A DNA stretch of 64,000 bases from Raillietiella orientalis. Taxonomy: Eukaryota. The stretch spans positions 62,001 to 126,000 of the forward strand of contig JAYWIR010000042.1 in NCBI GenBank assembly GCA_036172245.1, read 5' to 3'. This document shows positions 1 through 64,000 of this stretch, piece by piece (the stretch's first letter is position 1; every line of letters starts with the position of its first letter). The notes beneath the pieces are model-generated. The model searched no databases, was not told where the DNA came from, and saw nothing but the letters and a program-made list of their open reading frames with translations. The position numbers and the translations under genes were made by a program.

Positions 1-2600
1 TGGGAATGCGACTCCCCCGGAAACCACGTGCCTGCCCTGGTTGCACCGGCAATACCAGTGCAGGAACAGCAGAGCATCCTGTGGTCTCCAATGGAATGGG
101 AACACGGAGACGTCCTCACACGCGGAAGGGACTGCGAGTTCTTCGGGAAGCACACCGAGCGGGTCACTCCACCGAAGGAGTCTTTTTGCCTAGAAACCAG
201 GAGTGGAGGCGTTCACCAGTTTGCTCGTCTTACAGCTTCCTGCAAAATGATAGGACTTCCCGACTCCTGTCATTTTGCAGGAGAACTCCCACCCTCGCCG
301 CTCATTGTTTACACTGATGGTTATCTGGAATTACTGCGTCTAGTCTTGCAGAAGATTACCCAGAGGACTAAATAGGGGTCTACTCAGTAGAATCTTTGGA
401 CCACGGATTGCAGATGGATCTGTCCTTGAACTTACTTTGTTTCCTCCTGAAGACACAAGCGCAGACGAGGGATGGCAACGTGAGCATCCCGAGTTCGCGG
501 ACCCTATGAGCATGCCCTATGGCGTACATTGAAAGCCCCTGACGTGCAATGAGAGAAGCCCAGGGCAAGCAAACAAGGAAGCTGAACACGAGAGGAAGGA
601 GGATAGTTCTTGACCCAAGGGGGCTTGTCAGATTCATTTGTATGACTGCGTCTGCATTGATCCGGGAAGTTTCTCAGTCCTCCTCGTTGGATGGACCAGC
701 TGCCAGAGCGCTGCGACCGACGATCCCCTCTGATCGCCACGGCAACATCGAGAAGGCACGAGGAAAAGGAGCAGCTCAGGCGAATGAGACTCCGGACTCG
801 ATGACGTCTGCCCGAAGCTGTTTGTGCCTCCGCTGGCGTCTTTCCTGCGCTGCCGCTTCCCGTAGTGCCATGTGATGACTGGTCTTCGGGAACCATCGGG
901 AGCTGGGCCAGAGAAATGACCACGATCATGACTCTCTCAGAGGAGGCGGCAGGAACCTTGTCGGCACTAGCAGCATCTCCGGGACCAGCGATGAGAGCTC
1001 CACAGGCTGCCGCACCATCAGAGGGAACACCAGCATTCAGATCATCGCCGCTGGAGGCGAGAGCACCAGAGGTGGGAGTTCCAGAGGGGTTAGCAAGAGT
1101 AGCGTTGACCTTTCCTTGTGCCCTCCGGTCCTCGCTCCAGGAGATACCACGAAGGAGCCGGATTTCTCCACCTGCCTCCTCCCCCTGTAGGAGGGTTTTC
1201 CTTGGTTTCCTTGAGGGAGATGCGGCGGCACAAGCCGGAAAGCGAAGGTCACAGGAGGCGGCAGGAAGTTGTTTGGCCGGCCTCGGAAACGGGGGGAGCC
1301 ACTGACCGGAGGGACTCTTGAGGCACTCCCGCGTGCCAGCGGGCCGACCGGCTCCAGGCCCGCCGCTTCAGGAACTCGAAGACCATCGGGGGAACCGAGA
1401 GCTCGAATCCCTGCACGATCTTCACCCAGAGGGGGATGCGATATCTGGAGGCGCTTCATCCCGCCCGCCACGGGAGAAGAAGCAGACACGGAGGAAGGAC
1501 AAGAAGGGAAGCGCGCGACGAACTACGAGCGTCAGGAAGGAACGGCGGGAAGGGGACGCTCTTCACTACGGGGAGGGTCGAATCTCCAGCAGCAGAGGGG
1601 AAACTCTCATTCCGTGCCCGTCAGCGTTGCCGCAGCTGACCACTTGACAGTTCGCCACTTGGTCGGCTCGGCGGAGAGCAGCCTTTTTTTTTCCTGGAGG
1701 CTGTCGGTCCCGGACCGCCTGCAGAGGTGTCTCCCGCGGAGGTTTCTCCTGCAGCCCCTTGAGCGGGACTCCCGGAGCGTTCGACGTCAGGAACAGGCAG
1801 CAGGCGTGACGCGTCTCAGAAGCAACAACAAAAAAAAATAAAGGAAGAAAGGGGAGAAGGAAGGATGGAAGAGGGGGAACGAGAGCGTCCTGCAGAAGAG
1901 AATAAAAAGGAATCTCCGAGGTTAATCTGCGCGGCATCCTCTTTCTCATGCTCCTCCTGCCAGAGGCGCTCTTCGTTCAGGGAGAGCACCCAGGAATGGG
2001 CTCTTGCTTATCGCACGCGGGGCTCTCCTGAGCGGGCACCGAGAGACGGAAAGCTCCAACCGAGCAGCAGCTTCCAGGGAAGATTCCGCTCCTAAGCACT
2101 TCCGCTGCTTATCAGCTGGAGCGCTTCCCGTCTCCGCGACAGGAGGAACGGGGGAAGCAGTTGGGGTATTCAGGAGCAGATAACTCCGTTCCGAAGGAGC
2201 AGGTCCTCTAATTCCTCCCAGAATCTTCTTCCGTCCCTCTCCTTCCTTGGCCTCCTAACGAGGGGAGGCGATCCCGGCTGGGAATCCGGGATTGCTTCTC
2301 GTCCTCTTCGTGTTTCTACGCTCGCATCTCCCCATCCCTGCCATCCTACGTCTTCCTCCTTGCCCTTCTCCAGATGCGTTGCCTCGGGCTCGCTTTCCAC
2401 TAGGCTGATTCTGGCTCTTCCTTTTCCCTGATTCCTTCTGGAAGTAGCTGCCGACCCACTGCGGAACCCACCGCGATTTCAATTTTTCTACCTCGATGGG
2501 GTGGGATTCGGAATTTTTTAGGGCCCCTAGGGCAGCACTCCGGCACTCGAAGAAGCGGACGGACGCGTCACGCATTCCGCTTTGACCTCTCCTTGCACCA
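1..2600 (-). mobile_element. Decayed LINE ORF2 remnant running off the window start
   Basis: GMRDASVRFF, ERDGRRFWEELEDLL (APE-like), SPLGSRTILLPLVFS and ELGML (post-RT-like). Confidence 0.3.
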
Positions 2601-3049
2601 CCTTCTGTTGGGAGGAAAGGAGGGAGGAGCAGCCACGCGAAGCCCGAAAGCCAATCAGGGGGGGGGAGAGGAGAAGTAGGGGGTGGCATAGGGACAAGGA
2701 ACGAAGTTGGGGGAAAACAAAAACAAGATGAAAAGTGTGGACTCGCAGCTGCAAGTGTTAGCAACTCGGCAGGAGAGGAAAAAACGAGGATGGGCATCCG
2801 CGTCGCCGGAAGAGGGGAGCGCTTGACTTCCCTGAGGGGTTCATTGCTGCCAAGGAACGCGCCGCTAGCCTCCGAAGTTCCACCTTCCCTCCCGTTTGTA
2901 GCCTTCTTCCGATCCCCAGGCCAAACCCTGCGAAATTCAAGCGCCCTTCTGCCCCCATTGTTCGGCAACAAGAACAGGTAGGTCGAAAGGAGGAGGGCTA
3001 AGTCTGGAAAATTTCAGCCTAAATGTCGGGGTGGGGGGAAGAAGTTCAA

Positions 3050-5300
3050 GTCAGCTATCTACGGGATGACACTGCAGGCACCACGGAGAAAAGTTTCTTC
3101 ATCCAGCAGCAGGATCCTTGAGAGCAGGGGATCCCCGGGAAGTCGAAATGGGGATCTCTTTTTCGTGTCCTTCTCACGTCTTTCCAATTCCTCCACGTGT
3201 TCACATGTCCTACCTGAGGTGGATGACCAACAATTAATCCATGGGCCCTACACGAAACTTTGGTCAGATATGCACGCACCTCGGAAGAAAGATCGAGTCA
3301 TTATCCCTGACCTCCGTCGCCTCCTCCAAACTCAAGGATACCACCTGGAGCCGACACGACACAGGTTACCACACCTCAGGACTAACATCGCGAGCTGTCT
3401 CCCACCCTTCCTCCAGGAAGGCAGGAAAGTATCGGCCCGTGCGCTCGCGGTAAACCTGGTGTTCTAGGATACGAGAAACGATGGTTACTTGAGGGAACTT
3501 GGTATCACCGCAGAAAACACTGTACATGGGTGTGTTCCAATGTATAACATAGCGGGAACGTATACTGGGTCCACCCTCGGGGTCATCAGCCGCACTGTAG
3601 TGGGATTTGCAGCGCTGTTTCCCTGATCCTGATAAGCGGTCTTTGAAAATGAGGGAAACTGTGTGTTCCGTGTCCACCCACGCGCATTCAGATCGAGATG
3701 TCATCGGGGTCACCCCGCAACTTCCAAGTCTTTGAGCGCCTCTTCCCACTTCGCCCCCTGGTGAGAAAGGCGTCTACATACTTCAGCCTTGTTGGGAGTA
3801 GTTTTACATCCAATTGGCGACATTGGAGCTCCCGTTAGTGCAGTTCCTTTCTCGTCCTTTCCTCCACAAGTCGCCAATTCCGTGCTGAGAAAAGAGGGAT
3901 GAGAACCACCGGGAAAACTGCGAGCCCCCAAACCAACATCGTCGCGATCGAGCAGCGCCACCTGCAGTGAGTTACAGCGTGACGGCTAGCAAACAAAGCA
4001 CTCTTTCTCTAGAAACCCACTCTGGTTACCATGGAACCGGGAACCAAGCAACGCTCATCAGAGACCGAAAACATCCAAACACTAAGTCATCCTTGCAGAC
4101 AGTGAAAGACCTCTCCGGGCGAGCGGCGAGCTATGATTGCCAAGACAACATGTTTTCATGTGACCGACCGGAAACAGTCGATGGAGAAGCGTTTCCTGCT
4201 CAGACGGATGCATTCGCATCTTTTAGTCACGAAGAACCCCTGGAAATTTGGACTTTTCAGCTTCCAGTCTCCAGTGTGCTTTAGTTGCCAGCGACTTCTG
4301 CTCTGATCGCCAGGGAAATCCTGCTTTCGGATCCGCGGAGGACAGCCAGAGTGTCTTGCAGCCTTGTCTGCCCTCAGAAGGAGGTTCTCCTTGAATCGCA
4401 AAAGGTCAGCAGCCGAGAGGGCAAGTCACGAACGCCATCGAGGTGCGTCAGGGATACTCCAGTTCCGTAGATGCGAGTGACCTATGAACGGTGGAGTTGG
4501 ACCGACATGCTCGATGGACGGCCCATTTCCTCCCTAGCCCATATCAGAGAGATATTCTTCCTCCCCGTTTCTCGATTCCTCCCACTCTTTGACTCCCAAT
4601 GCCCTCGGTGAACCCGGATCGAACGTTTGCAGAACGCAGTGACTTCATCTTGAGGAAGTTTTGGGGGGGGAATAATGACCTTCCTGGGACCTGGAACTTC
4701 TCTTCTGATCTTGGGCACCTGAAACCTGAGTTTCCGCTGTGCAGTCAGAAAGTTCGCTTCCAGAAGCGGAAAGGCGGTGGTCGGCCGTTTATGAGCGGGG
4801 TTTGTCCGGAAGAAACCTTCCACAAACGTCCATCCTTTACAGGCTCCGCCGAGTCTCTCCAGTTCCTTTGCTTCCGGAAGTCTCGTCCTCTCTAATTCAC
4901 ACGGAGATGCTCGAGTGCAGGTTCCAGAAAAGAAATGACCTTCTGTTCGGCTCTACACTTTTCTTGCAAGCGCTGTTTCTCTGTAGCTGTTTTTCTGAAG
5001 TTCTTCCAGGATAGACCGCTGTTCCTCAGAAGTGTCCTTGGATGCGGCGGAGACAACAGTAGAGCAAGGTGATCGCATCCGTACGGCGAGGAAGAACAAA
5101 GTCAGGTAAGTCAGGAAAGGAAGGAAGCTGAGTGCATGGAAAGAGGGAAGGGGCAAGAAAGTTGTCCCAAGGTTTCCTAAAGCACTCGCTCTCATGTTGC
5201 TTCCAGGAGTGGGCAAAGGAAACGCATCCTATAAGGGAAAAGGGGCGAGAAGAGTTCTTCCTCATGAGGAGCAGGTTGCTGAGGCACGGCTGGCTCAGGA
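3050..5300 (-). mobile_element. Decayed LINE ORF2 remnant downstream of the gene
   Basis: VSSGQTPLINGRPPPFRFWK (K.PG.DG..FW-like), VPK, TAFCKRSI and CAWVDTEHTVSLIF in order. Confidence 0.3.
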
Positions 5301-5374
5301 AAGCATTCCCACCCATTCTTCATGTCCCTGCCCACATCAGATACCTCCTTTCATATACGAATGTCTTTTTTCCT

Positions 5375-5380
5375 TTTATT
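5375..5380 (-). terminator. Polyadenylation signal AATAAA of the DIP-like gene
   Basis: TTTATT on the + strand. In the transcript it follows a U17 tract (A-run 5384-5400) and lies downstream of the TGA at 5442-5440. Confidence 0.65.
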
Positions 5381-5439
5381 CAGAAAAAAAAAAAAAAAAA
5401 GGAAACAGAACTCTGCAAATAGACCCGCTTGGCAGATCG

Positions 5440-5597
5440 TCATCTTCTTCGTAGGGCAAAGCACAGATTGAGGGCAGCGGTGGCTGCGAGTTTGGGAGGC
5501 AGCGGGAGCGCCCACGCCGAGCTTGTGATGAACTGCACTCTGTACCAGTCGTAGGAGTTCCTGGTCTCCAGTTGCGAGCCGGAGGTCGTTCGTGTCC
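5440..5597 (-). CDS. DIP-like exon 9 (putative GPI-anchor signal and stop)
   Basis: Acceptor ctcttctag|; encodes (R)TRTTSGSQLETRNSYDWYRVQFITSSAWALPLPPKLAATAALNLCFALRRR*. Small residues S-S-A are followed by a hydrophobic tail, and AATAAA lies 60 nt past the stop. Confidence 0.75.
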
Positions 5598-8500
5598 CTA
5601 GAAGAGCAGTACTCCGTTTAGATAAGCCGACTTTTGAAGATCTTTTCTAGCCTTCCGGTTGCAGCACGCGGACGACGCCGACCTACGTGCAGCCAACCAC
5701 CAGACCATCCCTTCCCCCCGACCAGACTGTAAGAAATTTCGGAGAGGGAAACTCCAAAGACCAGAGCCTGGTCTTCATTGAAGTTGCCCTAATTGTCTTA
5801 TGTCTTGTGACCTGGGATAATTTGCTCACAATGTCTTAATTCCCTTTGCTTTGCTGGAATCTGTAAGATGTGTGCTCACTCCCTTTAGCTCCTCCGATGC
5901 TCCCGAAGGCAGAATCATTTTTATCCAGGAGAGCTCGTTTCTTCTTGAATACTACCCTTCTCTTTGACTCCTTAGTCATGATCTCCTGCGTTATCGTCAC
6001 TAAGCGTTTTCCTCACTACTCATCCCAATAACTAACTTCGTCTTCCGTATCTTCTTTTCCAAGAGTCTTTCCCATCTATGCCCAAATTCCTTGACCAATA
6101 TACACCTCACGAGTAAAGGTGCCCCAGAGCGCTCTCACCGGGAGAGGGGCATCGAACATGGCGTCATCTTTCCATCAGGAGGACATCTTTGTTCAGGACG
6201 GCTGTGCCAAATTCCTGGTTCGATTCTGTTCTGACGCATACAAGAAACAGTGGGTACCACTGTTCTCCGAAGAGGACAAGATGCAATTGGACCTCCAAGC
6301 AGCAGCTATTCTTCAAGCCCTGGATTACCATTGACACGATAGCTACTTTTACGTCTGGAGGTTCCAGGCACGGTTAGTTGCCAGAGCTGCGATAAAATCT
6401 TGGCGCGTCCTCTTAATCTCCTCCAAATGGCGGTGCACTCCTCTATTCTCTTTCGTGTCAAGAAGGAGTAAGGTAAAGAGAAGACAAGCAGCGAAGATAG
6501 CAGTCAATATTCTCAACCTCTCCCCTGCAAGGTCGGCACTTGCTCCCTGCTTCCATGAGCAGACTCGTAACCAAAGGCTTCCCGGAAGGGAGGACACACA
6601 CATGTGAGGAAGATGAACCTGCTCTTCATGCGTGCTATTTAAAGGAAACTCTCTGGAGAAGCACCGGCAGGTTTGCATGAGACTAGGAGGAATCCAGTAG
6701 TCACCCGATTTTCTAGAGTCTGTCAAGGGCACTCCTCTCTGTACCCACCCTGCAGACGATCAAACCTTTACCTACTAGCGCCTCTGCTTTCTCCACCTTC
6801 AGCAACAGCTTCTTGAGTTTACGAGAAAAATCAGTCCCTGGCACCGATTCTCTTCCCACACCAAAAAGAGCTCCATTACGATGGGAAACTCTGAGTGGTA
6901 AACTGTTCCACCCTACTTTCGTGATACTCTCGTGGGAACTACTGGAAGTAGAAGTTTCAGTGGGAATTTCTTCTTCGGATGAGAATGAACCAGCCCTCAA
7001 GGGGCGCTTCTGAGATTGAAGCAGTGGCTTGCTGAGGTTGAGACATCTTTCGAACCATTCAGGTAATATAAGAGGGCAATATGCTTTACATTTCTGCCTT
7101 CAGAAGCTCCGGGACTTCATCCAGTGCTCCGTGGTCCAAATGATCGCCGGTCAACCGTTGTCAACCGGCTCTGTTGTCGTCTGCGGCAAAAAAAAAAAGC
7201 CTCCGTGGTCCGCTGCAGGAAGTACAGAGATTTTCTTTCCTGTAGGCACCCCTTCGACTAGCGCCTGTTGGAACAGGGAAGCCGTCCGTGTGGAAACCAA
7301 AGTCTCCGGCAAAGCATCCAAGCATATCGTGGGCGTTCAGTTGTCTGGGCGCCACTGCGAAAGCAAGGCGCCCAGTCAGCAAGTTAAACAGAAGATAGAA
7401 AAATCCAGAGGTGCTTTTCGGAAGAAAACAGTGCCCTCCAGCAACCCTGAATCCCTCCAGAGCTTCTATCTCCTTCGCCCTGGGACTCTAGTCGTCTCAG
7501 CAGCTACGCGGTAGATCGCTAGTCAAGCGTCTCGGGTATGCAGGCATCTTAATATCAGTCTGGGAGACCGTTGCGGCATGCAGGACTTTTCCTTCACTCC
7601 TGAAGGATAGAATCTTTCCTAACCGACAGTTTTTCTCTCTACGGGAGTCTACGTTCTTCCTGAGGAAGAGATTAGGACGGACACTTCTCCCGTTCCGTAT
7701 CCTTAGTGGTCCTAACTGCACAGCATCTGCCCACTCAGTGGAGAGATATTCCCGAGACGAGAAGGCTACATCATCATTTAGTCAAGTACTACTGATACAT
7801 GGCAATGTTTCACACTAGGGAATGTCCGGAGGCAGGCCGGATGCGTCTTCACGGCCGAGAGGCAGTCGCACGCGGAAGCTTCGCAACCGTAGACGGAAAG
7901 CAGCCTCGGGAATAGACGTGCTCTTTTCTTACTTGTGGAAAACGTGCTGAGGTCCTGTCCCTTCCTCTCCAGCAGGGACTCCTTCCTGATCGTTGCTAGG
8001 GCGACCGCCTCCGTCGTCATCAGCGAAGGGAACGAGGCGGGGCTTTCTACAGACGGCGCCGCCCAGCTCGTGCTCGCCGTACCCGTACTGGCGATGGTGG
8101 TGGTAACCCTGACAGTTGTCGTGGTGGTCGTCATGATCGTAGTGGTAATGATCTCTGCAAGACCACCGCGCTCATTGTCACCGCTGGGTGACCGGAGTCG
8201 CGATCTCGCGTTGGGGGACCGACTACTTGCCGTACACCAGAATCCTGGATGAGTTCCGTCCTTCTGAATTGTTGGTCCTGCACTCGTAATAGCCAAAGTC
8301 ACTGTGAACGAGGTTGCTGATGGTGAGCTCGGAGATCACAGATGTGGCCCCAGAAGCTTTTTCGGCGACGGCGTACTTTTCGCTAAGAACAGAGAGTGAG
8401 AGAGAGATGCGATGATGACGGTGATGACGAGGGAGAGTAGGAGGAGAGGAAGTATGGAGGCAGATGAAGGGAGCTGTTCATATTCAGTACGCGGAGGATA

Positions 8501-11500
8501 GAAAGATCCTCCCGAGATATCGCGCGGGCGCCCGCCGAGAGCCCTTATGAAAAACGACCCCGGCTCCTCGTCCTCAGCCGGAGGGAGGAGCGAAGACAGC
8601 GTCATCGCGTCCCAGCATCCCGATCATAAATCCCGTTCCGGAGGTTTGCGGCAGCAGCAGCCACCGAGCCAGCAGGAATTCTCGCGCAGGGAAAGGACGC
8701 AGCGCTCTTTCGTTGGCGGGCTTCTCCGAGAGCCAGCTGTACCTGCGGGTAAACCTCTGATCTTCTTGTGGTCTGCCTTTCGCAGCCGGTGAGATGGAAG
8801 GAAGGAAGAAGCGAAGGCAGGGGGAGCTTCGACCTCTCCCCTTTTGCCGGAGTGATGCCTCTGTTGAGCCCCTATGTTGTGCTGATCCCGGAAGAGAGGT
8901 GGTCGGCGTGGGAACGACTGCTCCCTGACCTTCTGCCGGAGACAGCGTGGTTCCTCTTCTTCCATTCACCATCCCGAAGGACGACCTCCGCGAAATAGGT
9001 TGGTCCACAACCTAGCCTGGTCTCTCATTGCAACGGGTCCACGCCTCTCTGCTCGAACATGTCGATCTCCTTGGTGGTCTATACGGCTTTTCCCGATGCG
9101 CAGGAGAGGGGAAATGAAGGAAAAGGGAGGGGAAAGCAAGGAGACGAGACTCACTCCCCTGCCCTTCCCCGATAGACACAGTCCGATAGTCTCTCCATTT
9201 TCTGAAGGTGGTTCCTTCCTCGAGCTCTGTTCCGTTGCCTTTGTGGGCAGATGGGCACTTGTCTGGACTGGGAGGCCCGAGTCAGAAGCGTTCCAGGATC
9301 GGAGGTGTCACTGTGATCAAAGAATCAGGAGCTGCTCCAGAAGCTGGCCGTGAGCACGAGAAGATAAGCCCTACGTCCACATCAGGTAGATCACCCTGTG
9401 GAAAGAGAGATCTTTGCCCCGAGGGACCCTGTCAACGGAGGGGCTAGAGGTACACCGCCAGGCGCGAGTCGGCTCCTGGACCAGAACAGAGTTCCCTCCG
9501 TTCAGGTCCAGGTAACAGGAAACCTAACCTTCCGAGCTCCGTACCGGCCTCGGGTCCCCGACCAAGTGACGTCATCCCAGAAATCGCTATCCTTCTGAGA
9601 AGTGAGATGCGGCACACGGTGGTTCAGCAGGAGATGCGACCCCGGCGAAAGATCCCTCGTTCTGGCCCGCGATCTCCAAGTCTCCTGCACCTTTGCGCGA
9701 GGACTCAGCATCCCAAGGGGGAGCGAAAGTTGCAGCCAGCGACCCAGAGGCGGGCTCACGGAGGCCGCGGCTGAGTCGCAGCTGGTCCTTCCCGCTGGAT
9801 TCTCTGAGGCCGCGAGTAACCCGCTGAGTTGATCCCTCCCCTTCCCTTCTGAGGCTAGAGCTTCCCCGGTGGTATACGCCAATGCGTCTAGAAATAAGGG
9901 TCCTTCCGCTACCTTTAGGAGAAATAGAGAGGAGTCGGACGGAAAGGTCTCCGCCGCGATGCTGGGACAAGAAGGAGGCTGAGGATGACAGCAAAAGACC
10001 GTTCCCTCTCTCTTCCCCTCCTTTCATGGTTCGGCACTGGAAACGCGAAAGAGCGCCTATAAGAAAACAGAAGAGTCTTTCCGAGACTGCCTGCGGCGAG
10101 AGTGGCAATCGTATTTACTCGCGGAGTCCCTCGCCTCCCAGAAGAGACAAGCAGAAACGTCCCCTTGCCCGCATGAGGAAGCACCAGAGAACCCTGCTTA
10201 CTCACTCACCGACCTGGAACTTCCGCATTCTCCCCAAGGCATCCCTCCGGAATAGGTACCGGATGGATCGGTCGAGACCAGTCAGGGAACGCGTCAGAGG
10301 ATCAGAAAATCCGCGTTCCCTCCCTTCCCTTCCCACCCATGCACCCGGCGACACAGACACATCCTCTCATTCCCTTCCCTCCCGTACCTCGTCTCCTCGA
10401 TCCTGGAGTTGTTTCTCGCCCAGGACACGGAGGGCCTAGGGTGGCCCTCCCCTCGACACGTCAGTACAGCAAAGGCTCCCAGGGAGGCGCCCCTCTCCGG
10501 GTCCTCCGGGAAGACGGCAGGTGCAACTGGCGGGGAAAGTCCTGAGAGGGGGACGCTCTCGGCTTACCTGAGCGGGAAGGAAGATCGGAACCCCAGACTC
10601 CCCTGAGACAAGTCAGTGATCTTCCCCCACCCCTTGTCCTGGATCCTGGGTGAGAAACTCGGGGAGTGGGATCGTTTTCGCCAGGAGGGAGGCAGACGAT
10701 TGTGCTTATCCCACCAGATTTCTCTGCCTTCCTCCATACGGTGTCCCTGACCATGGGGTGCTCAGAGGGAGGGGAGAGCGCAGCCCCCTCCCGGGTGACA
10801 AGGGGTCTTCCGACCGCATGAGCGAAGCAGGCGTGGAACTACGGGACCCCTATTTCACTTCCTAGCCCCTTGAAGCTCAGGTGAAGAGAGGAGTAGTAGG
10901 GTCTGGGGACTGCAGTGTAGAGATGACCGGTTTAAGGAGTAGAGTAGACGCACACCCAGGCTTGTCTCCTTTCTCCCTCTGGGGGCAAGTAGGGAGGTGC
11001 TGAGAGAAGTGCAGAGAGAATGCTGTTCCAGGGGTGCCAAAAGAGGATCCCAGGAACTTCCTTGTGGGGAGGAAGGAGAGGGGAAAGTGAGGAACAGGGG
11101 GTGCATCGGCCCGAAGCCCCATTCCTAGTAGCTGAACCCAAAATGAATTTACGTCATTCAGGGTTTAGCTGGGGAAGGAGTCGATCGAGACGCGACTCTC
11201 CCAGAGGTAAGGGAAGAGCTCGGCTTGCTCCCTCGATTTCCTTCCTTTCCCTCGCCCTTTGCCAAGACTCGTTTCCTTGGCAATCATCTTTCCTGCAGAC
11301 CGATGGAAGGGCTGAGATTTTTAGAAGCCCGTAGTCGTCAGAGATGGCGGGAGACAGCTTTCCTGACATCATTCGGGAGAATTTCCAGGACCCTCTTGGG
11401 GGCTTAAGCTGGTCTCAGGATCTGCTTGGAGCAGCAGAAAGAGCGAGGGGAGGCTGGCGCCCGGGCCTTTGTTAGATGGCCAGATGCTCCCCTCTTCCCT

Positions 11501-14500
11501 TTCCTCTTAGTGGGGGCAGGAAGGAGACTCTTCGCATCCCTGGACCGGAACAAAGAGACGGGGGAGACGACCTGCGGCACAGGCACTGCCTGCATGACCG
11601 GTGAAGAGTTGGTAGTGATGGCGCCAATTGGCGAGAAGAGGAGGACTCTGATCCATGGGAAGGGAGAGAGAGAGCAGGGCTCCCTTGAGATGGGGAAGCG
11701 ATGAGGGAGCATGGAAGGAGGATTTTTTTTTTTACCGGGAGCACTATGAAGCGAGAACCCGGGGTTGGAAGCCACCGAGTGGCTCTTAGGGAACACCAGC
11801 GCGTCGGGCGCTGGAGGGCAGAAGCGGGGAAGGGGGAACTCTTACAGGCGACTGAGAGCTGCACCCGCTTGCTGACCGCTGGGGGCACGTCGTTGGAGGC
11901 GATGCACAGGTACGCTCCCATATCCCTTCGTGAGACGTCGGCGAAGACGAGAGAGGCACCTGAACAGAGAGGAGGGAGTCCACGTTAGTGAGCGGACGAG
12001 ACAAAATGATGGCTCCCTCAGGCCACTTCTCCCCCGCCCAGGGGTCCTTTGTCGCTGGCGAAGAACCATCGGATATGCCTGCGTGCACTGGCACCTGCCT
12101 CTCTGGTGGCTCCTCTAGAGGAGGGCGGGTAGCTGCTTCTCGGTGGCGGGCAGTGGCACAGGCTACCTTTCTCGTCCTCGCGTTCCCTTCGGAGGTAAAG
12201 ACGGGAGCATAGAAGAGACGAGGAAGAGGCGCTCGTCCGTCTCGCTGACGCCTCAAGCGCGCATTTTCGATAGACTGGCTTTGGATGACCTACAGGACTC
12301 TTCGCTGCCGCGGTGGAGCCCCACCTCCCTCCCTGAAAGAGTAGTAGTAGGAGGAGCAGGGACAGCCACGCCTCCACCATGGTTATCTCCTCCTTCTATT
12401 CCTTCGTGCAGGAGTCACTCTTCAGGTGCAAAAGGAATCAGTAAAACTCTGTTGCTCGGTCCTCATCCGTCCCCCTCTCCCTGCCCGGGTGCAGGACGCG
12501 TGCCAGCGCGAGCGGTTCGACATCCGATTTGCGCCTCCTCCGAGGTAGGGCCACCACTTTTCTCTTCCCGCAAACTCCCGTTTTTTCTTCTTTCCATGTC
12601 TTTCAGTCCTCCTCCCTCGTCGTGACGTGAGCCCTTCCCCCCCCCCATACACACTGGAAAACCAGGAGAATTCCGTCAGGAGATTCCATCTTGATGAGTT
12701 AGCCCTCTTTTCGCCTCTTCCGGAGCTCACCCGCTGCATCCATTTCCAAGGAGCCTTTCGCTGCTAGCCGGCCGCAAGAGGTGCTGCGATGATACCAGCT
12801 GATCCCATTTGACCTCTTTCGGACGTAAAGTGCACTCCGGCTTCCTTCTTCGTGGCAATAAGGCGTGAAGAAGGAGGGAGAGAGAAGAGCTGGCTCCCCT
12901 TGTGACTTCTCTCCTGTAAGACTAGTAGCTCCGCCCTCCTGCCATGCGCTGGCCCGGATCTCTCCGCTCCAGGCGCTTCCCGTACGGATGGGCAGACGGT
13001 CCTGATGCCTGCGTGCAAGCACATGATCATCTTATCTGGAGTGAACTCTCCAGAAAAGCACCCACATGTTTACATTCTTTTAGAAGAAATCAAGAGGAGG
13101 GTGGTGGCTTCTGGGATTTTTCAGAGACTGCCGGCAGAGGTTCTCCGTGAACTCACGAGGCAGTCGCTCGTGGGGGCGCGCAGCCCCAAGGGATCTGAGT
13201 GGCGCCGGGGCTGACCATCAGGAGACTTCGTCTCAGGGACAGCTGGACCCCCTCGTGCATGGCGGACGACGCTCCCTCTGAATCAGTGGAAAGCACACTC
13301 CTTGACGTCATCCATTCTCCTCCTCCCTTCGTCACGATGAGCTGATCAGGACCCCCAGAAATTCCCGGCCTCTTTCAGGATGGTGGCGGCTGGGAAGGGA
13401 AGGAGAAGAACACTGCGAACTTTCGGAAGGAAACGGGACGTGACCACCCTGAGCACTTCTTCCTGTGCCAGTCCTTGGAGGTGTGATCCGGAGAAAATGG
13501 CAACATCCCTGCCCGGCTGCAGCGGGGAAGGGAACTCCAAGGGCGGGTGTTTACTAGAAGTCTTGGAAGTCTTTAGTGTACATAGCGAATGGTTGGCGTT
13601 AGGTCTACGCCGACATGCTGTGGAGGGATTCCCAGTTCACCAGCATGCTCCCCTTCCCCAGGTGAACCCTCCATTCGGAGCGCATCGAGAAGCGATTTCT
13701 AAGTCAACTTGGATGTCATCCTTTGTGGATGGTGAACGGTAGCGTATTCGCCACCTCAGGAAGTCGTCCAGGGGGGCACCCTCACGAACCTAAGGTAAAT
13801 GCTGCAGCTGACAATCTTCAGGAAGCAGAAGAAGGGAAGGGGAGACCATGCAGTGGTGCTTGTTGCATCCTCAAAGAAGGAGAAAGGTGGCAAAGGATAG
13901 GGATGCGTTGGTCGTGCGCTTCTCCAAGTGGGACAAGAAAGATCCTGAAGCTCGGAGGTGGTGTACTCGCGGGGTCAGATGCGAAGGACGAAAGATTCAC
14001 TCCCTTGAGAGCCACCAGAAGAATTAAAAGATGGGATACCTACCCTTGAACCGGAGGGTTTCCTTCCCGTTCAAGAGAATGGGTCGGAGGTCTTCCCTGG
14101 ACCATTCGATCTCGGGCGAAGGATATCCTCTCGCCTCACAGACCAGAGTCACGTTATCGTGCTCTTTGACGATCAGGTCGTGACTGCTGCCGTTGTTCAC
14201 GATGTCTGGCGGAACTGCAAGGAGACGAAGGATAGAGTAAAAACGGACTTTTCCCATGTGACAAGAAGATCTCCTTCGGCGGAAAGAAGGAACAGGCAAA
14301 GAGTGAAACCATCGAATGCTCTGGCTCTCTTTGTCCACGCTAGCGCACTCTATCGGGGTCGGAAGAAGCATCCCTTATGCCGACTCCGAAGGATTTCTTC
14401 AAGATTTTTCATTCCCGAAGAGAAGACGATTGAATAGTCTGAACAGTGGTGTGGTTTTTCTCAATTTGTAGTTGATTAAAAGTATGTCTAATGAATTCAC

Positions 14501-17500
14501 CCCACCGCTTGTCGGACCTGGGGAAGGTCAAGCTTTGAAAGACCGAAGGGTCCCTTTTCTTCCTTCCTTCATTCTCCCATCTCCTGTGGAAAGATAGGAA
14601 TCACTCCACCTTCTTGAAGAAGCATTCAAAATCGGAATCGGAGTTCAGAAGAATACAGACAGCGGACGGTTATCGAGTGAGACTGCCTGTAGAAGAAGGA
14701 GAAGCAGAAAGTCTCTATGCACAGAAGGAGACAGTGCCTGGGCTTCTCTTACCGGAAGAAGGTTTGTATTCGTGAGAGCATTGTAACAGAGTGGGTGGAA
14801 TAGGTGAAATGAGTCGGAAGAAAGACGCAGCATCCATAACAGGAAGCAGACTCGTTCTGCACAGTTCATGTGCATCAGGGACAAGAAGGATTAGAAGGGA
14901 ACAGGTTCCAAATGTGCATTATGTCCCCTCTCAAGTGCTTGCACAACAGTCCCTATCGAAAGAGGATGAGGCGGAGAGCGAAATTCCCTGATCGTGTTCT
15001 GTTTTATCGGTCTGCCTACTTTCGTCTTTTTGTTTATTCTTCCATGGAACGCATCCTCACCACAAAGAACAGCTTAAAAAGCACTTTCTATGCAGCAGCT
15101 AACCTCATGAGAACGAATGATCTTGGAGCTAAACGATGAAGTCTCTTACAAAAGTCACCTGTATCAAATCATTCGGCACAGATGATGACTGATAACTCCC
15201 CAAATGGCTTTCTCTCATCAGTCCAAGGAGCTGACCCGTTGAAACTTCAGGAGGAATGATACGAAGACCAGAAGGCCCTCCGCCACTGGTGATTTCCAGG
15301 AAGAGCGATTGTTGCTATTCTGCTTAAAATCTCTAGGAGCATAACAAGTTTTCAGTAGTTCTGAATTTCTTTTGACTTGAGATTCAAAATAAAATTTGGA
15401 AATCTGATGGTTCCACAGATCTTAAAATGCTCTTCGCCTAAGTGTCCCTTTACGGTCCATACATGACCATTCACCTCAAAACTGTCACCAAAACGAAATG
15501 CAGCCATACGGGTTCCTGAGATTCCCTAAGGGCTATGCATTTCCTGCCTCTTCGCATTTGCTTCTTGCCCTTAGTTCTCCTTTCCCACCTCCTCTAATAG
15601 TGACGCACAGCGTCATGCTCTCGAGTTCCAAGTGTGGACGAAGAGTTAACTATCCCAAACGGTCTCAGAACCGAATCAGTTTTACCTTCCTCGTACGAAA
15701 TTATGGAAGATTTGATCCTTGCACTCAAAAGACGATAGCGATAACGTGACTGGATTCATTTGGGTGTGTTCGATCGAAGGGGAAGACTCAGACAAAAGTA
15801 GAACGGTGTGGGAAGCAGATGTTTGGGTTCAAGGGCGCACCGAACGGCTTTGGACTGCTGGATCCAACATTCTTCCTCACGGAGGAATGCTCTTCCTCAT
15901 ATACCGAGTCTACTTCTTCTTCTCTTCGAGCCTACTTCTTCCGTGAGCACGTATTTGGCGACAGCTCAGAATGGCAACGAACGGTAATGGACTTCTGTGC
16001 CAAGGCTGTCCTAGAGATGTAACTTCAGAGGCACGACTAACATCCTGAAACTTGTGTTCAGGAGACCATGCTGAGATGCACTCCTATATTTTTTCACTGC
16101 CTTCCATTTTGAACAGGAAGAACCCAGGAGTTTCCCAGCAGCACTTGTTCTCTGAAGCATAAAAATTCTATTAGCAGATTTAACATCCTGAAGATAATCG
16201 GAATGGCCTCGCAACGGCAGACATTGCTGCAAGTACCATCATGAACAGAAGTATGATGCGAGATGCATCCAAATCTTGTTGTTCTGCAGCCCAGATAAAT
16301 CTCCATAAATTGGCGTTTGGACTCGGCTGAGTTCTCTGCCACTCTAGAAATAAATTCATACATGCTGAGATCCAATGACTGTCGAACAAGCCTGGATGCA
16401 GAGTTGTAAAAGAGAAGTACCAAGGAATTTATCTTTAGAGTGGCAGAGAACGCAGATAATTCCAAAATTCATGAATATTTATCTTGTCGTCTAAAATCCT
16501 TAGGAACCACGATTTGAAGGACAACATTCCTCTCACGGTGGTGACGAAATTCCAATCCTTTTCTAGTAGGAGTCAGAAATGCAAGTAGCTGTCACTGTGG
16601 TTAGGTAGTGGTGCCTTCGGAACTGGCAACCACCTAACACTGGCACACCCCTGGCAGGGCTGTGCCAGTGTTAGGTGAAAATGGTAAAATCCATGGTAAA
16701 CACCCATGAGCAGCAAGGCATATCCTCGCCTTGAGAATGGGCATCGCAGAATCCGTCTGAGAAAAGGCGGAATCCGAGGGTAGCTTAACACCCGAATGCA
16801 TGGGGAACGTTTCAGCATCTCTGCATCAAGAACGCGTTTCCAAGCCTCCCTCTGTGCTCCTCACAAAGTTCTGATAGCTCAAGGATTCCAACGGAAGTGC
16901 CAAATACCTGAACTTTTTCAGGAAAAAAATGGTTCAGTTAGCGTCTGCATCCCCTCATCCTGTTTGCATCACAGACCATAGATGCATCAATTTATCTAAA
17001 CATTCGAAAGCAGATGTGCATCTTCCAGCTTAGTGGATTGCTGGCATGCATGATGCAAACATCGGTTCTGCCACGTTAATCAGCTTAAAGATCAATCATG
17101 CTCAGTTTCATAAGAAAGAATCCACAAACACTCCATCTTTCAGGAACAGAGATTTCGAACTGCATTGGAAGTTGAAGCTCGAATCCCTCAACAGCTGATG
17201 CTGGTGCAAGATGGCTCTTTCCGTTATTTGAAGGGAAAGAGCGGGTGAAACTTAACCAAACAATTCTCAGTTTCGACTTCACGATCCCAAGGGAGAGGAT
17301 TCGGGAACGTTTTTCTGGACTCGAGGGGAAACTGAAAGGTTATCGGATCCCGCAAAGGGAGCGACCGACATGAAGCAGCAGCGATATCGGGCAAACCTGT
17401 CTTCTCTGCATAAGCCGAAGCGCTCCCCTCAAGCCGGAGTGCGAAAAGACAAAGGTTCCGACCCAGCTCCCCTGACACCAGCAGCGCGGAGGGCCAAAGG

Positions 17501-20500
17501 TCGAAACTTTTCCGTCGAGGAAACCGTTCTTGCAGCACGCATGCGCTCAACACTCCTCACATTCAAGGGCTGCGCTAGAAATCCACTTTTCTTTGAGCAG
17601 AATCCTGCTGTGCGAGGGTCCATCCCTTCCTCCCAGCGAATGAGGAAGAAGCAAGCTGTATCCTTACTCAAAATTGATTTTTTTTTTTTCTTTCCATTTT
17701 TCGTTTCTTTGAGGATCATTCAGGTGAGAAGGCTTTCCCGAAATAATGTGATCATGATGATTCCGTTCCGAGCGATTCCAGAGGGCGCAGGCGTTTTGCC
17801 GTGAACCCGGATCTTTGCTGAGAGCATCCTCGGATCTGGACCGACTCTGGACTTTTGCGGGGACGCATCCTTGCAAAGCTCATCCCCATTTCGGGCCATC
17901 GGTTGCTTGGATCATGCTTCTGTTTCTTGGCGTCCAAAAATTCTTAAGAAACTTCCCCCCCGTCGCGGATGCAGCAAAAAGTAGACTTACAAAATTTGAC
18001 AGCGAAGAGAGATCTTTAGCCGCTTGCTAACGCTTCCTTGGCATTCTAAAAGGGTGCTCCGGAAGTTCATATCTCAGTAAATTCTGGATAATGAACCCAG
18101 TTGCTGGCATGTTTATATTGAGCACTGATAAATGGAATTTCCCAGTAATAATTAGGTCCCTGATTTATGGACTATGGATGGGAAAACCATGGATGGAATT
18201 ACCTGCTCCGGTTAAGCATGCCAGTCCGAAATTCCATTTGCTTGTCCAGTAGTCGATTAGTTTTCTTCGTGAGAGCTGAATTTTCTCTACCATTCCTTTT
18301 TTTCTATTTTGTTCTCTCTAATCCGATTGCACTCCTCTTCTTAATCTTTTCAAATCCTTCTTCCTGCGCTTGTTGACATTGCCTTGAGAGTCAAGTCGGT
18401 GCTCGTGATCTCCAGCCTTCCTCCAGTTCCTCTGGTCACACTCAGATACTCTGCGTACGTCCCAGATCCTCTAAGCGTGAGTTGTTCCAGGGAGTGAGTA
18501 CTGGCTACCCATGCTAACCTCACCTGCACTGCAGATGATTCACTGCCCCCGTCTCCTGATCGAAAGGTACAGAAGCTTCTCTGCAGCCCAACGACTGCCG
18601 GAGCTTATGTGAAGGCAAAGCCTCAGGAATTTTCTCGATTTGAACGTTTCCATGCACGTGTAAGAAGTCACCTCGCACGAATTCCAACATGAACTGGCCC
18701 AGATTGCATACGTGAAACCGCAGTCTACGAAGCACAATTGGTACCTTGCAGTCATATGCTGCACAGACTTCAGTGATACGTTTCACGTTAGATCCTCCGT
18801 TTGTAAGGGCACTCTTCGCGGCGCCTGGAGAAGCTGTCTTCATGCAGTCTCTTAGGGATGGTGGCGAAGCAGTGCAATCTCAACACCGACCTGGATTGAG
18901 CTGGCGCTAACTCACGGTTTCCCAGAAACAAGGCGGTGCGGTCACTTGGATTGAAAGCCACGCTCGCTGCACAAGGCAACGGGGTCGAAAGAGTTCCTAA
19001 GGACTGGAGGGGAATCCTGGTTTGCAGGCGTACCCGCGCTGGAAAGCAGCGAGACGCCAGCAATCGTCCTCGATCGAAGGCGCATGCCAAACACGAGGTC
19101 ATTCTACCCGCTGAGCGCAAAGCGCCTTTACGAAAACAGGAAATGGGGAATCACGGAATCTCCCTTTGCAAATAAAGCGAATCGTTGGAACCCCATTGCA
19201 CGCAGCCCTTAAACTACTCGCACTCCTGCGACGTTCTAAGCTGCAACTTCTTCGCTCATTCAGAGTGCAACCATTCAGCGAATCCAACGATGACAAATTT
19301 TCTTGCAACTTCTCTGTCTCGACTTTTTTTTTTTGTTTTTTTCATTCTCCTCCGTGCGCTCGCAGAACTGCGAGCACGTAGACGCTCTGAGCAAATGGGG
19401 GAGTGTGAAATACGAGTTTATTCCTTGCCCCTATCCTGCCGGCTCAATATTTAGGATGAATGACGCCGCGCTCCAGATCTGTTCCTCCTTTTTTTTTCCT
19501 CTCCGAGCTGGGCCGTTCCCACATCGTTTTCGATTCGCTTATTTCATGTTTCCATCATCTGCTGGCCGGCTACTGTGCTTCCTTTGACGATTTCTATGGC
19601 AGCAGCCGGAGAACTGACGACTCCCAGCTGCAGCTTTGAAAAGGATAGGTGAGAAAGAATAAACTCAGGGAAGCTGGGAGGCAAGCGAAAACAAGAAATC
19701 ACGTCTAAGCTGACGGGCGAGCAGGCACTGCCGGCAAGCACAAGAAAAATTCCAATTCTTCATAGCAGTCCTCATGGTAATGGTCACTTAGTGAGATGTC
19801 GATAGTTTTCGGTGTAGCTGGAAAGGTCATGCAACCTCAGGAACCGGTCCTTGGACCATGGTTTCTAGCTAAGCTGTGGCAGGTCTTTTTTGGAGGCACT
19901 GTCAGTTACCAGGTGTTCTTACAAAGTTCCGATGCTCCACAGGAATCAGAGAAGAAAATCAGATTATCTTCCATTCGATTTGCGTCTCCGTTTTTTTTTT
20001 TCTTTTGGTTTTCTCTTAGTTTGGCGCGCAAGTCCGGAAACAAGATCACTGATGTACATTGGGGAGAGATGTGTGAAAGTGCACTCTACTCCTTTTTATA
20101 GCTTCTGGAAAATCACAATATGCCTCATCCTCTGAGGAACTGCCGAGTGTGACACATGGTAAGAGTTTTACCCAGATCCAAAGGCATCTGTAAACACCTT
20201 AGCTAGCGGCAGAAGGTGTGAATGAGGCCTTTAGGAATGAACTCGACCTACAACTTGCTGTAGTGCCAAACAAAACAGTGGTGCAAGAAGATGAGTTTCA
20301 AGGTGGTTTCGAACTTTGCCATTCCTCTGCCTTTCTTTTCTTATGAACAGAAAAGTTCGTCACTCCACTAGTAGACCATTATGATCCGAATAGTCATCGA
20401 CGGATGTTGCGATTACCCTTTCGAATGGCATGATTCGTAAAAGTCTCATTTCTGTCTTCGCTTAGTAAATAAAGTTCTTGCTCAATGCGCACGATATTCA

Positions 20501-23500
20501 GACGACTCCCCAAAACACAAAAATGAAATTTCCAACTTTGGCAGTAAGTTCATTCTCAAACTGCTGGATGGATTCAATCCTGGCATCCCAAGAAGCATCG
20601 AGGAATACATGCGTCATATCTCTAGCTGATTTAATCCTGCTCCTAGTTTATATTTTGGTGCTAGTCCCCTTGCTTTATGGCTCGAGAAATCATCTCGCGA
20701 AAGATAACATTTAAGTCTTCGGGATGAAAGCCCTATGTCAAGCTTGCGAACTTTATCGTTCGCCAAGAAAATGCTCATCATTAGGACTGTGACACCAGAT
20801 GTATCTCTCAAAGACTTCATTCAAGAACTGGATGGCACATAAGTCTCCTATCCTGACGAGTCAGCTACCGTGAGCTCGCCTGATCTACCAGAAACTTGGC
20901 ATTTTTCTACCATTCTGGATTCGTCTAACCGACCGAGCAGTGATTCGGCAGACTTCACAGACGGGTCACCTAGTGCATTTCGTCTTGTCCAGGATACTGT
21001 TTTTTATCAGTTATTATCCATCCGTGTGTATGTGTATATATTTTTTGCTCTCTCTGGTATCTGTTACCCTTTATTTACTATTCCTTAACGATGGAAGGCG
21101 GTTCTTTGCCAAGCGCCGTGGATTCCCACAGATTGAGCACTCACGAGCAGCAGGAACAGATTCAGGTTGAGCAAGTGTGATCCAACGAATCTTTCCAATG
21201 TTATCCCACACAGCGATACATACATCCGTCAAAGCGCAAGATACTCTCAACAGAAGACGAATACATGCCCATCTTCACCATTGAGAGCATAACGGTGTGA
21301 ATGGGGAAGTCCCAACTCGAACCATGAACTACACAAGCATCTTATCTTTCGAAACAAGAAGATCGAAAGGCCGCTTGAAAGACCGCACAGACAGATGTGC
21401 TCAGTTTCTGCTGCTCACGTACGCAACATGTGCTTGCTTTTAAGGCGAGGAAAGCGATCCCTGCGCGGATGGTTGCCAAGAGTCCAACATGGCCATTTCG
21501 TTGCCGAAGAGATAATTTAAGCGGAATGCTTTTCTAGGCGAAGAGCTTCGCGGAACTCGGAGTTCTACCTTCTGGAAACGACTGTGGACCACGGGTACGG
21601 CACAGCACAATTTGCAAGACAAAGGCAGAGGCGAAAAATCTGTGATTGATCTGATTGAAGTATTAATGGAAAGCCGAGCTCCAAGGACAGTCGGATCCGA
21701 CTGATGTCTCTGCTGCTTGTGTGTGAAGATTAGGGTGGAAACTGACGTCTGCGCGTTCTTTTGTTTGACATGCATCTGTAAAGAAACCGAGCCAAGTTCT
21801 GCAGCATCATTCCCAAGAGAGGCATAAACTCTCGTGCATCCTACTCCCATGCGCAACGCCACGTTTTTAGGCAGTTTCCAAGCTTTCAAGGACCGTTGCT
21901 CCTACTCCCCAAGTCTTTGAGCCTCTCCGGTTCAAATAATAAATCTGAGCAAAAGAATGGTTCGAAGACTTCTTCGCACGTTCATGCGCAGGCAGAGCAG
22001 GCGAGAGAACGGTCCGGTTCGTTTCCGTTGCCACTGGACAATGGACGTTGATATCACGGATTAATTATTGCTCCAGAAAGGACACAGGAATTCTTCCCGC
22101 TGCTTTCGAGAGATCCTTCCTCCGGCGGAGCACAAATGACTTGTAAATATTTTGCCGGATGGGAATACTGGGAGCAAGGTTCGATCCGTGTACGCAATTA
22201 TTTATTGCATCTCTGTTTTCGAAACAGAAAACACAAGCAAAGGGATGAATCTTGGAGTCCTCCTCTGGAATCGTGGACCCGGCGAAAATATGTATTTGTA
22301 CATGCACGAAGGACAGGAAAAAGAGAGAGAGGGAGACCAAAGAAAAAATGAGCTTTCCTCAATCAGGAAGAGAAACTACGAGCGGAGTCCCAAACATGAA
22401 CCGAACACTCATTTGGAGAAATACCCTGGAGTGGCCTTTGCACTTCCCATAAATCACCGAAAGTATTATCGTGCTAGGGATGCTGCAGTTCCTAGCCAAA
22501 GCAGACTGGATTGTGTCATAGGATACGTCGCCGCCGTCCTTCGAGATTTATCCGTGGATCTCCGTGCTCCAACCACAACTCGGCAAGCGTGGACTGCACG
22601 TAGGAGACTGCGTCTCCATCCCAGTGGTGGCGGGCAAAGAAAGGAACGCACCTGGGTCCACGATTCCCAGGCGGCTCTTTCAAAGCCTCGGGCAACAGCT
22701 TCGCAGACACCTTGCGAGGAGACGCGTCCGGGTGCAAGCGGTGCGCGTGATTGGAGCGCATCCGAGGATGCCCAGGCTCCTCTGCCGAGTTAGCAGCGCG
22801 CGGCCTGCTGCATCCGAGAGTGAAGCCCGAAGACGCAGGTTCGAGGAAAGGAGTCCCCTAATGGGACTGTTAAGGTGTGAAGGTCACGTTAAAGCTTTCT
22901 CCCACTCTCTGTCTTCTGTGTTGTTTTTTTTTTCTTTTTTTTTTTCTTCTTCTCTCTTTCCTTCATGGTAGCCATTGATCTTGCCACAGATTTCAAAAGG
23001 ATTGTTTCCTAGCTGCCTCACTGGCTTAGAAGGTTTTCTCCTGGATTCACGACAGCCGGCTGCCGGGCTAGGAGGAGAAAAACTTCGTAGCAAGTTCCGC
23101 TACGTCGTGGCTGGTTTTCCGGGCTTCTCGCTCCGAATTTCTTCCCAAACAGGGATTTGCTTCCCATGCTCGCAGACTCTGTCATGCCCTCTGCTCCTGT
23201 TGTTGCGTTACGCAAGGGCCTTTGGTGCACCGACGGGCAATCCCAGAGATGTGTTTAAGCACCTCTTTGTACGCGACGTCCGTTCGCCTGCCGCATCCCT
23301 AGCAGCAGCTTTTTGCCGTCTACGTGGGATTGCGGTGACCTGGAGCTACGCGAGAGGAGGACGGCGCGATAGGGACGCCATCTGCTTCGCCCTGCGCTTT
23401 CTGCGGACGGCAGCAAGATGGCACCATGCTCGGATGGAACTCGCCCGCATCCTGGAAAGGATGCAGAGGACGCCCTTCGACTTCCCTAACACCCCCAGTT

Positions 23501-25776
23501 TTTTGTATCTGTTTTGTGTATATGTTTGTTTAATTTTTCATTTTGTTTGCCCCTTTCCTCCCCGTCCGCTGCCGGGGAGAACCTCGCCGGTCCGCGTGCC
23601 GGTTACTCGGCGGACGTTGTAGGCCCCAAGGACCTACATCTGTATGTTTATTTTATAATAAACGCCCCGGCGCTACCGTGTGATAATGCCAAACAAGGAT
23701 GGAACAGAGGAAAAGGAAACAAAGAACGCAATCTTCGCTCTAACGCGTCATTTCGTGTGTAAGGCCAGACCACAGTAGGTCAACCCGAAATGTGGCAAGT
23801 TCACGTTCAAACACCCAGGGCTCCACCCCACGTATTCGCAGGTCAAACGAACGACATGCGCCGCACCCCAGTCGTTCCGACCAAAACCGAAAATCGTGGA
23901 GTGCGACCTTGCAGTCCCTGGCCCGCAACTGGTTGCCTGGAGGGCCTCGATTGGTTCGAGATAGTCAAGAATTTTTCGGATGCGTCAGCGCGCCGGATAC
24001 AACGAATGCAGCGACTGGAACGTTTTCTGGCAACCCTGCGTGGAGCAGTCGGGTTCGTCGCGAAAGAGCGGATCACAGATGCGGTTCCATCCCGACTTTC
24101 CAGAGCGCAGATGGGCTGCGGGAAACCGGACCTCCGTAACAGGTGGCGTTCCCTCCCGATCGGCAAACCGAACCGATTCCCGAAGCCCGGAAGAATTCCA
24201 TCTGCCAAACCGCCGGAAGATCGTATTCGTCTCCGGAAGACGAGGAAGCTGGAATTCCACCTGGATCCGTATTTGCTCATCTGTGCCCGTTTGCGGCATG
24301 CAAGAACTCCCTGCTAGGCATACCCGTATTGGATAGGAATCGCCACATCCTCTAGAAGAGAAAATGCCCTCGGGGGAGGGGGAAAGGGGGGGAAGAAGGC
24401 ACACGTTCTTCGGCGACCCTGTTTGCTTCATGGAACTTCTGTCTCTCCACGGGCCGGAACCGCGTCTCGATGGGCGTGGTGCGATTCGATGCCTTAGAAT
24501 TCCTCCGCGGTGCCCGCGGGCGACTCGCTCTTCTCTCGGGTTCCGAAAAAGCGGGCGCCTCCCGAGTCTCCTCGTCTCCTTGGGAATTCGCCTCCGAAAC
24601 TCTCTCGAAGGTCGCCGCCGGCTCGCGGGAAATGCAGATGAAATGCAAACGCACCGGCGAAAATCACGGGAGTCTCGTGCTAATCGGATTTGCACAGCGG
24701 CGCAGAGCCCGGCTGATTGAGCGAAATTGCTGGGTACACGCCGATCCCATGGTGACCAGACTGCTTGCTGCGTTTGGGTTCCTGCAGCTCGGCGGGACGG
24801 CCGCGCTCTTCCGGGCTGGGCGCGCGCGCGACTTCGCGTCACGCGTGGTCGTCGGTCACTCACTCGCACGCCGAGCACGGCGACGGCTCCTGCGGAGAAG
24901 GGAGAGCGCGCGCACTTGGTGGCGGCTGCGTGCGTAAATCTTCTTCCACGTGTCGATCCGAAAGGTCGCGTTTGGGATGCTCCGTGCCAGCTGCGCACGG
25001 CCGACAAACGTCTTCGAGGCCCGAGGCCCTTGCAGGAAGGAAAAGGAAGAAGGGAAACGCGGGTGGGAGCTGGAAAAACGAAATCCTCGGAATTTTCGCG
25101 GTTCCCCGAGGCTCCGGAAAATCGGTTCGCGAGCTCCGTGCCAGACAAACACGGGGGGAGGCGAAAATCCTTTTCCCGCAATGATTAACAGAAAAAAGAA
25201 GGAAGGAGAAAAGGCAAAACTGAAAAAGAAAAATAGAAAATGAGCACTTTGGGGGAAGGGGAAGGGGGGGGGGGGAAGCGCCCTAGGAGTGCCCTAGGAA
25301 GATTCTCCCGCGCGCGTTGCGATGCTGCCGCTCGTGAAAAGGGAGCTCCGTCCTCGAAAACGGGGGTTTCCCTTGACAACAGAAGTCGGTCACTTTGAAT
25401 GGAAAATATCCGTAGATTATAAGTAAACTCTTCCGGGAATGTTCATAGAACCGTTCCCCGTGTCCTCCGATCATATCCGGATTAATCTGAACGGCAACAA
25501 TGGGATTGCGTCTCCAAGGGAACCAAGGGGAGCAACCGATCACACAAAAAGTAGAAGGCGGTCCATTTCCAGCCGATTGCTTTCCTATTAGAAGCTAATT
25601 CATTTTAGAAAATGCGAATCAGGCCTTTCGACCTCCTTTTCTCCTGGATTCACGGCTGCTTACCACGAAGATGGAGATGCTGCACTCGGCAGATCGTAAT
25701 GCCGCTCATTTTCTTTCAGTAATCTCAATTATAAATTTGATTTAGTGATTAATTCAGCTGTTTAGTTAGCTAGAGC

Positions 25777-25814
<38 letters not shown>

Positions 25815-28800
25815 CTTCTTTTTTCTTTTTTTGTCCCCCCCCCGCCTCCCTGATACAAATCCTAACGATATCGATCCCCTTTCGCCTCCCGTTGCTTACG
25901 CGACCGCCGGATGAGAACAGTGTTGCTCCGGGCGAAGCCGCGGCGTTCATTAAAAATTCCAATATTCCGGTCCACGGACGCAGCGTCCCGCCAGACTCCG
26001 GGTCGCGCACCGCGTCGATACTCTGATTAACGGCCGTTTAAAAATCAAAAAGATTTTGAGGAACCAGAGCGCTGGATTAATGAAAACCGGGAGTCATCCA
26101 GGGATGCTCTTGTTCGTCGCGTGGGTGCCCGGAAAGAGGGAAGACGCGAGCTGCCGAACGATGGAGCACCCTTCACCTTGTCGCGCGGGATGGGGACCGT
26201 GGGCGCCTCGGCAGCACTCTTCTCCCCTGGAACTGACGTCAGCGGGAGCGCCGCAGAAACGGACCACCATTTTTTGCCTTTTCTTCCCTCTTTCCACTTC
26301 CTCGTCCTCTTCCCTCACTCTAGGCTTGCCTATTCCTGATGGGAAGGGAATCATCCGAGGGAGAATGCACGCCCTCCCATTCCTGATAGGGCGGGAATCA
26401 ACCGAGGGAGAATGCACGCCCTCCCATTCCTGATGGGGAGGGAATCAACCGAGGGAGAGGCTATGTCCGCCTATTCCTGATGGGGAGGGAATCAACCGAG
26501 GGAGAAGCGCAGTAAAGAGAGATTTTCTTCGGTATCCGGAAGCGCTCGTCGCAGCCAGATGGAAACCCGCGTGCACTCTGATCCTCGTAATTTAACGGCA
26601 GCTGAAGCCTCGGGATAATTGTTCAATCTGAATATCCCCGGATAAACCTGTGTGCCTCCAGTTTCCTGACCCGCGTACCAACTGCCTGAGAGCTTCCGCA
26701 ACGCATCCACCCAAACGGAAGGAGGGCGGAGGGGGTTCCGCGAAAAGACAAAGGGACAGCAAAAAGCAAAGCAACAGGGAAATGAATTTTCCTTAAAACG
26801 AAAGAATCCCTGAGGTCCAGTGGGTGGATCCTGTTTGGGCCGCGACGACTCTAGGTTTGCGCCCGCGCGTCTCCCAGAGTCTTCTTCCCCCTCTTCCTTG
26901 TTTTCTTCTCCTGTAATTCCTTTCAGGAACTTCAAATGCGCTCCGCGTGGATCCCGTTCTCATTTGGGATTTTCCTCTGGGCTGGCACCTGGCCCTGCGC
27001 TCGTTCACTGCGGGGGACGCTGCTGGGAGCGCGGCCCGTCCTCCGTGCCTTGACGACCGCGTGAAGGGCAGATCCTGCTGCCTCAGGATCCCTGCTGAAT
27101 CCATTACAAGCACTCTCCCGGGTGCGCGCGCCCAGGGGCAGAGTGAGGTCATATCCTCCCGGCCGCAGTTGCGACGAGCGCCCGAGGGAAGCTGCGCGAT
27201 CTGGCTGGCTGGCCGTCACGCAGGCTCGGCGGTGGGTACTGCCGGTGCGAACACGAGTGTTCCTTTCGACGCCCGTGTTCGGTTCGGCCGGGAAGGATGC
27301 CCCGTGTCGTCGCCCGTCCCACCAGGACTTGTCTCGACTCCTTCCCAGAGCGTCTTCTCGAGATGACTTTGCCCGCGCTGATGGTCGTGTGGCTGCGGTC
27401 TCCGCGCGCGTGGTACCAAGCGTTTGAGGGTTCGAATCCCACCCAGGAGTGGGACGGCTCCGAGAAACGGGTGGGTCGTGGGCTGCGATCCCTCCTTGAA
27501 GAATGACGCTTGCTGGCCTGCAGGCTCCCGGTGAGGCACTGATGGAACCCGGAAACCCACGGATGCCCCTGCTGAGTAGGCAGGATTGGGAGTCGACCCT
27601 CCGGGGTTCTTCCGGAACATCAAGGTGCTCCTTGAGGTTTCCTTCCAGTTGTGAGGATGGAACTTCCCTCCTGAGGGGGGGGGGGGTGGACCTTCCAGCT
27701 CGTGCCATGGAGCTCGTGGACTGATACCTCGCCATAGTGCCCAAGAAGTGCGCCGCACCCTTCGAGGAGATCCTTCAGAGAAACCAGGAAGCCTCCCCTC
27801 GGGGTTCTCTTCAGAAGAGGACGAAACAGGGAGCGGATCCTTTCCATGGGGATTCTCCGGAGAGAATAAGGGAGAGGCAACCGCCTCTCCCTCTCCCTCT
27901 CCCTTATGAAGAACTCCTTCGGGTTCTCAAATGTGAGAGGAACGCCTCCTTCCTCCAGAGCCTTCCTGAATGCATAGGTGATTCCTCCGAAAGTCGAGGA
28001 GCCGGGAGAATTACCTTATATTCTACAACTTGAAGAGTGATTCGCACCCTCCGGCGACGTGGGCGGTGTTACAGAGCTCAGCGTGCTCCCCTAAGGGAGC
28101 CAGCTGTTCTGTTGCGAACCAAAAATAAAAATAAAACAAAGGCTGGAGGGAGGAGCAGGGAGAGCAGAAAAGAACCGGAAAAACATCTACCATCATCGCC
28201 TTTGTGAGAACGTTTCGCGAGTCTCTTCCCACGCCGACCTCCGCGAAGATGCGCGCGGGACGGGGCCAAAGAGTCCCTTTCCTTCCTCTCCTCCTCTTCC
28301 CGGACTCCGGCATCCTCGCCACGGCCCACTCCCTCCTGCAGAAGCTGCTCCTCGAAGACGTGCGCGCTCCCGCCTCGAGTTCCAGACCTCACGCTGCCTG
28401 GGAGGTGCCCCCTTCCAGAGCCGAAGAAGCATCTGGTTTTCACCGCGGCGGCGCCACTGCATGCACTCGGATGAACCCGCCAAGTAGCAGAAGGCATAAG
28501 GGACGAAAATCAAGCCGCGGAAAGGGCGGCTCTTTCGGCTGGAGGATGGGGGGTGGAGTGGTCCAGAAAGGTAGGCTGGTGGCAGTCCAGATGAAGTCTG
28601 TAGGCATGGGAATCCGTACGCCCCGCAAGCTGCTGTCGGGATGCGCTACGTACTAGTATGTTCCCGACTGCGGGTAGTGGCAACCTTGTACAATTTGAAA
28701 GTCTGCACGAATTTTGTACACGAAGGCTTAAGCCATTTCCTGTCAGCCTCATCCTACTTCTTCATTATTCCCGTCCCCCAGTGTTTTGATGGGCAGGCAG

Positions 28801-31800
28801 GATTGTTGTATCGACTGACCTGGGACTCCTGATGGCGTTCCAGGTCTTCGGAGCGTGTGCACGTGCCCCAGACAGCTCGAAGGAACGTCCAACCACCCCC
28901 TTTGCCAGCGACGCTCTGGAGAGCTTGTTGGGAGGTCGCGCGAATTCGCACCAGCTCTGAGGAATGGGGAAGTCATCGCGAGATCGGGCGAAGACTGTGG
29001 AGAGTGAGGTCGTCCGAGACCGCCGCTTCCGGGACGCACAACGGTGTCGCGAGGAAGAGAGAGGTGCTCCGGAGGGAGAACTCGAGACCTCGAGAGAACG
29101 AAGAGAGCCGGTAAGCAGAACGCTCGCCCGAATCCTTCCTACCCGACGGCAGGTTGGCGCGCGTAGTAGAACTTCCGGGGAGACGAGAAACTTCGGAGGC
29201 TGCTGGGAGCGTTTGGCCCACCCTACCCAGCAAGGAGTAAGCCCTACGCCACCTCCTTCCCGCCGAGCATGCGGTGGCTCCTCGCCAGGATCTCCTTCGC
29301 TGCTCTCCCAGCTCCGAGAGAGACCTCCCGGATAAATGGCACCTCCTGAGGGAACGAGTCAGCCGGGTAATTCCAGGTGCTCCCAGAGGGAAGACCGCTA
29401 TTTTGTTTTTTGTTTTCATTTTACAAACTTCACTGTCCGCTCCAAGAGCACCGCCGTATTCCTTGCAAAAGGGCGCTTAAAAGGTTATGGAGGACGCGTG
29501 GTCATCCATTGCTCCCCCGGAGCCGATTTGACCGCTCGGCCTCAGCAGTAGCAGCAGCTTTTCACTTGCTTCGTTCGCTTGCCATCTGGATGCCAGAGGC
29601 GATGTTTCCTTCCGCTTCCCCTGGGAGGCGGCTCCAATCTTCCGCGGGCCCAGGAGCCTCCGGCACCTGGTCCGGCGAGGCTCCAGTCAGGAGGCGGAAG
29701 TCCGCGCTTGTCATCGTCACCCGCTCCCTTCTTCCGGGATCACTTTCCCCCGACCTCGTCTTCGCACGAGAAGTTCATCCTGACGTCTCTTCACCGTGGC
29801 TCAGGGTCTCTCGGTGACAGCGAAGCTTTCTTCGCCAGAGGCGTTCATGTCGGACGCTGGCGCGTGCGGCTTCCCGCCTTCCGTCGGTCACGTCCGAGGG
29901 GCGGCAGGGAAGCTTCGCTCCGTTCAGGAGAAGGCCCGGAGCATCCTCCTGGGCGGAGCAGAGAGGTCACCCGCGGGACGAGATGCCGCAGGCGTGGGGA
30001 GAGGTATGAGCAGTGGAGGAAACTTCCTGCTCTGCGGAACCCGACATCTTCCGAGAGCAGGAAGGGAAGCCAGAAAGGACCAGTTTCACGAGGGAATGCC
30101 GAATGCCACCGCAGGAGGAAGGAGTGGGTAAGGTGGATATGGGGGCTGCGTGCGTCCTCGTCTCTCCTGGACCAAGGAAGCAGACGCGGGGAGCCTATCT
30201 CAGCGCCGTGCTGGCTTCCGCGTGGGAATTCGGGTCATGCATGCCGGAGGACCGAACACTGGTACAAACAGCTCAGGCTCGATCCTTCTCTGCTTGGCCA
30301 TGAGGAGTCATGAACGGCACAAAGCGTCAGGGACGGTGCCCAATTTTCCTAACGGGACTATCCTGCGGAGCCGCAACCCCAAACGCAACGGGCGGCATCC
30401 CCCGGGGGGTGGTCGCGTGGAGAGACGGAGTCAAGCAGTACGCTTCCGTGGGGGCTGTCGGTGGTGACGTGCAGCCGCGGGCAGGGTGCTCTCGAGGAAG
30501 CACCGGGTACTCACTCGAGGGAAGGACATGTCTCGCCAGCGGGAACCCGAAGAGCCCAGAAGCGGGCCAAGGACGCTCCTCCAAAGGGTGCAAGGTCAGC
30601 AGCGGGAAGGTCTACGGGTCTCTCGGAACTCGGACGGGTGAGCAGATTCATCGATGGCGAAAAACTGCCTCCCTCAACCAAATGTATGACTTTGTTGATG
30701 CTTTGCGACACGAGGAAGGTCGGAACGCTCCTTGTGACAAGGTCGGGTGAACAATCGCAACTCGGCTGGTGCGCACGTGATTGATGCTGTCCTTCCCGAC
30801 GCTCAGCTGTTGTTTTTCTAAGTTCTCCAAGTACTGAAGAGCCGTTTGCCGCCTTAGGGGGTGGGACTTACGAAGTTCCTTGACACTGTTCACGCCACAC
30901 GAGGGTGCGTGTGACCCTTCAAGTAAAAGGGAGTGATCCTGGGAGGGCACCACCCTATGAATCCGACATCGATGCTCCTGGAGTATGGGAACCCCCGTAG
31001 GGACGCTTGGTGACACGTGAAGAGGTCGGAGCCGCGCGGCTGCCGATGCGGGCGTTGGTCAGGTCTCTGCGGCGGAGCGCGCTCATGCGAGGCATTTCCC
31101 TCCCCATCACCGAGCTCCAGCTGCATGCGAAGCGGTACAGGTAGGGAACGCACGTCCACTGTTAAACGCATCACCGTCCCTTCTCTGGGACCCGGAAGTG
31201 AAGAAGTGCTGCAAGATGTAGGAATTCCGAAGGAGCAGTTGGTGACGATGAGGCACCGGATGATGGCCCCGTGAATCCGGTGCTCTAGCGACATCCATGC
31301 AGGCCACGTCGCACGGACAGGCGGCAGCCAGCCGGAGATCCCCAGACGTCAGTTCTTCCCTTGCGGAAGACGGGAAGCGGAGGAAGCAGCACGATGAGGG
31401 ACGACAAGCGCCCCGGATGAGCAGGGGAAAATGCGGAAGAATGTTCGGAGCTCCCCGTGAATCATGGCACCTCTCATCTGGACCGCCCCCCTCTCACCGC
31501 CTCGTCCCGACGGTTGTCAGCGAACCGACCTCCGCATCCCTCAAGTCGAGCTGCCGCGAATCAAAGGACTCGCGCGCTTCGAACGCGCGCCAGACCCAAG
31601 TGGATGACGGGTGCTCCGGTCCAGCGCTGTATCAAAGGCAGAAACTTAGAGTGGCAAATCCCTGCGAACGCGTTTGCCTCTCTTCCCCTCTCCCGAGTCA
31701 GAGATGGTTTTTCCGTGAATGCAGTTTGTCTGCGCTCGCAGTACTTTCGTGTGCGACGAAGCACATTTCGTTCGCTGTCCCCGGAATTAGGAAAGCAAGA

Positions 31801-34800
31801 TGATTAATGCCCCGTCTCCTTTTGTCTTCTAGACGTTAAGGAAACGAAAGGACATCGGCGCACCGAAGTTTGAAAATAGAAAAACGTCTCCCGTCGTCCT
31901 TCTCCGATGACAAAGGAAGGGGGAGGGGGGCAGAAGTGATATCGCACTGAGATTCGCCACTTCGCGGTGTTTGCGATGACGGTGCAACTCGGCGCGGACC
32001 CGAGAAGAAGGATGTGGCGAACGCGGTCGGATGCCGACGGATGCTTCCAGCCGCTTCGCTGCCTCTCAAGGCATCTCGCGGGGCGCGATCTCATCCGTCC
32101 TCACCTGCATAATTGAGCGCGCAGCGAGGTTGCGTGTTCTGCACTTGCGGCGAGCGCGGAACACGCAAGCTCACGCCCCAGCGCTCAAGAGCCATTTTGA
32201 AAAGTGTTCCTTGCAATAATGATGATGCGAGGTCGCAGGGAATGCATACAAGGAACCAGGAAAGGCCAAACTTCCCCGGTTCAATCCGCACACCGTGGTC
32301 GGTGGTGTTCGAGACCCATTTTCGTCCCTGAATGTGCGAGCCCACTTTTTGAACTGGTGGGAAATGCCAATCGATTTTGATTTTCCCCAGGTCGTCTTCT
32401 GGAATCGCCAGTCCTCCTGAAGTGCCACGTCGTGCGCTGCCGTAAACAGCAGGGAAAAATGTGCCACACGCATTCATTGCGAACGGCACGGAATAAAAGG
32501 TTCCCCCCGCGCCTACGCGAGCAAGGAAACTACGTGAAGACACACCCAATCTTTTAGATAGCTATCGCAGTCTATGTCCATAAGCCCACAGCACTTCGCT
32601 CTCTCCGCAGGCTCATCATCGTCGGACACACGGATTCTTATTAGGAGCATCTCTTAACCACAAGGCGAGTTCTTCCGACTTACCCTCCAGAGCAGTGCGG
32701 CACAAGTGGCGACGGATCTTTCCTTCGGCTAAGCAGTCCCACCTTTGGAACCCAGATGTCGCGTGTATGGCGCAAGCACAATGAGCATCAGAGCAGTTTG
32801 AGCTTGACCTGGTTGTCCGATCATGACCCTACTTTATGCAGTCGTTAGGCAAAATCTTCCAGCGGAAGACACCCCAAGGATCTGTGAGCAGATCTTTCTC
32901 TTCGATGACAAGCACGAAAACCTCATGAAATCTGGAGCGTCAAAGACGAGCTAAACGGCAGGTGCGCTGGAGGTCACACATGCGCTTCAGTATAAAAAAA
33001 AAAAAAAAGGTTGTCAAAGGAGACTGTGGTGCATGATGGACCGATGCTCGTGTCTTGCCTTTGTGTGCCACGTGGCAAAACAGCCATTCAAGTAAAGGGC
33101 TCGCGTCTTGGAGTAGTTCGTAAGAGGGAGGACGGCATTGGGCTTGTCTGGAGCATTCGCCCAGCATTCCGTCATCCTCACAATCGCACAGATAAAGAAA
33201 CGCACTCACTGAACACATCAAGGCAGCCTATTTGGCTTTTCAGCTTGCTCGTGTTGATTTGACACATGTAGCATCCCTTATCTTCTACTTTCGTTTGACG
33301 TATGTGCAGTTTCCACATTCGATATTCGTCATGTATAATTGAAATACGAGTTGCGTCACTCACCACTTTGCTTCCCATCGACAAAATGGTTTGGGTCTCC
33401 ACTTTGATCCAGCCAACCTGAAAGTAAACGTGGAGCTGCAGAGATGTTCAAAGAGGTTTTCGGAATCGATATGACAAGAGTTGGCAACTCACAACAGCCT
33501 AAATCATTCGTTTTTTTTTTTTGTTTTGTTTTGTTTTGTTTTTCCTGATTGCACAGGGTTGCCCGCCAATGCTGCTGGGAAGTTCGAGATGAGTCAGTGA
33601 ACCTCTGTGAAAGCAAGCAGCGTGCTCACGTAAAAGAAAACTGATTTATTGGATGTTACACAGAACTCGCGCTTAAAGACAGGACACGGGCGTTTGGACC
33701 AACTGCGCATCTCCCATCGGAATCTCTCCGTAAATCCTTGGAAGGAAATGCGTTTTCTTTACGAGACCTCACGATGAGAACTCCTAAGCAAGTGACTTAT
33801 GAGACTCAGCATTTGCGCCTCAGCGTCACCACACCGACGCCCATCTCGAAGCCAGAAGACGCTTGAACTTCGACCGCGGCTCTGCGAATGAAAAGAAACG
33901 AAGGTCCACGTGGAGTGCTTGCAACCAGCGGCGGCAGTTCTCCTTCAAGGCAAATGCTGTGTGCTGATGGCGATCGCCTTAAAGGAAGTGCGTGTTCGGA
34001 CATCCAGTTTGGACAGCGTTATGAGAGGCATCTCGAAAGCCTACTCTTATCGAGAATTCATTGCGTAGCTTTGTCGCATCTCTGTTTCAAACGCGTCCCT
34101 CTAATGAAGACCCTACAAAAAATAAAATAAAATGAAATAAAAGGCAACCCCATTTGACAGGAGAGGGGACATTGCATAAATCGAGTAAATCCTGTAGCAT
34201 TCGAATCCGCTGGATGTGACACGCGGAGGAAATATGAACCGATCGGTTTTAGATTCCAGCGCTTACTTTAAGCTGGGAGTCCGCTCCCCCGAATACGAGA
34301 CGGCTTTGCAAAGAGCAGAGTCAGTTGTGCGCAAGCACGCGGCGGAAGCGAGCGCGAAAGTCCTTCCGACATCCCCCTCAGGGAAGGGTGAAGATGCTCT
34401 TCGAGGAAGTGATCAGCTGTTGAGCGCAGCATATTTTTCAGAGTCGATTGTCTTCGATTTCTCAGCAATCTTCTTCAAGTGTCATTGCCTATTACAGCCA
34501 CCCGACTCCCTCAGAACTAGGATGTACCATAACGAAGATGTATGGCCCTCCATCCATAGAGCAACTATCGTTATAAACCCGCAACTTTTTCAAGATCTCG
34601 TTTTAGAAGTGATTTGTTCCTGAGTAAGGAACAAATCACGTCGCTACAGGCATCTGCCTTGGTAAGTCATCGAAGATCGAAGATGAGAACATGGGAGACG
34701 CGCACCGTGGCTCCAGGCAAACGGTTGTGGACGTATTTTGCGTTGCCGTGACTCCGGATTTTTCCACGTCCAATCCTTTTTCTCCTCCTCCTGACTACTT

Positions 34801-37800
34801 TGAATACCCAGATTTACTCTGAGCTCAACCCACCTGATGGGAAAATTAAATTTTATGAATACGGGAAATCATGACTCCAGGCACTTCAAGATGGGGGGAA
34901 AGGAGGGAAAAAACTGCAACGGTATCGCAAGAATAAATCAACAAATCACTTGCGAATCTTGGCGGGATCAGAATCATGCGGGTATGTCGCTTCTGCGGCT
35001 ACTGCTGTCCCCCCCCTCCCAAAAAAAAAAAAAAAAAAAGAAAGAAACCTCTCCTGCTCTTGCTCCACAGGGAAGCAGTGAGATTGCGCCTTTCCAGACA
35101 AATCACCAGGACTACGTTGTTATCTTTACAGCTTTTCGGATTCATAGATTTTTTGATCTGAAGCGTGTTTCAGGAAGTTACTTTACTGCCTCGTGAAAAT
35201 ACCGTCAGGAAAGAAGGAAGCCAGATAAATGCTCGAACATCCAAGATAATTTGAGATTGACACCGCTTCTGGATCGATCTTGTGCACGCGAGCATCCACG
35301 CTAGGTGTACCTTCGAATCTGTAGAGTGTCCTCACTAAGAAAAAAAGACTCCACCCAATTTAGGGTTGGTTACGACCAGCAGCTGTTCTTCAGCTGCTCT
35401 TTCTCCGCAAGACCAAAAAGTTCCCCATTAGGGAGGAAACAACCGCAAAGAAGGCTGCATGGAAACAGCGAAAAGGGCTGCCAGGGTTATCTGGGTGGGA
35501 TGACGAACAGAGTGTGCCATTTTATGGGTAAAATGGAAAGTACTCCGCCTGTGAACTAAAGGATTCTTTACGAAGCGGTGGATAAGCTTCCTTCTGGAGA
35601 ATTCTTGTGTGCTGTCTTCCCGAAAGGGATCGAGTCAAGGATTTACAGTGGCGCGCTCACGGAAATCAGAGAATTTTCTTCTGGCTTGCCTCTCCGGACG
35701 AGGCGAGAAATTGTTTTCGAAGTGCTTCGCAGTGCCTTCGGAACATCAGCAGATGTGATTTCCGACGGACAGTACTTCATACCCTTCCTTGCCAGGGAAG
35801 CTGGCAACACTGAGTACACGCAAAACCGAGCCCATAGACAGTCGCGTACTTTGGAGAATCCGCTTCGATCGAAAGTTGGCTTCCAGAGGGTCCTCAAGCA
35901 TCGCAAAGCAAAATGGCTTTCCTTTGTCGAGGGAGCTCCAAAATTCGCAAAGATCCCTCTGTCCTCTCAGGCGGTCCGGGAGACGAGAAAACCTATTCGA
36001 AAGAACGTTCGAGGGAAAAAAGGCAGCTGCCGGAGTTCGGGAACTTCGGAACAGACCCGGTTTTCCCTGCCACCGAGCTGCCGAGTGGAACCCGTCGTGA
36101 GTTCCTCCCGTTGTGAGCTTCACTTCCGTGACGCCGGATCGAAGCCACGACGGGAGTGCCGGCAGCAACAACAGGGAAGGCTTCCCTTCCCCGGAGTGTG
36201 TGTGCACGTCGGTATTAACCACTTATGCATTATGCATACTTGAAGGTGGCGCCTCGGCGATAAGAAATTCCGAAGCGAGGAGGTACGAAGCAACAAAAGA
36301 ATGAATAAACGCGCGCATTCATTCCGGAAAGAAGAAAGCAAGCCCTCCCGAAGATGTAAAAAGCGAGGCTGCAGAGCAATGAAAATCATATGCAGCATTT
36401 ATTCGGCTTCTCCCTAGGAATTCATTGGATCCTTGATTCATTGAATCATTCTTTTGCTTATCTTCCTTGCTTTGCATTTTCTATTGACCATCACCGTTCC
36501 TGCTCTCGGATACCAAGGGCCAAACACTGCCTCGGACTATCATCACCGCTGGAGGAATCAGATCTCCAATAGGAAAGATGCTTTCGAGGAGGATGGAATT
36601 CTGAACCGCCGGAGCATTTTCCGTTTCCAGGGTCTTGTAGCTTTCCTGATCTGATCACGGGAACAGCGCGTGGGCTAAGAAATATCCCAGGCTCTTAGCT
36701 GAAGAATGTAAGAGAAAGAGAGGAGAGAGAGAGGTAAGAGGAATGGAGAGTAAGAGGTATTCCAAGATCACAATAATGATCGGGCGGGTGCATCCTGTTT
36801 CGATCAGCAGTCCTGGACACTCTTCTCTTCTTCCCTTTGCGCGTAGCTTCATTCTCTCCATTGATCCATTGAAAAATGATGAGGGTTCCTCCCCTCCCTC
36901 TCCCCATCTTCTATTCCAGCTACAGATGCCAGCTTGCGCGCATGAAACCCGTCCTGTCCTCTGGTTCAAAAACGCCAATCGAAGAAGCATCTCGAAATTC
37001 CTGGGAGGAATCTCTGTGGTCTTCCTCTCCTGTTTCATCTGCTGTGTAGGAGGTTGGTTTACCATGATTCCATTTAGAGGTTTCATGGAGAGCCGAAGGG
37101 CGTTTTGATCTTCCTCGAAAAGGCAAAATCCTCCTCGATCCTGAACGCAAAACCAGAGATACTGGAACCTTCGCATCCCGTCGAGTGCAGTGGGACGTAA
37201 GAGTCTCAAAATCAACCAACGAATACTCTCAGTATCGGTAGAAACCGAGCACTTTTGTTCTTGCGATCACTTTCTCAACTGTAGTCTTTGCCTTTAGGCC
37301 GAGATGGCTGGAAGACAAACCATTTGAACTCTGAAGGACTGAAAAGCTCTTAAATCAACCGCGTGATGGCACCAGATAGAGGCATCAAACAATCTTCGAG
37401 AAGCTCTGCAGAAGGCAATCCAGGAAACGTGCCACCTTCCTCCGGCATCCTTCCCGTAGGAATGTGCAGCAAGAAAACAGAGCAGCCTAATAGGAAAAGA
37501 AAGAGTTGAAGAGGGGACTCGCGGAGATGAGCAGGTCTCATCCGATGCGACGGATGCACACCAAAGTTCCTGCAAGGCGAGCTGGAAAATCAGAGAACCA
37601 ACCACCTGAGACGAATTCACTTTTCCGTCTGCAATCTCGTTTCGCGCAAGCCCTTTGTCCTCGTCCTCGAGGTGGAGCTCGAATCCGTCCGAGCGATCAA
37701 CAAGGAAAGACTGGACGACCCCACCTGCCGCGAATACCTCGGGCTCTCATGCTGCCCGCTCTACTGGCAGATCCACCAGAAATGCACGAACCGAAATGTG

Positions 37801-40800
37801 AGCAGGTCTCGTGCAGACTTCGGTCAGCGAGAGAAGTCAGGTGGAGACCGTGTTCGGCCATCGTGGATTTTGTTCGAGGTACGGACCGAACCGATTAGTG
37901 TTGCGCCTACTCCATAGATGGCGGAATCAGCGTCGTACACGCCATGGAATAGTGGAAGCCGTGTTGTTGGAAAGATGCGCCTTCACCCTGCAAACGCAAA
38001 TCGCCAGAGGCAAAGGAAGAAAAACAAGCAAGAAAACAGGGGAGAGAGACGACCGGAATGGATTGGAGGGCTGGAAGTGGGGAGGGAAGTACTAGGAGAA
38101 ACAAAAAGCGAAATTTCGGGAGGTCGAGAAAGTACGGGCTGTTGCGCAAACGACGCCAAGGATTCACTGCGGTACGAAGCCTCCCTCGTGAGGAGCAGAG
38201 CGTCTGACCAGAGGCTCAGCGCAAGGAGTATCAAAACCAGATCGACAGAGCAAATCTATCGGAAGCACTTGCAAGCGGATGGAAAATCAGAGATTGCCAG
38301 CATCCATTCCTGTTAATCGGGACAGATGGGGAGGCTGGAGCGCGTAAGAAAATCGATAGCGGCGGGATATTTCCCGATCAGAGCCATTTTTAGGGAGCGG
38401 GGACTCACCCCGGGCGTCAGGTGGAGCAGCAGAGCTCCCAGCTTCCAGCGAGCCGTGCGGATACCGCCGGGGATTAACGGCGAAGTCCTGTACAAAGGCC
38501 GTTACTAGCTCACTCTCAACGGAACCGAGCTGCGTCCGTTTCCTAAGAAACCCGAAGGTGATAACTCATCTTCCCTAACAAGTAGTGTCCGGGTTTGGCT
38601 TGGCTTCCGGAGCTGGATTCGAGTGCGGAGTGTGCCTTTGGGAAACCCCCGGCTGCTGACCTCGGACGTCCCTGCTGTGACCGCGCGCGCCATGTTTCTC
38701 CGCATTGCGCCTTCTGAAGGAAGGGCCCTGGGAACAGCTCCGGTGCCCAACGAAAAGGGCTGCTCATTCGCGACGAGGGGCGACTCCTCTTGAGGTTAGG
38801 TTGGTGCTCTGGGAGGCCCCCTGAAGGCAACAGCACTGCCAGGTCGAGAGCGGGAAACCGCTCGCCAATCTCTTCGACTTTCCGCTTCCATAGGTACAGA
38901 GACGCGCGCGCGCGCGCGCGTGCGGACCGGAGACGGGAAGACGGGGGAACAGAGGGGAGGACGGGGGAGAGAAACTGCGCGCGGGACAGCACTCTGGCGG
39001 GATCAAGCGTCGACGGTAGAAACTCGGGTCACGGCCGAAGGAGTGGGAAGCGGGTGGGAAAGGCAGAAGGCAGGGGCACGCGCCGAAAGCCCTAAGGCTC
39101 CAGGTGGGACGGAGTGGTGTCAAGAAGGGGAAAGACGACCCTTCCCTGAGGCGGAAACGGGAAAGAAACGGGTGGAAGTGAAAAGGCAGAGGTGTTGCAG
39201 TGACCTTGAACTGTCCCAAGTTCTTCACGACGCACGGGATGACGACGTTTCTTCCCAGGGGGACGGTGACATTCGGGATCGTTCCCACGAACTCCGGAAT
39301 GCTTTCCTGGAGGGACCCTGGAATGAAACGTTCGTTTTTCCCTTTTTCCCTCTTTTTGGTGGAGTCGCCGCTCCGGCGGCAGCTGCGCGCTGGGATCCGA
39401 GCTCACGGAGGGGGAGGAGGCGGGAAAGGGAAGGGAAGAGCGCAGAGGAAGGGGAAAGGGAGAAAGCAGAAAGGAGAACGCTGAGGTCTTCCTCTGCTTT
39501 TGGAGGGAGTGATGCCTTAGGGGATGTCAAGGGCGAGCGGCAGCAGTCACAATGCCCTCCAGGGATTGCCCGAGGGGACGTCTTTGAAAAACGGAGCCTC
39601 CGTTCGGCGTGCACTTCCCTGGCCACATGCCTTAGACGCCTGTCTGGCCTCTGAGGGCAGTCAACTCCGGGTGCTTCTGCCGAGCCTGGATGCCCTCAGG
39701 AACTCCTCTCTTTCTACTCTCGACGGCGCAGGAGACACGAAGAAGGATCGCGAAAGTAACTGGTAGGGGTGATGCCCCCACCACCACCTCCGGAATGGAG
39801 GACACCGTGGCACTATCCTCCCCGGTTCCCATGAGCTTTCCCTGGTCACCGAGCAGGGAGTGACTCCGGTCCTTTCATCATCCGCCGGAAGAGTTCGAGA
39901 GGTGGGGCTGCACCCCCATGTGCTGATCCTGAGGCAGAACTCGGGAGGGATGCTGTGGGAGGAGGATGGCAGGGGTCGATTGAAGGAGACTCATCACCCC
40001 TCAACCCGCAGGGATCCCCGCTCGCCCGATCGACAGAGCAGCAGTCCAGCTGACTGCTGCTTCCCTTTTCCTTCTGCTCAGCTGTCCTTCGAGCTTCCTT
40101 GAAGGCTTTTGCTGCAGCAGTAAAGCCCTCAAGGATACCTCCAGCAGGGCCACTGTTGAGGGACGCTCCTGCAGGCTTCCTCGCTCCCCACCTTCATGCA
40201 AACTTCCCTGAGAACTTCCCGTTCCTGCTGCTGTGCGAGGGGACGTCCCTTCCTGGAAGGATACGCCGCGGTTGCCAAACATACGGTAGCGAGGGAGCGA
40301 CGCTTGCGTTGCGTCGCCGCTTCCAGAAACCCTTGGCAATCCTGCGAAGGAGGGGAGAGCGCTCACACCTCTCTCCGGAAGAACGGCGCACAGCAAGCCG
40401 TTCCCCAGATTATATCCAGCTCCCACCCTGGGGGAGAATGGAGCTCTACGGCGGCGGGTCGCATGCACACGATCACCCACGCAGTCGCCTCCAACCGTCT
40501 GACAGCGGCGGCGATTCGGCAGCTCACTGAAACTCGGAAGAACTTTCCGTTGAGACCCGTCCAAAAGTGAACTGAAGAGGTGCTTCCTGGGAAGGGTATC
40601 TTCCTGTTCCTTTCCTCCCACTTTTCCTCCACCTTTCTTCCTTTCCTCCTCCTCCTCCTCTTTCTCCCTTTCTCCTCGACTCCTTCCAATGTTGCTCTCC
40701 CCGATCCCCTACGCATGCGCGAGGGAAGAGGGACTTAAGAAGGAGACCGGAGGCTGCAAGAGACCAAAAACCAATCAGCAGGTGATCCCCTTTTTATTTT

Positions 40801-42865
40801 CCTGCAGCAAAGGGTAAGAGCGACAGGACTAGAAAGAACTCTGACCCTCTCTCTCTCTCCCGAGCATCTTTCTCTCTCCCTCTCTTCCCCTCCGGGAGAG
40901 AGCCAGAAACTCCCTCCCGGACCTGTTGCGCAATCTCAGCTTTTTCCATTGGGCTGCGTAGGCCGTCTGATGGGATCTGTCTCTTCGGCCGTCGGTCAGA
41001 AACTCGAGGGGGTCACCTGGGTCCCGGACGTCAAGGGGCTGCTTAGGGAGCGAGTCAGCTCCCAGAACCACGCCGCTGCCCCCGTTTGCTTCCCTCCCTG
41101 CCCACCGCAGGTTCAACTTTCTCGATTCCAAAAGGAGGAGGGGAGGTCTTCCCATCCTCCTCTCCTCCTTTCGACGCTGCAGAGATGGGGGTCCGCATTG
41201 CGTCTCTCTCTCCCTCCTCGCGTCGCTAGGTGCCCTTGCGATCCTCGGGCGGCTGTGGGCGGAAGGCAGGAGATCGGCGGCGTGGACCTTCGTGGGGTCT
41301 TCCTGGGACACTTCCGGGAAGCTCCTTGGCGATCAGTGAAGGGCGGGATCGGCCTAAGAGTCTCGCAGCCGTCGCCGGACGCATGCTCTGCAGCTATCTT
41401 ACTCGGCGAGGAGAGAGGAAAGGGCGTAGGAGGAGCACGGTCTGAGGAAGATGGGGAAAAGCTCGGGGCTATGGGTGGCTCTGCGTACCGCCCGCGAGCT
41501 CGGTGGAGTGGGTGCAGCTTCTCTTCTGCCATAGACGCTTCTTGTCGGGGAGGAGACTGCGGGGGAGGGAAGGGGAGTAGTTGACTACGGAGTAGTTGAC
41601 TTCGGAATGGAGCGGAAATCTTCTGGATCTTCAATGTCTCTTGGGATGCCAGTCGGGGGAGGCGGCCTCCGCCTGCGTCTCCTCCTGGCTCGTCCCCTCT
41701 GCTTCTTGGCTCGCTCTCTCGCTTTCCCACCGGCTCCCGGGACGGCCGATCCTTCCTTCCCCGGAGCGGGAAGGGTGAGGGAGTTTCCCTCCTCATTCGA
41801 CCTCTCTTTTCTCCTGTTCAGAGAGTAAGGAAAGCCCTATTCCTTTGTTTCCCGCACACAGGTTAGAAAGGAGGGATGGAAGAAATGCAACATCCGGGAA
41901 ACGCGGATAACCGGCCTGTGATCCTCACCTTCCTTCTCTGCCCACGCACCGTCGTAGGCTGTAGTGAGGCAGGAAGTGACAGGGACCAAACTCCAGCAGC
42001 TCGTCGGCGGGAGCTGCTCTCGTTGCCCTGGGAAACCGCCTCTGCCGCCCTGCAAACGTGATCGGGCGCTGTCGAGCCGCTGGCTCGTTCCAGGATGCTG
42101 CTTGCGCCTGCGAGAGGACGCAGAGAGCTTTCCCGAGGGAGGAAGGGGATGGAGAGCACGAAGAGGAGGACATCCTCGCGCGGATGCAGCCTGGCAGCTT
42201 CCCTCGGGGGATTCGCTCCCCCCTTCCGCTTCCAGGCTGCCGCGCTCGCACGTTCTGCTCCCTCCTGCCGTCCTACCCGCCACTCCCGCTTCCTCTTCCC
42301 GGAGGCGGGAAGGGAAGGGGTGCGCTCCTGTGTTTTCCCTTTTTCCAAGAGGGCTGTCGTCGGCTGTGCACTACGGAGGGCTCCGAGGGTCGCTGCCAGC
42401 GAGCCTCCAAGCACCATGCGAGGTCTCATGGAGGAGGGAAGGGAGAGGAAGAGCTCTGGGACAGTTCCAGTGAACTAAGGAAATCGGGGCCGCGTGAGCA
42501 AGGAGGATCTGTCCCTGGGATGCGAGGGGGGTGAGGGGGAAGGGCAAGGCGGCTTCGTCTCACCCCGCTCAGAAGAAGTCCGAGGCAGGCGCACCTTCTC
42601 GCTTCCCGCTAACCCTCCGAGGACGCGGAGGATTCAGGGAGTTCGGGATGGGTGGCTCCCCCTGATCCTTGCACGACTCGCCTTCCCCATTCTCGCATCC
42701 CTTCTCCTCCCCACGTGTCTTCCTCTTTGGCCCGAGAAGCCCCGCGGACTCACCTTCGGGACGCGCCTCCTCCGAGGGGCGAACCAGGGAGGCGGCCAGT
42801 AGAGCGAAGGCGAAGGCTAGCCGGAGCATCTCACGGAGCGTCGCCCGAGGCGACCGGGGCCCCAT
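5440..42865 (-). CDS. DIP-gamma: DIP-gamma-like / lachesin-family three-Ig GPI-anchored cell adhesion protein, full spliced gene (9 coding exons, 462 aa)
   Basis: Exon lengths 112+113+208+171+114+139+152+222+158 = 1389 nt, with matching phases (1,0,1,1,1,2,1,1) and no internal stop. Motifs VGW, GCYMCQINTS..KSQIGCLDV and MGAYLCIASNDVPPAVSKRVQLSVAFAP match the DIP-gamma subfamily as I recall it. Orthology is not tested, so read the symbol as '-like'. Confidence 0.9.
6300..7800 (-). mobile_element. Decayed LINE ORF2 C-terminal remnant in intron 8
   Basis: GISL and LSFRSEGK post-RT-like segments, plus CRPCRGEVENID/IFAAC (frameshifted C-terminal Cys/His motif). Confidence 0.35.
7933..8154 (-). 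CDS. DIP-like exon 8 (Thr/Ser-rich stalk)
   Basis: Acceptor cttgcag|; encodes (E)IITTTIMTTTTTTVRVTTTIASTGTASTSWAAPSVESPASFPSLMTTEAVALATIRKESLLERKGQDLSTFST; donor A|GTAAGA. Confidence 0.85.
8231..8382 (-). CDS. DIP-like exon 7 (Ig3 C-half)
   Basis: Long pyrimidine tract and ttcttag|; encodes (S)EKYAVAEKASGATSVISELTISNLVHSDFGYYECRTNNSEGRNSSRILVY with the D-x-G-x-Y-x-C motif; donor G|GCAAGT (GC donor). Confidence 0.92.
10388..10526 (-). CDS. DIP-like exon 6 (Ig3 N-half)
   Basis: Acceptor ccgccag|; encodes (F)APAVFPEDPERGASLGAFAVLTCRGEGHPRPSVSWARNNSRIEET with the Ig B-strand Cys and C-strand Trp; donor AG|GTACGG, phase 2. Not in the supplied ORF track. Confidence 0.92.
11050..11700 (-). mobile_element. 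APE-like remnant in intron 5
   Basis: GESRLDRLL (SRLDR motif) followed by DAPPV and FWHPWNSIL (WKLN.SLL-like). Confidence 0.35.
11846..11959 (-). CDS. DIP-like exon 5 (Ig2 C-half)
   Basis: Acceptor ctgttcag|; encodes (G)ASLVFADVSRRDMGAYLCIASNDVPPAVSKRVQLSVA; donor T|GTAAGA. Confidence 0.96.
14044..14214 (-). CDS. DIP-like exon 4 (Ig2 N-half)
   Basis: Acceptor cttgcag|; encodes (I)PPDIVNNGSSHDLIVKEHDNVTLVCEARGYPSPEIEWSREDLRPILLNGKETLRFK; donor G|GTAGGT. Confidence 0.96.
15150..16470 (-). mobile_element. Possible hAT-like fossil
   Basis: HDGTCSNV...MLNLLI and ILSRIATIAL; very degenerate. Confidence 0.25.
16631..16677. repeat. Inverted repeat with perfect 17-bp arms
   Basis: CACCTAACACTGGCACA ... 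TGTGCCAGTGTTAGGTG, with a further CCCT/AGGG pair inside the 13-nt loop. Confidence 0.9.
18050..18850 (-). mobile_element. hAT-like transposase fossil
   Basis: TNGGSNVK (TD.ASN-like), HVCNL (CxxH..NL-like), TPWNN (TRWNS-like), DYW and MPAT (dimerisation domain-like) in order. Confidence 0.4.
19800..21400 (-). mobile_element. Possible hAT-like fossil
   Basis: VFVFC, WKDS, HCFVWH and CHTR segments in hAT order; AT-rich and very degenerate. Confidence 0.25.
22395..23690 (+). mobile_element. 5'-truncated Tx1-like element, same 3' UTR subtype as E3
   Basis: EKYPGV (KYLGV-like) near 22420. 23410-23690 resembles 53660-53975 (caagatggc...tggaac...aaaggatgcagaggacgc; ccggtccgcgtgccgg; ctgtatgttta; AATAAA plus hairpin). 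Confidence 0.75.
25777..25810. repeat. (CT)n microsatellite
   Basis: Seen directly in the sequence. Confidence 0.95.
26328..26506. repeat. 47-bp-period minisatellite, about 4 copies
   Basis: Core ATTCCTGATGGGGAGGGAATCAACCGAGGGAGA starts at 26332, 26379, 26426 and 26473. Confidence 0.95.
27375..27447 (+). pseudogene. tRNA-derived sequence (SINE head or tRNA pseudogene)
   Basis: A-box TGGTCGTGTGG (27382-27392) and B-box GGTTCGAATCC (27429-27439) at tRNA spacing. The acceptor and anticodon stems do not pair properly. Confidence 0.55.
27460..27960 (-). mobile_element. Decayed RT-like remnant
   Basis: RTPRGGF (K.PG.DG-like), GKFHPHNWKETS (NWRPIS-like) and LSRGIR (RGIRQG-like) in order. Confidence 0.35.
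28500..31300 (+). mobile_element. Decayed Tx1-like element (ORF1-like, APE-like and RT-like remnants)
   Basis: Degenerate motifs in the expected order across frames: FDGQ (ORF1 YxGQ-like), PDLVFAREVH, WYKQLRLDPSLL, DGEK, VKGSDP, EEVLQDVGIP. Confidence 0.45.
33210..33417 (-). CDS. DIP-like exon 3 (Ig1 C-half)
   Basis: Acceptor tttcag|; encodes VGWIKVETQTILSMGSKVVSDATRISIIHDEYRMWKLHIRQTKVEDKGCYMCQINTSKLKSQIGCLDVF; donor A|GTGAGT. Confidence 0.96.
36400..37600 (-). mobile_element. Possible hAT-like fossil in intron 2
   Basis: SVASDET, SVSTDTES and RNFEMLLR segments in DDE order. Confidence 0.3.
38902..38924. repeat. (CG)9 alternating purine-pyrimidine tract
   Basis: acgcgcgcgcgcgcgcgcgtgcg. 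Confidence 0.95.
39205..39317 (-). CDS. DIP-like exon 2 (Ig1 N-half)
   Basis: Acceptor ttccag|; encodes (G)SLQESIPEFVGTIPNVTVPLGRNVVIPCVVKNLGQFK; donor AAG|GTCACT, phase 0. Confidence 0.92.
39600..42450 (-). mobile_element. Decayed Tx1-like ORF2 remnant in intron 1
   Basis: Degenerate RALHP...ARSRL (APE), LRPIPPFTD (RT RPISL-like) and LEFL motifs in order; heavily frameshifted. Confidence 0.35.
42754..42865 (-). CDS. DIP-like exon 1 (signal peptide)
   Basis: Encodes MGPRSPRATLREMLRLAFAFALLAASLVRPSEEARPE with a hydrophobic core. Strong donor G|GTGAGT in phase 1 joins exon 2 in frame. A second in-frame ATG lies at 42829. Confidence 0.8.
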
Positions 42866-43199
42866 GTCCCCGCGCGGCTCTTCACTTCTGGAGCGGCGCT
42901 CCTCTCCGGGGCAATGCCCGCCCGCGCGGATTCGAATCCCCCATCTCCCTCGCCGTGGACAGGCGCGCGACCACACTTTTCCGGGGTCCCTTCAGCCACC
43001 GAAAGAGTTCCGTGAAGCGCAGGTCCACATCCCACGCGGATGCTGTGCAGCACTGGAGCAACCCGCTTCCGGGGAGGCTTCTTATAGTCGGCTGCGGGCA
43101 CGCGCAGGCGTCGCCCCAGAGAGGTTCAGGGAGGAGCCCGTCCGAGGCTTGCCTCAGCATCCCGCCTGCGGTGAGAAAGAAGAAAACAACGGAGGAGAG

Positions 43200-43860
43200 C
43201 TCTCCTCTCCTTCTCCAGGGGTGGTGCAACGGACTCTTTTAGGGAACCTTGGGTAGCGGAGGATGGGTTGGTCCCAGGCTCGAGAGTGACCTCCGTCCCG
43301 CGAGGTCCAAAGGTGAGGATCTGCTGTCTCCCTGGAGATGCCAGCCCTCGTCCTGGCGACGGCCTCCTTCCCTTCGGAAGAGTCGCAAGGGTTCCCAAGA
43401 ACTTGGGCGCCGTGGGAGGGAAGGCTGAAAACCTCCGGCGTTTTTCTCGGCAGCGGGACGCAGGTCAGGGAGGATCTCTCCCCAGGGAAGAGATGGAAGC
43501 GCTGCTCTTCCTCCCGCACTCCTGAACTCCCCGCGCCCCCATAATGGAGCAGGATAGAAAGAGAGCTCTCTTGCTGATCCCTGCCTTCTTTGCAGAAACC
43601 AGCCTCCCCCGACGAAGGGGAGGCCACACCGACGTACCCACATCCGAGCCCTGGAGGGAGGGTCTTTTCCAGCGTTTTGTCGGAGGTCATCTCGCCAGGT
43701 GACCATAAGGAGACCGGGGGTTCCGAGTTTTCCTGCACAAGGCAAGCAAGCAGCACCCTTGTTTTTGGGCTCCAGGACCATTAGCTCCACCTGTGATTCT
43801 CTTGCCTCCATGACTGATGCGACGTGCCTTTCCTGATTCCTCACCCTCTCGAGGGGAAGT
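43200..43860 (-). mobile_element. APE endonuclease-like remnant just upstream of DIP exon 1
   Basis: RNQERHVASVMEARESQVELMVLEPK resembles an APE N-terminus; GVA and YPAP-like motifs follow. Confidence 0.35.
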
Positions 43861-45499
43861 TCTCCTGGCTGTTCCTCTTCACCTGCTCTTCACGGTCCAC
43901 TCTGCCACGCTCCCGAACTTTGTCTGGACCGCTCTGCCACCCTGGCACGTCACCGGCGATCCGTCTTCCGTGAGGCCCGGGAGCCCTCGTTGAGTTTCCC
44001 GAATCCTATTCTTTAGCGGGACTCTTCCAGGTCTCTTGTCCCTGCCTGCTGCCCTTCCTCGGAATCTCAGGAGTGCTGTTTGCTTCCTTCTTCTCTCCTT
44101 ACTTTCGTGCCTCGGAACGCTTCGTCTCTTGTGAGGACATTTGGGCATCGCCCCCTTTCCCCCTACTTCTTCTCGATGGCCTCCAAGTCACTGTAACCTC
44201 CTTGCCACCCCAAGGCGAACGAGGAGGCGAGCATATTGCCGGGAGGAGAAACCTTCTGGCCTAAGGTCAGCTGGACTCTAGAGGTGCAGCTGCGGTCCAC
44301 ACAAGGACTCCCAGCGAGGTGCTTAGCATACAGAGATAGGGACGACCCCCGGCTGTCTATACTGATGCCCAAGTGGTGTCTCTAGGCAGGCTTGGGGGAT
44401 TGCAATCCTCCGTGGAGCCGGTGATCACCCAGATGCAACTTCGGAGTCCTGCGGTCCCGAGTTTCCTGCAGGTAAGGACGCTGAAGACCTCGCGAGGCCG
44501 CTCCTAAGAGAAGCTCCAGCCAGGCTCGGAAACTAACGCGATCGCTTCCTGATGCGTCTTTGGCGTCCAGTCTCGACGCCGACATCCTCCCTTGCCACGC
44601 AAAGCAACGCGCGCGCGCACGCGCTGGCGCTGGATGCAGGGAGGCGCGCCCCGCACCCGAGGGAGGAGGTTCGCTCCCTTCAGAGCCGCGTACAACAGCC
44701 CGGAAGCTGCTCCGCTAGGCGATCCTTCGCATCCTCTCTCGCCGATGGAAAGTATCAGCTCGTTCCCGGCTGCGCCAAGCGCCGGGCGGGCTGCGACTTG
44801 GTGCCATCGAATGCGCATCCACTCGAGGGAAGCGGCGGCGTGCCAGGATGGCAGAATCCCCGATTTCCCTGAATGTGGTAGGAACCGAAGAGCGTCCGGG
44901 ATATCACCGGGACAGGGGGGGTTCGTGAGTGGGACAATGAAACGGGTGGGTCGCCTTGTGTCGGTTCCCTGGGAAGCCAGGGAGTGTCGTCACCAGGACT
45001 CAGCGCTCCCGTTTCGTCTGCGGCGAAAATCGGTCTGGAAAGGGGAAAAACAGATGAGCGTTCGCCTAATGATTGATCGCTCCCTCTCTCTCCCGACTTC
45101 CGGGAAAGCCTGAAAGCCGGCGGGACCTCGGATGCTGGCTCTCCGGACTCATCCATATTCAAATGCCGTTAAAAATTCAGCGGCGCGCTCCCGTCCCTTT
45201 GCCCATCAGGATGGAAGGCGAATCTCTGTCTCGGCCTCGCCTTCGCTCTCTATGTCCTCCCCTGCCCATTTGCATCCACCTATCGCCCCAGCGGATTCGC
45301 CATTCCTCCAGGATTTCTTGCTTCCTCTTTCTTTGTTTTCTTCTCGAAACATCTCGGCACTCTCTCCGGGAATGCAGTCCGGAAGCCCTGCGTGTCCAGG
45401 GAAATGCGGAAGGCGGAGAGATCGCTCCACGCCCCGGTCGCTGGATGACAAAAGAGCACTTTTGAAATCCTGCAGAAAGCTTGATCTCTCGCTCCCTCG

Positions 45500-47270
45500 A
45501 TCGCATCTGCATCCGTCTACCGGCAGCAGCGCGCCCAGGGATCCACCTACGCCCTCCACTCGGAAATTTGGCATTCCCCGGGAAACGATGGATAGAGCAC
45601 CTCTTCTTCCAGGAGACCGCGCTTATTCATCCCGTCATCCCTACTTCGTTTCTAATTTCCCTCAGCGGCTACCGAAAAAATATTCCCCCCTTCCCCCGTT
45701 GTCCCCCTTTTCTCCTGTGTCTTCTCTCGAGGGTGCATCGAAAGACACCGAGGATCTCCCCCCCGCCATTCGAGGTCATGTTACATGGCCTTCTCCTCTT
45801 CCTGGCCTCCTTACCCTTCCCCCCCCCCGAGGTATACTGACACATTCGCCTTCCCGAGACTTCCGTCCTTCTCGCCCCGTGTGGGCAGCTGCGACTTCGG
45901 AAGGAACCGAAGCGGTCGTCTTCCAGAAACTCGGTCTCCTGGCTTCGAAGCCGTCTCCAAGGGACAGAAGAATCGGCCCGTTCTGGTGGAAGTAAGCGAC
46001 GGGATGTCTGGATACGAAGAGAAGGAAAAAAAGCGAGGAAAGAACTCCTTCCCCGACCGAGAATCATGGCTGCCTGCGTCAAGTAAGAGGTTCCGGGGAA
46101 ATGCAGTCCAGAGCACTGACCGACGGGAAGGAAACCGTCTTGTGCTTTCTCCGGCCATAGGAAGAACAAGCGACTCACCCTGACGAGGTTCCAGAGGAAG
46201 CGAGGCCTCCCTGAGGATGGAGGATGCCCCGGCCGCCTCAGGGAAAGTACCGCCGGTAGGAAAAGGAGCGGCTTCCAGGTTCCCGCTTGAGCTTCTCCTG
46301 CTGCTTCCCATCGGGAGGTCCTGGCGATGGGGATATGCGGCTCCTCCCTATTCTTCCCGTCGTAGGCAAGACGTCGGAGGGTGCTGCGCCGTGCGAGAGG
46401 AGGGTCCCGATGGGGGACGCGAAGGCAACAGTGATCTCTCCTAGAAGAAAGGCCTTTTGGACGCGCTCTCGTTCCTCCGAGAACCATTTCTCGGAGACTT
46501 CCTCGGGTCGCGCACTCCCTGCTTCGTCCTGAGGGGGGAGGCGCAACTCGGAGAACTGAGGCGCTTCTTGGCTCTTCCTTTCTTCTTCCTCTTCCCGCCT
46601 CCTTGCTCCCTTTCCGTTTATCCAGAGCATCCTCGAAGATGCCGTTTTGGAGGAAGAGGCTCCCACGCGGGCATGCTCTCGCGCTCAATCCTGCAAACGA
46701 CCCTGGGTCTCCTCCCACGGGTCGTTCCTCCCCTTCGCGCCCGGAGGCAATCGAGGAGGGAAGCGTGAGAAGGAGAGGAGACGCCATTTTTCTTCCTCGA
46801 GAGGGGGATGGGAACAGTCGCCTGCTTTTGAAGAGGAAGGGGCCCTTCTGGTGGTCGGCGACAGCAGGAGGTCTCCGGGAAACGAACGCGCCGAGGGCGA
46901 GCCCGGAGAGGCCGTTCCGCTCCATGCCTCCGGAACAGGGATGCGCGTTTCCGGAGGGGGACTCCCCCCCCTTCGTGGCTCCGAAATTTCTTTCCTTCGT
47001 GGAAAAATCGCTTGACGCGCGCGGACGGCCGCAGACAAAGCCCCGCTCGCCGTAAGGGGCGGGCAGACTGTGCGGGAAAGGGAAGTGGGGGAGAAATTGG
47101 GGAATATCCTTGCTCGGAGGAGAGACTTCCTGAAAGGCGACCCCTTCGCCAGCACGTGCCGTACTCAGAGTTGCACCCACGCGGGGGACGGAGGCCGTGA
47201 CGCTGGGAGAGCAGAGCAGGGAGGAAGAACGGGGACTCTGGAGGGAGACCACGGAATTTTGTTCCGGAGC
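45500..47270 (-). mobile_element. Decayed Tx1-like ORF2 remnant
   Basis: Degenerate GVAFQEV, ADH, AQDGFLP, KPGD and EILGVF motifs in APE-to-RT order, partly inside the 527-aa ORF 45669..47252. Confidence 0.4.
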
Positions 47271-47579
47271 CCCCCCACGTCAAGATGGAAGGGAAGGGTG
47301 GCTGATCAAGGGAGCCACCGAAAGGCTGCCATGGCTCCCTTGACAGAGGAGGAGGACTCGCTTCCGAAAGCGAGGGTGCGACGGGCATCAGGACATGGGA
47401 CTCTTCGACAGAGAAAGTCCCACTCTTCGACGAGGATGAAGACATAGACGGGGTAGAGGCGGCCTAGGTGCCCGAGTTTCCCGTCCAGCCTAACTGCATC
47501 CCTCCCACTCAGGTGGCGGGAGCCGCAGAGTTACTTTCCAGCCTTCATTCCAAGAATCGCTGTCTCGCCGCCGTCTGCG

Positions 47580-49790
47580 AATCGCCGCATTGGAACATCA
47601 GCCGGTTGAGCGACGGAGGCAGAAGACGAGACATCGCTGCCACCCTGCTATCCTTCGACCTCGTGCTCCTGAAAGAGGTCGACGTTATCTCTACAGAGCA
47701 GGAGAGAGATATCCATCGGATTGCCGGTGTCCAGCTGTTGCAGCTCCCGCCGGTCCTGCGGAGTGGCGTTCCTTCTTCAACCGGCCGTCGCGACGGCCGT
47801 GAAGGGCGTGCGCTTCGACGAGGGAGGTCGGGTAGGCCAACTGACACTCAGGTGATCCGACTCGATCGACTTTGTGGTTACGAACTTGTACGCCCTTAGC
47901 GGCTCAAGCAGAGCCCGGGAACGCAAGACGTTCTTCGAAACTCTGAGACGCGACTGGCTGTTTGTAGGAGACGTGTGGTAAGCGCATCTGGTAGCCCGAG
48001 ACTTCTCCAGGTCGGGATGCTGGTCTTGGCATCCTTACAATGGAGAGAATCGGATTGCAAGTGCAGTTCCGGATGCTCGCACTGTGTCGAGCTATAAACT
48101 TCCTCCCTGTGTGCGCCTGCGCGCATCTTCCTACGGAGGTGTGCAGGCAGTGAAGGACTTCTTTCCTTGGTGCCTGGCATGCGTCACAGGAAACAGGGAT
48201 TTGGGTATCCTTTGAAGCAAATCGCCACCCTGTTGAAAGCCAATACGTGGATTCCCTGCCGCCCAAGGAACTACGATGCTTGGCGGCAGGAATCCATTGA
48301 TTCTTGGGCTGCATTCCTAGGAATGAGCCGCGAAGATCTTCGCCCCCTGCGTCGATTCCAACCGTGGCCACTCCAAGATGTGATTCAGGACGAGGTGAAG
48401 TTTCCTTCCTGGCCTCCACGCCCCTCGCCGAAGATCTGTCTGCCCTCTAGGTGCGAGAAGACAGTAGCCAGCCGGCAAGGTGGGAGTTCTGCACCATCGC
48501 AGGAAGAACGAAACTACTCGGCGAATGGGACACGAGCGAGCTGGCGGATGCCGCCACTCCTCGTGCTACAGCAAAGGGATTACTTCGGTGGGCAGAAGCT
48601 CTTGGTGTTGCCCCCGAGGAACTTATAATCCCTCCCTGCTGTTTGGACGGTTCGGTGTTTCCCCTTGCATGGAAGCAAAACGTCTTCCTCTTCTTGCACT
48701 AGGGCTTGCGCCATAACGAGCGGCGCCACCGAGTTTCCGGTGGGGTGGCTTCTTCCTACTGTGCCCGGTGCGAGGTGATGGACTCGTTCCCGCACCTTGT
48801 TTTAGACTGCGGTGCCCTCGAGGAACTCTGGCGGAGGTTGGCAGCAGCACTTCTGTCACCGGAGGACACCGCCCGAGAAGAGCTGCGACAGTTCTTCCAA
48901 CTGCAAGGACTTTCGACGGCTGAGATGATTTCCCACAGTTGGTTGCGTCCGCGCCATCGTCACGGTCCGAGACGTGCTGGAGAACACTGGTCAGTGATGC
49001 TGTGTCACCAGGAAGGCAGCCGACTCCATCAGGGCGGCAGCTGGGTGGCGACACTTGAGTGAAAACGCAACGGAGGAGCTCACCGGCATCCATCGGCGGA
49101 TTAACAATGGTTTCGAACGAGGAACCCGGTGATCCACCCCCATTCCCTTTTAACTCCATTTTTGTTCTCGCGCCCTTCCTCCCATTCGCTTCGTAGTGCT
49201 TTTGGTGCTATCACTCTTTGATTTTCCCAGTGACTGCGGAGAGTCACCAAAGTTTTCTGGCCCATCCCTCCCATTTACACTTTTCTTTTTAGTTTGTAGT
49301 CCACCCTCCCCCATTCGTTCATGTTCTTCCGTTTTCCTGGCCTGCGTGCCAGTGGTGTATCTCCGTTGTTGGTTTCCGTAGTCGTTGGCTGGAAACAACT
49401 GTTTCCAGCTAGTTTATGTCAATAAATGTCCCGGCGTGACCGGGTAAGAAACTTCAGCCTTAAGCGAGCCCAGTGATTCTTGCCCTTCCCTCTACATATT
49501 TGTTTCTGCTTGTTTGTACTCGCATCTCCTTAGGCTCAGGAACTTTTCTGGTGCGCTTTGTTTTTATCCCGGTGAGTACAGAGCCTCACCAAAGACCCGT
49601 TACCCTTCCCTCCCGTTTTTGTTTTTGTTTTCCCTTTGTTCCTCCCATGTTGCGAGCTGTTTGCTCTCCCGGTCTGCATGCCGGTGGCTTCTCTTTGGCC
49701 TCTGTCGTTGTGTTGGTTGGGAACTCTGTCCCTGACCGGTTTATGAAAATAAACGCCCCGTCGTGACCGGGTGATAAACTTCAACCTCAA
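47580..49790 (+). mobile_element. Tx1/L1-clade non-LTR element E1, internally deleted ORF2 plus double 3' UTR
   Basis: APE N-terminus (WNISRLSDGGRRRDIAATLLSFDLVLLKEV; NLYALS...ERKTFFETL; VGD) jumps directly to a post-RT DAGLG-type motif at about 48015. C-terminal Cys/His motif CARCEVMDSFPHLVLDC, stop near 49151, then two 3' UTR units. Confidence 0.8.
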
Positions 49791-49794
49791 AACT

Positions 49795-51360
49795 CACTAT
49801 AGGATGCGGGGATTCGTCTGCCCCCTGAGGCAACTCGCCTCACTAGTGGAAGCCCCCCACGGATCTCCTGCCGCCCGAAGAACTTCAATGATTGGCAGCA
49901 GAAGGCTGTCGATTCCAAGAAATGCAGCCTGAAAACCTTCACCATTGGAAGTGGCGACGCAGGAAGAGGTCAAGTGGTTGAACCTGGCCACCATACTCCT
50001 AGCCGCAGCGTTGTCTGCGCTCAGGGCGAGAAGAGACAGTAGTTGACTGGCGAAGTGGGAGTTTTCCTGCACCATAGCAGGAAGCACAAAACTCCTTGGT
50101 GATTGGAAGACTCGCGAGCTGGTGAACGCTGCCACTCCGCGTGCTGTGGCGACGGGACACCTTCGATAGAGAGAACTTTTGAGTTTTGACCCTGAAGAAC
50201 TTGTGCTCCCTCCCTATAGTGTAGATAGTTCTTTGTTCCCCCTCGCCTGGAGGCAGACCGCACTGCTCTTCAACCACTGAGGATTCCAGTTTAACGAAGG
50301 GTGGCATCGACTTTCTGGAGAGGTTGCATCCCCGAACTGTGCCAGGGACGGGTCGACAGAGTCGACCCAACCAAACCTACTTCTGGACTGCGATGCCCTC
50401 CAAAAACTGTGGCGGAGGCTGGCAACAGCATTCCTGCAGCAGGAGGACATCGCCCGAGACGTGTTGCGGCGGTTCTTCGCTCCCGGAGGTCTCTCGATAG
50501 GCGCGATGGTCGCAACCATCGATTGCATTCGTGCCATCGTCACTGCCCGCCTTGTGCTCCAGACGACTGCGCAGAGAAGGGAAGTGACGAGGATGGCAGC
50601 AACCTACATCAGGAGGGCTGCAAGGTGGCCTCACCTGGAAGAGGAAGTCAAGGAGATCACTGGCATCCACCACCTGTTTGGAGCCGCGAACCCGGTGATC
50701 CTTGTCCCCTCCCTCCCTTAATATTTTTTTTCTTATCTCCCGTCCCCATTCGCTCCGTAACTTTCTTGGTGCTTTTTGTTTTTATTCCAGTGAATATGGA
50801 GCGAAACCAAAGTTCCCTGCCTCCCCCATGCACTTTGCTTGTTTTTGTAATCCCTTGTCTCTTCCCCGTTCCGGACTTTCTGTTTCCCGGTCTGCGTGCC
50901 GGTGCACCTTCCCCTTCTTTTTTTGCTGTTGTCTGTTGGGAACTGCGTCTTCCCAACTATTTTTTTTTTTTTTTTAATAAACATCACGGGGTGACCAGGT
51001 GGAAAACTTTAATCTTCGCTACCAGGAGGATTTGGGCGACCCTTGCTTCATCCCACATTTTATTTTATTTTATTTTCCTTATTACCCATCTCCATTTGCT
51101 CCACAACTTTCCTGGTTCTTTTTGTTTCTATCCCGGTGCCTCACAAAGCGAAGTCAAAGATCCCTGTCCCGTCCCACCCCATTTATTTATCGTTTTATCC
51201 TCGACACCTTCCCCTATTCCGAACTTACGTTATCCCGGTCTGAGTGTCGGTGGACCCTCTTCTTCGCTTCTTTTGTTGTAGGCTGGGAACTGCGTTCCCA
51301 ACTGATTTAGTTTTATACAAAATAAATACTCCGACGTGACCGGATGAGAAACTTCACTCT
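49795..51360 (+). mobile_element. Tx1/L1-clade element E2, 5'-truncated (ORF2 C-terminus plus double 3' UTR)
   Basis: DCDALQKLWRRLATAFLQQEDIARDVLRRFF aligns by eye with DCGALEELWRRLAAALLSPEDTAREELRQFF in E1. Stop at 50719-50721, followed by two 3' UTR units homologous to those of E1. Confidence 0.8.
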
Positions 51361-51364
51361 CCAT

Positions 51365-53978
51365 CTGCTATCAGGGGAGTCGAACGGACAGAACAACCCG
51401 GTCAACGAGGCGTGCGCGTCCGTGCACGCTCGTTTGTTCACCAGAGAGGTCGGGATGGCGAAAAGCATCGATCACGTGTTCCTCGACCTAGAACAGTTAA
51501 GAGGCCTCGTATGCAAATTTTACTCCTCCCTGTACGCAGAGGCACCCTACCAGCGCGACTCTGCAGAGCGTTTGTTGCCCGAGGGCATGTCGGCATTAGG
51601 GAAGGATGAACGGGAAAGCCTCGAAGAGCCTTTCACGATGGCAGAGATCATCTACACCATCGGAAAGCTCAAGAAGCGCAAAGTGCCAGGGGAAGACAGA
51701 CTGCCCGTGGAGTTTTACCTATGCTTTGTGACAGAGTTAGTCCCCCTGGTGTATCGACTATGCATGCAGATCCACGAACGGGGCGAGTTACCCGCCTCGT
51801 TCCGGTCAACAGGAGTACGTCTCCTACCCAAAACAGGAGACTTGCGCAACGTTGGCAATCGGCCGCCAATCACTGTAGTGAACGCGGACGGCAAGATGCC
51901 TACCAAACTGTGGGTGGAGCGGCTGGGACAGGTGGCCGGATCCGTGATCGGTCCGGAGCAGACGTACGCCGGAAGAATCATGGAGGCCAACTTGCTCCTC
52001 GCGAGCACATGGTGACATTTGCAACAGCGGGTTGTGCCAAGGGATCACGAGAGATTCCTGGGATTCCTGAGAGTTCCGGATTCTCTTCCGACCAGGAAGG
52101 GGAAGGTCACCAAGGATCAGACGCTCCTGGACCCTTGTGGTTGCAGTCTATTTGAGCAAAACTTTCGACTGAGTCGACCAGGAACTCCTTCTGGAGTTCC
52201 TGGAACGCATGCGATTCCCGAAGGTGTTCCTGTCCTACCTGCGCTCCTGCTGGCTCTTCGCGCTAATAAGTATCTGCTTCAGAGGCCGGCACGTACATGG
52301 CGTGCTCTCTCGCCGCGACGTAAGGCCAGGAGACAGCCTGAGCCTTCTGACCTTCAGCATTTACTTCGAGCTGGTGCTAAGAGCATACAGGGAGACACTG
52401 GTAACTCTGCCGAGCTCGTGTCCCGGCACGCCTGCCGTGTCGGCCTATGCAGATGATCTTCTGCTGCTGCTTTCCGGGTCCACCCTGGCGTCCGCTCTCG
52501 AAGCCTTCTTTGGACTGCTGCGCTGCGAGACGGGACTTGAGGTGAACAGGGCGAAACCGTCCATCGTGGCAGTTGTTACCGCGTGAGCCGGATGTCCGGA
52601 CTGGATTTGCTTGGGGATCCCCACGGGCAATTACATCAAATACCTTGCCGTTCCGTTGGGAGGCTTCTGCATAGCAGAAGCCTGGTCCGGCCGTCTCCAT
52701 GAAGTGGAAATGGCTCTCGGCAGGTTGTACTTCCCGGAACAGGCCGCGGTGTGAAACGCGTTTGCGGCTTGCCTCCTTCGCTTCCTTCTTCTTGCTTGCC
52801 CCAACCCTACGGCCACCCAAAAGAGGACCGATGGCCCCCTCAGAAATGCCCTGTGAGGCGCTGGGAGATTCAGAGTCTGCTTAAAAGACCTTTGTGCTTC
52901 CCGTAAGGATGGTGGATTGGGCCTCCTAATCCTGGAGAGAATGTGGCGTCAGCGCGGATTCCAAAAACTTGCTCTGGCTTCGAACCTTTAAATTACTCCT
53001 TGGCACGCTCCGGAAGAATCCTCGCCAAGCGGGCAACCGGTTGCGAGAGATTGACCTCGGTCGTCAAGGCCACCTAGCAAAGTTTGATCCATCTTGGCTA
53101 TCAACTTTGTTAAATGGTTGCCTTGGTGCAACAAAATCACTGGATCTCTGCCCTCCCCGAGAAATGGACTACTTGGCTGCGGGAATCCGTTTTCCGCCTG
53201 GGGTAAAGTCAAAGGCACGAGCAAGGGTGAATATATCTTCCTGCAAAACGGCAGATGCACTCGTCAGTGTTTGAGAGAGATTTTCGAAAGCACCAGGAAT
53301 CTGCTTCGGGCGTCGTTCACCCCCTTCGCCCCAGTGTTGCCCTCCCTACGGAAAGCATCAGACAGGGATCTTCCGGGTACTATGCCCGACTGCAGCAGGT
53401 GAGGGGAAAGAGAGTTCCTCCCACACCTGCTCGTTGATTGTGTTGCCCTCCGTCCGGGAACGTTTTGTCGCGTCTCTGCGAGGCCTCGAGGGCAACCCCA
53501 CAGACGTTTAAGGGGCCTCTTGCTGCTCTAGGCCATCTCGCCGGCCGCATCCCTAGCAGCACCATGCCTACGTGGGATCGTGGCTGCATGGAGCAACGCC
53601 AGAGGAGGCCACAACGACATGGACACCACTTATTCTGCTGTCTCTTTATGAGGATAGCGTCAAGATGGCCGATCCCATCTGGGAACCTCGAAACAGAAAC
53701 TTGTCGGCATCTTGCAAAGGATGCAGAGGACGCTCTCCAGCATCCGGTGATTCCATCCCGAACCCTCCTAATGTTCTCTGCATATTTTTTATTTTATTTT
53801 TTGTTGTTTCCCCTTCCCATCTGCTGCCGAAGTGAAATTCGGCGGCCTGGGTGCCGGTTTTCGGCAGGTTCCTTTTTGTATACATATGTAAAGTGGCAGG
53901 ACCAAGAGTCTTGACACTGGGCTGTATGTTTACTTTTATATAAGTAAACGTTCCGGCGCAACCGGGCATCAACCAAAA
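51365..53978 (+). mobile_element. Tx1/L1-clade element E3, 5'-truncated, with a disrupted reverse transcriptase
   Basis: RT motifs in order: FYSSLY, LEEPFTMAEI, KVPGEDRLPVEFY, LLPKTGDLRNVGNRPPITVVNAD, FD*VD, VRPGDSLS, SAYADDL, VNRAK, IKYLAVPL, RKDGGLG. Contains frameshifts and stops; 3' UTR ends about 53975. Confidence 0.93.
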
Positions 53979-56900
53979 AGCTGCCACCTCTCAGATGACT
54001 CCTCGTAGGAGGCGGCATATTGAGATATGAGGCATCCTCCATTCTTCTGGACACAGCAGCCTTTTTCATGTGCCTAGAGGCACGAGGCTTCCGTTGTTGC
54101 TTCCAGGTAGGTCATCAAGGTGGAGGGAGGCGTTTGGGCACCCCCTCTTATCCCACTTCTGTAAATGCTAGGGACATCTTCTGGAAAAGGAGAAGGAAGC
54201 ACACGATCTACTTGGAAACTGGGTGAATTCACTTGACAGAATGCAGGAGCCTAGAATGTTCGTTCACGCCATCCATCCTCCTCCATGAGCAAGTGTGATA
54301 TCAAAGACAGATAACAGACAATGTATGAGGTGATCCAAGGGGTCATGCATTACAATTCATGGGACAGCCACGTACCCTCTGCGGAAATCCGCTCCTCGAA
54401 ACCACCCTCCGCGACTGGCTTTGGCCTGAAGGAGTCGCTGTCAGTGAAACCTTCCTGCCTCTTGAACGCAGACAACCTGCCCATTGGGATTTGGGCGTAA
54501 TCGGAAAAACGCCTTCCGAGGTTTAGTCAGAGAAGCTCATGGAGCTTCCCAGAAGAATCAACCAGGACGCTCACGTCTCACCGCCCGGTATTCGGGCACA
54601 AAAAGGCGGATGGGAAGTGGGTGTTGTACTGGGGAGTCGCGATTTGCGGTAGAACTTTGGATGCCTTTGGATGGAAGTTCTTACCACAGGTTCTCTCCTG
54701 ATGGCACCTGACCTTCGAATCTGCGATCCTGAATTCCAATTCGCAGAGCAGCGAAGAAACTTTGCTCCCACGGAAAACGTTGGATGCAATTCAAGTAGCC
54801 AAGGCTGCTGCTGCTGCGCGGTCTTGAAGACGCCTTCTGAGAATGGGCTCTTGTAGTGTCGCGTTAAGCTGCCTTCTTTATATCTTCTATTACGTGTTCC
54901 TTCTTCTGCCCTTCTGGAGAGATTGCTGGGTGGCAACCTTCATTCTCCGAAAACTCTGCAAACCTCAAACCGAACGAAGAGGGAGCGGCTCCCAGGAAGA
55001 AACGGAACGGGAAAAACGCTGCCTTCGGACGGAAGAAGCAGACGTTTCCGCCCAGGCAGACGATCACGGGAAGAAGGGATTGAGGACCAGCAGTTCGCCT
55101 CGAAACTCGGAAAAAGAAATTCCCCTTCCAGAAACGACACGCTTCCGTTTCCAGAACAAGATTCCCATGTGGATTCAGTGCCTGGACAAGAATAGGGAGA
55201 GCAGGCAGACTCACACGAGCAAAGGTTCTCAGTTAATAAAGGTTCTGAGCAGCATCAAAGCATAAGAGATCGGGATAAGGAATAATGCTCTGTCTGGACG
55301 ATCCACCAGAACTTTGCTCTTGGAGGATAGGCAGGTAGTCAGGCTTTGAAGGAGAGTGACAGGATTCAGAAGACAGAAACCATCAACCATCCATGGGATT
55401 TTCATAAGCCCATCCTCCTCAGAGCAATGCTTGTTGTTGGCTTTCACGACTCTGATGGAACGTCAAGAATTGCTCAAGAACGGTACTTTACTAGTAACTC
55501 CATCTCGAGTGATCCGAAGATTTGCAGCCCCCGTACATAGCTCCTGTATTTTCCTATTTTCTTCGAGGCGTCTAACCATTTGCTTGAGAATTTAACACAG
55601 CGAGACTCGCAGATACTCTTCCCAAACAGCATGCAATTCGTTTCTGCTCCTCCGCTCAGGACTTCGTCTTCGTCCCCTCAAGAGTCAGATCCGCTATTGA
55701 TCATCGACCACAATGGTTGCTTTCGGCATCCGTGTGAACTCCCATATATATATTTTTTCCTTTTCTCTCTAGCTGGATGGGCGATTTATTCCTGGCGGGA
55801 GGCGGTTGTCGCGCTCGACCGTCGTTCGACCACAGACAACAGCTTTTGGGCTTAACGCGGGAGGCGTCTGACGTGATGTCTGCTTGAGCAGCATCCATCG
55901 CGGATCTTTTTTGATTTCCCAAGCATCGTCTTGCTCCATTTTTTATTTTGAGAACGACCGGCTAACATCAAACCTGTGAATTTCATGTTCAGAAGAGATC
56001 GTTTTTCCAAGTTCCAGACTCAAATCATCTTCTAAACACAACCACCTATCCATCTAAATAAATGATTGTCTGATTGATAGATTTATTAGCATTCAGCGAA
56101 AGATGTGAGCTTCCATTCTGCGGCCCTAGGACCGCCCCATTTCATTTGTGTCTAATGAACATTGATGGCCATCATTACTTCGGTCACTGGGTCGCCCTTT
56201 TCGTATCTGAGCGCGATTATCATTTCTCGGTTGGAGATGACTTTCTACAGATTATGCGGATTTCTTCCTTTTCCAGGAACCATTTTTTTATCTTCTTTGA
56301 CTCCATGCCATTGGTTTCTTTTCTTTTTCAGGATGCAAGGTTCATCCTGCAGCAAGGGACAGTGCTAGGGCAGGAGCCAGAACATGGTTTCTACGAGATC
56401 CGATAAGCCCGTTGGCTACATGGAGTGCTGTCGAGTAACCACACTTGGCTCGTGCCTGTGTGGTTCCTCGTGGGCAGGATAGAAAGCAGGCTTGAAAAAA
56501 TGGTTGCCACTGCGCTCACGAATCTCAAGGCATGTTGCACGAGGTTTGCCCATGTGACTATGGATTGTGCATGCTGGACATCTGCACACTGCGCAGCCAC
56601 CGAAGCTGAAGTCAGTCGTCCAACCGATTGGTCCCAATCACTAAAGTTGATGACTAATTTGAGAGATGGACTGAAATGCTCTCATTGGCATCCTGAATGG
56701 TCACCACCGTTTTCTCTCAGTAGACGCTTCCCGTACTTGCTATTTCTGGCAGGAGGATGTCCACCTTCAGCCTAATGGTAGCTGGTTCTTCGACACGAGG
56801 AGATTTCCCCTGGTATATCCACACCGGAGGCAACCTCAAGTTGCTCCATTTGTAGGGCTATCTGGGTCTGCATCTGCGCTATCACTTGGCACTTTTTTGT

Positions 56901-58099
56901 GGGGAACCGTTTATCAGTTGACTATCAAAAAGGACTCCGGTAAGGAAGTTGTTTATAATTCCATATCTCATTCAGAAAGGTCACGGACCGAAGTATACCT
57001 GGATCGTCCCCTCATCCCGAGACGTGAGGTGGGACCCGTTTTTGCGGGGAGGCAATCATCACATCTTCTGGCTTCGGAAGGATCTTTGGAAAGCTATCTT
57101 TAGAAAGAAACACTGCGCACTGACAAGATCCCACGAGATACATCATCTTCATCTTAGACAGTCTTTGTAGCTTCCGATCGCTGTGCTGCTCGTTCTTGAA
57201 GCTTCTGGCAATTATAATTCAGATTCTAATCGGAGAAAAACTCTGCACCTCATTTTCTGAGGTAGTGGAAAAGCCAACGGCGACTGACACATTTCCAATG
57301 CTCCTCCAGGGTTTGGAAAACCAGGTTTTTTTTTTTTTTTTTCTCGTTCTCTATCTCCTCCAGAGTAGAAAAACGGTCAGAAAAATCATGAGCAATGCCT
57401 TTTCTTCAGATGAATAATCTTCCTGAGTTGTGGTTAGAGAGATTTTTCTTACAAGAAGCAAATCCCGTGGTGGATGCTACTACCAAGCAAATTTAAAGTG
57501 CAACTTGCTAGTATCCTGCGCAGAATCAAGGAAACACAGATGACCCTTGCTCACTTGCGTCTTCGCACTTAAAAAGCCCAAGAGGCCAACTCTGCTGGCA
57601 AGCGATCTGGCTTCTCTCTGAACTATCTGGAATTCTTCTCCAGATTTCTGTAGGATTCAGTGCCCTGAGCTGCATCCCTTTGTTTCTCTTGCACGTTCAG
57701 TCTTGAAAGTCACAGCAAACACTTGGGTGTAACCCGCAGTGTCAGGGGAAAAGCAAAACGGGTGCCAGCCACATTCACTGCGGAGCAGAGTAAAGCGCAC
57801 TTCCGTGGATCGCACGATTTCCACTCTTAGTAAGGATCAGCCCTGCGTCATTCCTCCGAGCGAGTCACGCTCAGGATGCTCTTCGAGAGGTCCTGCTCAG
57901 AGTAGCGGCTGCTTTAGGTTCGATTTTTTGTGCGTTTCGTCGGACGGCGACCTCTTGAGGCTACCTGGTACTGCATTTTCATTCATAATGACTTTTCTGG
58001 AACGCGTGCTCTGTTCTGTTGCTAAAATACGGAAAAATTGTTGCCTTGCAACGACCCCTCATTTTTTTTTTTTTTTTTTTTCCGTTCCAATCTGACATA

Positions 58100-60570
58100 A
58101 ACCTTCTATGACTGGATAGACGCTATGCTTCTCTTGTGTGATTTCTGCTTATCAGGAAAAAAATTTGGCGAACTTCCAACTGTGGTTCGCCGATGCATTG
58201 ATCAGCTGAGATTGCCTCTGCGTTTTGCTGAAGCGGCTGAGTCGGAAGAGGTTCTTGCCTACTGCTGACATGACTTTGCCCTTTAAGGGCTCCTTCGAAC
58301 CTCTGTGGAGGAAATGAGGTAAAGAGGATCACTCGAAAGGCGTGAGCAAAATAGCAAACATGCTGCGAGATGCCATCAACCATCTTCTCTTTGTGCTTCA
58401 ATAAAATAATTACTTTCTGCCATTTCCCCTCCCCCCACTTTTCTGCTGGGCATTGGGTATCTGTGTGCAAACTGTTTCGAAGGCTTCCTGTCTGGACATT
58501 CATGAAGGATAACAACATATCTTCCTTTTCATGGCTCCTTTACTGATCCTTCCCCTATTCTCCTAGTTGCGAGAAGGTTGAACAACTGGTCGTCACGTCT
58601 TCGAATGCACACAATTGGACAGATCGTTACTCGAACTGCTACATGTGCTCCTCCCGACCAATAGAAACGTGCGGAACGAAGGAAACACGCTTTCTTTCAT
58701 TAGCTTCCTGGACTTCCTTTTCCTGACCGATGATTGAACTTGTCCTTGACCTGAGAAGGCAGGAAGAATTCCAGATCTTTCGATTCCACATCAAAAAAAA
58801 AAAGAAAAGCATGTTTCTACTGAAGTCCGATTCTGCATAGGTTTCCTGTCTTGTTGCTTCTGTCAAGCAATCCCTGAGCTCCTCAGAAGAGTCTGTGGAA
58901 TGGAATCTTGAGCACTGTCCCTCTGGCCAGTCATAAAGGGCGCCATTTTCTCACTACCGTTCGTTCTCGCCTTCTCCTCTTCAGTCCGAGCTCAGAGGAC
59001 GAACCCCCTTCTCATGGCTCATGATCTCGTTCTTGTCAAACTGCTGATCGTCTTCTTCCTTTCAGTCTTCAGATCGCGACTGTTCTCTTCTGCCTTTCTC
59101 AAGAGTGCTGTTTCGGAAATCTCCTTTGGCTCGTGGCACCAATCCACCTTCGTCTTCTGAGCCACACCTGTCTTCGGAATTCCGAAAGCGCACTTTGGCA
59201 GCACTGTTGTCCTGCTGTTTCGCGGAACGGATGTTTTCTCTGTATCTTTTGCTCTCATTCGAGGTCCATTTCAACTAGACCCCAAACTGGGTCTAGCCAG
59301 CTTGGCAATCCGGTTGCCGGGCGAAAAAGGAAAGCATCTTTCGAGGCCCATGGTGCATGAAATGAGACCTTCTGTCGTTTCTGAAGTCCTCTGGCGTTTA
59401 GTATCGCCTTTACGCTCCGCGTCCTGTCAGGAAACCGGGATAATAATTCGCTCTGATAAATTGTCAAAGAGGGTAATTTTCCCTGCCATAAAAGCGGCTG
59501 CAGGATTACCTTTGCCGCTGAAAATGGTCTTCAGAACGATGAGGTTTCCCCCAGAGGCAGTTAAGCGTCCGTTGGATTCGCCTTCGGTATGATGGGACGT
59601 ACGTCGGCTGCATTTCCACTCACGTGTGCATCGTGATGATCGTGGTCAGCTGTGAAGATCCACTGATGTCCACTGATGTCCTCGAGTGATCAACTCATCT
59701 ATGGCTTCCCAATGATTCCATGCGCTGAAGCTTGACACGTTTTCCACCGGGAAGTTTTTTAAACTTCAAAGAGCGGGAATAAAAAAAAAGAAAAAAAAAA
59801 GAGCATTTCCATTAGACGAGCAGGGTTCTGTTTACAATTCTTCCAAAGTAAAGGGATTTCTAAGAAAAGGGACACGGGAGGGACTGATCGAACCAGCTTC
59901 TGATCGGAACGCAAGAGAAAAGACTCGAGGGGACGCACTGGGAATTCCAAGTTCTTGGGTTGTTGAGTTTTGTCGAGTCGGCTGCGGCCACTCAAGGAGG
60001 ATTTGAGAAATCTTGCGAAGCGCCCGACAAGAGAATGCCATCCCCGACGGCGATGCTGAGGTGGCTGAAGAGCACCGCTCTTTGGAGCAGTAGCGTTGTT
60101 TGGCGTCCTCCCAGGATCGGGAATGCGTTTGAATCAGGAGTGGTTGCGAGAGAAGTGTGTCGTTCGGCATTTCGGGATGGTTCTTTTGCAAGCTCATGGA
60201 CCCCGGAGTGTCCGAAATGGAAAGACAAGATAATGGCGACCCCCCGCCATCCTTACTCCCTTTCAGAACGGAGGTAAAGCTCGTTGAGGCTTCTGCCGTC
60301 ATTGCATTCGGCTGCGAGCTTCCCGAGGTGTGGCAATGATTCCAGAGAGAGCCTCGTAGCAGATTCATGAAGGCCGGGTGGCTCTTCGTTAAGGTACGGA
60401 TGTCGAACCTCGGTTGACCTTGAAATGCATCGTGCGGTCTTCTTCCCTTCCGGAGGAAGGCCTTTTCGTTTCCACAATCGGTCTTTGGAAAATCCCTTCC
60501 TTGTTTTCCCTCCTCACCTTTTAGTTTCTCGATGTTTCTACCTGTACTTAGGCGGAAAAGCAAAGGCCCC
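58100..60570 (-). mobile_element. One or two hAT-like fossils
   Basis: PRF and ELGIPSASPRVFSLA (IPA.S..ERVFS-like) in ORF 59832..60572; DISGSSQL near 59660. Confidence 0.3.
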
Positions 60571-63444
60571 AATTGCTAGGCTTCTCTCCTCCTAGTTAAT
60601 TTGGATTCTGAGGCAAACTGCAGCCGAAGAATTTTTAATCGCTCTTCTGAGCACAAGAATCGTGTGAAATCGAATTGCAACGAGGGTTGGTTACACGTGA
60701 TCAACTCTGAAATTCCGAGTCTGGGAAGTTTGAGAACCAACGTTTTAAAAATTTTGGGTTCCTCTCCCTCCCCCCCCCTTTTTTTCCTCTTTCATTTTTC
60801 ACTGGGGAGGAAGAGGGGGGAGGGAGGAAGAAGCGAATTCGATTTAGAAACTCGAACAGAGCAAACAGTCTAAAAAGAAAAAAGAGAGAGACAGGAAAGA
60901 AAAGAAATCTCGTAATCACTGCCATAACTTCGGTGTTACGGAACCCTCCGCGGAAAACTTTCGAAATGGGACGGAACCCCGTGCAGACTGGTTTCCTGGC
61001 TCCGCGTCGGTGCAGCTGCTGAGCGCCGAGTTCTTCTCCTTCGTGGGCTTTCCGACGTCGACAAAGGTGGACACGCGCAATTGGAAAAGACTCGTGGAGA
61101 CGCGAGCGTTTTCATGGGCGAGGGAGACGCCGAGAAGGGGGGATGACTCCTGGCACTCGACTCGGGCTCCGTGAATCTTTGCAGCTGCGGTAACGGGGAA
61201 ATCAAAGTAGTCCGAAAGAAAGGAGGGAGTGGGAGCAGGAACGCGGCTCGGGCTTCGGATTGGGACGCTGGGAAGTTCGGGGTGAGTTCCAGAGCCGACT
61301 GTGAACAAGCCTGCGTAGGAATTGCGCCAGGAGCTGCTTCGAGCGCCACGTAAGCGGGAATGCTCGTTCCCGCTAGCAAACGAGGCTCAGGGCTCCACCG
61401 TCCACCTTGCAGCACGCCAGATTCCAAGATCCCGGTTTGGAAAAATTTCGAAAATTTTCTTCTACTCAGCTGACGCTCGCGCATCCTCCGCTCCCGGGAT
61501 GATGGACGCACCTGTTTGTGCGCGTTTCCGCTCTTCACACCATGGGATCTCTTCCTTTTGTCGCATTCCGTGGAATCAACCGAGCAGTCTTCATCCATCA
61601 AGTGTCTCTGCTTGAGAAGCACAACTGCCGGTCTTCATCTTCGAGTGGGACTCGTGCGGCTTCGCCGATTATGCAGTCGGCGCTCTCTTAAAGGTCGGTC
61701 CATCTCTCTGGAAATGTTGGTCATTATGCGAGCTAGAACTGTCATGTAGAAGGAACGCACGAAAAATACGGTAGGAGCACACCGTATGAACACGGGAGAT
61801 GCATGATAACATCCGAAGCTGAAGCGAGATTACTGTCCGCTGCCCTTTTATTTCGGAAGGAAAAATACGAGGGCGGGGGACCGTAAATCATGAGAAGGAG
61901 TTGACGAATCGCGGAGGAGGACAGTTTCAAGTGTTCCGAATCCCTCAAAACAAGGGGCTCGTTCCGGCTCGCGCTGCCTTTTCCTTCGGCTGCCAGGAAC
62001 AGGAAAGAAGCAGCAAAGAGCTCCTCACCGCAAAAGCACATAAATTTTTCTGGATGCGGAGAAGAGTACTTCCCAGGGGCGTTTTCCTGAGAGGCTAACA
62101 GAGTTCGAAGCGAACTTCCAGGACCCTCCTAAAATTCCCTCACGCAGCCGTTTGATTGCAATCCATTTGAACCACCGATCCTTTATGATTCAGCGCGCGC
62201 AAAGTTTCGACTCCGGACTTCACTCCCCACGACTCCCACCTACTCTGCTCATTTTACCGACGACTAGCACTACCCCTCCTCCATTCTCTTGAAACACAGT
62301 AAAGCATCACGGGAATCTGAAATGGGTGCAATCTATTCCTATTTTCAGCTTCCTCCACCGTCTTCAACTCTTCATCATCAAGGTAATTTCCCCTTCCAGT
62401 GCCATTGCAGTCCTGAAACTCGGTTTATCCATTACCGTGGTCTTCTTTCAGGAAATATCAAAGATGGCCGAAATGAGGATCAGGAGACAGCAGGAACGTA
62501 AGATCCTTTCCTCCGTGCAGCAGCAACGGCTGTACACAACGAAATTTCCCGCATCCGTTACATGAGGAGCAGACGCGTTCAGCCAGGAAGGGAGAACTCG
62601 TGCTATCAGAAGCCACGGGAATTCCGACACGTAACCACGGGCGGGAAATGGGTAGATTCCGAATTCTCCGGTAGATGGCACTCGTTGCCGGAGGTTTACC
62701 TCACGAGCTGCTCGCCGGACACCCGCCGACGCAGTCTCAAATCGGAGGAAGAACTCCCAAAGCGCACCAGCGAAGTGTCCAAAACAGAACACATCCTTCA
62801 GACGGCACCCGCGGAAAAAGATTATTCCGTCCAGCTCCCGTCTCCGATCCACCTCTTGTCATCGAACAGAAATCAGCGAACCAGTCGGCCTCCGCTTCCT
62901 CCTCTCTGGAGGCCGCACGTCCTTCCCACATCAGCTTCCCGTTCTGCTGGACCGAAACGGAGCTTCCGTCTTTCTCATCCTCCTCAGGAACCGCTCCAAA
63001 GCAATCTGGAGCTGCATTCTGAGCAACAGAGCTTCGAACTTTTCTTAGCATGTTCTTCCGAATCGCTCGGCCTTTCGGCGAGCTGTTTTTCGCCCCGCCC
63101 TTGTGGCTGCTGTTGTTGGCAAGCGCACCCGGCTCAAGACTTGTTGCAATCCTGGCTGCATCCTGAGATGGTTCCGAGTTTGGGTGCTTTCGCTGCCTCT
63201 CCTTTCGAAGGTCTCCCTCTGCCCTGCAGAGCATCCAGCAGCAGTTGAGGTGGTCGTTGGTTTTTGTCGCGGGGCTTTCTCGGATTTTGAAGGATCGCGT
63301 TGAACCTGGCACATGCAAGGAGCCAATGCCACTTCGTCCAGAAGGAAAATCCATCTCTCTCGCACTCACAGAGGTGTTCACAGTGCCATGCGTGTAGAAG
63401 ATCCACGAACCCAAGATGCATTTTCTGTTGGAAAAGCTACAGAA

Positions 63445-63468
63445 ATGTTCTAGAAATTTCTAGAACAT
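63445..63468. promoter_or_regulatory. 24-bp perfect palindrome containing a four-unit heat-shock-element consensus
   Basis: ATGTTCTAGAAATTTCTAGAACAT contains nTTCn-nGAAn-nTTCn-nGAAn. Function is not shown. Confidence 0.4.
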
Positions 63469-64000
63469 CACTTGCAAAGATGCGCATGCACAAACGTATG
63501 TGCATTTGGAAGGAAGTTAAAAAGTCCACAATGTACGCACAAGTAATGCACGAATTAGCTGGTTTCATTTTTCCGTTTTACGGCCCATGCGAGTTGCCAC
63601 TCGCGGAATGCAGAAATCCTTGCTCTCAAGGAGCTTTGGTGGACCTTTGTGCCCACGATGAAGCAAAACCTCTTCGGTTGGGTGCGCTGAGGGGTCCTTT
63701 TCGCCAAGTCGCTGGCTGTGCTTCTCCGTCCACCACGAGCGACGTGCGGCATCCAAGATTTTGGCCACAAGAAAGAGCACCCTGCTTCAAAACGAAGAAT
63801 TGGTCTGTCGACTTGCGTAGAAAGTTGAGCATTTCGGCCTCCGATGAGCGAACGCCATTTCTTCCTTTGTCCAAGTCGCCCTTCTCCATGAGCCGATCGC
63901 TCGAGCTCGGGCTTGCTTTTTCTGGAAAGCTGCTCCCTAGAGTGTACATCTGGGTTGGTGGGTCGGTACCCGTGAAGGAGGATCACTGATGTATCTGGAT

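Follow-up and report, generated by a model that had tools for sequence, protein, structure and literature searches.

Probable repeated insertion of one LINE family into the endonuclease codons of a related LINE in Raillietiella orientalis

Why should several LINE copies lie head to tail, almost without spacers and without poly(A) tails, at one place in a genome? The question is raised by positions 47580-53978 of the window, a stretch of 64,000 nucleotides from contig JAYWIR010000042.1 of R. orientalis. An earlier note, made from the letters alone, had read this region as three stacked elements of a family that targets either its own 3' terminus or a duplicated target. Our results indicate instead a single host LINE, split by a sister lineage, hereafter family A, of which four copies are present, all 5'-truncated and on the strand of the host. 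Very probably, the stack is made up of four family-A copies that occupy the GDFN codons of one host LINE in the sense direction; repeated target-primed reverse transcription, specific for this site, likely placed them there.

Based on tblastn matches and on relatives with an empty site, 47345-48000 and 51351-53971 (+ strand, as are all features below) are the halves of a single host element, interrupted at the GDFN codons of its endonuclease. The 5' half (47345-48000) is a decayed APE endonuclease, residues ~16-164, up to a break at AHLVARD; tblastn matched residues 16-167 at 47549-48008, and the alignment with a relative (L022) starts at 47345. The 3' half (51351-53971) restarts within the GDFN motif (FTLHLLSG) and comprises the RT, the zinc-knuckle region and the 3' UTR, with tblastn matches to residues 165-211, 361-929 and 1085-1241 and two internal deletions. 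What had been taken for a new truncated copy after unit 4 is instead the host endonuclease frame, resuming at residue 165. The only Pfam match among five ORF fragments of the window, RVT_1, lies in this half with an E value of 1.7e-6, under the Pfam cut-off. The host carries its own target-site duplication: the 5' copy (47317-47331) and the 3' copy (53972-53986) are identical at 13 of 15 positions, and no better match was found when the 15-mers that start at 53967-53977 were compared with 40000-48000. In three of the five host relatives that were fetched (L289, L292, L293) 48005 is joined to 51350 with no insert, and one of the five (L290, on another contig) has a stack of its own.

The break opens with ACTTC (48001-48005), a short or partly deleted version of the family-A target duplication on the 5' side, which agrees with the empty site of L292 at 5 of 13 positions in an ungapped match. 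Unit 1 (48005-49450) contains ORF2 residues ~831-1208 and the 3' UTR; it is followed by spacer 1 (49451-49463), a diverged copy of the duplication that matches the empty site at 9 of 13 positions if C/T is allowed at position 2. Unit 2 (49464-49777) is a 3' UTR only, and spacer 2 (49778-49791) is again a copy of the duplication (11/13). Unit 3 (49792-51005) covers the end of ORF2, with the zinc-knuckle region, and the 3' UTR, whereas unit 4 (51035-51350), in which alignments begin at 51035, is a 3' UTR only; between them, spacer 3 (51006-51034) consists of a 13-nt duplication copy (10/13) and ~16 further nt. The spacing, earlier described as essentially zero, is thus short but real: 13, 14 and 29 nt from the element end, or 4-20 nt past the motif as it had been drawn. 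The five duplication copies in the window also differ among themselves (5 to 12 of 13). All units of the window belong to older family-A branches, and their identity to the best copy elsewhere declines from 5' to 3' (92, 83, 80-82 and 77% for units 1-4). On these four best-hit values, unit 1 is likely the latest insertion and unit 4 the earliest.

Five co-oriented 3' UTR units without a poly(A) run, and four end motifs (49444-49460, to 49787, to about 51015 and to 51360), had been reported before and were all found. The shared motif is real, but it is not a terminus as such: it is a composite of the family-A element end (...GGGT-RRKAA) and of the duplicated target, which begins with AYTT (AYTTYAAT). 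In the conserved 3' terminus, as seen in unit 1 (49423-49450), AATAAA is followed by a short C/G hairpin, whose loop has 5 nt, and then by 6 nt to the end. Units 2-5 and the sister families have the same layout; unit 5, which is the 3' end of the host itself, has a terminus unlike those of units 1-4. Predicted folds of the hairpin range from -3.9 to -8.9 kcal/mol, computed without a shuffle control. Among 68 core-bearing ends (88 were examined), 59 had no extra A and nine had one to three, so a 3' poly(A) or simple-repeat tail, a trait of the L1 group, was not found in family A ends. Two further readings of these ends were rejected: a pseudo-LTR, in which the UTR unit is a terminal repeat, since the sequence after the UTR is the endonuclease of another family, and a short tandem-repeat tail, since the AYTT bases reappear at the 5' junction as a duplication.

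Apart from the tail, family A has the features of the L1 group and is, judging by its sequence, L1/Tx1-like. Near-intact copies (L091, L094, L097) encode an ORF2 with an APE endonuclease, an RT and a C-terminal zinc knuckle, and PF03372, PF00078 and PF13966 were found in homologues. The best PDB match was human L1 ORF2p (E 2e-45, versus 7e-16 for R2). Upstream of ORF2, three copies (L092, L094, L097) contain a long ORF with Cys/His knuckles, as expected for an L1-group ORF1. Older copies show many truncation points and duplications of 7-15 bp; young copies are mostly full length with 8 bp. In the RT tree the 13 in-group rows formed one starred clade, whose placement among 15 outside proteins is ambiguous; long branches meet, and none of the rows is labelled Tx1. 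A protein search returned one relative at 79% and others at 21-30%, whose names gave no clade; an atlas search led to generic EN-RT clusters, and a metagenome scan with one family-A protein yielded 162 pattern matches, none of them confirmed.

The duplicated target suspected by the earlier note was identified. It corresponds to the codons for GDFN in the endonuclease of a related LINE, entered in sense orientation. Two loci (L098 and L103) contain a full-length family-A element of 5915 bp between the two halves of the host GDFN, with an 8-bp duplication. AGDFN aligned to the GDFN of human L1, and Asp and Asn at the matching places are catalytic in the R1Bm endonuclease, according to excerpts of PMC1919474. 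Family-A insertions duplicate 7-15 bp from AYTT on. Family A's own GDFN codons differ from those of the host at four of five third-codon positions; against the host site, the mismatches of the own site lie at duplication positions 2, 8 and 9. As Rfam, at gathering thresholds, gave no match in the whole window, no known RNA gene appears to be the target.

How strictly this site is used was assessed across the genome. The end motif had 195 exact matches and its reversed control none, which is beyond chance. DNA queries from unit 2 and from sister family C carried 13-23 flank bases and were biased to on-site copies; for family A we therefore used a flank-blind sample, the first 100 of the 195 pattern matches. 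An enrichment of one flank, for which the earlier note had proposed a test, held for the young copies of this sample: the target directly followed 39 of 39, after which the host gene resumed in 29, another family-A copy began in nine, and one had no assigned continuation. Of the 14 older copies, on the other hand, six lay on site and eight, the majority, were dispersed, although the off-site insertions keep the tail-less end and the AYTT core. Relatives of unit 1 were on site in 9-10 of 29 cases and relatives of unit 4 in 3 of 27. From 14.6 AYTT per kb we estimate a chance bound of about 1% for the target flank. Host sites were filled in 60 of 141 cases, and these 60 run directly into a family-A 5' end with no earlier family-A end upstream, whereas family A's own GDFN sites were filled in 0 of 76 (Fisher p 2e-14); being younger than the hosts (pairwise 4.5% versus 7%), family-A copies have exposed their own sites less. 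As nearly all sampled young copies lie at the host GDFN and the own GDFN is never filled, it is probably the essential gene of the relative that is aimed at. Young family A thus seems to be confined to this one site of one host family. More stacks exist at L010, L015, L030, L066, L071 and L290; a candidate at L229 was rejected, as its downstream part was without any match. Matches in this assembly of 491 unplaced contigs appear clustered; for self-nesting LINEs of the Zepp/Cnl1 type, a single cluster on each chromosome, centromeric or subtelomeric, would be typical.

It has to be asked whether such a pattern requires repeated insertion at all. A filled site might have spread without new retrotransposition, by amplification of a host-plus-A composite or by homing-like gene conversion between hosts. 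Among the first 30 host sites, 16 hold a full-length young copy with an identical 8-bp junction and only one holds anything else; such uniformity is unusual for a LINE, and copying between hosts would produce the same. Some loci are plain duplicates (L010/L018 at 99%; L014/L017/L020/L021 with a common flank; L088/L232 identical), and 5' and 3' haplotypes were discordant in one of nine filled hosts and ambiguous in another. However, filled and empty hosts are intermixed on the host tree (11 changes versus 9.3 when shuffled), which argues for separate insertions, and a single clade of filled hosts was rejected (p-AU 1e-37). Flank diversity was not lost beside the filled site (upstream 10.2 versus 7.3% in empty hosts, downstream 6.0 versus 6.3%), and distances of family A and of its hosts showed no significant correlation (Mantel rho 0.14-0.23, p 0.06-0.16). 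Moreover, the older on-site events (L002, L015, L022, L037, L066) are independent and differ in host, in truncation point and in the length of the duplication. A single amplified composite seems largely refuted, and we consider spread without retrotransposition in general improbable. That the stack arose in place by tandem or segmental duplication, or by faulty assembly, is barely credible, even though it is known from the assembly alone. Its four UTR units are only 56-69% alike, which excludes segmental duplication as the cause, and each resembles copies from other contigs more than its neighbours; the host has an intact pair of ends with a duplication of its own, and L290 presents a similar stack elsewhere.

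Self-targeting, with the 3' terminus of family A as the recognised site and head-to-tail arrays as the outcome, as in Zepp or Cnl1, would fit the nine young copies that directly precede another copy and the further stacks. It is nevertheless very unlikely and not needed, since a host-derived duplication lies between the copies of young dimers, and single copies occupy the host gene. Re-insertion at the junction of element end and duplication would look identical in sequence to re-insertion at the 5' junction, but both require the host target. More serious is the possibility that the RNA tail is the main determinant: the endonuclease would read AYTT only, the read-through 3' bases of the RNA would pair with the nicked strand, and each branch would be locked to the host family that holds its source copy. 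RNA is cleaved some distance downstream of a polyadenylation signal, and AATAAA lies ~24 nt upstream of the element end, which could put the cleavage site into the flank. Off-site insertions, compared by eye, agree only in the 4-5 bases that follow the nick and lack those that precede it in the host; young family A is strict and the older dispersed branches are loose; and the mismatches of the own site are compatible with this model. Excerpts of PMC7265360 report that accurate R1Bm priming requires downstream target and that added AGG increased SART1 accuracy. On the other hand, flanks cannot tell the two models apart, given that the same bases are read by an endonuclease of the L1 type, off-site insertions have no copied tail between element end and duplication, and the endonucleases of Tx1L and TRAS1 by themselves recognise ~10 bp, according to the excerpts of PMC1919474. 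We regard a leading role of the RNA tail as possible but doubtful.

Site choice probably rests mainly on the endonuclease, and repeated insertion may proceed as follows. The family-A endonuclease would nick the bottom strand inside the Asp codon, and the protein would grip its RNA via the 3' hairpin so that copying begins at a fixed point, leaving any poly(A) uncopied. A few read-through target bases at the RNA end, pairing with the nicked strand, possibly assist the choice of site. Each duplication would rebuild the target at the 5' junction; the next copy could then enter there, and older ones would be shifted downstream.

Sister families hit other ORF2 motifs in antisense orientation, C at the KAFD motif of the RT and E near endonuclease residue 65. 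Tentatively, this LINE radiation might be a predator-prey guild, in which each family is selected to enter and disable a conserved coding motif of its sister, its own motif being immune via synonymous codons, and in which read-through RNA tails help to reset targets between branches. The host family can alter its GDFN site only synonymously, and each insertion destroys that host copy; competition among LINE families thus becomes directly testable. Close relatives with different targets in one genome also offer a natural series for the endonuclease residues or RNA-end bases that set the site, a question relevant to LINE-based tools for site-specific gene insertion. In the literature searched, a LINE aimed at the catalytic codons of another LINE was not found.

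Among known systems, the telomeric HeT-A/TART arrays consist of co-oriented, head-to-tail, 5'-truncated copies at chromosome ends. The stack shares this arrangement, but on both sides it is enclosed by a host element that has a duplication of its own, target duplications separate its units, and it is not an array of that type. Zepp/ZeppL L1 elements of green algae (10.1101/2020.06.13.149070) and the self-targeting Cnl1 of Cryptococcus (10.1101/2022.06.10.495668) are described, in excerpts of these reports, as inserting into their own copies and forming arrays rich in 3' ends. Family A likewise gives LINE-within-LINE arrays with many 3' ends; its hosts, however, are a different lineage, its own GDFN is spared, and among the 100 pattern matches sampled without regard to flanks no young family-A 3' flank matched its own interior, so insertion into own copies of the Zepp/Cnl1 type does not appear to apply. 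R1Bm and SART1, in the excerpted accounts (PMC1919474, PMC7265360), provide a working model, with an endonuclease-set target and possible pairing of 3' RNA and target, although they belong to the R1 clade, target 28S rDNA and telomeric repeats, and in SART1 the copies bear poly(A).

The closest parallel is provided by the Tx1 clade, a group of animal LINEs. For Tx1-clade LINEs, excerpts of PMC4494074 list insertion in transposons (Tx1L in Tx1D, Tx1-Mar in Mariner-N4_AMi, Tx1-9_AMi in Harbinger) and in LTR retrotransposons (Tx1-8_Crp and Tx1-4_AMi), as well as two sequentially inserted SINEU-3 copies at one site. The same source defines target preference as more than 20% of flanks of one kind, a level that family A exceeds in both young (39/39) and older (6/14) copies, with unit-4 relatives alone below it (3/27). 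Like these elements, family A is an APE-type LINE with a preferred site in another mobile element. The targets known so far are DNA transposons, LTR elements or own copies; here the target is a catalytic motif within the coding sequence of a sister LINE, close to 100% of the young copies lie on site, and several sister families each have an ORF2 site of their own. Family A is thus a variant of the transposon-targeting LINEs such as Tx1L, Tx1-Mar and Zepp.

The stack of tail-less LINEs described in the earlier note (47580..53978; window G000:C42:62001-126000 of the searched 210-Mb assembly of 491 contigs) is real, and we explain it as repeated site-specific insertion into the endonuclease codons of a sister LINE. 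Its four terminal motifs are present (49444-49460, and ending at 49787, about 51015 and 51360), and the five co-oriented 3' UTR units were recovered by a repeat search and a UTR profile, while Rfam gave no matches in the whole 64-kb window. Units 1-4 (48005-49450, 49464-49777, 49792-51005, 51035-51350) are each members of dispersed repeats with 118, 277, 219 and 109 candidates genome-wide, 40 of which were scored per unit. Units 1 and 3 cluster with one lineage, family A, apart from the host families (C-terminal tree, starred 100). The four A-type UTRs are mutually only 56-69% alike, so local duplication does not account for the stack.

The fifth unit is the host's own 3' end. Two host endonuclease fragments flank units 1-4: one (47549-48008) stops at residue 167, the other (from 51350) resumes at residue 165. 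Among five host relatives, these break points are contiguous, without an insert, in L289, L292 and L293; in L290 the site is filled by a separate stack of A-type copies, and in L291 it is followed by other sequence. The 15-mer directly after the end of unit 5 matches 47317-47331, just upstream of the start of host similarity, at 13/15 positions. As the fragments abut in three relatives and the termini match, we conclude that a single host element (~47332-53971) was split by four A copies. Of 13 positions, 9, 11, 10 and 12 in the spacers agree with the empty site, and only 5 at the 5' junction. Best-relative identity among the 40 candidates scored per unit is 92% for unit 1 and declines to 77% for unit 4, a gradient of four values only, which entry of new copies at the 5' junction would produce. 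The 3' half of the host carries two internal deletions, at 51487-51494 and 53191-53385 (about residues 212-360 and 930-1084). Elsewhere the window holds a lone host-type LINE 3' fragment (23167-23686, plus strand), an A-type ORF2 fragment (1-291, minus strand) and a tandem repeat (26332-26506; 47 bp, 3.7 copies, 89% matches).

Dispersed copies share a conserved end: AATAAA, a short hairpin, GGGT, 5 more bases and AYTT. At loci that include the 5' junction, the sequence from AYTT on is repeated there as a 7-15 bp duplication (e.g. L002, L005, L011, L012, L015, L017, L022, L026, L062, L066, L086), so the element terminates right before AYTT and the remainder is target. The motif that had been read as the element's end is thus only partly so. 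The description as tail-less was right: the core was found in 68 of the 88 ends examined (90 minus 2 without a recognisable stem), with no extra A in 59 and 1-3 in 9. Across all families the stem of the 3' hairpin is conserved and the loop is family-specific, several loops holding what we take to be a GNRA-like tetramer.

Near-intact family-A copies measure 5915 bp and encode ORF1 and ORF2 (EN-RT-zinc-knuckle). At two such loci, L098 and L103, a related LINE is interrupted at its AGDFN motif by a copy of A that starts with its first base, and the host sequence continues after it with 8 bp duplicated. GDFN of human L1 ORF2p, the best PDB match (E 2e-45), is the counterpart of AGDFN in the alignment. 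The duplication begins at base 2 of the Asp codon. PMC1919474 lists an Asp and an Asn among the catalytic residues of R1Bm EN; by our own reading, these would correspond to the Asp and Asn of AGDFN.

Insertion specificity was tabulated with a search pattern that stops at the element's last base and is therefore blind to the flank. It gave 195 exact matches genome-wide (reversed control, 0), the first 100 of which were classified. The target follows all 39 young A copies in this set (UTR 90% or more similar to the reference): 29 continue into host endonuclease from residue 166-167, 9 into the duplication followed by a further A copy's 5' end, and one (L229) into the target and then sequence without assignment. 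Older A-type copies were on site in 6/14 cases, one scored by eye; the remaining 47 rows were either assigned to different families or left without assignment. In best-hit samples of older branches, 9-10 of 29 unit-1 relatives (some loci being duplicates) and 3/27 unit-4 relatives were on site. AYTT occurs 14.6 times per kb of the window, and we estimate that by chance ~1% of such sites would lie at GDFN even in a genome of only 6-kb LINEs.

The exact target site occurs 141 times in one host family, and 60 of these copies lead into an A 5' end; among the first 30, 16 are filled, 13 empty and 1 carries other A-like sequence. Family A's own site also encodes AGDFN, but differs from the host's at 4/5 third positions. 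None of its 76 exact copies is filled, versus 60/141 host sites (Fisher p 2e-14); 72 run on unchanged and 4 are point variants. By this test family A is not self-nesting, and the suggestion that it targets its own 3' terminus is not needed to explain the stack. Because A copies are younger than their hosts, their own sites have been less exposed, yet 9/39 young copies were re-targeted across a host duplication over the same period.

Whether the insertions are independent was addressed with a host tree built on 640 upstream bases and covering 14 filled and 13 empty sites (L262, L264 and L272, with short or foreign flanks, were excluded). The filled/empty label changes 11 times, versus 9.3 in shuffles, and flank diversity beside filled sites is not lowered. 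A single clade of filled hosts was rejected (p-AU 1e-37). The 5' and 3' haplotypes were concordant in 7/9 pairs, discordant in 1 and ambiguous in 1, and the correlation of A with host distances over 35 loci is weak and not significant. On the other hand, the 16 young copies among host sites L259-L288 are all full length with one identical 5' junction, and no 5'-truncated young copy was seen among these 30 sites. This uniformity counts against independence; transcription starting inside the host is one possibility that could account for it.

All families form one clade, with P0001 as its only outside relative. Family E (L171, L172, L175 and others), the sister of A in both trees, is inserted in antisense at residue 65 of the endonuclease in 22/29 cases of the flank-blind sample, the core there being ATCTC. 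In 19/30 cases, family C 3' ends (L141-L170) occupy the KAFD motif of the RT, in antisense, in several host families, a share biased upward since the query included 13 flank bases; 4/30 meet a similar duplication and then another 5' start or the contig end, 6/30 lie elsewhere with a TCGA core, and 1/30 is cut off by a contig end. Recurrent antisense insertions were also seen at host ORF2 residues ~278-281 and ~307-309 (L096:8627 and L098:8894, family D; L004, L013). Kin of the window host's 3' end (L111-L140) are dispersed, with a LINE-protein match in 1/30 flanks and an ACC/TCC-like core starting most flanks. Young copies are concentrated in LINE-only stretches, often small contigs or near contig ends (C26, C33, C53, C72, C74, C81, others), unlike the window, where LINE fragments are sparse.

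The sequence establishes the site, the sense orientation, the duplication, the absence of a tail and the fact that A's own motif is spared. We suggest that the A endonuclease nicks the bottom strand inside the Asp codon, that the 3' hairpin, known from predicted folds only, would set a fixed start of reverse transcription, and that every duplication may renew the target. Sequence data are compatible with site choice by either the endonuclease or pairing of the RNA tail, and cannot separate the two. Pairing has a precedent in R1Bm and SART1, where target bases at the RNA end raise accuracy (PMC7265360); however, the Tx1L and TRAS1 endonucleases themselves recognise ~10 bp (PMC1919474), and we rank the endonuclease ahead as site determinant.

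Tx1-clade elements are described as targeting Tx1D, Mariner-N4, Harbinger and some LTR elements (PMC4494074; PMC6719617), and Zepp and Cnl1 as nesting in their own copies (10.1101/2020.06.13.149070; 10.1101/2022.06.10.495668). Family A resembles the former in its mode of working, a likeness that is not a clade placement, and works similarly to the latter, but without the self-nesting. No report of a LINE directed at a coding motif of a different LINE was found among the listings and passages of the mostly open-access literature searched. Transposon-targeting LINEs are already known, and in family A the target is the endonuclease codons of a sister LINE.
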